A stretch of DNA of 64,000 nucleotides from Squalus acanthias. Its lineage: Eukaryota. Each line of letters opens with the position of its first letter. Position 1 is the stretch's first letter. The DNA lies in contig CM059432.1 in assembly GCA_030390025.1 (NCBI GenBank), positions 2,232,001 to 2,296,000 of the forward strand, in the 5' to 3' direction. The position numbers were made by a program, and so were the translations under genes. Shown here piece by piece: positions 1 through 64,000 of the stretch. Below the pieces are notes generated by a model. That model made no database searches. It saw nothing but the letters and a program-made list of their open reading frames with translations, and was not told where the DNA came from.

Positions 1-17
1 TCCACAATGGGCACAGA

Positions 18-863
18 GGGGGCGAATTCTCCCAGCCCTGGGGAGGCGGGTTTGGAGGCGGGACTGCGGGAAAATGGCAGAATCTGGGAGCGGGTACCCA
101 TCCCGCCCCCAACCCGCCTCCGTGCCATCTTCCCAGGAGGCGGGTACCCAACCCGCACTGGGAGCCGCCTCCTGGAGGCGGGAAGGTGATTAGTGCCAAT
201 TAACTGCCTGTTAACAGGTAGTTAACAGGCAGTTTTTTGGCTAATCCCTATTTTGCCACCTAAAGTGTGGGCTTCCCGACGTCTCCGAACCGCGCCAGGG
301 TCAGCGAGGTGAGCCGTGGGTCTGCGGGGGTCGGAGGGGCCGAGATGTCCGTTGTGCAGGTGAGTGAAGGGTGCATGTGTGCAGAGGTAAGTGTGTGAGG
401 TGTGTGTAAAGTGTTTTAATAAGTTTTACTTACCTTTACTTCTTCCTGCAGGCTTCCTCCCTTCAGGTCTCGGGAGTCCCTCAGTTCACCGGCACAGAAA
501 GCAGAATGGCCGCTGAACTGTCAAAAGCTGCAGCCTTCTGTTTTCTGCTCAGGAAGGCTTTCTAATTGAGTCTCGAGTAAAGACTCAACTTAGAAGACAG
601 ATTGTCAGTGTTTGACAGCTTCACAGAGCCATCAAACGCTGACATTTCATCTGTCAAAAGCTCTTGACAGATGAAACGTCACTCGCTGACGTCACCTGTA
701 ACCGGCTTTCCCTTAATTGGCCTGCTGAGCCCGCTGGGCGGGCTTAACAATGTCAATCAAGGGAAAATAGCATGGGTTGGCCACAAGTCGATGGGAGGCG
801 GGACTAAAACCCGACGAGTGGGAGTCCCACCTCCAAAAGCTCCCCATTGACAAAATCCAGCCC
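18..863. mobile_element. MITE-like non-autonomous DNA element (possibly Harbinger-related)
   Basis: GC-rich. Begins gggggcgaattct and ends aaaatccagccc, the reverse complement of the gggctggatttt terminus at 9150. Several internal hairpins (603-642, 645-677, 728-744). Confidence 0.5.
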
Positions 864-1074
864 ATAGACTTTGAACTTTATAGACATCCCACAAAAAAAG
901 ACACTTGTGCAAACACATTTACAAATGCTTTTCATTCATCGCTGCAGCACACACGAAACATAATGGAAAACCTCCTGCAACTTAACATACTTGGGAGGGG
1001 AAACATTCGCTGGGCTATGGGGAAAGTGCAGAGAGGGTAGGACTATGTGCAGAGCTCTTTCAAAGAGCCGGCAG

Positions 1075-1680
1075 CAGCAACAACTTGTATTTATACAGCG
1101 CTTTAGCATAGTAAAGCGTCCCAAGGCACTTCACAGGAGCGATTATCAAACAAAATTTCACACCGAGCCACATAAGAATAAATTAGGGCAGGTGACCAAA
1201 GCTTGGTCAAAGAGGTAGGTTTTAAGGAGCGTCTTAAAGGAGAGAGAGAGGTAGAGAGGCGGAGAGGTTTAGGGAGGGAATTTCACAGTTTAGGACCCAG
1301 ACAGCTGAAGGCACGGCCACCAATGGTGGAGCGATGAAAACCAGGGATGCTCAGGAGGGCAGAATTGGAGGAGCGCAGAGATCTCGGAGGGATGTGGGGC
1401 TGGAGGAGATTACAGAGATAGGGAGGGGGGCGAGGCCACGGAGGGATTCGAAAACGAGGATGAGAATTTTGAAATCGAGGGGTTGCTTCACCGGGAGCCA
1501 ATGTAGGTCAGCGAGCACAGGGGGCGATGGGCGAACGGGACTCGGTGCGAGTTAGGACACGGGGCAGCAGAGATTTGGATGAGCTGAAGTTTATGGAGTG
1601 TGGGAGATGGGAGGCCGGCCAGGGGAGCGCTGGAATAGTCGAGTCTGGAGGTAACAAAGGCAGGGGTGAGAGTTTCAGCA
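1075..1680 (-). mobile_element. L2-clade LINE 3' fragment
   Basis: ORF2 C-terminal motif STIGGRAFSCLGPKL and a 3' tail ending in (GTT)n. Confidence 0.8.
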
Positions 1681-2304
1681 CGATCTGCTGAATGGCCTCC
1701 TTTTGTGCTGTATCATTCTATGCCATGAGGAGTCCCCAGATGATCACCCTCAACAGTTTGAAAATGTAATCTGCCTGGGGGCTCAAAGAATTTAAATAGT
1801 TACTTTAAAAATGACCCAGCTTAGCTGAAATGTATGATTTTCAGTGACAGACGCACAGCATTTTTTAAAACTCAATACCCATGCCATTAGCGTCTTTTTA
1901 AAAATCAGAAACTGATTTAAACTTTCAATTTTGCTTCGCTACCTTGTGGATTGTAATTTTGAATCAAAAACCATCAGGCTTTGAAAATGACAGTTAAAAA
2001 TGCAGTACAATGCGAAGAAATTAAAAAGCAACATTTGAAATCCAGTTACGACCAGCGTATTAAACTACCACCCCTCGCCGTTTCACAGGCTCGACATCTC
2101 AAACCCTCTTCACCAGCCTCCCGAACACCTTCCTATACACACTCCAACTGGTCCAGAACTGTTAGATATACAGCACGGAAACAGGCCATTCGGCCCAACT
2201 GCTCCGTGCCGGTGTTTATGCTCCACACGAGCCTCCTCCCACCCCTCTTCATCTCACCCCATCAGCAAATCCTTCTATTCCTTTCTCCCTCATGTGTTTT
2301 TATC

Positions 2305-2560
2305 TCTGCGCGCCTCCAATTCTGGCCTCTTGCGCATCCCCCGATTTTAATCGCTGCACCATTGGCGGCCGTACCTTCAGCTGCCTGGGCCCTAAGCTCT
2401 GGAATTCCCTCCCTAAACCGCTCCGCCTCTCTCTCTCTCCTCCTATAAGACACTCCTTAAAACCCACCTCTTCAACCAAGCCCCTGCTCACCCGTCTCAA
2501 TATCTCCTCTGCCACCTATATCCTGTTCCACACTCCCATCACCCCCCGCTCTGGCTGACT
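2305..2560 (+). mobile_element. L2-clade LINE fragment
   Basis: Encodes TIGGRTFSCLGPKLWNSLPKPLRL. Confidence 0.7.
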
Positions 2561-2650
2561 TCCACTAGGACCCCGTTTCTCAATACGCTTCACAGCCTCA
2601 GTGGCCCAAATCCCTGCCTGAATCTTACGGTCATCCAACTCTGGACCCTC

Positions 2651-3000
2651 GTCTTTCGGATGAGACGTTAAACCGAGGCCCCATCTGCCCTCGCAGGTGG
2701 ACGCAAAAGATCCCTCGGCCACTATTTCGAAGAAGAGTAGGGGACGTTCTCCCTGGTGTATTAGGGCTAATACTTAACCCTCAACCAACATCACCAAAAA
2801 AAAACAAACCAGATGATCTGATCATTATCACATTGCCGTTTGTGGGAGCTTGCTGTGCGCAAATTGTTGTAATGTAGGAAACGCGGCAGCCAGTGACTAC
2901 ACTTCAAAAAGTACTTCATTGGCTGGAAAGCGCTTTGGGACGTCCTGAGGTCATGAAACTTGCTGTAGAAATAAAAGTCTGTCTTCATTTTCTTTCTTTC
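2651..3000 (+). mobile_element. DeuSINE-like (SacSINE1-like) SINE, 5'-truncated
   Basis: Deu-domain-like core (tttcggatgagacgttaaaccgagg...aaaagatccc...gaagaagag) with an L2-like tail. Confidence 0.75.
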
Positions 3001-4057
3001 CCCGTGGCACACATTTGGGTGTCCCACTTTCTGGAACGCCCTCCCTAGACCGCTCTACTTCTAGCTTTGTCTTTTTTGACAGTGTCTTGGGCCACCTGTC
3101 CTTCACCCTCCAATCCTTTATTTGTGTGTCTCTCTCGCTCTCCTGCAGAAAGCACCCTGGGGACATCTTACAACATCAAAGGCACCCATAAAAATACACT
3201 GACGCTGTACATGGCGAACTGCCACTATTTAAAAAAAAAAAAATTAATAGATTTCAAATCTGCATCAAATATATTGGGAATCGGAGCAATAAATGGTTTT
3301 ACAGTCTGCACCGGGGGTGGGTGAATGAGCACTTATACGGGCTCAAAGCATAATATGATGGGCAATGAGTGCCTGGAGAAGACAGGCATTCAGTTTATAG
3401 AAACTGATTTGCAGGAATACATGTTACAATGGTTCAATTCAATTTGATTTGGTTGCCGATATTTTTTTTTTGTTTAAAAACTGAATACTTCCCGATATAG
3501 TCCTTCCGTGTCCTGGCCAGTATTGGCTCCTCAATCAAACATAATTTATTTTTTAAAAAAGAGACAGATTGTCTGTTCGTTTATCCCGTTGCCGTTGGTG
3601 GGAGCTTGCTGTGCGCAAATTGGCTGCCGCGTTTCCCTACATTACAACAGCGACTGCGCTTCAAGAAGTGCCTCGTCGGCTGTGAAGCGCTTTGGGACGT
3701 CCGGAGGTCGGAAAAGGCGCTCTGTACAGAGATGCGAGTTCTTCACAGAAGCATGCAGCACAGAAGGAGGGCGTTCGGCCCAGCGTGTCTGTGTCCGCTT
3801 TTTGAAAGAGCCATCCAATTAGTCCCACTCGCCAGCTGCTCTTTCCCCGTAGCCCTGCTAGTTTATCCTTCCCCCCCCCCCGTCCCCCATCCCCACCCAG
3901 TATATAGAGTGGGATCTTGCTGTGCGCAAATTGGCTGCCGGGTTTCCCCATGTTACAACGGTGACTACAATGTACTTCATTGGCTGTAAAGTGCCTCTGT
4001 ATTCAGGTATATTTCATGGTTCTTTCCTCCACTAAATTGCTCAGTGAGTTTGTTGCC

Positions 4058-4150
4058 AAAAGCAAAATACTGCGGATGCTGGAAATCTGAAATAAAAACA
4101 GAAAATTGCTGGAAACACTCAGCAGGTCAGGCAGCATCTGTGGAGAGAGA
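4058..4150. mobile_element. Penelope-like element terminal fragment
   Basis: aaaagcaaaatactgcggatgctggaaatctgaaat...ctcagcaggtcaggcagcatctgtggagagag; same family as the hairpin at 24088-24280. Confidence 0.55.
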
Positions 4151-4167
4151 GAGAGAGAGAATATCTC

Positions 4168-5178
4168 AGAATGATACAGCACAGAAGGAGGCCATTCGGC
4201 CCATCGTGCCTGTGCCGGCTCTTTGAACGAGCTCTCCAATTAGTCCCACTCCCCCCTGCTCTTTCCCCACAGCCCTGCAAATTTTACCTGTTTCAAGTAT
4301 TTATCCAATTCCCCTTTTGAAAGTTACTGTTGAATCTGCTCCCACCGACCCTTCAGGCAGCGCATTCCAGATCACAACAACTCGCTGCGTAAAAAAAATC
4401 CTCATTTCCCCTCTGGTTAGCGTAAGAACTATCAATTAGGAGCAGGAGTCGGCCATACGGCCCCTCAAGTCTGCTCCTCCATTCAATAAGATCATGGCTG
4501 ATCATCGACCTCAACTCCACTTTCCCGCCCGATCCCCATATCCCTCGATTCCCCATGAGTCCAAAAATCTATCGATCTCAGCCTTGAATATACTCAACGA
4601 CTGAGCATCCACAGCCCTCTGGGGCAGAGAATTCCAAAGATTCGCAATCCTCTGAGTGAAGAAATTTCTCCTCATCTCAGTCTTAAATGGCCGACCCCTT
4701 ATCCTGAGACTATGCCCCCTAGTTCTAGACTCTCCAGCCAGGGGGAAACAACCTCTCAGCATCTACCCTGTCAATCCCGTTCAGAATCTTGTATGTTTCA
4801 GTGAGATCACCTGTCATTCTTCTAATCTCCAGAGAGTATAGGCCCATTCTACACAATCTCTCATCATAGGACAACCCTCTCATCCCAGGAACCAGTCTAG
4901 TGAACCTTTGTTGCACCCCCTCTAAGGTAAGTATATCCTTCCTTAAATAAGGAGACCAAAACTGTGCACAGTACTCCAGGTGTGGTCTCACCAGAGCCCT
5001 GTACAATTGTAGCAAGACTTCCTTACTGTTGTACTCCAACCCGCTTGCAATAAAGGCCAACATGCCATTTGGCTTCCTAATTGCTTGCTGCACCTGCATG
5101 CTAACTCTCTTTTGCCAATTATCTTAAATCTGTGTCCTCTGGTTACCGACCCTCCTGCCACTGGAAACAGTTTCCCCA
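4168..5178 (-). mobile_element. Nested CR1 LINE 3' fragments
   Basis: The inner copy (about 4425-5107) encodes YRALVRPHLEYCAQFWSPYLRKDI and RNFFTQR. The outer copy's sequence resumes after about 5105. Confidence 0.85.
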
Positions 5179-5407
5179 GAAGTTACAGGAAGAAAACATC
5201 AAGGATAAAGACAGACAGCAGATTAATATTAAAGAGTTATGGATATAACTTTAGATGAAATTAAAACTCCTGCACCAGTGCTAACACAAGGAAAGTGTCG
5301 AGGAGTTTCCTCGTTTCTTTTTCCGCCGCAGTGTGTACACACAGGAAATGTAGAGGAAAAGGAATAAAAATAATGAGGGGTGGGGGGGGTAAAGTATACT
5401 GGTTTTA

Positions 5408-6170
5408 TAGAATAGGACAGCACAGAAGGCGGCCATTCGGCCCATCGAGTCTGCGCCGGCTCTTTCAAAGAGCAATCCAGTTAGTCCCACTCCCCCGCTC
5501 GTTCCTTGTATCATAGAATCATAGCAACTTACAGCACAGGAGGAGGCCATTCGGCCCGCCGTGCCTGTGCTGTCTCTTTGAAAGAGCCGTCGTGCTCAGT
5601 CCCACATCCTCGCGTATTGTCCGTAACCCTGTGAGCTCCTCACCCCAAGAACCCGTCCAACTCCCGTTTAAAATTATTTGTGAATCAGCTTCCACCACCT
5701 TTTCAGGTCGAGTGTTCCAGATCCCGGCAACTCAGTGAAAACAAAATTCACATCGCCCCTCTAGATCTTTCCCAATGATTTTGAATCTATGACCTCTGGT
5801 TATTGACCCACTCGCCAGAAGGAATAGTTTTTCCCTATTTACTCTTTTCAAAACCTCTCATCACCTTGAAAACCTCTATTGGGTCACCTCTTAACCTTCT
5901 CTGTTCCAAGGAGAACAGTCCGAACTTTTCCAACCTCTCCTCATAACTGAAGTCCCTCATCCCTGGTAACATCCCGGTAAACCTCCTCTGTACCCTTTCT
6001 AAGGCCTTTACATCTTTCCTGAAGTGTGGAGCCCAGAATTGTCCACAATACTTTATACCCCAGCAATTTTTTCTCCTTCCAAGTATTTATCCAATTCCCT
6101 TTTGAAGGCTACTATCGAATCTGTTTCCACCGCCCTACCGGGTAGTGCGTTCCAAATCCTAACTACTCGT
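5408..6170 (-). mobile_element. Nested CR1 LINE 3' fragments
   Basis: Two CR1 3' tails (ggccattcggccc) and decayed ORF2 C-terminal sequence. Confidence 0.7.
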
Positions 6171-6405
6171 TTCCTTTCATGAGGAGAGGGGAGAAGTAGA
6201 ATTCAGGACAAAGCCTTACTTGTAACAAAAATACATTGTTCTAACAAGGTTGTACTGTAAGTCACATCAGCCGTTAACAGCTAAACTCACGCCGTTAGTG
6301 CGATCGCAAGTCTAAGAAAATAAAAAACTGTCCAGCAAAAAAAATAATCACAGGAACTGCAGCCATATCTGACCATATCAACAATATAAGGTCCTTTCAT
6401 TTTTA

Positions 6406-6790
6406 AATGAGAAGTGTGATGGCTGTAGTGTGTACAAGATGCACTGCAGCAACTCGCCAAGGCTTCTTCGGCAGCACCTCCCAAACCCGCGACTTCTACC
6501 ACCTAGAAGGCCAAGGGCAGCAGGTGCATGGGAACACCACCACCTCCAAGTTCCCCTCCAAGTCACACACCATCCTGACTTGGAAATATATCGGCCGTTC
6601 CTTCATCGTCGCTGGGTCAAAATCCTGGAACTCCCTCCCTGACCGCACTGTGGGAGCACCTTCACCACATGGACTGCAGCGGTTCAAGAAGGCGGCTCAC
6701 CACCACCTTCTCAAGGGCGATTAGGGATAGGCAATAAATGCCGACCTTGCCAGCGACGCCCACATCCCATGAATTAACAAATAAAAAAAA
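6406..6790 (+). mobile_element. Poly(A)-tailed CR1-group LINE (family B), 3' fragment
   Basis: Encodes SFIVAGSKSWNSLP...FKKAAHHHLLKG; the tail gcaataaatgcc...cacatcccatgaa is followed by poly(A). Confidence 0.75.
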
Positions 6791-6957
6791 GTGTTGTTTG
6801 GAGTGCTGCGAGATTCCTTGTCTACTGCAGTGCAGTTTTAATAATAATATTCAAAAGTATTTAGAAACTAGTTCAAAATAACAGTTTGTTAAAAAAAAAG
6901 GCAGCCTTTTCAGGATATAAGGCTGCCAGGAGACACAGACTACTAAGTACTGTTTAC

Positions 6958-7149
6958 CTGTCAGTTGACATTGATTAATCTTGTGTTCAGTGAGATCAGT
7001 TAGTGAATCGAACACCTGGAGGCAGCTGTCACAGCTGTGCGGAACATCCTCATCTAATTCCTCGTCCTCCTGCTTTTGTTCCGGGAGCTTTTTCTCCTGA
7101 CGAGTCACTCGTCCTTCTTCACCTTCCCTTCCAAACTGTGACGGCAGTT
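6958..7149 (-). CDS. ZNF521: ZNF521 exon encoding an acidic linker and the first zinc finger
   Basis: Translates as (E)LPSQFGREGEEGRVTRQEKKLPEQKQEDEELDEDVPHSCDSCLQVFDSLTDLTEHKINQCQLT, matching the recalled ZNF521 segment HSCDSCLQVFESLSDITEHKINQCQLT. Acceptor ccgttcag|AA and donor ACAG|gtaaac; 192 nt, phase 1/1. The acceptor position is less certain than the donor. Confidence 0.92.
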
Positions 7150-7248
7150 CTGAACGGATACAACCAGTCATTTTTGAGGGAATGGGGGAGGGGGGGATGT
7201 TTTACCACATTAAAGGCGCTATATAAATACAAGTTATTGTTGTTTAAT

Positions 7249-7472
7249 TGTCCTGGCCAATATTTATCCCTCATCTAACATAACAAAAAAAAACAGATGA
7301 TCTAGTCAGTATCACATTGCTATTTGTGGGAGCTTGCTGTGCGCAAATTGGCTGCCATGTTTCCCACATTACAACAGTGCCTACACTTCAAAAGTAATCC
7401 ATTGGCTGTAAAGCGCTTTGAGACGTCCAGTGGTCGTGAAAGGCGCTATATAAATGCAAGTCTTTCTTTCTT
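7249..7472 (+). mobile_element. DeuSINE-like SINE, 3' half
   Basis: gtgggagcttgctgtgcgcaaattggctgcc...aggcgctatataaatgcaagtctttctttc. Confidence 0.75.
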
Positions 7473-7936
7473 TCAAAGATCAGCAGGCTCGAAGGGCCGA
7501 CTCCTATTTCTTATGTTCTCATGAATGCAACAGGACGGTTGGCTTCCCTGATTGGAAATGGATGGAAAGGTGGTAGATGAGTGAATGTGAAGTGAAGTTG
7601 CCAGATTTACTGGAGGATAGTGAATCTGCTGTGCTGTCAAGCCACAGCGCTGAGCCGACTGTTACATGGGGTCGCTAGCAGTCCTTATCCACTATACTAC
7701 TTTCTTTTGCTTTCTGAATTTTAATCAGAGTTCGATTAGGATTTCAGGTTGGGTTCAGTGACCAAACTTAGACATACGCTCTCAATCATCTGGATTGACA
7801 AACATGCTGCTTCCAATGGCAATAGCAACCCTGAATCCACCGGATAATTAATACTGGAACCAGCTGAATTCAAAAATCTAAACTTTGATGACGTTCAAAC
7901 GTGACACAAACATTGCTCAGCATGAAAAAGACAAGG

Positions 7937-8325
7937 CAACAACTTGCATTTATACAGCGCCTTTAACGTAGTAAAACGTCCCAGGGCGCTTCACAGGAGC
8001 GATTATCAAACACAATCTGACATCGAGCCACATAAGGAGATATTAGGACAGGCGACCAAAAGCTTGGTCCAAGAGGTCGGTTTTAAGGAGCGTCTTAAAG
8101 GAGGAGAGAGAGAGAGAGAGAGGCGGAGCGGTTTAGGGAGTGAATTCCAGAGCTTAGGGCCCAGGCAGCTGAAGGCACGGCCGCCAATGGTGGAGCGATT
8201 AAAATCGTGGATGGGCAAGTGGTCACAATTGGAGGAGAGCAGAGATCTCGGGGGGTTGTGGGGCTGGAGGAGGTTACAGAGATAGGGAGGGGTCGAGGAG
8301 GGATTTGAAAAGAAGGATGAGAATT
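7937..8325 (-). mobile_element. L2-clade LINE 3' fragment
   Basis: Encodes RSTIGGRAFSCLGPKLWNSLPKPLRL; L2 tail present. Confidence 0.8.
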
Positions 8326-8647
8326 AAAAAAAAAAGACAGATTTATCGGCAGACCGAGACATGCTTCTTACTATGTACTGCAGACAAATTATTGGAAGCA
8401 GGGAACATTGAATGGTTGGAATGATTATAGATCGGGTTTCACTCACTGCGCGGATTCTGTACTCTAAGTGCACATCCAATTTCCGGCATTTGTCTCTTTC
8501 TGACGATGAATTTAATATCCTCAAAATTTTGAGAGCCGTCTCCTTCATGGCTTTAGTCAATGAATCTCTAGCCCCAAAGAAATAGGTAGTGAAAATGATC
8601 TGGTCCAAATTAATCTTGTTTGTTTTATCCACTGATGGAAGATAAAA

Positions 8648-9148
8648 ATGAAGAGGGTGGAGGAGCCGAGGGATCTGGGGGTACAGATTCACAAATCACA
8701 AACAGTAGCGACGCAGGTTAACAAGGCCGTAAAACATGCAAACCAAGCACTGGGGTTCACTTCTAGAGGGACAGAATTGAAAAGCAGGGAAGTTGTGTTA
8801 AACTTGTATCGAACCTTGGTTAGACCGCACTTGGAGTTACTGTGAACAGTTCTGGTCTCCATATTACAAAAAGGATATAGAGGCACTGGAGAAGGTGCAA
8901 AAAAGATTTACAAGCAGGATACCAGGAATGAGGGGTTATACCTATCAGGAAAGATTGAACAGGCTGGGTCTCTTTTCTCTAGAAAAGAGAAGGCTGAGGG
9001 GTGACCTGGTAGAGGCCTTTTTAAAATTATGAAGTGGTTCGAGAGGGTGGATGTAGAGATAGTTTACGCTTGTGGGCGAGACCAGAACTAGAGGCCGTCA
9101 ATGTAAGATAGTCGCTAATAAATTCAATAGGGAATTCAGGAGAAACGT
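8648..9148 (+). mobile_element. CR1 LINE ORF2 fragment
   Basis: Encodes RDLGVQIHKS...LYRTLVRPHLE; cut off where the Harbinger-like element begins. Confidence 0.8.
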
Positions 9149-9731
9149 AGGGCTGGATTTTGCGGGGTGGGGGTGGGGGGGGGGGGGGGTGTCAGTGGGT
9201 TTTGTGGGTTTCTCTTCCCCCCCCCCCCCACAAACAGGTTAGGACCCCGCTGTGAACCCGCCGCCACACGCCTTTCCCCGATGGCGGGTCTGTCAGCGCT
9301 GAGCAGACCCGACAGGCAGCGGCGGGAGACCCAATTCAGGTCATTAGTGACTTGTTTAGAGCCACTTGAGAATGATTTTCAGCTCACCTGCTGCATTTGA
9401 CAGCTCGCCCACAGGGTCCACGCTGGTCGTGGACCACGTCTGTCAAGCTGAGGCGGGAGTGCAGTGGCCATTGAATCAGCTGTTGAGTTGACAGCTTCAA
9501 ATGTCCAGTAAAAGCTCCCACCTTACAGAGATATCTTCCCTCAGCCACAAGCTCTTCCTCACTGCATTTCCACAACAGATTCAGCATGCTACAAGTCTCC
9601 ATCCAGTCTGACCTCATTACCTCTCTCACCATTGACAGATCGCTTCTGTCATCTCTACTTCACCTGCCATCTGTTCCATCAGTGAGAAGTCGCACAACAC
9701 CAGGTTATAGTCCAACAGCTTTATTTGAAAT

Positions 9732-9766
9732 CACAAGCTTTCGGAGCGCTGCTCCTTCATCAGGTG
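9732..9766 (-). ncRNA. Minimal type I hammerhead ribozyme motif
   Basis: The minus strand reads cac-CTGATGA-a-ggagc-agc-gctcc-GAAA-gc-TT-gtg. This gives the CUGANGA and GAAA core boxes, stem II ggagc/gctcc, stem I cac/gtg and a palindromic AGCT at stem III. Confidence 0.65.
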
Positions 9767-9777
9767 CTCCTTCACTT

Positions 9778-9813
9778 CACCTGACGAAGGAGCAGCCGCT
9801 CCGAAACCTTGTG
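9778..9813 (+). ncRNA. Minimal hammerhead ribozyme motif, second copy with a mutated stem III palindrome
   Basis: cac-CTGACGA-a-ggagc-agcc-gctcc-GAAA-cc-TT-gtg. Confidence 0.55.
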
Positions 9814-10614
9814 GTTTCAAATAAAGCTGTTGGACTATAACCTGGTGTTGTGCGACTTCTCACTTTTGTCCACCCCAGTCCAACACCGGCATCTCCACAT
9901 CACATCTATTCCATCAGCATGGGTGCCCTTTATACTGTCTCACCTTGGTCCTCAGAATCCCACCATGATCAGCCCCAACACCAGCAGCACCAACAACACC
10001 ACCAACCTTCTCTGCAATCAGCTGGTGCTGCACAGGACACAGGGCATCAGCACCCGACCACATTGCTGCCCAGGAGGCCAGGGATGGTCTCACCACGGTC
10101 AGATTTACTTCACTTGACGCTGTACACCCTGGCTGCCACATGATGTGCCAGGTTGGCACCACCCCACAGCAACACCATAAAGCATCCCTACAATGCCCAA
10201 GCCATTCCTTTCACACTCATCACCATTGCGGGGGGTACCGTTATGTCTCACCATTCACTGCAACTCACTAAGACACTTCCATAGGACACATAAATCTGAT
10301 CAAGAACGCAAAGTGTTGAAAATAAAGGTTTCAATGTTTGACAGCACATTAACAGAAACTTTACATGAACATTGCATAAAACACCCAAGTGCCTACCCTT
10401 GTGTGTTGTTAGTTGGTATGCTTGCACGAGGATGAGGATGAGTGTGAGGGGTGGCTAGTGAGATGGAAAGTGATAATATAGATAGAGAGGGATGGATGGA
10501 GGTGCAAGGTAAGTTGGTGTGAGTAAGGATGTGCAGGAGTAGGGTAGGGAAGGCAGAGTGATGGGGATGTGATGAGAAGCACAGCGGGATGAGGTTGAGT
10601 GTGGCTTTGTACTA

Positions 10615-10830
10615 ACGTTTCGTGATCTACTGAGATCATAGAAAGGTTTGCGCCACTGCACCCAGGTCCTCCTGACCACATCCCTGCTTGTGTCCTTCTC
10701 TGCTATGTGCAACCAGGCTGTGTTGATCTCCTGGGGAGGTCCCTTCCACCCATGGGAAGGGAAGAGGACCTCCCTGTGTGCATATGGAGAGCGTCATGGG
10801 AGAGCCTGGGTGCAGCCCTGTGCCTTTGTG
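10615..10830 (-). pseudogene. Myb/SANT-like DNA-binding domain remnant (Harbinger accessory ORF)
   Basis: AAPRLSHDAL, then a frameshift, then REVLFPSHGWKGPPQEINTAWLHIAEKDTSRDVVRRTWVQWRKPFYDL. This fits the AW..IA....S.....RT..Q.RK...DL pattern. A donor-like gttagt follows. Confidence 0.65.
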
Positions 10831-11170
10831 CAGTGATTGTCAGTGTTTGCAGCACCTCAATGCTGTAGAACACTGACAGCACAAATGTCAAAATAAAGGT
10901 GGCCGTGGTCCCTTTAAGGAAACTAGCTGATGATGACGTCACCAGACCCGCTTCCTCTAATTGGCCGGGAAACACGTTGGGCGGGGCTAAACAATCCCAA
11001 TCAAGGGAAAGTCATTTCAGAGGCCAGGATGGAGCCGACAGCGGGGTCGTGACCCGCCACCGACATCGCCCGACACGGACCCGCCGAGGTCAGCGAGCTC
11101 GCGGCCTGAGTGTTCACCCAGGCACAGGAAGACATGCTGCAGTGAACCAGCATACTGACTGCTTCCCTGT

Positions 11171-12680
11171 GGGGGGAGACACGGGGCAACGGGGGGAGAG
11201 ACACGGGGCAATGGGGGGAGAGACACGGGGCAACGGGGGGGGGGAGAGAGACACGGGGCAACGGGGGGAGAGAGAGACACGGGGCAACGGGGGGGGAGAG
11301 ACACGGGGCAACGGGGAGGGGAGACACGGGGCAACGGGGAGGGGAGACACGGGGCAACGGGGGGAGAGAGAGACACGGGGCAACGGGGGGAGAGAGAGAC
11401 ACGGGGCAACGGGGGGAGAGAGAGACACGGGGCAACGGGGGGAGAGAGAGACACGGGGCAACGGGGGGAGAGAGAGACACGGGGCAACGGGGGGAGAGAG
11501 AGACACGGGGCAACGGGGGGAGAGAGAGACACGGGGCAACGGGGGGAGAGAGAGACACGGGGCAACGGGGGGAGAGAGAGACACGGGGCAACGGGGAGAG
11601 AGACACGGGGCAACGGGGGGAGAGACACGGGGCAACGGGGGGGGAGAGACACGGGGCAACGGGGGGGAGACACGGGGCAACGGGGGGGAGAGAGACACGG
11701 GGCAACGGGGGGAGAGAGAGACACGGGGCAACGGGGAGAGAGAGACACGGGGCAACGGGGGGAGAGACACGGGGCAACGGGGGGAGAGACACGGGGCAAC
11801 GGGGGGGGAGAGACACGGGGCAACGGGGGGGAGACACGGGGCAACGGGGGGAGAGAGAGACACGGGGCAACGGGGAGAGAGAGACACGGGGCAACGGGGG
11901 GAGAGACACGGGGCAACGGGGGGGGAGAGACACGGGGCAACGGGGGGGAGACACGGGGCAACGGGGGGGAGAGAGACACGGGGCAACGGGGGGGGAGAGA
12001 GACACGGGGCAACGGGGGGGGAGAGAGACACGGGGCAACGGGGGGGGAGAGAGACACGGGGCAACGGGGGGGGAGAGAGACACGGGGCAACGGGGGGGGA
12101 GAGAGACACGGGGCAACGGGGGGGGAGAGAGACACGGGGCAACGGGGGGGGAGAGAGACACGGGGCAACGGGGGGGGAGAGAGACACGGGGCAACGGGGG
12201 GGGGAGAGAGACACGGGGCAACGGGGGGGGGAGACACGGGGCAACGGGGGGGAGAGACACGGGGCAACGGGGGGAGAGAGACGGGGCAACGGGGGGGAGA
12301 CACGGGGCAACGGGGGGAGACACGGGGCAACGGGGGAGAGAGACGGGGCAACGGGGGGGGGAGACACGCGGCAATGGGGAGAGACGGGGCAAGGGGGGGG
12401 AGAGACGGGGCAACGGGGGAGAGACACGGGGCAACGGGGGGGAGACACGGGGCAATGGGGGGGGAGACGGGGCAATGGGGGGAGGGGAGACGGGGCAATG
12501 GGGGGAGGGGAGACGGGGCAATGGGGGGAGGGGAGACGGGGCAATGGGGGGAGGGGAGACGGGGCAATGGGGGGAGGGGAGACGGGGCAATGGGGGGAGG
12601 GGAGACGGGGCAATGGGGGGAGGGGAGACGGGGCAATGGGGGGAGGGGAGACGGGGCAATGGGGGGAGGGGAGACGGGGC
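11171..12680 (+). repeat. G-rich minisatellite, units of about 21-29 bp (GAGACACGGGGCAAC-Gn)
   Basis: Directly visible tandem units with variable G-run and GA lengths. The unit changes to a 23-bp GGGGAGACGGGGCAATGGGGGGA form after about 12470. Confidence 0.95.
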
Positions 12681-13544
12681 CAGTGTAACCAGGAAGAAGT
12701 GACAGATTTCAGAATTGAGAGAGAGCAGATGAGGTACAACGGTCCTGTGGCTTCTATTCTGGGATGCACCGCGTGTTCTCAGTCTCTGTGCCTCCTGACC
12801 ACCTGCATCAATCTTGACCCAAATGGTCAGTTATGCATTCAACGAAGCAACGTATTCAGAAACTAAAGCAGCGACAGAAACAAACAAAAACTCTCTTAGT
12901 AAATAAAAGGGCATCAGTTGTAGCACTTTCAAACCTAGGCACAATGCAAGTCAACGCACATCATTGCTGGGGGCGAATCTGGGATTCAAACTCAACATTG
13001 CGCCTTAATGCTGATGTGATCAACCCAAGGGGAGGCTGAAGAGCTTTATTCCAGGGTCAGTTCGGAGTTGCAATCATAGATTTGCAAAAGATGCCGCCTT
13101 TCACACAGGGTCGACGCCAATGATCTATTTTATGGCCGTTGATTTTGTTTGTGGGTAATCTAAATTCTTTCCAAAGTCAAAACATTTCTGTTTGTGTCTT
13201 TATTTATTGCGGCAGCGAATGCCAGCTCGTTGGTAAGAGGTTACAGATACGGCACGACTCCCTACACTGGCAATAGTCCCAAGATTCAGCTGTGTAACCT
13301 GAGCTTAGGCAAGATTCCCCAAACTGAAGTGAAATTGGAAAAAAACATTCCAAAACCCAACACTTTAGGATCAGTGGCGCAATTCCTCTTCCCAAAACCA
13401 GCCTCCAACAAACAACACGCCACTGAACGAAATCATCGGGAGGAATTTCTCTGGTGGCGGTGTGTAGTAAGATCATAAAGACATTCTTTTCAATGAATTT
13501 AGGCTGTGGCTACTTATAATGGGCAAAGGAAGTCCTCCCCCAGT

Positions 13545-13995
13545 AAAGAAAAGAAAGTCTTTCAGCACCTTTCACAACCTCAGGACGTCCCAAAGCGCTT
13601 TACAGCCAATGAAGTACTTTTTGAAGTGTAGTCACTGTTGCAATGTAGGAAACGCAGCAGCCAACTCCCACAAACAGCAATGTGATAATGACTAGATAAT
13701 CTGTTTCAGTCATGTTAATTGAGGGATAAATATTGGCCAGGACACCGGGGAGAACTCCCCTGCTCTTCTTCGAAATAGTGGCCATGGAATCTTTTACATC
13801 ACACCTGAGAGAGCAGACTTGGTTTAATATCTCATCCGAAAGACGGCACCTCTGACAGTGCAGCACTCCCTCAGTACTGCACTGGGAGCGTCAGCCTAGA
13901 TTTTTGTGCTCGAGTCTCTGGAGTGGGACTTGAACCCACAACCTTCTGACTCTAAAAGCAAGGGTGCTGCCCACTGAGCCACTGGCTGACACTAG
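13545..13995 (-). mobile_element. DeuSINE-like SINE, near full length
   Basis: tRNA-like head (ggctcagtgg A box, gggttcaagtccc B box), Deu-like core and L2-like tail. Confidence 0.8.
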
Positions 13996-14229
13996 CTCCA
14001 CGCCTTAATTTTATAATAATAGATTTTCAACATTAACACTGAAATCAAACATCAATGAAAATTATAGTAACAAAGCTAACTGGCATGAAGTGTGCTTTCA
14101 GAATCTGATTTAAGCCCATAGTTAACACAGCACAAATCAGAGATTGTGTGGCAGATTCTAGCTGGATATTTTGCATTCATAGCAGAACAGTATACTACTG
14201 TAGCAGAAACTAATTCATCATACCAACTG

Positions 14230-14492
14230 TGGCCCCGATTTAACTCCAGGTGGATTCCCCGCTCGGGCCCCGAGTTAAAATTACAGTCGGGCCTCAATGA
14301 TGTCATCGGGCCGCAACACACATATGTAAAGAAGGACCCCGTTGGCTCCGGGTGCCTGTCCTTGCTGCCTGCTCAGGAGAGCGGGTTAAAATCGCAGATG
14401 TTGCGATCGTGGCGGCTTTCGGACAGGTGAGAGCCGGGGCGATTTTAACTGCCCGCCCGCCAGGTTTCTGCTGAGCCAGTAGCGTTAAAATC
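14230..14492. mobile_element. Short MITE-like element
   Basis: GC-rich island with recurring gattttaac/gttaaaatc inverted motifs. Confidence 0.35.
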
Positions 14493-14604
14493 AAATGACT
14501 ATTATTATGCCAATGATAAAGCACTAATATCAATACTGGATGGCAAGAGAGGTATTTGCACTAGTACAGGAGCCACACAGGTGGGACATGGAACGTGATA
14601 CATC

Positions 14605-15175
14605 GATTACACAGAACATACAGAACAGAAACAGGCCATTCGGCCCAACCAGTCCGTGCCGGCGTTTATGCTCCACTCGAGCCTCCTCCCGTCTTTCCTC
14701 ATCTAACTATCAGCGTAACCCTCGATTCCCTTCTCCCTCATATGCTTGTCCAGCCTCCCCTAAATACATCGATACTATTCGCTTCAACCACTCCCTGTGG
14801 TAGCGAGTTCCACATTCTCACCACTCTCTGGGTAAAGAAGTTACTTCTGAATTCCCTATTGGATTTCTTGGTGACTATCTTGTATTGATGGCCTTTAGTT
14901 TTGCTGTTTCCCACAAGTGGAAACACTCTCTCTGTGTCTAGTCCATCAAAACCTTTCATAATTTTAAAGACCTCTATCAGGTCACCCCTCAGCCTTCTCT
15001 TTTCAAGAGAATAGAGACCCAGCCTGTTCATCCTTTCCTGATAGGTATACCCTCACATTTCTGGTATCATCTTGTAAATCTTTTTTTGCACCTTCTCCGG
15101 TGCCTCTATATCCCTTTTTATAATACGGCGACCAGAATTGTACACTGGACTCCAAGTGTGATCTGACCAAGCTTC
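14605..15175 (-). mobile_element. CR1 LINE 3' fragment
   Basis: Encodes LGLYSLEKRRLRGDLIEVFKIM...NFFTQRVVRMWNSLP. Confidence 0.85.
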
Positions 15176-15184
15176 AATATAAGA

Positions 15185-15758
15185 GTGACTCACCACCTGA
15201 CTCCTCAAAGCCTTTCCACCATCTACAAGGCACAAGTCAGGAGTGTGATGGAAGACTCTCCACTTGCCTGGATGAGTGCAGCTCCAACAACACTCAAGAA
15301 GCTCGACACCATCCAGGACAAAGCAGCCCGCTTGATTGGCAGCCCATCCACCACCTTAAACATTCACTCCCTCCACCACCAGCGCACCGTGGCTGCAGTG
15401 TGTACCATCTACAAGATGCACTGCAGCAACTCGCCAAGGCTTCTTCGGCAGCACCTCCCAAACCAGCGACCTCTTCCACCTAGAAGGACAAGGGCAGCAG
15501 GCGCATGGGAACACCACCACCTCCAAGTTCCCCTCCAAGTCACACACCATCCTGACTTGGAAATATATCGCCGATCCTTCATCGTCGCTGGGTCAAAATC
15601 CTGGAACTCCCTCCCGAACAGGGAGTACCTTCACCACACGGACTGAAGCGGTTCAAGAAGGCGGCTCACCACCACCTTCTCCAGGGGCAACTAGGGATGG
15701 GCAATAAATGCCGGCTTTGCCAGCGACGCCCAGATCCCATGAACGAATAAAAAAAAAA
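15185..15758 (+). mobile_element. Poly(A)-tailed CR1-group LINE (family B), 3' fragment
   Basis: Encodes STIYKAQVRSVME.SPLAWMSAAPTTLKKLDTIQDKAARLI; ends in poly(A). Confidence 0.8.
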
Positions 15759-17534
15759 GGTTGTTTAAGAGACACTGGGGGTCATGACCCACCCCAACCC
15801 CCCACCCGCATTTTCTGGAGCGTCAATCAATCAAACTCAAAGCGATGAAAAGCAGCGAGGATTTCTCTTGTCGCTGGAGCTGCCACTTTCCTAGCTCTGA
15901 CTGGCAGCTTGAGGTTCAGTTCTTGGCAGCTCCAGCACTTGGCCCTGTGCAGCTTGTTTGTTTGTTTGTTTTGTGTGTGCCTGTAAGTAATGCTCAGCCA
16001 AGTTGGCAGCTAAAAACAGAGCGCTGCGATTGTGAAAGGGATGTGGTACGCACAAGCCCCGATTCCATTCTTAGCTCTCAGTAATTTAATTTAATTCGAT
16101 TAGCCAGCCTCTTTTGCCCAGTATCGTGACTGTGCACCAGGGATATCTTGCTTCACTGCAGCTTGACAAAAATACTTATTATTAAATGGGAAGGAGATAG
16201 ATACAAGGATTTGGGACGGTCTTTTTAAAATGTAACATTTTATTTGCCTCTTTGCTCCGTGAGTACAGTTACTGGTCTATTTTTTTTTAGGAAGGAACAG
16301 GAAGGAGGCCATTCGGCCCCTCGAGCCTGTTCCGCCATCCAATCAGATCACGGCTGATCTGCATCGTAACTCTATCTACCCGCCTTGGTTCCGTAACCCT
16401 TAACAAAGATCTGTCACTGTCTGCACTGTGCAATGTGCTCACTTCAACAGTAAAAGCACGCGGTCAGGAGTGGGCCGAGGCCTACTACAGTAAAAGCCAC
16501 GTGACATAGTTGCCAATCTTCCAGGATTACCCTGGAGTCTCCAGGAACTAATCCTCAGGACACTGGGAGGAAAATCATAGGGACAATAAAAAAAAATGGT
16601 GCTTTTAATAGAGTTTCTTTGAACACTTTTCATTTATGAGTTTTAAAAATAGGAACAGAAGGCAGTCATTCAGCCCCTCGAGCCTGCTCCGTCATTCAAT
16701 TAGATCATGCTTCCTGACATCACCCCTGAACGGCCGGGCTCTAATTTTAAGGGTATGCCCCCCCCTTGCTCTGGACTCTCCCAACAGATGAAATAGTTTC
16801 TCTCTATCTACTCTTGTCAACTCCATTTCTTCCCCCTTCTTTTAGATGGGGAGTCAATCCCTGAATGTAGCCGGGATCCACTTCCCGCCAACAAGGTCAG
16901 TGGTTCAAGAGGATTGGCGGATAGGACCGGGAGCTTGTTGTGTCCTTCACAATTCGTACGCTGGGAAACGGCACCAGACTGCAAGTGGCCAGGAACCCGT
17001 GGCTGATAATCATCTGCGCACCTCGCCGTGTGCAAAAATGGCAGCCTTGGTAGGTTCAACATGGAATCAGAGAATGATGCAGCGCAGGAGGAGGCCATTC
17101 GTCCCATCGTGCCTGTGCCGGCTCTTTGGTAGAGCTGTCCAGTTAGTCCCACTCCTCTCGCTCTTTCCCCACAGCCCTGCAAATGTTTTTCCCTTAAAGT
17201 ATTTATCCAATTCTCCTTTTGAAAGGTACTGTTGAATCTGCTTCCACCGCCCTTTCAGGCAGCGCATTTCAAGCAGCATTATTTAAACTACCGCTACCTG
17301 TGATCATGTTTACCGTACATTTTTAATGGTTAAGTGGAAACCATTACTATTTTGGCAGTTTTTCCAGCAGCAATTACAAATGGCGGCACACACTCTCAAG
17401 ACTTTGTAACAATATTATCTTGCTCTGTAACAACGGGTGCTTGGTTGGGATTTTTTGATGCAGTTTAGCTGTTTAAGGAGAGTTGTAAACACTTTTCCAG
17501 ATAGCTGGTGGGGGCAGGGAAACATGAACAGGAT

Positions 17535-17915
17535 TTTTTTTTTTTTATTCGTTTTATGGCATGTGGGCGTCGCTGGCAAGGCCGGCATTTATTGCCCATC
17601 CCTAATGGCCCTCGAGAAGGTGGTGGTGAGCCCCCTTGTTGAACCGTAGAGGGCAGTTAAGAGTCAACCACATTGCTGTGGGTCTGGAGTCACATATCGG
17701 CCAGACCGGGTAAGGACGGCAGATTTCCTTCCCTAAAGGACATTAGTGAACCAGATGGGTTTTTACGACAATCCGGTAGTTTCATGGTCACCATCACTGA
17801 TACTAGCATTTTAATTCCAGATTTATTTAATTAATTGAATTTAAATTCCCCAGGGTGGGATTTGAACTCATGTCTCTCGGTTCATTAGGCCAGGCCTCTG
17901 GATTACTAGTCCAGT
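17535..17915 (-). mobile_element. tRNA-derived SINE, family 2 (SlmI/MetaSINE-like)
   Basis: B box gagttcaaatccc, core aaacccatctggttcactaatgtcctttagggaaggaaatctgcc, and a 3' tail matching the family B LINE tail. The family name comes from recall and was not searched. Confidence 0.65.
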
Positions 17916-18114
17916 GTAGAGGGCACGACACAACCATACGGCACCTCTGCAATCACTTGCAATGCTTTAATTGTCTGGTGCACATGGTACTCCATTTGGA
18001 AAGATTGACACCTCACTGGCCTATCAATAAACGGAGTTCAACCCTAATTGGTGGTAAAATTGTCGCCCCCCCCCACATCCCCTGAAGGCAGGAACCCAGG
18101 TCTAACTTTTGTCA

Positions 18115-18622
18115 ACAGCAACAACAACTTGCATTTATACAGCACCTTTAACGTAGTAAAACGTCCCAGGGCGCTTCACAGGAGCGATTATCAAACAAAA
18201 TTTGACACCGAGCCACATAAGGAGATATTAGGACAGGTGACCAAAAGCTTGATCGAAGAGGGAGGTTTTAAGGAGCATCTTAAAGGAGGAGAGAGAGGCG
18301 GAGAGGTTTAGGGAGGGAGTTCCAGAGCTCGGGGCCCCGGCAGCTGAAGGCACGGCCGCCAATGGTGGAGCGATTATAATCGGCCATGGGCAAGAGGGCG
18401 GAATTGGAGCAGCGCCGAGATCTCGGGGGGGTCGTGGGGCTGGAGGTGGTGACAGAGATAGGGAGGGGCGAGGTCACGGAGGGATTTGAAAGCAAGGATG
18501 AGAATTTTGAAATTCAGACGGTGCCGGACCGGGAGCCAATGTAGGTCAGCGAGCACAGGGGGTGATGGGTGAACGGGACTTGGTGCGAGTTAGGACACGG
18601 GGCAGCACAAATTTGGATGAGT
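18115..18622 (-). mobile_element. L2-clade LINE 3' fragment
   Basis: Encodes LADLHWLPVRHRLNFKIL and GGRAFSC. Confidence 0.8.
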
Positions 18623-18724
18623 TCCGTTATTCCTACTAAGTGGCTATTCTTTGTGTACGAGTCTAAACGACGAGTGCTAATCAGCTGTCTAACTCTGATA
18701 GATAACAAAGTGAAGCCTAGGCCT

Positions 18725-19147
18725 ATCAGCTGTGGCTCAGTGGGTAGCACACTCCTCTGGGTCAGAAGGTTGTGGGTTTATAGTCCCCACTCCAGAGACT
18801 TGAGTGCAAAAATCTAGGCTGACACTCCAGTGCAGTACTGAGGGAGCAGTAAAGTGCTTTGGGACTTCTAAGGATAAGGGGTAAGCCATTTAGGACAGAA
18901 ATGAGGAGGAATTTCTTCACCCAGAGAGTGGTGAACCTGTGGAATTCTCTGCCACAGAAGGCAGTAGAGGCCAATCATTAAATAGATTCAAGAAGGAGTT
19001 GGATATATTTCTTAAGGCTCAAGGGATATGGGGAGAAAGCAGGGACAGGGTACTGAATTTGGATGATCAGCCATGATCGCATTGAATGGCGGAGCAGGCT
19101 TTGGGGCCGAATGGCCTACTCCTGCTCCTGTCTTCTATGATTCTATG
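18725..19147 (+). mobile_element. DeuSINE head followed by a CR1 3' fragment
   Basis: SINE head at 18725-18850; CR1 RNFFTQRVV segment and (ATTCTATG)n tail at 18868-19147. Confidence 0.7.
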
Positions 19148-19659
19148 GGACATCACCGAGGTGGTGAAAGGCACGATATAAACGCAAGTCTTTCTTTGCC
19201 TAACCCACGTCCACACACATTTCCGTCTTTCCAGCGATGTGTTGCTGGGCAGCCGGGAACCGCAGCTGATTTTTGTTCCTTGATGCAATATTGCCTCAGC
19301 AGAGTCCAAGTACTGAACGTAGGGACCCTCCTAATCGTCATGGCCAGAATCGTCATGGCCAGGATATTCAGCCATTCGGAGAGGCGGCGACAATGACCAT
19401 TAAAAACAAGACTCCCCTTCAAATCCTTCTTTTCACACACACACAAGCTGAAGTAATATGGAAATGGCTCAACGTGTGCGGTTTTTCAGTGCTGAAGAAA
19501 GCAAGCACGAGTTGGAGACCAATAAGTGACATTCTCAGGTCACACCTGATTGGGGAATCGTCAAAAAGAAAAACAGACTTTTGGAGAACATTGAAAAAAG
19601 GCAGCGAATGACAATGGAGGACGACAACATTAAATATTTACATGTGGCAAATACTGCCT

Positions 19660-20005
19660 AGTGTCAGCCCTGGCTCAGTGGGCAGCACTCTCGCCTCCGA
19701 GTTCTAGAAGGTTGTGGGTTCAAGTCCCACTCCAGAGACTTGAGCACAAAAATCTAGGCTGACACTCCAGGGCAGTGCTGAGGGAGTGCTGCACTGTCAG
19801 AGGTGCCGTCTTCGGATGAGACGTTAAACTGAGGCCCCGTCTGCTCTCTCAGGTGGAAGTAAAAGACGGCACTATTTTGAAGAAGAGCAGGGGAGTTCTC
19901 CCCGGTGTCCTGGGCCAATATTTATCCCTCAACTAAACGCATAAAAACAGATTATCTGGTCATTATCACATTGCTGTTGTGGGACCTTGCTTTGCACAAA
20001 TTGGC
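19660..20005 (+). mobile_element. DeuSINE-like SINE, 3'-truncated
   Basis: tRNA-like head and Deu-like core. Confidence 0.8.
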
Positions 20006-20111
20006 ATGCCAACACTATCCAATTTCACCCCCAACGTGTTTCACAGTATGTGGGCTTCACTGTACAGTAAGTGAGTAATAACATTTAATATTTAAAAATC
20101 TGCCAAGTCTG

Positions 20112-20642
20112 CATCGAATGTACAGCACAGAAACAGGCCATTCGGCCCAACTGCTCCGTGCCGGTGTTTATGCTCCACACGAGCCTCCTCCCACCCCTCT
20201 TCATCTCACCCCATCAGCAGATCCTTCTCTTCCTTTCTCCCTCATGTGTTTATCCAGATTCCCCATAAATGCATCTTTACTATTCGCCTCAACCACTCCC
20301 TGTGGTAGCGAGTTCCACATTCTCACCACTCTCTGGGGGAAGAAGTTTCTCCTGAATTCCCTATTGGATTTATTAGTGACCGTCTTACATCTATGATCCC
20401 TAGTTTTGTATTACCCCACAAGCATCTTCTCTACGTCTACCCTATCGAACCCCTTCATAATCTTAACAACCTCTATCAGGTCACCCCTCGGTCTTCTCGT
20501 TTCTAGAGAAAAGAGCCCCAGCCCGTTCAGACTTTCCTGATCGGTACAACCTCTCAGTTCTGGTATCGTCCTTGTAAATCTTTATTTTTGCAGCTTCACC
20601 GGTGCCCCCATATGCTTTTTTGCAACACGGAGACCAGAACAG
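20112..20642 (-). mobile_element. CR1 LINE 3' fragment
   Basis: CR1 tail and decayed ORF2 C-terminus. Confidence 0.75.
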
Positions 20643-21004
20643 TTCCTCTTTAAAGCCATCTAGAAGTAACAGCACAGAAAAATGAGATAGGATCGAAATT
20701 TCATCATGATACAAGTCAGCGCCATTACGAAATGCTACATCTAGAATCAGTGGGCAAAAACTTTGCCAGTTTATTGCTTCAGCCATCGTTAGGTGGCCAC
20801 TTCATCTTTCAACATGTTGGGCTGGTGCCAGTCTACAAGGGCTTGGTTGCTAAGCTAATGATGTCATAATAGGCCGCTGCCAAACAAAGTTCCCGCTTTT
20901 GTCCACAGCAATCTTTCAAGAGTAGAATCACAGAACGACACAGCACGGAAGGAGGCCATTCAGCCCATCGTGCCTGTGCTGGAAAATAACAAGCCTGGAG
21001 TGGA

Positions 21005-21490
21005 GCTCAGCCGTGGCTCAGTGGGCAGCTCTCTCTCGCTCATCTCTGTGTCAGAAGGGCGTGGGTTCAGGTCCCACTCCAGAAACATGAGCACAGAAAT
21101 CCAGGCTGACACTCCAGTCCAGTGCAGTGCTGAGGGAGTGCTGCACTGTCGGAGGTGCCGTCTTTCGGATGAGACGTTAAACCGAGGCCCTGTCTGCCCT
21201 CTCAGGTGAGCTATAAAAGATCCCACGGCCACTATTTCGAAGAAGAGCAGGGGAGTTCTCCCCGGTGTCCTGGGGCCAACATTTATCCCTCAATCAACAT
21301 CACTAAAAAACAGATTATCTGGTCGTTACCACGTTGCTGTTTGCAGGAGCTTGCTGCGCACAAATTGGCTGTCACATTTCCTACATTACAAGGACTGTAC
21401 TTCAAAAAGTACTTCACTGGCAGTAAAGCGTTTTGGGATGTCCGGTGGTCATGAAAGGCGCTATATAAACGCAAGTCTTTCTTTCTTCTT
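21005..21490 (+). mobile_element. DeuSINE-like SINE, full length
   Basis: Head, core and tail all present. Contains a single copy of the 33-bp unit, bounded by GTGC at 21122 and 21155. Confidence 0.85.
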
Positions 21491-21889
21491 GAACCCACAA
21501 GCTTCTGACTCAAAGGCAAGAGTTCTACCATTTAGCCGTTAACAGCAGCTCCACCAATCACAGCTTTCCAAAGGGAATTAGAAAGTAGCGGAGGGGAAAA
21601 AGTTTGCCGGGCTCCGGGGAAAGGGCGGGGGAGGGGGACTAGCTGAAGTGCTCTGGCAGAGAGCCGGCACGGGCTCGACGGGCCAAATGGCCTCCTTCTG
21701 TGCTGTGACCATTCTATGATTCACCATTAATGCTCTAATAAATCTCTCATTGCTTATGGCACTTCAAATGAGTACAAAACGCGACGGCTTTTCCAACAAG
21801 TCCTCTCGCTGCCATGGGGGGGGGTTACATCGGCCAATTAGTCTGCAACAATTGCACACATCTTTCTCCATGGAAACAATTACAACATA

Positions 21890-22570
21890 ATGGCCCGGGT
21901 TTTGCGGTCAGCGGTGAAGGGACGGCGCTCGCCGCTGACCTCAAAGAAAGCTGCCCACAAAGATCTAGCGGGCTCTGTGGCGTCGATTTCTCCTCTCCCG
22001 ACGTTAACTTGAATGTGGGGCCAAGTCTAGGAGATCACCAGCAACAGTGATGTCATTAAGCTGGCTAAGCAGCCAATCACACTGAAGAATTCTCACAGAC
22101 AGCAAACCAGGAAGTAAAAGGCACTGATTATCCTTCACCTTTGATAAATTTTACAGAAAGTGAAATAAAGATCGGGCACACACATGGGATTATGGTAGAA
22201 GCTGAAATATCATAAACAAACCTTAAAAAATATTAAAAATCATGGAATTTATCATAATGGAAAAATCTGACTGTCCACAATCATAAAATTAGATTTTCAG
22301 GGTCAGAACAATAGTTATGACTCAGTACGCAGTTTAAAACCCAGTTAGACCTCATTAAACAAGACTTAACTTTTTGGGGGTTTTTTAAACAGCGATATCA
22401 CAGCGTAAAAGCTGACCTTCTCGTCAGTTCAGTGATTTCAATTAATTGCCGTTTGTGGGGTCTTCAACAGCGCGCCCGGTGGAGGAGCAGGGAATCACCG
22501 ACAGCAACTTCTGAATTTCCGCATCTAACTGTGCATGTGTGGGCGCCAGAAATTGCTGTCAGTTTCACAG
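21890..22570. mobile_element. MITE-like element fragment
   Basis: Starts ggcccgggttttgcgg with a subterminal hairpin ggtcagcggtga...tcgccgctgacc. No right end was identified. Confidence 0.3.
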
Positions 22571-22659
22571 TTATATATATATATATATATATATAGCGTA
22601 TTTGAATTGTTTCCCGTTGCTGCATTGGTTTGAAGGGTTGACGTCCAGCAGAATGTTGG

Positions 22660-25600
22660 TAGTAATCTCCGGATTACTCCCGGTGCCATGAGCTAGTGAG
22701 TACAGAAATAAGAGGAGAGAGCAGATGAATGCGTGACTGGAGAGATGGTGCAGGAGGGAGGGCTTCAGATTCCTGGGGCATTGGGACCGGTTCTGGGGCA
22801 GGTGGGACCTGTACAAGCCGGACAGGTTGCACCTCAACAGAGCCGGGACCAATGTCCTCGCGGGGGGTGGGGGTTGGTTGCTAGTGCTGTTGGGGAGGGT
22901 TTAAACTAATTTGGCAGGGGGATGGGCACCAGGGTGTATAGAACGGAGAAACAAGGTGCACAAAGGATTGGGAGAGACAGAGAGCACTAGAGTGAGAAAT
23001 AGTAAGGTATTAGGTGGGGGCAGACTAAGAGAGAATACAAGAAGGTCTAAGACAGGCTTACAGTGTATGTGTGTAAACGCACGAAGCGTGGTAAATAAGG
23101 TTGGTGAGCTGCAGGTGCAAATAACCACACGAGAGCATGATGTGGCGATAACGGAGGCCTTACTCTCGGCGCGGACACAATGGGCCGAAATGGCCTCCTT
23201 CCGTGCTATAACTTTCTATGATTCTATGATTCTACCTGGCTCAAAAAAGGGCATGATTCGGGTATAAGGTGTTCCGGAAAGCATAGAAGCATAGAAGATA
23301 GGAGCAGGAGTAGGCCATTCGGCCCCTCGAGCCTGCTCCGCCATTTAATGAGATCATGGCTGATCATCCAAATTCAGTACCCTGTCCCTGCTTTCTCCCC
23401 ATATCATAGAAACATAGAAAATAGGTACAGGAGTAGACCATTCGGTCCTTCGAGCCTGCACCGCCATTCAATGCGTTCATGGCTGAACATGCTACCTCAG
23501 TACCCCATTCCTGCTTTCTCGCCATACCCCTTGATCCCCTTAGTTGTGAGTGTTATATCTAACTCCCTTTTGAATATATTTAGCGAACTGGCCTCAACAA
23601 CCTTCTGTGGAAGAGAATTCCATAGATTCACCACTCTCTGGGTGAAGAAGTTCCTCCTCAGCTCAGTCCTAAATGGCTTCCCCTTAATCCTTAGACTGTG
23701 ACCCCTGGTTCTAGTGACCCCACTAGTCACTAGTCACTGCCTGCCACTCGGAAAAAGACCGGTTTATTCCAACTCTTTGCTTCCTGTCTGCCAACCAGTT
23801 CTCTATCCAAATCAGTGCCTTACCCCCAATCCCATGTGCTTTATACAGATAGGGAAGGAAAGAAAGGAGTTGGGGTGGCAGTATTGGTTAAGGAGAATGT
23901 TACAGTGCTGGAGAGAGAGTATGTCCTGGAAGGGTCAAGGACAGAATCTGTTTGGTTAGAGTTGAGAAATAATAGAGGTGCCATTACACTACTAGATGTA
24001 TTCTATAGACCACCAACTAGTGGAAAAGATATAGAGAAGCATATTTGCAGGGAAATTACAGAGAGGTGCAAGAACTATAGAGTAGTGATAACACAGAAAA
24101 CGCTGGAAAAACTCAGCAGGCCAGGCAGCATCCGTGGAGAGAGAAACAGAGTTAATGTTTCAGGTCGACCTGAAACGTTAACTCTGTTTCTCTCTCCACG
24201 GATGCTGCCTGGCCTGCTGAGTTTTTCCAGCGTTTTCTGTTGTTATTTCGGATTTCCAGCATCCGCAGTATTTTGCTATCGTATAGGAGTAGTGATAATG
24301 GGGGACTTCAATTATCCTAATATAGACTGGGATAGTAATAGTGTAAAGGGCAGAGAGAGGGGGATGAATTTCTGAAGTGTGTTCAGGAGAACTTTCTTGA
24401 TCAGTATGTTTCCGGCCCAATGAGAAAGGAGGCATTGCTGGATCTGGTTCTGGGAAATGAGGTGGGTCAAGTGGAGCAAGTGTCAGTAAGTGAACATTTA
24501 GGGAACAGTGATCATAGTATCATAAGGTTTAGATTAGCTATGGAAAAGGACAGGGAGCAATCTAGAGTCAAAATACTTAACTGGAGGAGGGACAATTGCA
24601 ATGGGTTGAGAATGCACCTGGCCCGGGTAAATTGGAATCAAAGATTGGCAGGCAAAATTTTAAAGAGGAGCTGGTTTGGGTACAGTTGAGGTACATTCCC
24701 ACGAGGGGGAAAGGTAGGGCAACCAAAGTCAGAGCCCCCTGGATGACAAAAGAGATAAAGGGTAAGATGAAGCAGAAAAAAGTGGGTGTATGACAGATAT
24801 CAGGTTGAGAATACAAGAGAGAACCAGGCTGAATATAGAAAGTTCAGAGGGGAAGTGAAAAAGGAAATAAGAGGGGCAAAGAGAGAGTATGAGAATAGAT
24901 TGTCAGCTAACATAAAAGGGAGTCCAAAAGTCTTCTATAGGCATATAAATAGTAAACAGGTAGTAAGAGGAGGGGTGGGGCCAATTAGGGACCAAAGTGG
25001 AGACCTATGCATGGAGGCAGAGGGCATGACTGAGGTGCTAAATGAGTACTTTGCATCTGTCTTTACCAAGGAAGAAGATGCTGCCAAAGTCAAAGTGAAA
25101 GAGGAGGTAGTGGAGATACTGGATGGGATAAAATTTGATAAAGAGGAGGTGCTAGAAAGGCTGGCTGTACTTAAAGTAGATAAGTCACCAGGACCAGATG
25201 GGATGCATCCTAGGATGACGAGGGAAGTAAAGGTGGAAATTGCAGAGTTAGTGGCCATAATCTTCCAATCCTCCTTACATACGGGGGTGGTGCCAGAGGA
25301 CTGGAGAATTGCAAATGTTACACCTTTGTTCAAAAAAGGGTGTAAAGATAAACCCAGCAACTACAGGCCAGTCAGTTTAACCTCGGTAGTGGGGAAGCTT
25401 TTAGAAACGATAATCCGGGACAAAATTAACAGTCACTTGGACAAGTGTGGATTAATTAAGGAAAGCCAGCACAGATTTGTTAAAGGCAAATCGTGTTTAA
25501 CTAACTTGATCAAGTTTTTTGATGAGGTAAATGAGAGGGTTGATGAGGGCAATGCGGTTGACGTGGTGTACATGGATTTCCAAAAGGCGTTCGACAAAGT

Positions 25601-26762
25601 GCCACATAATAGGCTTGCCAACAAAGTTGAAGCCCATGGAATAAAAGGGACAGTGGCAGCATGGAGACGGAATTGGCTAAGTGACAGGAAACAGAGAGTA
25701 GTGGTGAACGGTTGTTTTTCGGACTGAAGGAAGGAATACAGTGGTGTTCCCCAGGGGTCGGCACTAGGACTACTGCTTTTCTTGATATATATTAATGACT
25801 TGGATGTGGGTGTACAGGGCACAATTTCAAAATTTGCAGATGACACAAAACTTAGAAGTATAGTGAACAGTGAGGAGGATAGTGATAGACTTCAAGAGGA
25901 CATAGACAGGCTGGTGGAATGGGCGGACACGTGGCAGATGAAATTTAACGCAGAAAATTGTGAAGTGATACATTATGGTAGGAAGAATGAGGAGGGGAAA
26001 TATAAACCAAGCGTACAATCCTAAAGGGGGTGCATGAACAGAGAGACCTGGGGGTATATGTGCTCAAATCGTTGAAAGTGGCAGGGCAGGTTGAGAAAGC
26101 AGTTAAAAAAAGCATAGGAGATCCTGGGCTTCATGAATAGAGGCATAGAGTACAAAAGCAAGGAAGTTATGATGAATCTTTATAAAACACTGGTTCAGCC
26201 TCAACTGGAGTATTGTGTCCAATTCTGGGCACCACACTTTAGGAAGGATGTGAAGGCCTCAGAGAGGGTGCAGAAAAGATTTACGAAAATGATTCCAGGG
26301 ATGAGGGACTTCAGTTATGTGGATAGACTGGAGAAGCTGGGGTTGTTCTCCTTAGAGCAGAGAAGATTGAGAGGAGATTTGATAGAGGTGTTCAAAATCA
26401 TGAGGGGTCTAGACAGAGTAGATAGAGAGAAACTGTTCCCATTGGCAGAAGGGTCGAGAACCAGAGGGACACAGATTTAAGGTGATTGGCAAAAGAACCA
26501 AAGGCAACGTAAGAAAAAACTTTTTTACGCAGCGAGTGGTTAGGATCTGGAATGCACTGCCTGAAAGGGTGGTGGAGGCAGACTCAATCATGGATCTCAA
26601 AAGGGAATTGGATAAGTACCTGAAGGAAAAACATTTGCAGGGCTACGGGGAAAGGGCGGGGGGAGTGGGACTAGCTGAAGTGCTCTTACAGAGAGCCGGC
26701 ACGGGCTCAACGGGCCGAATGGCCTCCTACTGTGCTGTAACCATTCTATGATTCTATGATAG
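22660..26762 (+). mobile_element. Near full-length decayed CR1 LINE (ORF1 esterase C-terminus, ORF2 endonuclease and RT, 3' tail)
   Basis: ORF1: VVISGLLPVP...WCRREGFRFLGHW...D.LHLN..G. Endonuclease: NARSV.NK..EL, MGDFNYPNIDW, SDH. RT: KSPGPDG, NYRPVSLTS, DFQKAFDKV, SKFADDTKL. Ends in (ATTCTATG)n. Carries stops, frameshifts and nested inserts at about 23281-23835 and 24092-24298. Confidence 0.93.
24088..24280. mobile_element. Penelope-like hairpin insertion inside the CR1 endonuclease region
   Basis: Palindrome 24088-24246 centred on caggtc|gacctg, plus an unpaired tail. Flanked by tatagagtagtgataa (24076-24091) and tataggagtagtgataa (24282-24298). Confidence 0.65.
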
Positions 26763-27094
26763 GAAACAGAGAGTAGTGGTGAACGGTTGTTATCGGACTG
26801 GAGGAAGGTACGCAGTGGGATTCCCCAGGGTCGGTACTAGGACCACTTTGGTGTACAGGGTACAATTTCTAAATTTGCAGATGACACAAAACCCGGAAGT
26901 ATAGTGAACAGTGAGGAGGATAGTGATGATGACTTCAAGAAGCACAGGCTCGACAGGCCGAATGGCCTCCTTGTGTGCTGTAACCATTCTACGATTCTTT
27001 GAGATGAATCTTTATGCTATTGATATGAATCATAATCAGACATCTACTGCACCTCAATACAAAACAAAAAAGAGTGGATACAGAAAGAAAAATA

Positions 27095-28345
27095 ATGGAC
27101 TTGCATTTTTATAGTGCATTTCACAACCACCGTACGTCCCAATGCGCTTTACAGCCAATTATGTACTTTTTGAAGTGTAGTCCCTGTTGTAATGTAGGAA
27201 ATGTGGCAGCCAAATTGCGCACAGCAAGCTCCCACAAACAGCGATGTGATAATGACCAGATCATCTGTTTTAGTTGATTCAGGGATAAATATTGGCCAGG
27301 ACACCGGGGAGAACTCCCCTCCTCTTGGAATCACAGAATCATAGAATGGTTACAGCACAGAAGGAGGCCATTCGGCCAGTTGAGCCTATGCCGACTCTCT
27401 GCAAGAGTACTTCAGCTAGTCCCACTCCCCCGCCCTTTCCCCGTAGCCCTGAAAATGTTTTCCTTCAGGTACTTATCCAATTCCCTTTTGAAAGCTGTGA
27501 TTGAGTCTGCCTCCACCGCCCTTTCAGGCAGTGCATTCCAGATCATAACCACTCGCTGCGTAAAAGAGTTTTTCCTCATGTGGCCTTTGGTTCTTCCGCC
27601 AATCACCTTAAATCTGTGTCCTCTGGTTCTTGACCCTTCCGCCTATGGGAACAGTTTCTCTGTCCAGACCCCTCATGATTTTGGACACCTCTATCAAATC
27701 TCCTCTCAACCTTCTCTGCTCCAAGGAGAACAACCCCAGCTTCTCCAGTCTCTCCACATAACTGAAGTCCCTCATCCCTGGAACCGTTTTGTAAATCTTT
27801 TCTGCACCCTCTCGAAGGCCTTCACATCCTTCCTAAAGTGCGGTGCCCAGAATTGGACACAATACTGCAGTTGAGGTCAGACCAGTGTTTTATAAAGATT
27901 CATCATAACTTCCTGCTTTATGAAGCCCAGGATCCCGTAAGCTTTTTTAACCACTTTCTTAACCTGCCCTGCCACCTTCAACGATTCGTGCACACATACC
28001 CAATGTCTCTGTTCCTGCATACCCTTTAGAATTTTAGAACTCTTTAGTTTATATTGCCTGTCCTCATTCTTCCTACCAAAATGTATTTATTCGCACTTTT
28101 CTGCATTAAATAGTTCTTTGAAATAGTGCCAGGTGATCTTTTACATCCATCTGAGAGGGCAGACAGAGCCTCGATTTAACGTCTCATCCAAAAGACGGCA
28201 CCTCCGACAGTGCCGCACTCCCTCAGCGCTGCACTGGAGTGTCAGCCTAGATTTTTTGTGCTCAAGTCTCATGGAGTGGGACTTGAACCCACAAACCTTC
28301 TGAACTACAGAGGCGAGGGTGCTACCCACTGAGCCACGGCTGACA
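27095..28345 (-). mobile_element. DeuSINE-like SINE split by a CR1 3' fragment (about 27328-28110)
   Basis: The SINE 3' half (27095-27325) and 5' half (28115-28345) join at cctctt/ctttgaaatagtgcc. Confidence 0.8.
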
Positions 28346-28631
28346 ATGCGTGCAGGGATGCGCCATTAGGCCACACGGATGACAGGTTGGACAACTGAAT
28401 GACAAGGCGGAAGGCCAAATCCATCACTCCGTTTTTAAATGGGCAAGATAGTAAACACTTCCAGCAGAAGTCACAGCCCATGGAATGATGGTAGATATGG
28501 GGAGGGCTGCAAGGCAGAAAATCCAACCACAGTTCAAGGCATAATTGAGTAATGGTAATAAATATCTCTATATATGTTTAAATACACACAGGCTTTGTTT
28601 TGTACACCATATTTACTCTACTATTCCAGGG

Positions 28632-28893
28632 ACAACGACGTTTATACAGCGCCTTTAAACGTCCCAAGACGCGATTATCAAACAAACTCTGACACGGAGC
28701 CACCCAAAGAGATATTAGGGCAGATGACCAAAAGCCTGGACAAAGGGGTAGGTTTTATCGAACATCTTAAAAGGAGAGAGAGAGGCGGAGAGGTTTAGGG
28801 AGGGAATTCCAGAGCTTAGGACCCAGGCAGCTGAAGGCACGGCCGTCAATGGTGGAGCGATGGAAATCGAGGATGCTCAAGAGGCCAGAATTG
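28632..28893 (-). mobile_element. L2-clade LINE 3' fragment
   Basis: Same L2 tail and ORF2 end as the other copies. Confidence 0.7.
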
Positions 28894-29249
28894 AACACAC
28901 GGACTCAGCTTACACCATATTCCAGGGACAGCCATTCACTGGAGAGAATCTTCTCCAGTTAATCACATTTCAACAGGCAGCGCATTTCAACAGCACCTCG
29001 CAAAATCCTGGAACTCCCTCCCAATAAACCAATAAATTAAAAAAATATATGCGAAGTGAGATGAAGAGGGGTGGGAGGAGGCTCGTGTGGAGCATAAACA
29101 TCGGCATAGTTGTTAGTTTCCTATTTAGTGGACATTAGGAAGGATGTCAAGGAAATGGAGAAACCAGACGAGAATTCACTTGGATAATACCAGGAATGAG
29201 AGGTTAAAGGGGAAATTGGGACCCTTTTCATCAGAGGTCAGGAAGAGAT

Positions 29250-29745
29250 TTTTTATTTTATTTGTTCATGGGATGTGGGCGTCGCTGGCAAGGCCAGCAT
29301 TTATTGCCCATCCCTAATTACCCTTGAGAAGGTGGTGGTGAGCCGCCTTCTTGAACCGCTGCAGTCCGTGTGGTGAAGGTGCTCCCACAGTGCTGTTAGG
29401 GAGGAAGTTCCAGGATTTTGACCCAGCGACGATGAAGGAACGGCCGATATATTTCCAAGTCAGGATGGTGTGTGACTTGGAGGGGAACTTGGAGGTGGTG
29501 GTGTTCCCATGCGCCTGCTGCCCTTGTCCTTTAGGTGGTAGAGGTCGCGGGTTTGGGAGGTGCTGCCGAAGAAGCCTTGGCGAGTTGCTGCAGTGCATCT
29601 TGTAGATGATACACACTGCAGCCACGGTACGCCGGTGGTGGAGGGAGTGAATGTTTAAGGTGGTGGATGGGGTGCCAATCAAGCGGGCTGCTTTGTCCTG
29701 GATGGTGTCGAGCTTCTTTAGTGTTGTTGGAGCTGCACTCATGTG
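29250..29745 (-). mobile_element. Poly(A)-tailed CR1-group LINE (family B), 3' fragment
   Basis: Encodes MSAAPTTLKKLDTIQDKAARLIG...FKKAAHHHLLKGN. Confidence 0.8.
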
Positions 29746-29927
29746 GTAAGAGATCTTCAAAATTGTTATACGGTAAATAGGGAAAAACTATTTACACTGG
29801 TCAGTGAGTTGGTAACTAAAGGGCAGAAATTTAAGGTCATCACTAAACGAAATGGAGCAATGGTTAACAGAGGTTTTTAATTTAAGCAGAGGATTGTGAA
29901 CATATAGAATGCCCTATCAAACAGAGT

Positions 29928-30835
29928 GAAAGAAAGACTTGCATTTCTATAGCGCCTTTCACCACCTCGACGTCCCAAAGCGCTTTACAGCCAATGAAGT
30001 ACTTTTTCAAGTGCAGTCACTGTTGTAATGTGGGAAACGCAGCACCCAATTTGCGCACAGCAAGCTCCCACAAACAGCAATGTGATAATGACCAGATAAT
30101 CTGTTTTAATGATGTTGATTGAGGGATAAATATTGGCCCCAGGACACCAGGGATAACTCCCCTGCTCTTCTTCGAAATAGTGGCTGTGGGATCTTTTACG
30201 TCCACCTGAGAGAGCAGACGGGGCTTCGGTTGAACGTCTCATTTGAAAGACGGCACCTCCGACAGTGTGGTGCTCCCTCAGTACTGCCCCTCCGACAGTG
30301 CAGCGCTCCCTCAGTACTGCCCCTCCGACAGTGCAGCGCTCCCTCAGTGCTGCCCCTCCCACAGTGCAGCACTCCCTCAGTACTGCCCCTCCGACAGTGC
30401 GGTGCTCCCTCAGTACTGCCCCTCCCACAGTGCAGCACTCCCTTAGTACTGCCCCTCCGACAGTGCGGAGCTCCCTCAGTACTGCCCCTCCGACAGTGCG
30501 GCGCTCCCTCAGTACTGCCCCTCCGACAGTGCGGCGCTCCCTCAGTACCGCCCCTCCGACAGTGCGGCGCTCCCTCAGTACTGCCCCTCCCAAAGTGCAG
30601 CACTCCCTCAGTACTGCCCCTCCCAAAGTGCGGAGCTCCCTCAGTACTGCCCCTCCGACAGTGCGGAGCTCCCTCAGTACTGCCCCTCCGACAGTGCGGC
30701 GCTCCCTCAGTACTGCTCCTCCGACAGTACGGCGCTCCCTCAGTACTGCCCCTCCGACAGTGCCGCGCTCCCTCAGTACTGCCCCTCCGACAGTGCGGCG
30801 CTCCCTCAGTACTGCGCTGGGAGGATTCAGCCTAG
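29928..30835 (-). mobile_element. DeuSINE-like SINE with an internal 33-bp tandem expansion
   Basis: SINE tail and core at 29928-30255, array at 30256-30815, residual SINE 5' sequence at 30816-30835. Confidence 0.85.
30256..30815 (-). repeat. 33-bp minisatellite, about 17 units
   Basis: Plus-strand unit CCCTCCGACAGTGCGGCGCTCCCTCAGTACTGC; the spurious ORFs over it have an 11-aa period. Confidence 0.95.
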
Positions 30836-31749
30836 GTTACAGCCCAGAAACAGGCCATTCGGCCCAACTGATAAAATGTCACTCTAGCTTTTTATAAACT
30901 GACTAAGCCAGCGTTTTGATGACTGCAACAATCCCACATTGATTCCTTCACTCAACTTTAAGAAAACAAGAGTGGAATATTTGCAGAGATTAAGGAAACG
31001 ACAAATGGTCAAAAACTGGACGGTTCTAATCAAGGGCTCCGTAACTTTCTTTCCCTTTCTGGTGTGGAGCAACTTGCTGTGGATTTCCAGCATTGGGTGC
31101 TTTCGTTCCAGAGTCTAGCAGTTGCGATTTTCCTTTTCCACATTGCGAGGTTGATTGTTTTTGCTGTGGTTTAAATGAAGGGTCAATTTCAAGGCTTCAT
31201 TCACAGCCCTTAATCTTCCTCTGCCTCAGGTTAGAAAGTACGCAACACGAGGTCCTCCAAATACACTTTTTATTATTAATAATAATATACTTGGCTGAAG
31301 CTTTGATTTAAAAGCCGACCAGATCCACTTACTGGGCTGAGACTCCGCTTGATCGCGATAACATCTGGCTTGCTCACCTCCAACAAACACACAAAGTCTC
31401 AATATTTCACATTCAGTACTGCAACTTAGCAATCCACATCATTAACACAAAAATAATCACTTGCACCATGCATCCTACATTACAACAGTGACCGCACTTC
31501 AAAAAGTACTTCATTGGCTGTAAAGCGCTTTGGGACGTCCGGTGGTCGTGAAAGGCGCTATAGAAATGCAAGTCTGTCTTTCTTTCTCTACTCGGATCCA
31601 GCACTAACCAGGACCAGTATTTGTTTAATATTGGCAGAGGTGTAACCGTGAACGACACTATATTGGTCACGTGAACCTGGATTTTAACGCCAATGTTTGA
31701 ATATTATTCCAGGGTGCAAGGCACACCTCTGCTCAAAATTATTGGGTCC

Positions 31750-32150
31750 ACAACAACAACAACTTGTATTTATATAGCAGCTTTAATGTAGTAAAACGTC
31801 CCAAAGCGCTTCACAGGAGCGTAAATCAGACAAAATTCGACACCGAGCCACACCAGGAGAAATTAGGACAGGCGACCAAAAGCTTGATCAAAGAGAGAGG
31901 TTTTAAGGATCAACTTGAGAGAGTTAGAAAGACGGAGAGGTTTAGGGAGGGAATTCCAGAGCTTAGGGCCCAGGCAGCTGAAGGCACGGCCGCCAATGGT
32001 GGAGCGATGGAAATCGGGGGATGCGCAAGAGGGCAGAATTGGAGGAGCGCGGATATCTCGGGGGGTTGTGGGGCTGGAGGAGGTAACAGAGATAGGGAGG
32101 GGGGCGAGGCCACGGAGGGATTTGAAAACAAGGATGAGAATTTTAGAAAT
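31750..32150 (-). mobile_element. L2-clade LINE 3' fragment
   Basis: (CAA)n end and L2 ORF2 C-terminus. Confidence 0.8.
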
Positions 32151-32667
32151 CGATAATAGCTTACGTAAAATTTGTACCTATGCACCAATAGCTCCAACAA
32201 CATCATGCAACACCAGACACAATTTGCCACCAAAAAGTTTAACTGACTTGGCAATTTTACAGTGGATATAGTAGCCCAGTGGTTATAGAACTAGACTAAC
32301 AAACCCAGAGGGCATGAATTTAAAAAGGGATAGATTTCAAAAGCAGAGAAGTTATGTTAATCTTGTGTGGAACCTTGGTTAGACCACACTTGGAGTTCTG
32401 TGCACAGTTCTGATCTCCATAATACATAAAAGGATATAGAGACACTGAGAAGGTGCAAAAAAGACTTACAAGGTTAGGACCAAAACTGAGAGGTTATAAC
32501 TATCAGGAAAGACATCTATACTTTGTGGGTGTTTGCAAATTACAAATCACTGTTTGTTTTTATATAATAAAACTATTGTCACTCATGTTATTTTGGTGGG
32601 GCCTTCTCCTGCACTGATACTTCTCGGATAGAACAACACTTCTTCCAAGGCCAATAAATAAGCCATA

Positions 32668-33102
32668 AAAAAAAGAACTTCCATTTCTATCGCGCCTTTC
32701 ACCACCTCAGGACGTCTCAAAGCGCTTTACAGCCAATGAAGTACTTTTTGAAGTGTGGTCACTGTTGTAATGTGGGAAACGCAGCAGCCAATTTGTGCAT
32801 AGCAAGCTCCCACAAACAGCAATGTGATAATGACCAGATAATCTGTTTTAGTGATGTTGGTTGAGGGATAAATATTGGCCCAGGACACTGGGGAGAACTC
32901 CCCTGCTCTTCTTCGAAATAGTGCCATAGGATCTTTTACGTCTACCTGAGAGAGCAGACGGGGCCTCGGTTTAACGTCTCATCCGAAAGTCGGCACCTCC
33001 GACAGTGCGGCACTCCCTCAGCACTGCACTGGGAGTGTCAGCCTAGATTTCTGTTCTCGGGACTACTGGAGTGGGACTTGAACCCACAACCTTCTGACTC
33101 AA
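32668..33102 (-). mobile_element. DeuSINE-like SINE
   Basis: Tail, core and B box present. Confidence 0.8.
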
Positions 33103-33854
33103 ATAAGCGTTAATGTTAACAGGTCCTGTTGTAAAGTCAGCTTTTAACAAGTGACTGCATAATGGTTTTATCACCGCTTACTTGATGAGAATGGTCAAGT
33201 TCATTTCACGGTACTTTACTGCAGAATATTTAGGATTTTATGCTGCACAAAGTGGGAGCATAATTGAGATAATTTAAAAATAAAATATCAGTGCAGGCAT
33301 TACCTTCAGGCTGGGGCTCTTTACTCTAGAAAAGAGAAGACCGAGAGGTTACCTGATAGACGACTCTAAGATTATGAAAGGGTTTGATGGAGTAAACATA
33401 GAGTGTGCTGAGAATGCTACCACAAGGAGTAGTTGAGGCAAATAGCATTTAAGGGGAAGCTAGATAAACACAAGGGGGAAAGGAATAGAAGGACATGCTG
33501 CTAGGGTGAGATGAAGTGGGGTGGGAGGAGGCTGGTGTGGATGGAGCGGCATGGACCAGTTGGGCCGAATGGCCTGTTTCCGTGCTGTAAATTCGATGTA
33601 ATTCCACATGTGTGGGCGAGGAAGGAGCCAGGATTGATCCTAGGTCTGTGCTGAGTTAGCTGAAAGAGGCACTCAGTCCTCACGACAATAGTCCTCAGCT
33701 CCACTGGACAAGAGGAGTGGAGAGGGGCAGGTGGGAAGTGGGGGAGCAATCAGCCAAGGTTACCACTCCTGATCATCAGGGCATCACTATCGTCTAACAA
33801 AATACAATGTCAAGCGTCACGCCTACAGGCGGGTCACCTGGGCCAGCGCTTTTA

Positions 33855-34078
33855 TTTTTAATATTCATTCACGGAATGTGGGCATCGCTGGCAAGGCCGG
33901 CATTTATTGCCCGTCCCTAATTGCCCCTTGAGAAGGTGGTGGTGAGCCGCCTTCTTGAACCGCTGCAGTCCGTCTGGTGAAGGTACTCCCACAGTGCTGT
34001 TAGGGAGGGAGTTCCAGAATTCTGACCCAGCGACGATGAAGGAATGACCGATATATTTCCAAGTCAGGCTGGTGCGTG
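33855..34078 (-). mobile_element. Family B LINE 3' fragment abutting the large minisatellite
   Basis: Encodes SFIVAGSEFWNSLPNS...FKKAAHHHLLKG. Confidence 0.75.
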
Positions 34079-37000
34079 ACTGTCGGAGGGGCAGTACTGA
34101 GGGAGCGCCGCACTGTCGGAGGGGCAGTACTGAGGGAGCGCCGCACTGTCGGAGGGGCAGTACTGAGGGAGTGCTGCACTGTCGGAGGGGCAGTACTGAG
34201 GGAGCGCTGCACTGTCGGAGGGGCAGTACTGAGGGAGCGCTGCACTGTCGGAGGGGCAGTACTGAGGGAGCGCCGCACTGTCGGAGGGGCAGTACTGAGG
34301 GAGCGCCGCACTGTCGGAGGGGCAGTACTGAGGAAGCGCCGCACTGTCGGAGGGGCAGTACTGAGGGAGCGCCGCACTGTCGGAGGGGCAGTACTGAGGA
34401 AGCGCCGCACTGTCGGAGGGGCAGTACTGAGGGAGCGCCGCACTGTCGGAGGGGCAGTACTGAGGGAGCGCCGCACTGTCGGAGGGGCAGTACTGAGGGA
34501 GCGCCGCACTGTCGGAGGGGCAGTACTGAGGGAGCGCCGCACTGTCGGAGGGGCAGTACTGAGGGAGCGCCGCACTGTCGGAGGGGCAGTACTGAGGGAG
34601 CGCCGCACTGTCGGAGGGGCAGTACTGAGGGAGCGCTGCACTGTCGGAGGGTCAGTACTGAGGGAGCACCGCACTGTCTGAGGGACAGTACTGAGGGAGC
34701 ACCGCACTGTCTGAGGGACAGTACTGAGGAAGCGCCGCACTGTCGGAGGGGCAGTACTGAGGAAGCGCCGCACTGTCGGAGGGTCAGTACTGAGGGAGCG
34801 CTGCACTGTCGGAGGGTCAGTACTGAGGGAGCGCTGCACTGTCGGAGGGGCAGTACTGAGGAAGCGCCGCACTGTCGGAGGGGCAGTACTGAGGGAGCAC
34901 CGCACTGTCTGAGGGACAGTACTGAGGGAGCACCGCACTGTCTGAGGGACAGTACTGAGGAAGCGCCGCACTGTCGGAGGGTCAGTACTGAGGGAGCGCT
35001 GCACTGTCGGAGGGTCAGTACTGAGGGAGCGCTGCACTGTCGGAGGGGGCAGTACTGAGGAAGCGCCGCACTGTCGGAGGGGCAGTACTGAGGGAGCACC
35101 GCACTGTCGGAGGGGCAGTACTGAGGGAGCACCGCACTGTCGGAGGGGCAGTACTGAGGGAGCGCCGCACTGTCGGAGGGGCAGTATTGAGGAAGTGCTG
35201 CACTGTCGGAGGGGCAGTATTGAGGGAGCGCTGCACTGTCGGAGGGGCAGTACTGAGGGAACGCTGCATTGTCAGAGGGGAGGTTCTGAGGGAGTGCTGA
35301 ACTGTCGGAGGGGCAGTACTGAGGGAGCGCTGCACTGTCGGAGGGGCAGTACTGAGGGAGCACTGCACTGTCGGAGGGGCAGTACTGAGGGAGCACCGCA
35401 CTGTCGGAGGGTAGGCTCTGAGGAAGTGCTGCACTGTCGGAGGGGCAGCACTGAGGGAGCGCCGCACTGTCGGGGGGGCGGTACTGAGGGAGCGCCGCAC
35501 TGTCGGAGGGGCGGTACTGAGGGAGCGCCGCACTGCCGGAGGTGCAGTACTGAGGGAGCGCCGCACTGTCGGAGGGGAGGTTCTGAGGGAGCGCTGCACT
35601 GTCGGAGGGGCAGTACTGAGGGAGCGTCGCACTGTCGGAGGGGCAATACTGAGGGAGCGCCGCACTGTCGGAGGGGCAATACTGAGGGAGCGCCACACTG
35701 TCGGAGGGGCAATACTGAGGGAGCGCTGCACTGTCGGAGGGGCAATACTGAGGGAGCGCTGCACTGTCGGAGGGGAAGTACTGAGGGAGCGCCGACACTG
35801 TCGGAGGGACAGTACTGAGGGAGCGCTGCACTGTGGGAGGGGCAGTACTGAGGGAGCGCCGCACTGTGGGAGGGGCAGTACTGAGGGAGCGCGCACTGTG
35901 GGAGGGGCAGTACTGAGGGAGCGCGCACTGTCGGAGGGGCAGTACTGAGGAAGTGCCGCACTGCCGGAGGTGCAGTACTGAGGGAGCGCCGCACTGTCGG
36001 AGGGGAGGTTCTGAGGGAGCGCTGCACTGTCGGAGGGGCAGTACTGAGGGAGCACTGCACTGTCGGAGGGGCAATACTGAGGGAGCGCCGCACTGTCGGA
36101 GGGGCAATACTGAGGGAGCGCCACACTGTCGGAGGGGCAATACTGAGGGAGCGCCGCACTGTCGGAGGGGCAATACTGAGGGAGCGCTGCACTGTCGGAG
36201 GGGCAATACTGAGGGAGCGCCACACTGTCGGAGGGGCAATACTGAGGGAGCGCCGCACTGTCGGAGGGGCAATACTGAGGGAGCGCCACACTGTCGGAGG
36301 GGCAATACTGAGGGAGCGCCGCACTGTCGGAGGGGCAGTACTGAGGGAGCACCGCACTGTCGGAGGGGCAGTACTGAGGGAGCGCTGCACTGTCGGAGGG
36401 GCAGTACTGAGGGAGCACTGCACTGTCGAAGGGACAGTACTGAGGGAGCGCTGCACTATCGGAGGGGCAATACTGAGGGAGCGCCGCACTGTCGGAGGGG
36501 CAGTACTGAGGGAGCACCGCACTGTTAAAGGGGCTGGCCTGAGGGAGTGCTGCACATTTGGAGGGGCAATACTGAGGGAGGGCTGCACTGTCGGAGGGGA
36601 AGTACTGAGGGAGCGCCGACACTGTCGGAGGGACAGTACTGAGGGAGCGCTGCACTGTGGGAGGGGCAGTACTGAGGGAGCGCCGCACTGTGGGAGGGGC
36701 AGTACTGAGGGAGCGCGCACTGTGGGAGGGGCAGTACTGAGGGAGCGCGCACTGTGGGAGGGGCAGTACTGAGGGAGCGCGCACTGTGGGAGGGGCAGTA
36801 CTGAGGGAGCGCGCACTGTCGGAGGGGCAGTACTGAGGAAGTGCTGCACTGTGGGAGGGGCAGTACTGAGGGAGCGCGCACTGTCGGAGGGGCAGTACTG
36901 AGGAAGTGCTGCACTGTCGGAGGGGACGTTCTGAGGAAGCGCCGCACTGTCGGAGGGGAGGTTCTGAGGGAGCGCCGCACTGTCGGAGGGGCAGTACTGA

Positions 37001-38930
37001 GGGAGCGCCGCACTGTCGGAGGGGCAGTACTGAGGGAGCGCTGCACTGTCGGAGGGGCAGTACTGAGGGAGCACTGCACTGTCGAAGGGACAGTACTGAG
37101 GGAGCGCTGCACTATCGGAGGGGCAGTACTGAGGGAGCGCTGCACTGTCGGAGCAGAGGTTCTGAGGGAGCGCTGCACTTTTGGAGGGGTAGTACTCAGG
37201 AAGTGCTGCACTGTCGGAGGGGCAGTACTGAGGGAGTGCTGCACTGTCGAAGGGACAGTACTGAGGGAGCGCTGCACTATCGGAGGGGCAGTACTGAGGG
37301 AGCGCTGCACTGTCGGAGCAGAGGTTCTGAGGGAGCGCTGCACTGAGGAAGTGCTGCACTCTTGGAGGGGCAGTACTGAGGGAGCACCGCACTGTCGGAG
37401 GGGCAGTACTGAGGAAGTGCTGCACTGCCGGAGGGGCAGTACTGAGGGAGCGCTGCACTGTCGGAGGGGCAGTACTGAGGGAGCGCTGCACTGTCGGAGG
37501 GGAGGTTCTGAGGGAGCGCTGCACTTTTGGAGGGGTAGTACTGAGGAAGTGCTGCACTGTCGGAGGGGCAGCACTGAGGGAGCGCCGCACTGTCGGGGAG
37601 GCGGTAATGAGGGAGCGCCGCACTGTCGGAGGGGCGGTACTGAGGGAGCGCCGCACTGCCGGAGGTGCAGTACTGAGGGAGCGCTGGGCTGTCGGAGGGG
37701 AGGTTCTGAGGGAGCGCCACACTGTCGGAGGGGCAATACTGAGGGAGCGCCGCACTGTCGGAGGGGCAGTACTGAGGGAGCACCGCACTGTTAAAGGGGT
37801 TGTCCTGAGGGAGTGCTGCACATTTGGAGGGGCAGTACTGAGGGAGTGCTGACTGTCGGAGGGGCAATACTGAGGGAGCGCTGCACTGTCGGAGGGACAG
37901 TACTGAGGGAGCGCTGCACTGTGGGAGGGGCAGTACTGAGGGAGCGCCGCACTGTGGGAGGGGCAGTACTGAGGGTGCGCGCACTGTGGGAGGGGCAGTA
38001 CTGAGGGAGCGCTGCACTGTGGGAGGGACAGTACTGAGGGAGCGCGCACTGTCGGAGGGACAGTACTGAGGGAGCGCGCACTGTCGGAGGGGCAGTACTG
38101 AGGAAGTGCTGCACTGTCGGAGGGGACGTTCTGAGGAAGCGCCGCACTGTCGGAGGGGAGGTTCTGAGGGAGCGCCGCACTGTCGGAGGGGCAGTACTGA
38201 GGGAGCGCCGCACTGTCGGAAGGGCAGTACTGAGGGAGCGCTGCACTGTCGGAGGGGCAGTACTGAGGGAGCACTGCACTGTCGGAGGGACAGTACTGAG
38301 GGAGCGCTGCACTGTCGGAGGGGCAGTACTGAGGGAGCGCTGCACTGTCGGAGGGGAGGTTCTGAGGGAGCGCTGCACTTTTGGAGGGGTAGTACTCAGG
38401 AAGTGCTGCACTGTCGGAGGGGCAGTACTGAGGGAGTGCTGCACTGTCGAAGGGACAGTACTGAGGGAGCGCTGCACTATCGGAGGGGCAGTACTGAGGG
38501 AGCGCTGCACTGTCGGAGCAGAGGTTCTGAGGGAGCGCTGCACTGAGGAAGTGCTGCACTCTTGGAGGGGCAGTACTGAGGGAGCACCGCACTGTCGGAG
38601 GGGCAGTACTGAGGAAGTGCTGCACTGCCGGAGGGGCAGTACTGAGGGAGCGCTGCACTGTCGGAGGGGCAGTACTGAGGGAACGCTGCATTGTCAGAGG
38701 GGAGGTTCTGAGGGAGTGCTGAACTGTCAGAGGGGCAGTACTGAGGGAGCGCTGCACTGTCGGAGGGGCAGTACTGAGGGAGCACCGCACTGTCGGAGGG
38801 GAGGTTCTGAGGGAGCGCCGCACTGTCGGAGGTGCAATACCGAGGGAGCGCCGCGCTGTCGGAGGGGCAGTACTGAGGGAGCGCCACACTGTCGGAGGGG
38901 CAGTACTGAGGGAGTGCTGCACTGTCGGAG
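34079..38930 (+). repeat. 33-bp minisatellite, about 147 units, with higher-order duplications
   Basis: Unit CACTGTCGGAGGGGCAGTACTGAGGGAGCGCCG; runs directly into the SINE core at 38931. Confidence 0.97.
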
Positions 38931-39260
38931 GTGCCGTCTTTCGGAGGAGACCTTAAACCGAGGCTATGTGCTGTCAGGTGGAAGTAAAAGATCCCAGGGC
39001 ACTATTTTGAAGAAGAGCAGGGGAGTTATCTCCGGTGTCCTGGTCAATATTTATCTCTCAATCAACATCACTGAAAACAGATTATCTTGTCATTATCACA
39101 TTGCTGTTTGTGGGAGCTTGCTGTGCGCAAATTGGCTGCCGCGTTTCCTACATTACAACAGTGACTACACTTCAAAACAGTACTTCATTGGCTGTGAAGC
39201 GCTTTGGGACGTCCTGAGGTTGTGAAAGGCGCTGTAGAAATACAAATCTTTCTTTTTCTT
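38900..39260 (+). mobile_element. DeuSINE-like SINE core and tail, continuous with the array
   Basis: ggaggtgccgtctttcggaggagacc...aaaggcgctgtagaaatacaaatcttt. Confidence 0.85.
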
Positions 39261-40519
39261 TTTTTTTAAAAAAAAAATCACACAATTTGAGCGCCACTTT
39301 AAAAAATATCTATATATATTTTTCCCATTTAGTATGTGGAATTTGCGAATGGTTGTCACTGAGCTCTCGGCAGTTCTGTTCTCATTCAGACCTTGGCTGA
39401 CGGATGCAAGGGCTGGGGTGGATCGTGTACAAAAGAAATTGGTGCGTAGGCAGGAATCTTTCTGGAACTCCCGAGAAAAATCGAGTGTCCATCCCAGCAT
39501 GGTGGGTGGGTCTCTATGGGGCTGCGGTTATCTCTTTTTTTTTTTGGTGTGTTCTGGCAGCTGAGCTGGCCGCATAAACAACAACTGCTGTGGTCGGGAG
39601 TCAAGGAAAGCACAGTTACCAGGCCCAGCAGTAGTAGCAGCAGCAGCAGCAGCAGCAGACACTCGCTTCAACAGGAAGCCTGTTGGAATGGTTTTCCCCT
39701 TTTCCTGTACTGGAATTTTTTTTTTTCCCTTCTTGTTTTTCCTATTTTTCAATCTGGCAAGGGCCCCCAATTTGTCTCCATCCTAAGCGGCCGCATTGAA
39801 AGGTTGGGGCCTGCAGACATCTTGCAACACGGGAGGAAGTCTGCGTGGGCTCATTTACGGCCAGCTTTACATTTCAACTTCTAACAGGGGAGCGAGGTGG
39901 CTTGGCTCAAGAACGCAGCAGTTAAGAAGCTCACTAGGAAGACAGCAGCAGGAGGAGGCCATTCAGCCCCTCGAGCCTGTTCCGCCATTCAACGAGATCT
40001 TGGCTGATCTGCTTCTTATCTCCGTCTACCCGCCTTGGGTTCCGTAACCCTCGCTACCCTTGCCTCACAAAAGATCTGTCACTGTCTGCAGTGCGCTCAC
40101 TTCGACAGCAAAAGCACGCGGTCGGGAGTGGGCCGAGGCCTGGTACAGTAAAAGCCACGTGACACAGTTGCCAACCCTCCAGGATTGTCACGGAGACTCC
40201 AGGAATTGAAGATTAATCTCCAGGACACTGGTCCGAGCAAAAACCCAGGAGAAACATCATAGGGGGGGGGGGGGGGGCGATAAAAAAAAATTGCGCTTAA
40301 GATGATTAAAGGAGTTGATAGGATAGACGGAGAGAAACTATTTCCTCTGGTGGGGGGAGTCCAGAACAAGAGGGCAGAACCTTAAAATTACATAGAATAT
40401 ACAGCATAGAAATAGGCCATTCGGTCCAACCAGTCCGTGCTGGCGTTTACACTCCACTCGAGGCTCCTCCCAGCCATCTATCACTATAACCCTCGATTCC
40501 TTTCTCCCTCATATGCTTA

Positions 40520-40935
40520 TTTTAAAAAAAAATTCTTTTATGGGATGTGGGCATCGCTGGCAAGGCCGGCATTTATTGCCCATCCCTAGTTGCCTTCGAG
40601 AAGGTGGTGGTGAGCCGCCTCCTTGAATACAACGGAGTGGCTTGCTGGGCCATTTCAGAGGGCAGTTACGAGTCAACCACATTGCTGTGGGTCTGGAGTC
40701 ACATATCGGCCAGACCGGGTAAGGGCGGCAGATTTCCTTCTCTAAAGGACATTAATGAACCAGTTGGGTGTTTACGACAATCCGGTAGTTTCATGGTCAC
40801 CATTACTGATACTCGCTTTTATATTCCAGATTTATTTAATTAAATTTAAATTTACCCAGCTGCTGTGGTGGGATTTGAACTCATGTCTCTCGGATCTGGG
40901 TTACTAGCCCAGTAAAATAACCACTATGCTACCGT
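40520..40935 (-). mobile_element. tRNA-derived SINE, family 2, inserted in a CR1 fragment
   Basis: Same head, core and tail as 17535-17915. CR1 sequence at 40390-40515 resumes at about 40937. Confidence 0.7.
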
Positions 40936-41527
40936 CTAGCTTCCCCTTAAATGTATCTATATACTATTCACTTCAACCACTCCCTGTGGTAGCGAGTTCC
41001 ACATTCTCACCACTCTCTGGGTAAAGAGGTTTCTTCTGAATTCCCCATTTGATTTCTTCGTGACTATCTTATATTGATGGCCTCTAGTTTTTCTCTTGGA
41101 GCCAGGCCGTTCAGGGGTGATGTCAGGAATCACTTCTTCACACAAAGGGTAGTGAAAATCTGCAAAACTCTCCCCCAAAAAGCTGTTGGGGCTGGGAGTC
41201 AATTGAAGATTTCAAAACTGTGACTGATAAGATTTTTGTCAGGCAAGGGTATTGAGAGATACGGAACCAAGGCAGATAAATAGCATTAGGATACAGATCA
41301 GCCGAGATCTAAGTGAATGGCGGAACAGGCTCGAGGGGCGATGTTCCTACGTGTGAACCGAGACAATGTACATCAAGCAAGAGATTTAACCTTGGGAGGG
41401 GGCATCATAGACAAGCCTGATCCTGCACTCACTGTACACCCACAAACATTCCAGCACCAGGCCCTGGAAAGTCACCAAGGACAAGAATCCTGGCTTTGCT
41501 TTGCTCCCTCTCTGGTCTGAGGAGGAC

Positions 41528-41890
41528 AAAACAACTTGTATTTATACAGCATCTTAAACGTAGTAAAACGTCCCAAGGCGCTTCACAGGAGCGATTATCA
41601 AACACATTTTGACACCGAGCCACATAAGGACATGTTAGGATGGGTAGGTTTTAAGGAGCGTCTTAAAGGAGGAGAGAGAGGCGGAGAGGTTTAGGGAGGG
41701 AATTCCAGAGCTTAGGGGCCCAGGCAGCTGAAGGCACGGCCGCCAATGGTGGAGCGATGGAAATCGGGGGGATGCGCAAGAGGCCAGAATTGGAGGAGCG
41801 CAGAGATCTCAGAGGGCTGTGGGGCTGGAGAAGGCTACAGAGATAGGGAGGGTTGTGGGGCTGGAGGAGGTTACAGAGATGGGGAGGGAG
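41528..41890 (-). mobile_element. L2-clade LINE 3' fragment
   Basis: Encodes LRSSNSGLLRIP...KLWNSLPKPLRL. Confidence 0.75.
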
Positions 41891-42319
41891 CGAGGAAAAC
41901 AAATGCAGTTTCTCTATCACCGTTTCCCTCCCCTCTCCCCACCTGAAATCAGCACAAACCCAGAAACTTCCCTTGGTTAACTGGCTAAGGACCATAGCAG
42001 GTGACACTTCCACCCTACAAGCCACCAAGGGAACCCCAAATGTCACCATTTAAACTCAACATTAACATTACTGAAGTTTATAATGTTGCAACAGCAAATT
42101 GACTGCATTGCAGAATGGGGAAGGGGAGAGGCCGTGGGGGGGGGGGGGGGGGGGGGGAAGAGAAATAATATACAGATTTTCAAGATATTCAAATGTCCAA
42201 AATGAACGTCGTCTACCATAATACAACTCTCAGTTTTGATATTTTACTACAAACACAACTCACAAGCTGGAAGAGTTTGTCAACTGTGGCTTGACAAAAC
42301 AGCAACTACTTGCAACAAC

Positions 42320-42780
42320 CTGGGATGAGAGGAATGTCCTATGAGGAGAGATTGTGTAGAATGGGCCTATACTCTCTGGAGTTTAGAAGAATGAGAGGTG
42401 ATCTCATTGAAACATAGAAGATTCTGAGGGGGATTGACAGGGTAGATGCTGAGAGGCTGTTTCCCCCTGGCTGGAGAGTCCAGAACTAGGGGGCACAGTC
42501 TCAGGATAAGGGGTCGGCCTTTTAGGACTGAGATGAGGAGGAATTTCTTCACTCAGAGGGTTGTGACTCTTTGGAATTCTCTGCCTCAGAGGGCTGTGGA
42601 TGCTGAGTCATTGAGTATATTCAAGGCTGAGATAGATTTTTGGACTCTAGAGGAATCAAGGGATATGGAGTTCGGGCGGGAAAGTGGAGTTGAGGTCAAA
42701 GCTCAGCCATGATCTTATTGAATGGCGGAGCAGGCTCGAGGGGCCGTACAGCCTACTCCTGTTTCTAATTCTTATGTTCT
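42320..42780 (+). mobile_element. CR1 LINE 3' fragment with (TTCTTATG)n tail
   Basis: Encodes FPLAGESRTRGHSLRIRGRPFRTEMRRNFFTQRVV. Confidence 0.85.
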
Positions 42781-43220
42781 TTATAAAGCGCCTTTAACAT
42801 AGTAAAACGTCCCAAGGCGCCTCACAGGAATGATTATCAAACAAAGTTTGACACTAAGTCACATAAGGCGATATTAGGACAGGTGACCAAAGCTTGATCA
42901 AAGAGGTAGGTTTTAAGGAGTGTCTTAAAGGAGGAGAGAGAGGTAGAGAGGTTTAGGGAGGGAATTCAGAGCTTAGGGCCCAGGCAGCTGAAGGCACGGC
43001 CACCAATGGTGGAGCGATGGAAATCGGGGTTCCTCAAGATCTCGGGCGGGGGGTTGTGGGGCTGGAGAAGGTTACAGAGATAGGAAGGGGAGCGAGGCCA
43101 TGGAGGGAATTGAAAACAAGGATGGTAATTTTAAAAATCGAGGAGTTGCTGGACCGGGAGCCAATGTGGGTCAGCGAGCACAGGGGTGATGGGTGAACGG
43201 GACTTGGTGCGAGTTAGGAG
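42781..43220 (-). mobile_element. L2-clade LINE 3' fragment
   Basis: L2 tail positioned tail-to-tail with the preceding CR1. Confidence 0.75.
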
Positions 43221-43924
43221 ACTGGCAGCCGAATTTCCTACATTACAACAGTGACTACACTTCAAAAAGTACTTCATTGGCTGCAATGCGCTTTGGGACG
43301 TCCCGAGGTCGTGAAAGGTGCTATAGAAATGCGAGTCTTTCTTTCTTTTCTATTTGGAAGGGAGGATCCCGCAGCAATAAAGAATACAGACCGAGCAGCG
43401 TGGACGGAGCCATCAGTCCCGTCTCACGGTGATGGGCGAACGGGACTTGGTGCGAGTTAGGAGACGGGGCAGCAGAGTTTTGGATGAGCTTAAATCTATG
43501 GAGAGTGGAAGATGGGAATCCGACCAGGAGTGCGTTGGAATAGTCAAGCCTAGAGGCAGCAAAGGCACGGATGAAGGTTTCAAAACCTCCTGGCCATCAG
43601 AAATTGGTTGGCGCTTGACTGCCAGAGCCAACAGGGTGATCCCTGGTCCGGAGCGGGGAGGCCCGAGGCCCACCCAATATTGGGCTTTGGGCCTGATTTA
43701 CTTCGGATGCCTGCTGGGCCAGCCCCAGGCAGCATCTCCGACAAAGCCCGTTCCAATTTCATGCGACTGCCAGCAACACAGGTAGGTAGCGCTTGCTGCT
43801 CACGTGTCCCCGGTGGCAGAAGGTCTCAACTGAGTCGCTTTGGAATTTTGTGGCCTTTTAAAATGGCAGCCACGGGCCTCACAGATTGAAAATAGTTTAA
43901 TCTCTGGAAAGACTTGCACTTATA

Positions 43925-45247
43925 TGGTTCCAGGGATGAGGGGCTTCAGTTAGGTGGATAGACTGGAGAAGCTGGGGTTGTTCTCCTTAGAGCAGAGAAG
44001 ATTGAGGGGGGATTTGATGGAGGTGTTCAAAATCATGAGGGGTCTGGACAGAGTAGATAGAGAGAAACTGTTCCCATTGGCAGAAGGATTGAGAACCAGA
44101 GGACACAGATTTAAGGTGATTGGCAGAAGGTCCAGAGGCGACCTGAGGAAAATCTTTTTTACGCAGCGAGTGGTTAGGATCTGGAATGCACTGCCTGAGA
44201 GGGTGGTAGATATTCCCAATTAAATATTGGGAAGACCGAAGCCATTGTTTTCGGTCCCCGCCACAAACTCCGTTCCCTAGCCACTGACTCCATCCCTCTC
44301 CCTAACATCATCTGAGGCTGAACCACACTGTTCGCAACCTTGGTGTCATATTTGACCCTGAAATGAGCTTCTGACCACATATCCGCAGCATAACAAAGAC
44401 CGCCTACTTCCACCTCCGTAACATCGCCCGTCTCCGCCCTTGCCTCAGCTCATCCGCTGCTGAAACCCTCATCCATGCCTTGTTACCTCTAGACTTGACT
44501 ATTCCAACGCTCTCCTGGCTGGCCTCCCACATTCCTACCCTACTTAAACTTGAGGTCATCCAAAGCTCGGCTGCCCGTGTCCTAACTCGCACCAAGTCCC
44601 GTTCACCCATCACCCCTGTGCTCGCTGACCTACATTGGCTCTCGGTCCAGTAACGCCTCGATTTCAAAATTCTCATCCTGGTTTTCAAATCCCTCCATGG
44701 CCTCGCCCCCTCCCTATCTCTGTAACCTCCTTCAGCCCCACAACCCCGAGATATCTGCGCTCCTCTGATTCTGCCCTCTTGAGCATCCCTGATTATAATC
44801 GCTCCACCATTGGTGGCCGTGCCTTCAGCTGCCTGGGCCCTAAGCTCTGGAATTCCCTCCCTAAACCTCTCCGCCTCGCTACCTCTCTTTCCTCCTTTAA
44901 GACGCTCCTTAAAACCTACCTCTTTGACCAAGCTTTTGGTCACCTGCCTTAATTTATCCTTATGTGGATCGGTGTCAAATTTTTTGTTTTATAATACTCC
45001 TGTGCAGCGCCGTGGGACGTTTTACTACATTAAAGGTGCTATATCAATACAAGTTGTTGTTGTTGAGGCAGATTCAATCGTGGCTTTCAAAAGGGAGTTG
45101 GATAAATACCTGATGGAAAAAAATTTGCAGGGCTACGGGGAAAGGGCAGGGGGAGTGGGACTAGCTGAAGTGCTCTTGCAGAGAGCCGGCACGGGCTCGA
45201 TTGGCCGAATGACCTCTTCTGTGCTGTAACCATTCTATGATTCTATA
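43925..45247 (+). mobile_element. CR1 3' fragment interrupted by an L2 fragment (44212-45063)
   Basis: CR1 ...WNALPERVV resumes as EADSIVAFKRELD after the L2 (GTT)n tail. The L2 encodes SFKTLLKTYLFDQAF. Confidence 0.85.
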
Positions 45248-45565
45248 TAGTGCCTTTCACAACTTCAGGACCTCTCACAGCGATTTACAGCCAATGAAGC
45301 ACTTTTTAACGTGTAGTCATGGTGCTATTTTGAAGAAGAGTAGGGGAGTTCTCCTCGGTGTCCTGGGGCCAATATTTATCCCTCAACCAACATCACCGAT
45401 TAAAAAATTATCACATTGCTGTTTGTGGGAGCTTGCTGTGCACCAATTGGCTGCCGCGTTTCCTACATTACAGCAGTGACTACACTTCAAAAAGTACTTC
45501 ATTGGCTGTAAAGCGCTTTGGGATGTCCTGCGGTCGTGAAAGGCGCTGTCGAAATGCAAATCTTT
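45245..45565. mobile_element. Two DeuSINE 3' fragments in opposite orientation
   Basis: A minus-strand tail (45245-45320) is fused to a plus-strand core and tail (45320-45565). Confidence 0.6.
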
Positions 45566-45661
45566 CCATCTACTGGCCTGGTTGAAATTAAATTCAACAG
45601 CAAAGATCAGCTTAAAAAAAGGCTGGCCCTTTTCATAGCACTGTGAAATCTACAAAGAAGG

Positions 45662-46118
45662 AGGATACCAGAACTGAGAGGTTATACCCATCAGAAAACA
45701 ATGAATAGGTTGGGGCTGTTTTCTCTAGAAAAGAGAAGATTGAGCGGTGACCTGATAGAGGTCTTTAAAATTATGAAGGGGTTCGATAGGGTTGATGTAG
45801 AGAAGATGTTTCCACTTGTGGGGGAGACCAGAACTAGGGGCCATAAATATAAGGTAGTCACTAATAAATCCAATAGGGAATTCAGGAGAAACTTCTTTAC
45901 CCAGAGAGTGGTGAGAATGTGGAACTCGCTACCACAGGGAGTGGTTGAGGCGAATAGTAAAGATACATTTAAGGGGAAGCTGGATAAACACATGAGGGAG
46001 AGAGGAATAGAAGGATATGGTGATAGGGTGAGATGAAGAGGGGTGGGAGGAGGCTCGGTGTGGAGCAGAAACCAGTTGGGTCGAATGGCCTGTTTCTGCG
46101 CTGTACACTCGATGTAAT
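45662..46118 (+). mobile_element. CR1 LINE 3' fragment
   Basis: Encodes LGLFSLEKRRLSGDLIEVFKIMKGFD...NFFTQRVVRMWNSLP. Confidence 0.85.
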
Positions 46119-46387
46119 GCAGTGAATGACCAATTCCTTCTGTGTTCAGTAGTCCCGAGGGGGCGATGCCACATAGCAGCCTGTGGGGAACGGCCAGCAG
46201 TGTCTCTATGTTGCTCTGAAGCAGCTGCATAGTGTCAGCCCCACGAACGTCAAGAGAGTGCAAGGGCAATTTAAGAATGAGAGGAGTTAAGTATCAGGCC
46301 ACCAGGAAGTTGTGCGTGACCCAGCCCTGAGCCGACACACCCCACACAGGGTGGACAACTCGGCGATAGGGACTGCGTGTGCCAAAT

Positions 46388-46750
46388 TAGGAAGGGTTTG
46401 GTTGGAGTAAATAGGGAGACACTGTTTCCACTGGCAGGAGGGTCGGTAACCAGAGGACATAGACTTAAGATAATCAGCAAAAAAAATCCAGAGGGGAAGA
46501 GGAGGAGAATTTTTTTTTTTTTACGCAGCGAGTTGTTGTGATCTGGAACGCGCTGCCTGAAAGGGCGGTGGAAGCAGATTCAATAGTAACTTTCAAAAAG
46601 GGAATTGGAGAAATACTTGAAGGGGAGGAATTTGCAGGGCTGTGGGGAAAGAGCAGGGGGGAGTGGGACTAATTGGAGAGCTCTTTCAAAGAGCCGGCAC
46701 AGGCACGATGGGCCGAATGGCCTCCTCCTGCGCTGTGCGATTCTATGACT
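46388..46750 (+). mobile_element. CR1 LINE 3' fragment
   Basis: CR1 3'UTR gggccgaatggcctcctcctg...attctatg. Confidence 0.75.
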
Positions 46751-47341
46751 CCATATATCCCGCACGCCTAAATTCCACTGCGCGGTGACTATCTCAACGG
46801 TACAGTCTCAATAAATATCTGTTTAAGATCTTGCAGCCTCAGTAACAAGTTAATTTTAGATCCAGTTTAACACGATGGCAGATTTCCTCCGTGTAGGTGA
46901 GATATTACAGCTCTGCTCGGTCTCAGGTACAGACACACCAACACATACATTGACAGATGGAGATGCCACTCTTGCAAATTCATTGCCACCTTCACTTTTA
47001 AAAATAAAAGATATACAAATGACACGGAATAATGCAACAGCTCTCTCTCTCGGCAATTAAATCGCTGATTTCGCTGCCCCCTTGTTACTGGGAGAATGCG
47101 ACACAAAAAAAAACCAATATTGGTGCTAGCAAAGGAGACGACATATTTACATTAGACAGTTCCTTCAATTTCCTGAGATTTTAAATTGTGGAAATAAGTG
47201 TCAGCCAGTGCTTTGACATCCGCTGACGGGTGATACAAAAGCAAATTTTCCACAGTGTCAGTACGAGCGCGGTTCAACCTCCAAATCTTGCCAAATCTAT
47301 TTCAATGATAAACGGCTGTTAATTACAGATTATAACATTAC

Positions 47342-47401
47342 CGCTCTGAGAGCCTGTCTGCCCCACAGTAGGATGCAGGTCTTCCGTCTCATTTTCCTCT
47401 A
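47342..47401 (-). CDS. ZNF521: ZNF521 60-nt phase 1/1 exon (VEENETEDLHPTVGQTGSQS)
   Basis: A long polypyrimidine tract ends in ggatgcag|TA GAG GAA AAT GAG ACG GAA GAC CTG ... CAG AGC G|gtaatg. The exon is exactly 60 nt and keeps frame between the flanking exons. Its VEE start and size parallel the matching ZNF423 exon. Confidence 0.85.
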
Positions 47402-47692
47402 CTGCATCCAAAAAAAAGAGAAGAAATAAAAGAGTTGTTAGTAAAAGTGGGAGAGACGACACACCACCAGTCTGGTTCTATTTACATAGACCATTTTTTT
47501 TCACATAGATATTCAGCAGTGCAAAATGGTAATGGGGAGACTAAAAACAAAGTTAGGCAAGGGACTGGGCTTGTGCCTTGCACTGACTACTGGGTAGCAA
47601 CTTTTTAAAAAATTCGTTTGTGGGATGTGGCCGTCGCTGGCAAGGCTGGCATTTATTGCCCATCCCTAATTGCCCACTAGCATGACTTGCTA

Positions 47693-48122
47693 AGTGCCAG
47701 CCGTGACTCAGTGGGCAGCACCCTCGCCTCTGAGTCAGATAGGGTCGTGGGTTCAAGACCTGCTCCAGAGACTCGAGCACAAAAATCTAGGCTGACACTC
47801 CCAGTGCAGTACTGAGGGAGCGCTGCACTGCCCGAGGTGCCGTCTTTCGGATGAGACGTTAAAAGGTGGACGCAAAAGATCCCACGGCCACTATTTCAAA
47901 CAAGAGCAGGGGAATTATCCCCGGTGTCCTGGGGCCAATATCTATCCCTCAAATCAACATCACTAAAACAGATTATCTGGTCATTATCACATTGCAAATT
48001 GGCTGCCACGTTTCCTACATTACAACAGTGACTACACTTCAAAAAAGTACTTTTTGTTTGGCTGTAAAGCACTTTGGGATGTCCGATGGTTGTGAAAGGC
48101 GCTGTAGAAATGCAAGTCTTTC
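47693..48122 (+). mobile_element. DeuSINE-like SINE with internal deletions
   Basis: Head, core and tail present. Confidence 0.8.
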
Positions 48123-50059
48123 TAAAACTGCACTGTAGTATACAAGAGAACAGGGTTTCGATCAATGCATAACAATTCCACCCATCTACAGCAGCTCTGA
48201 CATTTGCACCAGCAAGAGATTTTTTCGACACACTTGTTTAAAACAGGATGGGAGAGTTCCTCGTTTTTATTAAGTATGTCTCCGTCACTCACCCTTCCAA
48301 GCAGAATGCAGCGCGCTCCCTCTACTACCCATCTAAAACAGGGAAGCATTCACACTGGCCTGTCTTGGAGCCCGGGCATTGTTTTAAACTTGGTTAATGA
48401 GGACATATGTAGAGCAAGTGACAGTGCATTGTCGCTTGTGGGGTTTTTTTTTTTTGCAGGTGTGCAAGAGGCATGTGAAGGCATTTCTCATCCCTGAAAG
48501 AACAGCTGTAGAGCAACACTCAGGTGTACCCTGCTCTATTTATTCCACGTTCATCCGTCAGGCTGGAACACAGCGTGTGGTTGTGCGATGCTGGCTAATA
48601 ATTCACAAACAAAAAAAAAAAATCATTTTTTTCTCTTCGCAGTGAATTATGGCACCGGGAATTAGCCAAACAATCACAAAAATTATTTTGAAATATGCCC
48701 ACATTACGTTGGAACTCCACACAGCGAGAACGGCGTGGAGGGCACAGTGCATTTCCAGACGATGTTGGCCATCTGTCCCACAAGCATTTTTCGCTGGTAA
48801 CTGGGTTCTCTTATTTATTAAAAGCGGGACCAGGTGGCACAGCATATTGGATGTTACCAATGCATGATTTCCCCACATGGTGAGATGCCTATTTTAGCTG
48901 CACTCTTTGATAGGGCATGGGGGCGGGGGGAAGAGATCGAGGAAATGGGCAAAGAAGTTGTAAGAAGCAAGTGGAGGAGATGAGGCACCTACGTAGCAGG
49001 TGGAGGGCACAGCGGAGGAGAAAGAGGGGGTCTCATTTGCGTTCGCTGCTCCCCCCCCGCCGGCTCATAAAGCAGCATTGATATGGGCCGTAGAATAAGG
49101 CTGTCCAGCTGCTTGCTCAGTTAGGCAATTGGTATCTGGCACAGGGGTGGTTAAGAGAGGCAGGGTATTGCAAATCAAAAGTGGGAGGGGGGGGGGCGGG
49201 GGGTGAATGAACGGTTCTCCAAATCTGCTATCACATTGGAAACCTTTGCTAAAATAATGCAATTCATTCATCTTGTTTCATTCACAGTGGCGATTTTCTT
49301 TTCTCTCTCTCTCTTGAACTGAACTGGTCTATTAGCAAGAGTAAGGGTCAGGCACTGTGACACAAAACTTGGCCGGGTGCTGCAGAGCAAAAACCTCATG
49401 GAATGTGCAGCTGAACCCGGAATTCCAAAGCGTGCTCTCAATCATGCGGTCCTTTACACTTTCATTTTAAACTCACTGGAGCCGAGGAGCCTCCTGGCTT
49501 ACAAAATAAAGACTTTGGAGGGCTTTTAAAGTGACTGTAAAAAAAAAAACGATAAAAGAAAGCTTTTCCTTTCCAAATCCACCTTACGGAAATACAAACA
49601 AATTAACCAACTCAATTCAATTTATTAAAGGATTGGTTCTCTAGCTTTAGACACTGGGAAAGTAAAACTAGATGTCAAAAAATTATAGATATACACACCA
49701 TTGGACTGTCAGCACCAGACAGTATAACCTTAAATAAAGGTCTGCTGAGGAAATGAAACCATTTACGTGCTCAACACTAGCTTAATTGAGAATGCATTTT
49801 TAGTCGGTGCAGTAGCACACATGGATAGGACTGCAGTGCATTAACAAAGCCCAGCTCAATATCCGCGCTGAAGCGGTGTATTTTAAGACAGACTATAAAA
49901 AAAAATGAAATGAAATAAAATAAAATACACAATTTTTGCCTCCCCTGTAATGGCACGATTTGGAAAAGTGGCCAAATTCACTCTTTGCACCTCTGGCCTC
50001 TCGTGTTAGATACCTCGGGGTTTAAACTAACTAGTGCCCTGTCGTCCAAAGTTCGCCCC

Positions 50060-50470
50060 AACAACAGCTTGCCTTTATATAGCGCCATTAATGTAGTAAA
50101 ACGTCCCAGGGTGCTTCACGGGATCGATTATCAAACAAAATTTGACACCGAGCCACATAAGGAGATATTAGGACAGGTGACCAAAAGCTTGGTCAAAGAG
50201 GGAGGTTTTAAGGAGCATCTTAAAGGAGGAGAGAGAGGTAGAGAGACGGAGAGGTTTAGGGAGGGAATTCCAGAGCTTGGGGCCCAGGCAGCTGAAGGCA
50301 CGGCCGCCAATGGTGGAGCGATTAAAATCAGGAATGCGCAAGAGGCCAGAGTTGGAGGAGCGCAGAGATCTCGGAGGGTTGTAGGGCTGGAGGAGGTTAC
50401 AGAGATAGGGAGGGGGTGAGGCCACGGAGGGACTTGAAACAAGGATGAGAATGTTTAAATCGAGGCGTTG
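50060..50470 (-). mobile_element. L2-clade LINE 3' fragment
   Basis: Encodes RSLRSSNSGLLRIPDFNRSTIGGRAFSCLGPKLWNSLP. Confidence 0.85.
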
Positions 50471-50704
50471 CACCCCAATCAGAAACCAGAGTTCACCCGC
50501 ACCGCGCCCCCCCCCGCCCTGCCAGAAGTATCCTGTGTGCAGTGCGACTTTCAGAGCTCACCATTTTTAAATACGTAAAAAACACAAAACAATGTTTTTT
50601 GTACTTTTCCATGCAAGTCAAGCCAAAACAGGATACTGAATCTAGACTGAAACCAAATGGGACAATCTGGGGAGTATATGGTTATAACCTGCTCCTAAAC
50701 AAAT

Positions 50705-51035
50705 AGAAGAAAGACTTGCATTTCTATCGCGCCTTTCACTGACCTCAGGATGTCCCAAAGCGCTTTACAGCCAATGAAGTACTTTTTGAAGTGTAGTCAC
50801 TGCTGTAATGTGGGAAACGCAGCAGCCAATTTGCGCACAGCAAGCTCCCACAAACAGCAATGTGATAATGACCAGATAATCTATTTTAGTGATGTTGATC
50901 GAGGGATAAATATTGGCCCAGGACACCGGGGAGAACTCCCCCCTGCTCTTCTCAAAATAGTAGCCGTGGGATCTTTTACGTGCACCTGAGAGAGAGAGCA
51001 GACGGGGCCTCGGTTGAACGTCTCATCCGAAAGAT
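50705..51035 (-). mobile_element. DeuSINE-like SINE, 5'-truncated
   Basis: Tail and Deu-like core present. Confidence 0.8.
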
Positions 51036-51317
51036 GGAAAACAAACTGCAGACGGGGGGGGGGGGCTGTGGGGTCAGTTAAAGTTGTAAAACTCTCAGTA
51101 GACTGCAGAGTCCACCACATTTCACAGTAGGAAGTGGTAAAAAATATATCAAAGAAGAATAGAAGCAGACCATCATACTGTCGGTGCTATGCAGCCACAT
51201 TTAAATACTACAGAAATATAATCACATTGGGAGAGATTGATTTTTTTCCCTCCAAAGGGCTCAAACATGTGACCTTTGCCGCTCCCCCCCTCCTCCCATC
51301 CCCGCTGATATAAACAT

Positions 51318-51613
51318 CTTCGGCAGCACCTCCCAAACCCGCGACCTCTTCCACCTATAAGGACAAGGGCAGTAGACGCATGGGAACACCACCACCTCCA
51401 AGTTCCCCTCCAAGTCACACACCATCCTGACTTGGAAATATATCGGCCGTTCCTTCATCGTCGCTGGGTCAAAATCCTGGAACTCCCTCCCTAACAGCAC
51501 TGTGGGAGAACCTTCACCACACGGACTGCAGCGGTTCTCGAGGGGCAATTAGGAATGGGCAATAAAAGCTGGCCTTGCCAGTGATGCCCACATCCCATGA
51601 ATGAATAAAAAAA
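51318..51613 (+). mobile_element. Family B LINE 3' fragment
   Basis: Same 3' end and poly(A) as 15185-15758. Confidence 0.75.
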
Positions 51614-51849
51614 GAACAGTACCTGGAGACAGGTCAACTACAGAGAGCATGCTCCGTCATTCAATAAGATCATGGCTGATCTTCGACCTCAACTCCACTT
51701 TCCCTTGATTCCCTTCAGAGGAGTGTTTAAGTGTTATGTGTTATGCCCAACGACTGATTTATATGATGTTAGCGGAGTGGTGTAGCAGACACATGACACT
51801 CCTGTATAGAGAGAGGGAGAATCAAAGCTTCTGGCCCTGAATATCTAGT

Positions 51850-52312
51850 TTTTTAAAATTCATTTATGGGATGTGGGCGACGCTGGCAAGGCCAGCATTT
51901 ATTGCCCATCCCTAATCGCCCTTGAGAAGGTGGTGGTGAGCCGCCTTCTTGAACCGCTGCAGTCAAGGTCTTTTTTCCTAGCAGGTTTGGTACAACTGAG
52001 TGTCTCGCTCGGCCATTTCAGAGGGCAGTTAAGAGTCAACCACATTGCTGTGGGTCTGGAGTCACATATCGGCCAGACCGGGTAAGGGCGGCAGATTTCC
52101 TTCCCTGAAGGACATTAGCGAACCAGATGGGTTTTTACGTAAATCCAGTCGTTTCATAATCACCATTACCGATACTAGCTTTTAATTCCAGATTTATTGA
52201 ACTGAATTTAAATTCCCCAGCTGCCGTGGTGGGATTTGAACTCAAGGCTCTGGATCATTAAGTCCAGACCTCTGGATTACTAGCCCAGTGACATAATCAC
52301 AATGCTACCGTA
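51850..52312 (-). mobile_element. tRNA-derived SINE, family 2
   Basis: Same architecture as the copies at 17535 and 40520. Confidence 0.7.
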
Positions 52313-52409
52313 CCCCCATAATTGAGCATCTCGTTTAGGAGAACGTGACTCTTCAGGACAGAGTGATGCTTTAATGAAATAGCAAACAATCTCAACCCAG
52401 CTTCCTGCT

Positions 52410-52790
52410 CATAGAAACATAGAAGATAGGAGCAGGAGTAGGCCATTCGGCCCCTCGAGCCTGCTCCGCCATTCAATGCGATCATGGCTGATCATCCAAA
52501 TTCAGTACCCTGTCCCTGCTTTCTCCCCATATCCCTTGATCCCTTTAGCTTTAAGAAATATATCTAACTCCTTCTTGAATATATTTAATGAATTGGCCTC
52601 TACTGCCTTGTGTGGTAGAGAATTCCACAGGTTTATCACTCTCTGGGTGAAGAAATTCCTCCTCATCTCAGTCCTAAATGGCTTACCCCTTATCCTTAGA
52701 CTGTGACCCCTGGTTCTGGACTCCCCCGCCATCGGGAACATCCTTCCTGCATCTAGTCTGTCTAGTCCTGTTAGAATTTTATAAGTTTCA
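52410..52790 (-). mobile_element. CR1 LINE 3' fragment
   Basis: Encodes MFPMAGESRTRGHSLRIRGKPFRTEMRRNFFTQRV. Confidence 0.85.
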
Positions 52791-54605
52791 TGATATAACC
52801 CTCTCCGCCTCGCTCGCCTCCTTTAAGACACTCCCTAAAACCTAACAAGCTTTTGGTCACCTGTCCTAAGATCTCCTGATGTGCCTCGGTTTAGTCTGAG
52901 AATCGCTCCCGGGAAGTGCCTCGGGATGTTTTACTCCGTTAAACCGCTGTCTAAATGCAAGTAGTTGTTGATAAAGTCCGTCCGTCCGTCCGTCCCCCCC
53001 CCCCGCCCCCCCCGTAGCACAATCTATCGTCACAGAGCAGTTTCTGAAGCCGATTGCCCATCACTTAAACACCGAGCGGGAAATTTAACTCAATGGCTGG
53101 GAATTTTTGACAAATACTATTGCATGTGTGCCCGCAGCCTCTCTACACTCAAACCTCGCTGAGCCTCCTGCCAAGAATTTCCAGTATCCTCCCCTTGCTT
53201 TCAGGTGCATGGCTGATGTTGGGCTGATTCGCACAGAATCGTTCAGCCAGACAGGGCAAACAGCGAAACAGGTTCATTATTCAGAGCGCAGGACCCAACA
53301 CTCACAATTGGTAGTTACTACTCTAGTCCCCATCCAATAAGTGCGGGCATCTCATATCTCTGCTCATAATCAATTTATAGCCACACAAACAATGGCTTCA
53401 TTGTCCATACTTAAATCGGCTCCTTATCATTTATAATTAACAAGTTCCTCCTGACCCTGTCCGATCTCAAACTTAAAATATAAAAACGGATGCACATATT
53501 TTCCTGTTGCGTCTGAATTCAGAATAATTCTGGCCCTCAATTATTTAAGAGGGGCGATGTTGAGAATTCAGCGAAATGCTGCTCCTTAATGCCCTGTCCT
53601 TGCTGCCACACAAGAGGTTAAATGTGAAATGTCCTCTTTTCACTGGCAATGAATGAATGTGCCAATCGGAGTAAGGACACATTTCTCCTAATAATCAAGT
53701 CATAACAACTGCATTCTCAACATCTGTCTGCAAAACTCTAACCTCTCCCCTTCAGCCAAATTAATTTAACTTTAATTCTGAAGGAGGGTGGGGAAGAAAT
53801 CCTTATTCAGTTGGTACGCCTGGTTACATTCTTGCAGCTAGTTAGCTCCCCTTTACCAGGCTCAAACACAGAGAAACTCCTTCAAAACCAGATATGACAA
53901 GACTAGACTACATCCCCCCATTCAGGAAGATCACCCAGCAACGCCAATTCTTTTAAGCAGATGCTAATTTCCTTATTTCGCAGTGTGTGTGTGTGGTTTT
54001 TTTTTAAATCCCCAAAACGATTTAAAAAAGATTTAAGCACCATTTCCAAATTTAAAAAAAAACACAATACAAGCCCGTCTTAAAGATCACTCGGTCTCCT
54101 TTAAGTTGCAGGAGCCTCTTACTTGTTATTGAAATTACAAAAATAATAATAAACTTCGATGTTTTTTTCGTTGTCTAAATGTTTTTTTTTAAACTACTAA
54201 CATTCCGGTTGCCTCGCATTTCTTTTTAAATAAAAGTTTAACTTATTATTACGAATCGAAGCTATATTCTGTGGACTTCAGTCCCTGGTAACAAACAAAA
54301 AAATCCAACCGAATGAAGTCCTTTTTTGCTGAGATACAATTGTATCTGGTTCGAAGGAATGCGGGGCGCTTGTCAATATCCGTGTGTACATTTCAAAGGA
54401 GGAACAGGGACTGGTTAACCCCGGACTGCTACAGAGCCGCCGGCAAATCAAATCCATCTGGCTTCCTCTCGCTGTGGACTGGACACTTATTCTTATTTTT
54501 AATTTTGTTATTTTTTTTAAAAAAAAGCTTTTTTGTAGCTAAAGGACCAGAGCCACGTGACTCGGCGCCGAGTGTAACCAAGTCCTAACATTCCTCCACA
54601 CCCCC

Positions 54606-55045
54606 CACACATTCTATCTCAGCTAAGTCCCACACACCGGATCTCAGCTAAGTCCCACACACCAGATCTCAGCTAAGTCCCCCCATCACTCGATCTCAGC
54701 TAAGTCCCACACACCAGATCTCAGCTAAGTCCCCCCATCACTCGATCTCAGCTAAGTCCCACACACCAGATCTCAGCTAAGTCCCCCCATCACTCGATCT
54801 CAGCTAAGTCCCCCCACACACTCGATCTCAGCAAAGTCCCCCACACATTGTATCTCAGCTAAGTCCCCCCACACACTCGATCTCAGCTAAGTCCCCCACA
54901 CATTGTATCTCAGCTAAGTCCCCCCACACACTCGATCTCAGCTAAGTCCCCCACACATTGCATCTCAGCAAAGTCCCACACCCAGCACACATTGTATCTT
55001 AGCTAAGCTCCCTCCCCTCCCATGATCGTATCTCAACTAAGTCCC
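54606..55045 (+). repeat. Minisatellite with core ATCTCAGCTAAGTCCC, about 16 units of roughly 25-29 bp
   Basis: Directly visible tandem units. Confidence 0.9.
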
Positions 55046-55194
55046 ACCAGCACCCACACAAGTCACACAGTGAGCGAGAGATTGGGGGGGGGGCAGTGTA
55101 GAAGTCAAATCTCCCCCGACCTGAGCATCTATCCAGCGGCACTGAGGCAGCCGCTGATACCCAGCCCACCCTCCCCATCCTGGGCTCCACCACC

Positions 55195-55530
55195 ACAAGC
55201 CCCGGCTCCAGCTACACCAGCAGCACCACCACCGGCTCTAGCACCACCACCGGCTCCTCCACCAGCCCCACAGTCCCAGCACCACCACCGGCTCCTCCAC
55301 CAGCCCCACAGTCCCAGCACCATCACCGGCTCCTCCACCAGCCCCTAGCACCAGCCCCACAGTCCCAGCACCACCACCGGCTCCTCCACCAGCCCCTAGC
55401 ACCAGCCCCACAGTCCCAGCACCACCACCGGCTCCTCCACCAGCCCCACAGTCCCAGCACCATCACCGGCTCCTCCACCAGCCCCCAGCACCAGCCCCAC
55501 AGTCCCAACACCCGCTCCACCAGCCCAGCG
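55195..55530 (+). repeat. C-rich minisatellite (CCAGCCCCACAGTCCCAGCACCACCACCGGCTCCTCCA)
   Basis: Tandem units of about 38 bp. Confidence 0.85.
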
Positions 55531-55669
55531 AGAAACACTACTTTGCTCAGAATCAGAACAGGATGCTCCTATACAACAACAACAGTAAAACACACTTTCC
55601 ACCCCTTTCAGATTTAACTTTTGCCACATTCAGGGTGTGTGTGTGTGTGTGGGTATTTTTGGTACTTAC

Positions 55670-55709
55670 CTTTCAGCGATCTTGGCTTCGCTTGCTTTCG
55701 GCGAGACAT
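55670..55709 (-). CDS. ZNF521: ZNF521 start-codon exon, coding part (exon 55670-55710)
   Basis: The minus strand reads ttttttgcgtgtag|G ATG TCT CGC CGA AAG CAA GCG AAG CCA AGA TCG CTG AAA G|gtaagt, i.e. MSRRKQAKPRSLK. This is the ZNF521 N-terminus as I recall it. Canonical AG/GT sites; 40 coding nt; phase-1 donor. Confidence 0.95.
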
Positions 55710-56283
55710 CCTACACGCAAAAAATACCCTTCTTCAAGACTTGGGTCTGGGTTTTCTCTCTCCTCTCTTATTAAAAGCCCCCTTGACACGCTCCCACTGC
55801 TCTGCTGTCCTCAGTAAATGTTGCTCTCTCTGTCTCTTAGAATTAAAATAAGCAGTTCATTGTTTTTTCTGCCTTTCCCTTATTGCCCTCTTCCAAAAAA
55901 AGCGGCACCCAGCAAATACTGGAGGTTTTTTTTGCGTGTGATAAAGAAGTAAAAGACTTTCTCTTAAATTCCACCATCAGAAGGAGGGGATATTTTTGCA
56001 ATGAGAGAGAATGCACTGCAGGGAGAAAAAGAAAAAAAATCCAGACGTTTTGAAAATTAAAAAAAAACTGGAAGCTTAGGATACTTTTTTCTGCATTCTA
56101 AAACTAAAGATTCGCATCCTGTCTTTTTTTTGGTGGGGGGGGGGGTGACTTGCTATATAAATATATACATTTTAAAAAAAATCCTTGCTGGAATCGGTCG
56201 CTTGCAAAGGGTTCTAAGTCTTATCGGTGGAGTGGAAGCAGAACTGAGCGAGGCGATTCCCCCACTCCCTCCTCATCACAAAC

Positions 56284-56650
56284 CTGCAAGGTCTTGGACT
56301 GCGCTGTCGCTCCGGTAGTCCACATAATAATGGAAAATTTAAACAAGGCCCCAAACCCATCAGCATGGCTCCAGAGGGGGGCCCTTCCCCACAGGGACAC
56401 GCACTGTACGTAATCACTGAGGAAATCATTGTCAGCCTCAGAGTGCACGCCTGGTGCATGATGAAACCTAAAGCCGGCAGCAAGATCTGGACTCCTGGAT
56501 TCCCCGTCCCCAAAAAAAATCAGGATCTGGAGCTTTGTGCTGCTGTTGCTGTTGCTGTTGCAGCCACTGCTCCTGCCCTTTTTTTGCTTCTCTTTTTCTC
56601 TCTCTCTCTCTCTTCCCACTTTTAAAAGCATCTTTCAAAGCTGCACTCTT
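56284..56650 (-). other. ZNF521: Putative ZNF521 first (5'UTR) exon; 5' boundary approximate
   Basis: Non-repetitive sequence with GA- and GCA-rich runs, ending in ACCTTGCAG|gtttgt about 570 bp upstream of the acceptor of the ATG exon. Confidence 0.65.
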
Positions 56651-56890
56651 CCCCCTTCTGGCTGCAATTCATATGCTGTCTATTTCAGTGTCCTTTTATT
56701 TTCACCACAGCTTTTTATTCCACCCCCACCACGCCAGTAGCACAAAATTTCAGTTTTTTTTCTCTCACAAGGAATTAAAAAAATATATGTTTGTTTCTCA
56801 TTTTCAGAAGGATTCTCAGTTTTTTTTCTCTCTCTGATGTTGTTGATGCCCAGATGTATTCTGCTGGCTCTCTGAAAGTACTTTCTGAGT
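56650..56890 (-). promoter_or_regulatory. Putative ZNF521 proximal promoter region
   Basis: Positional inference only: unique sequence between the putative first exon and the AT-rich satellite. Confidence 0.35.
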
Positions 56891-56894
56891 GGGA

Positions 56895-59800
56895 TATTTT
56901 TGAAAAGTATATTTTGAAAAGTTGTCATATTTATTTTAACGGTTGTAATATTTTGAAAGTTGTAATACTTAGAAAAGTCGCAATGTTGTGAGAGCTGTAA
57001 TATTTTGAAAGTGGTAATATTTTTGAAAGTTGTAATATTTTGAAAGTTGCAATATTTTGAAAGATCTAATATTTCTAAAAGTTGTAATATTTTGAAAGTT
57101 GTAATATTTTGAAAGATCTAATAGTTCGAAAAGTTGCAATATTTTGAATTTATAATATTTAGAGAAGTTGCAATGTTGTGAGAGTTGTAATATTTTGAAA
57201 GTTGTAATATTTTGAAAGATCTAATAGTTCGAAAAGTTGCAATATTTTGAATTTATAATATTTAGAGAAGTTGCAATGTTGTGAGAGTTGTAATATTTTG
57301 AAAGTTGTAATATTTTGAAATTGTAATATTTTTAAAATTTGTAATCTTTTGAAAAGTTGTAATATTTAGAAAGTTGTAATAATTTGAAAAGTTGTAATAT
57401 TTTGAAAGTTGTAATATTTAGAAAAGTTGTAATATTTAGAATGTTGTAATGTTTTGAAAAGTTTTAATATTTAGACAGTTGTAATATTTAAAAAGTTGTA
57501 ATATTTTGAAAAGTTTTAATATTTAGAAAGTTGTAATATTTAGAAAGTTGTAATATTTTGAAAAGTTGTAATCATTTGAAAAGTTGTAATGTTTAGAAAG
57601 TTGTAATAATTTGAAAAGTTGTAATATTTTGAAAGTTGTAATATTTACAAAGTTGCAATATTTAGAAAAGTTGTAATATTTAGAAAGTTGTAATATTTTG
57701 AAAAGTTGTAATATTTAGAAAGTTGTAATATTTAGAAAGTTGTAATATTTTGAAAAGTTTTAATATTTAAAAAGTTGTAATATTTTGAAAAGGTATAATA
57801 TTTAGAAAGTTGTAATATTTAGAAAGTTGTAATATTTAAAAAAGTTTTAATATTTCGAAAGTTGTAATATTTTGAAAAGTTGTAATATTTAGAAAGTTGT
57901 AATATTTTGAAAAGTTGTAATATTTAGAAAGTTGTAATATTTTGAAAAGTAATCATTTGAAAAGTTGTAATGTTTAGAAAGTTGTAATAATTTGAAAAGT
58001 TGTAATATTTTGAAAGTTGTAATATTTACAAAGTTGCAATATTTAGAAAAGTTGTAATATTTAGAAAGTTGTAATATTTTGAAAAGTTTTAATATTTAGA
58101 AAGTTGTAATATTTAGAAAGTTGTAATATTTTGAAAAGTTTTAATATTTAAAAAGTAATATTTTGAAAAGGTATAATATTTAGAAAGTTGTAATATTTAG
58201 AAAGTTGTAATATTTAAAAAAGTTTTAATATTTAGAAAGTTGTAATATTTAGAAAAGTTTTAATATTTAGACAGTTGTAATATTTAAAAAGTTTTAATAT
58301 TTAGAAAGTTGTAATATTTAGAAAGTTGTAATATTTTGAAAAGTGGTAAATTTTGAAAAGTTGTAATATTTCAAATGTTGTAATATTTAGAAAGTTGTAA
58401 TATTGTGAAAAGTTTTAATATTTAGAAAGTTGTAATATTTAGAAAGTTGTAATATTTTGAAAAATTGCAATATTTTGAAAGTTGTAAAAATTTGAAAAGT
58501 GGTAAATTTTGAAAAGTTGTAATATTTCAAATGTTGTAATATTTAGAAAGTTGTAATATTTTGAAAAGTTGTAATATTTAGAAAGTTGTAATATTTAGAA
58601 AGTTGTAATATTTTGAAAAGTTGTAATATTTAGAAAGTTGTAATATTTAGAAAGTTGTAATATTTTGAAAAGTTGTAATATTTAGAAAGTTGTAATATTT
58701 AGAAAGTTGTAATATTTTGAAAAGTTTTAATATTTAGACAGTTGTAATATTTAGAAAAGTTGTAATATTTTGAAAAGTTGTAATATTCAGAAAAGTTGTA
58801 ATATGTAGGAAAGTTGTAATATTTTGAAAAGTTGTATTATTTCAAAAGTTGAAATATTGCAAAAGTTGTAATGTTTTGAAAAGTTGTAATAGTTAGAAAG
58901 CTGTAATATTTAGAAAGTTGTAATATTTTGAAAAGTTGTAATATTTAGAAAGTTGTAATATTTTGAAAGTTTTAATATTTAGAAAAGTTTTAATATTTAG
59001 AAAGTTGCAATATTTTGAAAAGTTGTAATATTTAGAAAGTTGTAATATTTTGAAAAGTTTTAATATTTAAAAAGTAATATTTTGAAAAGGTATAATATTT
59101 AGAAAGTTGTAATATTTAGAAAGTTGTAATATTTAAAAAAGTTTTAATATTTAGAAAGTTGTAATATTTAGAAAAGTTTTAATATTTAGACAGTTGTAAT
59201 ATTTAAAAAGTTGTAATATTTTGAAAAGTTTTAATATTTAGAAAGTTGTAATATTTAGAAAGTTGTAATATTTTGAAAAATTGTAATCATTTGAAAAGTT
59301 GTAATGCTTAGAAAGTTGTAATAATTTGAAAAGTTGTAATATTTACAAAGTTGTAATATTTAGCAAAGTTGTAATATTTAGAAAGTTGTAATATTTTGAA
59401 AAGTTTTAATATTCAGAAAGTTGTAATATTTAGAAAGTTGTAATATTTTGAAAAGTTTTAATATTTAAAAAGTTGTAATATTTTGAAAAGTTATAATATT
59501 TAGAAAGTTGTAATATTTAGAAAGTTGTAATATTTAGAAAAGTTTTAATATTTAGAAAGTTGTAATATTTAGAAAGTTGTAATATTTTGAAAAGTTGTAA
59601 TATTTTGAAAGTTGTAAAAATTTGAAAAGTGGTAAATTTTGAAAAGTTGTAATATTTCAAATGTTGTAATATTTAGAAAGTTGTAATATTGTGAAAAGTT
59701 TTAATATTTAGAAAGTTGTAATATTTAGAAAGTTGTAATATTTTGAAAAATTGCAATATTTTGAAAGTTGTAAAAATTTGAAAAGTGGTAAATTTTGAAA

Positions 59801-62490
59801 AGTTGTAATATTTCAAATGTTGTAATATTTAGAAAGTTGTAATATTTTGAAAAGTTGTAATATTTAGAAAGTTGTAATATTTAGAAAGTTGTAATATTTT
59901 GAAAAGTTGTAATATTTAGAAAGTTGTAATATTTAGAAAGTTGTAATATTTTGAAAAGTTGTAATATTTAGAAAGTTGTAATATTTAGAAAGTTGTAATA
60001 TTTTGAAAAGTTTTAATATTTAGACAGTTGTAATATTTAGAAAAGTTGTAATATTTTGAAAAGTTGTAATATTCAGAAAAGTTGTAATATGTAGGAAAGT
60101 TGTAATATTTTGAAAAGTTGTAATATTTAGAAAGTTGTAATATTTTGAAAAGTTGTATTATTTCAAAAGTTGAAATATTGCAAAAGTTGTAATGTTTTGA
60201 AAAGTTGTAATAGTTAGAAAGCTGTAATATTTAGAAAGTTGTAATATTTTGAAAAGTTGTAATATTTAGAAAGTTGTAATATTTTGAAAGTGGTAATATT
60301 TAGAAAGTTTTAATATTTAGAAAAGTTTTAATATTTAGAAAGTTGCAATATTTTGAAAAGTTGTAATATTTAGAAAGTTGTCATATTTAGAAAAGTTGTA
60401 ATATTTAGGAAAATTGTAATATTTTGAGAAGTTGTAATATTTAGAAAGTTGTAACATTATGGAAGTTGTAATATTTTGAAAAGTTGTAATAGTTAGAAAG
60501 TTGTAATATTTAGGAAAATTGTAATATTTTGAGAAGTTGTAATATTTAGAAAGTTGTAATATTTTGAAAGTAGTAATATTCTGAAAAGTTGTAGGCCTAA
60601 AAATTTGGTTGCATTGCGCCTCCCTAAGAGGGTGCAAATGAGGCGCAAAGCAACTAGTGCCCGGGCACGGCGCTGCCAACGCCTCCCACGAAATTCAGCG
60701 GGAGGTTAGTGGTGGCGGTGACCGTTAGCGCCCCGCGGCGTTGTGCCACCGACGATGATCATCAGTAGCGCCCCCTGACTTACCGGCGGGCGCTATGTCC
60801 GACAGGGTCAGAGGGGCCTACCTGTGGCCGGGGCGGCGCTAATTAAAGTGAAGGTGCCGGGCGGCCATTTTTGTTGCTGGCCGCCTGCCAGCACCTGCCC
60901 CCTCTGCCATCCCCGGCCTCCTCTGAAGCCCACGGCAGAGTGCTAGCTGCGCTCCCTGAGCCCAGCACTTCTCTTGAGTGCCGGGCTCTTTTGCCGGCAC
61001 TCCGATCCCTGGTGGCCCAGCAGGGCCCTGGGTCGCGCTGCGCTCGGCCCCTCCCCTTTAAGAAGGGGAGGAAGGCCTGCAGTACCGCGGCGCGATGTAC
61101 CGCAACGCGTGGCACTGTGATATTCACTCGCAGCGCCCCAAGAGGGAGGCGGGGCACTTGCAGTAGCACCCCACTTCCCTCTTGGGGCACAACTGATGAA
61201 TTTCGGCCGCAAGGGTGCCAATTTTTGGAAAAGTTGTAATATTTTGAAAAGTTTTAATATTTAGAAAGTTGTAATATTTTGAAAAGTTGTAATATTTTGA
61301 AAGTTGTAAAAATTTGAAAAGTGGTGAATTTTGAAAAGTTGTAATATTTCAAAAGTTGTAATATTTTGAAAGTTGTAATATTTTGGAAAGTTGTAATATT
61401 TAGAAAGTTGTAATATTTAGAAAGTTGTTATATTTAGAAAAGTTGTAATATTTTGAAAAGCTGTAATATTTAGAAAGTGGTAATATTTAGAAAAGTTGTA
61501 ATATTTTGAAAAGTTGTAATATTTTGAAAAGTTGTAATATTTTCAAAAGTTGTAATATTTAGGAAAGTTGTGATATTTTGAAAAGTTGTAATATTTCAAA
61601 AGTTGTAATATTGCAAAAGTTGTAAAGTTTTGAAAAGTTGTAATAGTTAGAAAGTTATAATATTTAGAAAGTTGTAATATTTTGAAAAGTTGTAATATTT
61701 AGAAAGTTGTAATATTTTGAAAGTGGTAATATTTAGAAAGTTGTAATATTTAGAAAAGTTTTAATATTTAGAAAGTTGCAATATTTTGAAAAGTTGTAAT
61801 ACTTAGAAAGTTGTAATATTTAGAAAAGTTGTAATATTTAGGAAAATTTTAATATTATGAGAAGTTGTAATATTTAGAAAGTTGTAATATTATAGAAGTT
61901 GTAATATTTAGAAAGTTGTAATAGTTAGAAAGTTGTAATATTTAGATAGTTGTAATATTTTGAAAAGTTGTAATAGTTAGAAAGTTGTAATATTTTGAAA
62001 AGTTGTAATATTTAGAAAGTTGTAATATTTTGAAAAGCTTTAATATTTAGAAAGTTGTAATATTTAGAAAGTGGTAATATTTTGAAAAGTTGTAATATCC
62101 CTGAGCCCAGCACTTCACTTGAGTGCCGGACTCTTTTGCCGGCACTCCGATCCCTGGTGGCCCAGCAGGGCCCCGGGTCGCGCTGCGCTAGGCCCCTCCC
62201 CTTTAAGAAGGGGAGGAAGGCCTGCAGTACTACGGCGCAACGTGCCGCAACGGGTGGCGCTGTGACATTCACTCGCAGCGCCCCAAGAGGGAGGCGGGGC
62301 GCTTCCAGTAGCACCCCGCTTCCCTCTTGGGGCACTACCAATGAATTTCGGCCGCAGGGGTGCCAATTTTTGAAAAAGTTGTAATATTTTGAAAAGTTGT
62401 AATATTTAGAAAGTTGTCATATTTTGAAAAGTTTAATATTTAGAAAGTTGTAATATTTTGAAAGTTGTAATATTTTGAAACGTTTTAATA
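56895..62490 (+). repeat. AT-rich 17/18-bp satellite (TAGAAAGTTGTAATATT / TTGAAAAGTTGTAATATT)
   Basis: Hundreds of tandem units, interrupted by GC-rich blocks at 60593-61226 and 62099-62370. Confidence 0.97.
60593..61226. mobile_element. GC-rich MITE-like block embedded in the satellite
   Basis: Starts ggcctaaaaatt and has gaatttcggcc near its end. Internal hairpins include gagtgccgg/ccggcactc and gccccaagaggga/tccctcttggggc. A partial second copy lies at 62099-62370. Confidence 0.5.
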
Positions 62491-64000
62491 AGAACATAAG
62501 AAATAGGAGCAGGATTAGGCCATTCGGCCCTTCGAGCCTGCTCCGCCATTCAATGAGATCATGGCTGATCTTCTACCTCAACTCCATTCACAGGCCCTAT
62601 CGCCATATCCCTTGATGCCTTTACTAGTCAGAAATCTATCGACTTCTGTTTTGAATATACCCAATGACTGAGCTTCCACAGCCCTCTGGGGTAGAGAATT
62701 CCAAAGATTCACCACCCTCTGTGTGAAGAAATTTCTTCTCATCTCAGTCCTGAATGGCCTACCCTTTATCTTGAGGCTGTGGCCCCTGGTTCTAGACTCC
62801 CCAGCCAAGGGAAACATTCTCCCAGCATCCATCCTATCAAGCCCTGTAATAATTTTGTATGCTTCAATGAGATCCCCTCTCATTCTTCTGAATTCAAGAG
62901 AATACAGGCCTAGTTTACTCAATCTCTTCTCATACGACAGTCCCGCCATCCCAGGAATCAATCTCGTGAACCTTCGTTGCACTCCCTCTATGGCAAGTAT
63001 ATCCTTCCTTAGGTAAGGAGACCAAAATTGTACACAGTACTCCAGGTGTGGTCTCACCAAGGCCCTATATAATTGGAGTAAGACTTCTTTACTCCTGTAC
63101 TCCAATCCTCTTGTAATGAAGGCCAGCAGACCATTTGCCTTCCTGATGGCTTGCTGCACCTACACATTCAGTTTCAGTGACTCATGTACAATGACACCCA
63201 GGACCCTTTGAGCATCTGCATGCCCCAATCTTTCACCATTTAGGAAATACTCTGCCTTTCTGTTTTTTCTACCAAAGTGGATAACTTCACATTTATCCAC
63301 ATTATATTCCATCTGCCATGTTCTCGCCCACTCACTGAGCCTGTCGAGATCCCCTTGAAGCCTCTTCACATCCTCTTCGCAACTGATACTGCCACCTAGC
63401 TTTGTATCATCAGCAAATTTGGAAATGTTACATTTAGTCCCCTCATCCAAATCATTGATATAGATTGTGAATAGCTGGGGCCCAAGCACCGATCCTTGCG
63501 GTACCCCACTAGTCACAGCCTGCCATCCTGAAAAAGACCCGTTTATCCCTATTCTTTGTTTTCTGTCTGTTAACCAATTCTCAATCCATGCTAGTATATT
63601 ACCCCCAATTCCATGTGCCCTAATTTTGTTCACCAACCTCTTGTGTGGGACCTTATCGAAGGCCTTCTGAAAATCCAGATACACCACATCTACCGGTTCC
63701 CCTTTGTCTACTCCACCAGTTACATCCTCAAAGAACTCCAATAGGTTTGTCAAACAGGATTTCCCTTTCATAAATCCATGTTGACTCTGCCCAATCTTAC
63801 TATTAGTTTCTAAGTGACCAGTTATTGCATCCTTTATAATAGATTCCAGCATTTTCCCAACTGCTGATGTGAGGCTAACAGGTCTGTAGTTCCCCGTTTT
63901 CTCTCTCCCTCCTTTCTTAAATAGCAGGGTTACATTTGCTATCCTCCAATCTGCAGGAACCGTTCCAGAATCTATAGAATTTTGGAAGATGACAACCAAT
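62490..64000 (-). mobile_element. Well-preserved CR1 LINE, ORF2 RT to 3' end, continuing past the window edge
   Basis: Encodes NYRPVSLTS, QHGFMKGKSCLTNL, DFQKAFDKV, SGVPQGSVLGP and SKFADDTKL. One in-frame TAG at 63160-63162. Ends in a (TTCTTATG) tail. Confidence 0.95.

What the first reader, a model, noticed from the sequence alone, without database searches (positions are those of the whole stretch)
9668..9917. Back-to-back hammerhead ribozyme motifs in a short hairpin retro-insertion inside a ZNF521 intron
Seen: an inverted repeat with arms of about 86 bp, an unpaired tail of about 38 bp, and a 15-bp flanking duplication with one mismatch. Each arm carries a CUGANGA/stem II/GAAA core. The copy with the intact AGCT stem-III palindrome is on the minus strand, the strand of the ZNF521 pre-mRNA. 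Established: Penelope-like elements carry minimal type I hammerheads with palindromic loop 3 and often leave inverted terminal copies. Inference: this is a non-autonomous, ribozyme-bearing mini-element. In the pre-mRNA, the long hairpin probably outcompetes ribozyme folding and prevents cleavage, while forming a dsRNA substrate.
Basis: partly seen in the sequence, partly recalled or inferred. Interest (0 to 1): 0.7.

Follow-up and report, generated by a model that had tools for sequence, protein, structure and literature searches.

The report
Truncated Penelope fold-back insertion in intron
This hairpin with two hammerhead ribozyme motifs is real, but it is most likely an ordinary, dead, back-to-back leftover of a known jumping gene (a Penelope-like retroelement) in a vertebrate zinc-finger gene intron, not a new kind of mobile element.

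Summary
The anatomy is confirmed: arms 9681-9766 and 9778-9864 (4 differences), an 11-nt spacer, a 38-nt one-sided tail and a 15-bp duplication. Contigs in 3 of 4 runs laid join 9667 to 9903, which is the empty site, so the duplication is a true target-site duplication. Both arms fit the published minimal-hammerhead core of Penelope-like elements (PLEs); only the minus-strand copy keeps the palindromic G-C. Inverted truncated copy + 30-40-nt tail + TSD is the described PLE insertion pattern.

The 'non-autonomous mini-element' reading is not supported. Related copies fold back at many different junctions, summed contig depth at this junction is 0.2-1.9% of that 8 nt away, and a second, unrelated family in the same intron shows the same anatomy with only half a ribozyme.

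The two motifs lie on opposite strands, so they cannot dimerise in one RNA; the hairpin disfavours the ribozyme fold by about 45 kcal/mol. A direct link to an RT/GIY-YIG ORF was not obtained, and ZNF521 is a recalled name. This scan noted the same pattern earlier on other DNA, including this genome. Verdict: ordinary PLE relic.

The parts
9668..9682 (.). Left copy of the 15-bp target-site duplication; last 2 nt shared with the left arm
   Evidence: Related host-repeat copies read A at 9673 in over 98% of summed depth in X5, X6 and X17, so the mismatch is a later change in this copy.
9681..9766 (-). Left arm: inverted, 5'-truncated PLE terminal repeat without tail; sense on the host pre-mRNA strand
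9732..9766 (-). Minimal type I hammerhead: helix I 3 bp, CUGAUGA+A, helix II 5 bp with 3-nt loop, GAAA, palindromic G-C, U16.1, U17 at 9735
   Evidence: fits the consensus of PMC4209133 Fig. S3
9767..9777 (+). 11-nt spacer; probably the family's own sequence upstream of helix I, so the right arm is simply about 11 nt longer
   Evidence: Loose ends behind 9766 in X6 (347 records, agreement only 0.42) begin with the reverse complement of the spacer apart from one base
9778..9864 (+). Right arm: 5'-truncated PLE terminal repeat, sense on the strand opposite to the host gene
9777..9814 (+). Second minimal hammerhead, decayed: C-C instead of the palindromic pair, one extra base in loop 2
   Evidence: Related copies read G at 9807 in X5, X6 and X17 (96% or more of depth) and A at 9814 in X5 and X17 but only 33% in X6.
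9865..9902 (+). 38-nt one-sided PLE 'tail'; its end is a terminus of the family
   Evidence: Records that run loose behind 9902: X6 480 (agreement 0.35), X17 26 (0.41), X21 3 (0.76).
9903..9917 (.). Right copy of the target-site duplication
   Evidence: Joint 9667->9903 in 5, 16 and 1 contigs of X5, X6 and X17, none in X21; loose ends before 9903 (106 and 236 records) equal the left flank
9300..10400 (.). Older multi-copy host repeat into which the element inserted (true limits not mapped); possibly Harbinger-type
   Evidence: Depth in 30 of 30 bins in X5, X6 and X17, 12 of 30 in X21. A weak Myb_DNA-bind_5 hit at 10458-10793(-), E 0.031, is below the curated cut-off: a lead only.
55670..55709 (-). 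First coding exon of the host zinc-finger gene (ZNF521 by recall)
   Evidence: ATG and GT donor seen in the sequence
6958..7149 (-). Next recognisable coding exon (one zinc finger); AG acceptor and GT donor, phase-compatible with the first

Best explanation
One dead-on-arrival insertion of an endonuclease-positive Penelope-like retroelement. SHOWN: an insert of 235 nt beyond a once-present 15-nt target, made of two head-to-head, 5'-truncated copies of a very abundant terminal repeat, one ending 38 nt beyond the other. INFERRED, by analogy to Anolis PAc: the element's RT/GIY-YIG protein nicked both target strands about 15 nt apart and primed cDNA on each. One cDNA started at the tail end and one 38 nt inside it (two internal start sites). 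Both stopped just upstream of the hammerhead and were joined, and gap filling made the TSD. Self-priming fold-back of one cDNA with endonucleolytic resolution is an equally published route and is not excluded. The hammerheads are passengers of the terminal repeat. Both arms keep sequence 5' of the cleavage site, so the template was uncleaved RNA. In host pre-mRNA the antisense arm is transcribed first and the single sense motif is paired as it emerges; it is predicted not to cleave, and the element is predicted to be removed with the intron.
For: Anatomy. Empty site in 3 of 4 runs, tail-end terminus, 9 different fold-back joints among 15 shown, and low depth at this junction. Published PLE pattern: inverted 5'-truncated copy plus 30-40-bp tail at one end (PMC8557442); inverted pLTR, 31-bp tail and 8-10-bp TSD (PMC3846280); two RT start sites bracketing the tail, both strands cut and extended, uncleaved RNA as template, ribozyme inactive without protein (PMC11167929); dual min-HHRs on opposite strands 100-700 bp apart already reported (PMC4209133). 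A second family in the same intron has the same anatomy (24076-24298). Folding.
Against: No RT or GIY-YIG ORF could be tied to this terminal repeat: none was recognised among the 46 frames of 150 aa or more in the window (read by eye), and four protein searches and four DNA scans gave no linked ORF. The 15-bp TSD is longer than the 8-10 bp in the rotifer paper. The inner arm end (9864/9681) was not among the loose-end rows shown (2,007 rows hidden). All 4 arm differences lie in the inner 37 of 86 nt (P about 0.03, post hoc), which a single insertion followed by uniform decay does not predict. Contig depths are not copy numbers.
Confidence: 0.88

Rival explanations
1. A non-autonomous hairpin mini-element: a fixed fold-back master is transcribed and mobilised in trans by PLE protein.
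For: pLTR sequences alone sufficed for mobilisation in trans in a rotifer (PMC3846280). One X5 contig has a junction 3 nt shorter at 9767, and another folds back at 9766 with a different spacer, so junctions near helix I recur.
Against: Depth at 9767 is 0.2-1.9% of that at 9759 in three runs, and 9 of 9 fold-back joints shown differ. The second family's fold-back lost its CUGANGA half. An RNA that is almost wholly duplex should be a poor template (inference).
Confidence: 0.07
2. The hairpin has been kept because it acts on the host transcript (edited dsRNA, small-RNA source, or a conditionally released ribozyme).
For: The palindromic G-C copy is on the pre-mRNA strand, and the outer 49 bp of the arms are identical.
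Against: One intact and one decayed arm leaves a 50% chance for that orientation. Helix I is cut to 3 bp. The intron holds 201 inverted pairs, 11 with a gap under 3 kb, one of 822 nt. The insert sits inside another repeat, 2.5 kb from the exon. No conservation data.
Confidence: 0.03
3. A MITE or foldback DNA transposon, or a miRNA-type hairpin, whose hammerhead look is incidental.
For: Long inverted arms; sub-threshold Rfam miRNA hits (best 65.7 bits against a gathering score of 249).
Against: One-sided tail, head-to-head geometry with variable junctions, a 15-bp TSD, and an exact fit to the min-HHR consensus with 0 hits in 100 shuffles.
Confidence: 0.02

Closest known systems
Insertion units of endonuclease-positive Penelope-like elements (PMC8557442 passages and section 15; PMC3846280 passages and section 9)
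   Same: 5'-truncated copy, adjacent inverted copy head to head, 30-40-nt tail on one side only, TSD, hammerhead in the terminal repeat.
   Different: Extreme truncation: no ORF left, 235 nt in all. The TSD is 15 bp against the 8-10 bp reported in Adineta. Clade (Poseidon or Neptune) not determined.
Metazoan minimal type I hammerheads of PLEs (PMC4209133 main text parts 1-2 of 4; supplement file 2 parts 1-2 of 3)
   Same: CUGANGAH, G10.1-C11.1, GAAA, palindromic 15.2-16.2, UH, short helix I, AU-rich 3' flank. The same G-C-U-U junction is listed for Chrysemys and Philodina; the helix I letters resemble the lamprey Poseidon motif. Opposite-strand pairs 100-700 bp apart are described there.
   Different: No shark or chimaera name occurs in the searchable supplement file (file 1 could not be searched). 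Helix II is 5 bp with a 3-nt loop. The cores here are 18 nt apart.
PAc, Poseidon element of Anolis carolinensis (PMC11167929 parts 1-2 of 4; supplements not opened)
   Same: Tail length matches the spacing of two RT start sites; both-strand priming explains two arms; uncleaved template.
   Different: In PAc the ORF starts at helix II. Here the frame from the core ATG stops after 9 codons in the left arm, and no ORF link was found.
Non-LTR retrozymes (bioRxiv 10.64898/2026.07.22.740005, parts 1 and 3 of 5 and passages; supplements closed)
   Same: Non-coding, PLE-related, type I hammerhead; reported in the one chondrichthyan genome sampled.
   Different: Retrozymes are head-to-tail tandems with a ribozyme in each unit on one strand; this is head to head with one motif per strand.

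Membership tests
EN+ Penelope-like element (insertion relic) | Terminal repeat belongs to an element with PLE-type RT and GIY-YIG ORF | tested here: inconclusive
No such ORF recognised in the window; no genome held; peptide searches from the arm+tail frame gave only an 80-aa unnamed relative and three repetitive chance hits; 0 matches in four DNA scans.
EN+ Penelope-like element (insertion relic) | Minimal type I hammerhead in the terminal repeat | tested here: met
   Among the 40 variant rows shown the only core position listed is 9759, the variable N7; 154 rows were hidden, so full core conservation is not shown.
EN+ Penelope-like element (insertion relic) | Inverted 5'-truncated copy adjacent head to head, variable truncation | tested here: met
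   9 different fold-back joints among 15 shown
EN+ Penelope-like element (insertion relic) | 30-40-nt tail at one end only | tested here: met
   38 nt; family terminus at 9902
EN+ Penelope-like element (insertion relic) | Target-site duplication with an empty site | tested here: met
   Joint 9667->9903 in 3 of 4 runs. These are probably paralogous copies of the host repeat, not shown to be the orthologous locus.
Non-autonomous hairpin mini-element | Many copies share one junction and one length | tested here: not met
   Depth at 9767 is 0.2-1.9% of that at 9759 and the joints are heterogeneous. Caveat: summed contig depth, from runs not shown to be this species.
Non-LTR retrozyme | Head-to-tail tandem units with a hammerhead in each on one strand | tested here: not met
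   One motif per strand; no other copy of this family in the window
Canonical hammerhead families in Rfam 15 | Covariance-model match | tested here: not met
   0 matches at gathering score; no hammerhead among 10 hits at E up to 10
Active self-cleaving ribozyme | Cleavage after U17 | not testable with these tools
   Only folding was computed; one search lists no pile of molecule ends, but it held no RNA raw reads
MITE / foldback DNA transposon | Terminal inverted repeats flush with both TSD copies | tested here: not met
   38-nt tail lies between the right arm and the TSD

The most novel reading that the evidence does not exclude
Fold-back PLE insertions are self-silencing: the antisense arm locks the sense ribozyme, which PLE protein or a second transcript could otherwise activate. 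Selection would then purge solo sense-strand copies from introns but tolerate hairpin copies, and this genome's very many copies would be a natural test of whether PLE hammerheads cleave host pre-mRNA in vivo.
Probability: 0.07. Interest if true: 0.55.

Novelty: new member of a known kind. Interest (0 to 1): 0.14.

Why it matters
As it stands it matters little: one more relic of a described insertion pattern, in a lineage where intronic PLEs are abundant (30% of whale shark PLEs lie in introns; bioRxiv 10.1101/443036, passage). Its use is as a clean, short record of the PLE reaction, with two start points 38 nt apart, an exact TSD and an empty site. Collected genome-wide, such records could separate twin priming from self-priming fold-back, which PMC8557442 lists as unresolved. 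An orientation census could also test whether PLE hammerheads are ever active on host transcripts.

Tried and rejected
Own-genome search: none held, so there is no copy count or orientation census.

DNA pattern scans: 0 matches in viral contigs, metagenomes and GTDB genomes; these collections are not eukaryotic genomes, so this says nothing about the family.

Protein route to the RT: the 39-aa frame through right arm and tail gave 4 hits. Three are repetitive proteins judged chance, and one (P0004, 80 aa, no Pfam family, single JGI contig) is a frame through a related repeat copy. Searches for longer proteins found none; the near-length search returned only P0004.

Rfam miRNA hits: generic hairpin scores far below their gathering scores. 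Two-strand cofolding of the minus-strand motif did not give a hammerhead dimer, but the program does not model the core, so it is uninformative.

Expression and editing: no RNA holder listed. X17 is RNA only by guess and pools many copies; its A>G/T>C places (10/16, against 8/11 and 9/10 in X5 and X6) cannot be read as editing. X21 laid only 22 reads and was of little use. I chose 4 of the 24 runs listed.

My first idea, that the spacer was a template-jump copy of element or flank, was dropped after the loose ends behind 9766 matched it. The Atlas did not name the host gene. The search by sequence of earlier findings gave nothing.

Literature searches listed no paper on this particular family; Repbase and Dfam could not be consulted, so it may already be catalogued.

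Full report
OBSERVATION. The structure is as described. Two arms, 9681-9766 and 9778-9864, are reverse complements with 3 substitutions and 1 inserted base; an 11-nt spacer separates them, a 38-nt tail (9865-9902) follows the right arm, and 9668-9682 / 9903-9917 is a 15-nt direct repeat with one mismatch. The stretch folds at z -20.9, with 0 of 200 shuffles as stable. Each arm carries a hammerhead core. A descriptor that I wrote from the published minimal-hammerhead consensus finds these two and nothing else in 64 kb, and nothing in 100 shuffles. Rfam has no matching model, as expected for minimal motifs. The minus-strand copy has the palindromic G-C at 15.2-16.2 but only a 3-bp helix I; the plus-strand copy has C-C there and a 4-bp helix I.

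HOST. Two minus-strand coding exons, 55709-55670 and 7149-6958, have AG/GT ends and compatible phase. The element lies between them, 2,519 nt from the acceptor. ZNF521 is my recall from the peptides; Pfam shows only a sub-threshold C2H2 finger and the Atlas gave no such name. 'Shark-type genome' is recall plus earlier notes; no call names the organism.

RELATED SEQUENCES. No genome is held, so I laid 4 of 24 listed runs on 9300-10400 at 80% likeness. X5, X6 and X17 laid 37,169, 71,191 and 3,487 contigs over all 30 bins; X21 laid only 22 reads. The flanks are therefore a multi-copy repeat too. Five results follow, all.
(a) A joint 9667->9903 appears in 5, 16 and 1 contigs, and loose ends before 9903 equal the left flank. 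This is the empty site with one copy of the 15-mer. Related copies read A at 9673, so the duplication was perfect when made. These are probably paralogous host-repeat copies.
(b) 480, 26 and 3 records run loose behind 9902 (agreement 0.35, 0.41, 0.76): the tail end is a terminus of the family.
(c) Loose ends behind 9766 (347 records, agreement 0.42) begin with the reverse complement of the spacer apart from one base, so the spacer is probably the element's own upstream sequence.
(d) Of 15 joints shown (313 hidden), 9 join the left arm to the right arm, spacer or tail, each at a different place; most drop one or both hammerhead cores.
(e) Summed depth at the junction base 9767 is 0.4%, 1.9% and 0.2% of that at 9759.
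Contig depth is not copy number and the runs are not shown to be this species, but (d) and (e) point away from an amplified hairpin master. Among the 40 variant rows shown (154 hidden) the only core position is N7.

INTERNAL CONTROL. A second fold-back of an unrelated family sits in the same intron at 24076-24298: 79-nt arms with a palindromic centre, a tail of about 35 nt, a 12-nt exact (about 16-nt gapped) flanking repeat, interrupting what looks like a LINE endonuclease frame (CR1-type by recall). It keeps only the GAAA-C-G-U-U half of a minimal hammerhead. A solo copy of that family ending at the same tail lies at 4061-4157. The anatomy is therefore generic and does not depend on a whole ribozyme.

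MECHANISM. Shown: the geometry, the TSD and the variable junctions. Inferred: PLE protein nicks both strands about 15 nt apart and primes two cDNAs from two internal start sites 38 nt apart. This follows the Anolis PAc results, where both strands are cut and extended, the tail lies between two RT start sites and uncleaved RNA is the template (PMC11167929). Both arms keep helix I and the core 5' of the cleavage site, which fits an uncleaved template. Self-priming fold-back (PMC3846280) is the alternative and suits the palindromic second element better. One loose thread: all 4 arm differences lie in the inner 37 nt (P about 0.03, post hoc). Chance, homogenisation of the outer stem, or two templates could explain it.

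EFFECT ON THE HOST RNA. The motifs are on opposite strands, so no transcript carries two. On the pre-mRNA the antisense arm comes first. Helix II pair probability is about 0 with 0-600 nt of flank, and forcing the ribozyme fold costs 45.5 kcal/mol. Even unlocked, monomeric minimal hammerheads showed no cleavage (PMC4209133) and the PAc motif needed protein. The duplex could be edited, but the intron has 201 inverted pairs at E<1e-20, 11 of them with a gap under 3 kb. Editing and cleavage were not testable.

COMPARISON. Inverted truncated copy plus one-sided 30-40-bp tail is described as typical of PLEs (PMC8557442). Inverted pLTR, 31-bp tail and TSD are described in Adineta (PMC3846280). Opposite-strand min-HHR pairs were reported in 2014 (PMC4209133), and the left arm fits that paper's consensus position by position (compared by eye). 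It is not a retrozyme, which is a head-to-tail tandem (bioRxiv 10.64898/2026.07.22.740005). Four of five PLE features were met; the RT/GIY-YIG link stayed inconclusive. Searches listed no paper on this family; papers not named here were seen as listings only. PMC8969392 was seen as passages. Repbase, Dfam, bioRxiv supplements and one supplement file of PMC4209133 were not seen and may hold this family.

EARLIER NOTES. Unchecked notes of this scan reached the same reading on other DNA, including this genome. My reading was recorded before I saw them and they are not counted as support.

VERDICT. Real, well preserved and ordinary: a truncated fold-back PLE insertion (confidence 0.88). New member of a known kind; interest 0.14.

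Noticed in passing
window 24076-24298: Second fold-back insertion of an unrelated family: 79-nt arms (97.5%), palindromic centre, tail of about 35 nt, flanking repeat, inside a LINE endonuclease-like frame; keeps half a minimal hammerhead. RT link untested.
   Followed up: partly
window 4061-4157 (-): Solo 5'-truncated copy of that second family, ending at the same tail end and starting in a CT run.
   Followed up: partly
window 9856-9878 (+) and 24233-24259 (+): In both families the arm end and tail look like a 3' splice site (pyrimidine tract ending in CAG; a branch-like CTCAC in the first). In the first family the loose-end consensus behind 9902 starts TG in X6 and X17, which would complete an ATG (low agreement). 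This may mark a 5'-UTR intron spanning the hammerhead, as PMC8557442 suggests for PLEs. It is antisense to the host gene in both. By eye only.
   Followed up: no
window 9862->9904: Three X5 contigs join the arm end, without tail, to the target sequence (shorter side 23 nt). Possibly an independent insertion at the same site of the host repeat, or a chance joint.
   Followed up: no
window about 9150-10900: The flanks are a multi-copy repeat; a weak Myb/SANT-like hit at 10458-10793(-) (E 0.031, below cut-off) hints at a Harbinger-type element.
   Followed up: partly
window 11000-12800, 29985-30900, 33850-39200, 56000-60000: Long G+C-rich minisatellite arrays that give spurious long open frames, and a very A+T-rich, G-skewed tract at 56-60 kb.
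   Followed up: no
window 25943-26760 / 27330-28111: 822-nt inverted pair, 86% identical, about 570 nt apart in the same intron: a far larger potential duplex than the finding.
   Followed up: no
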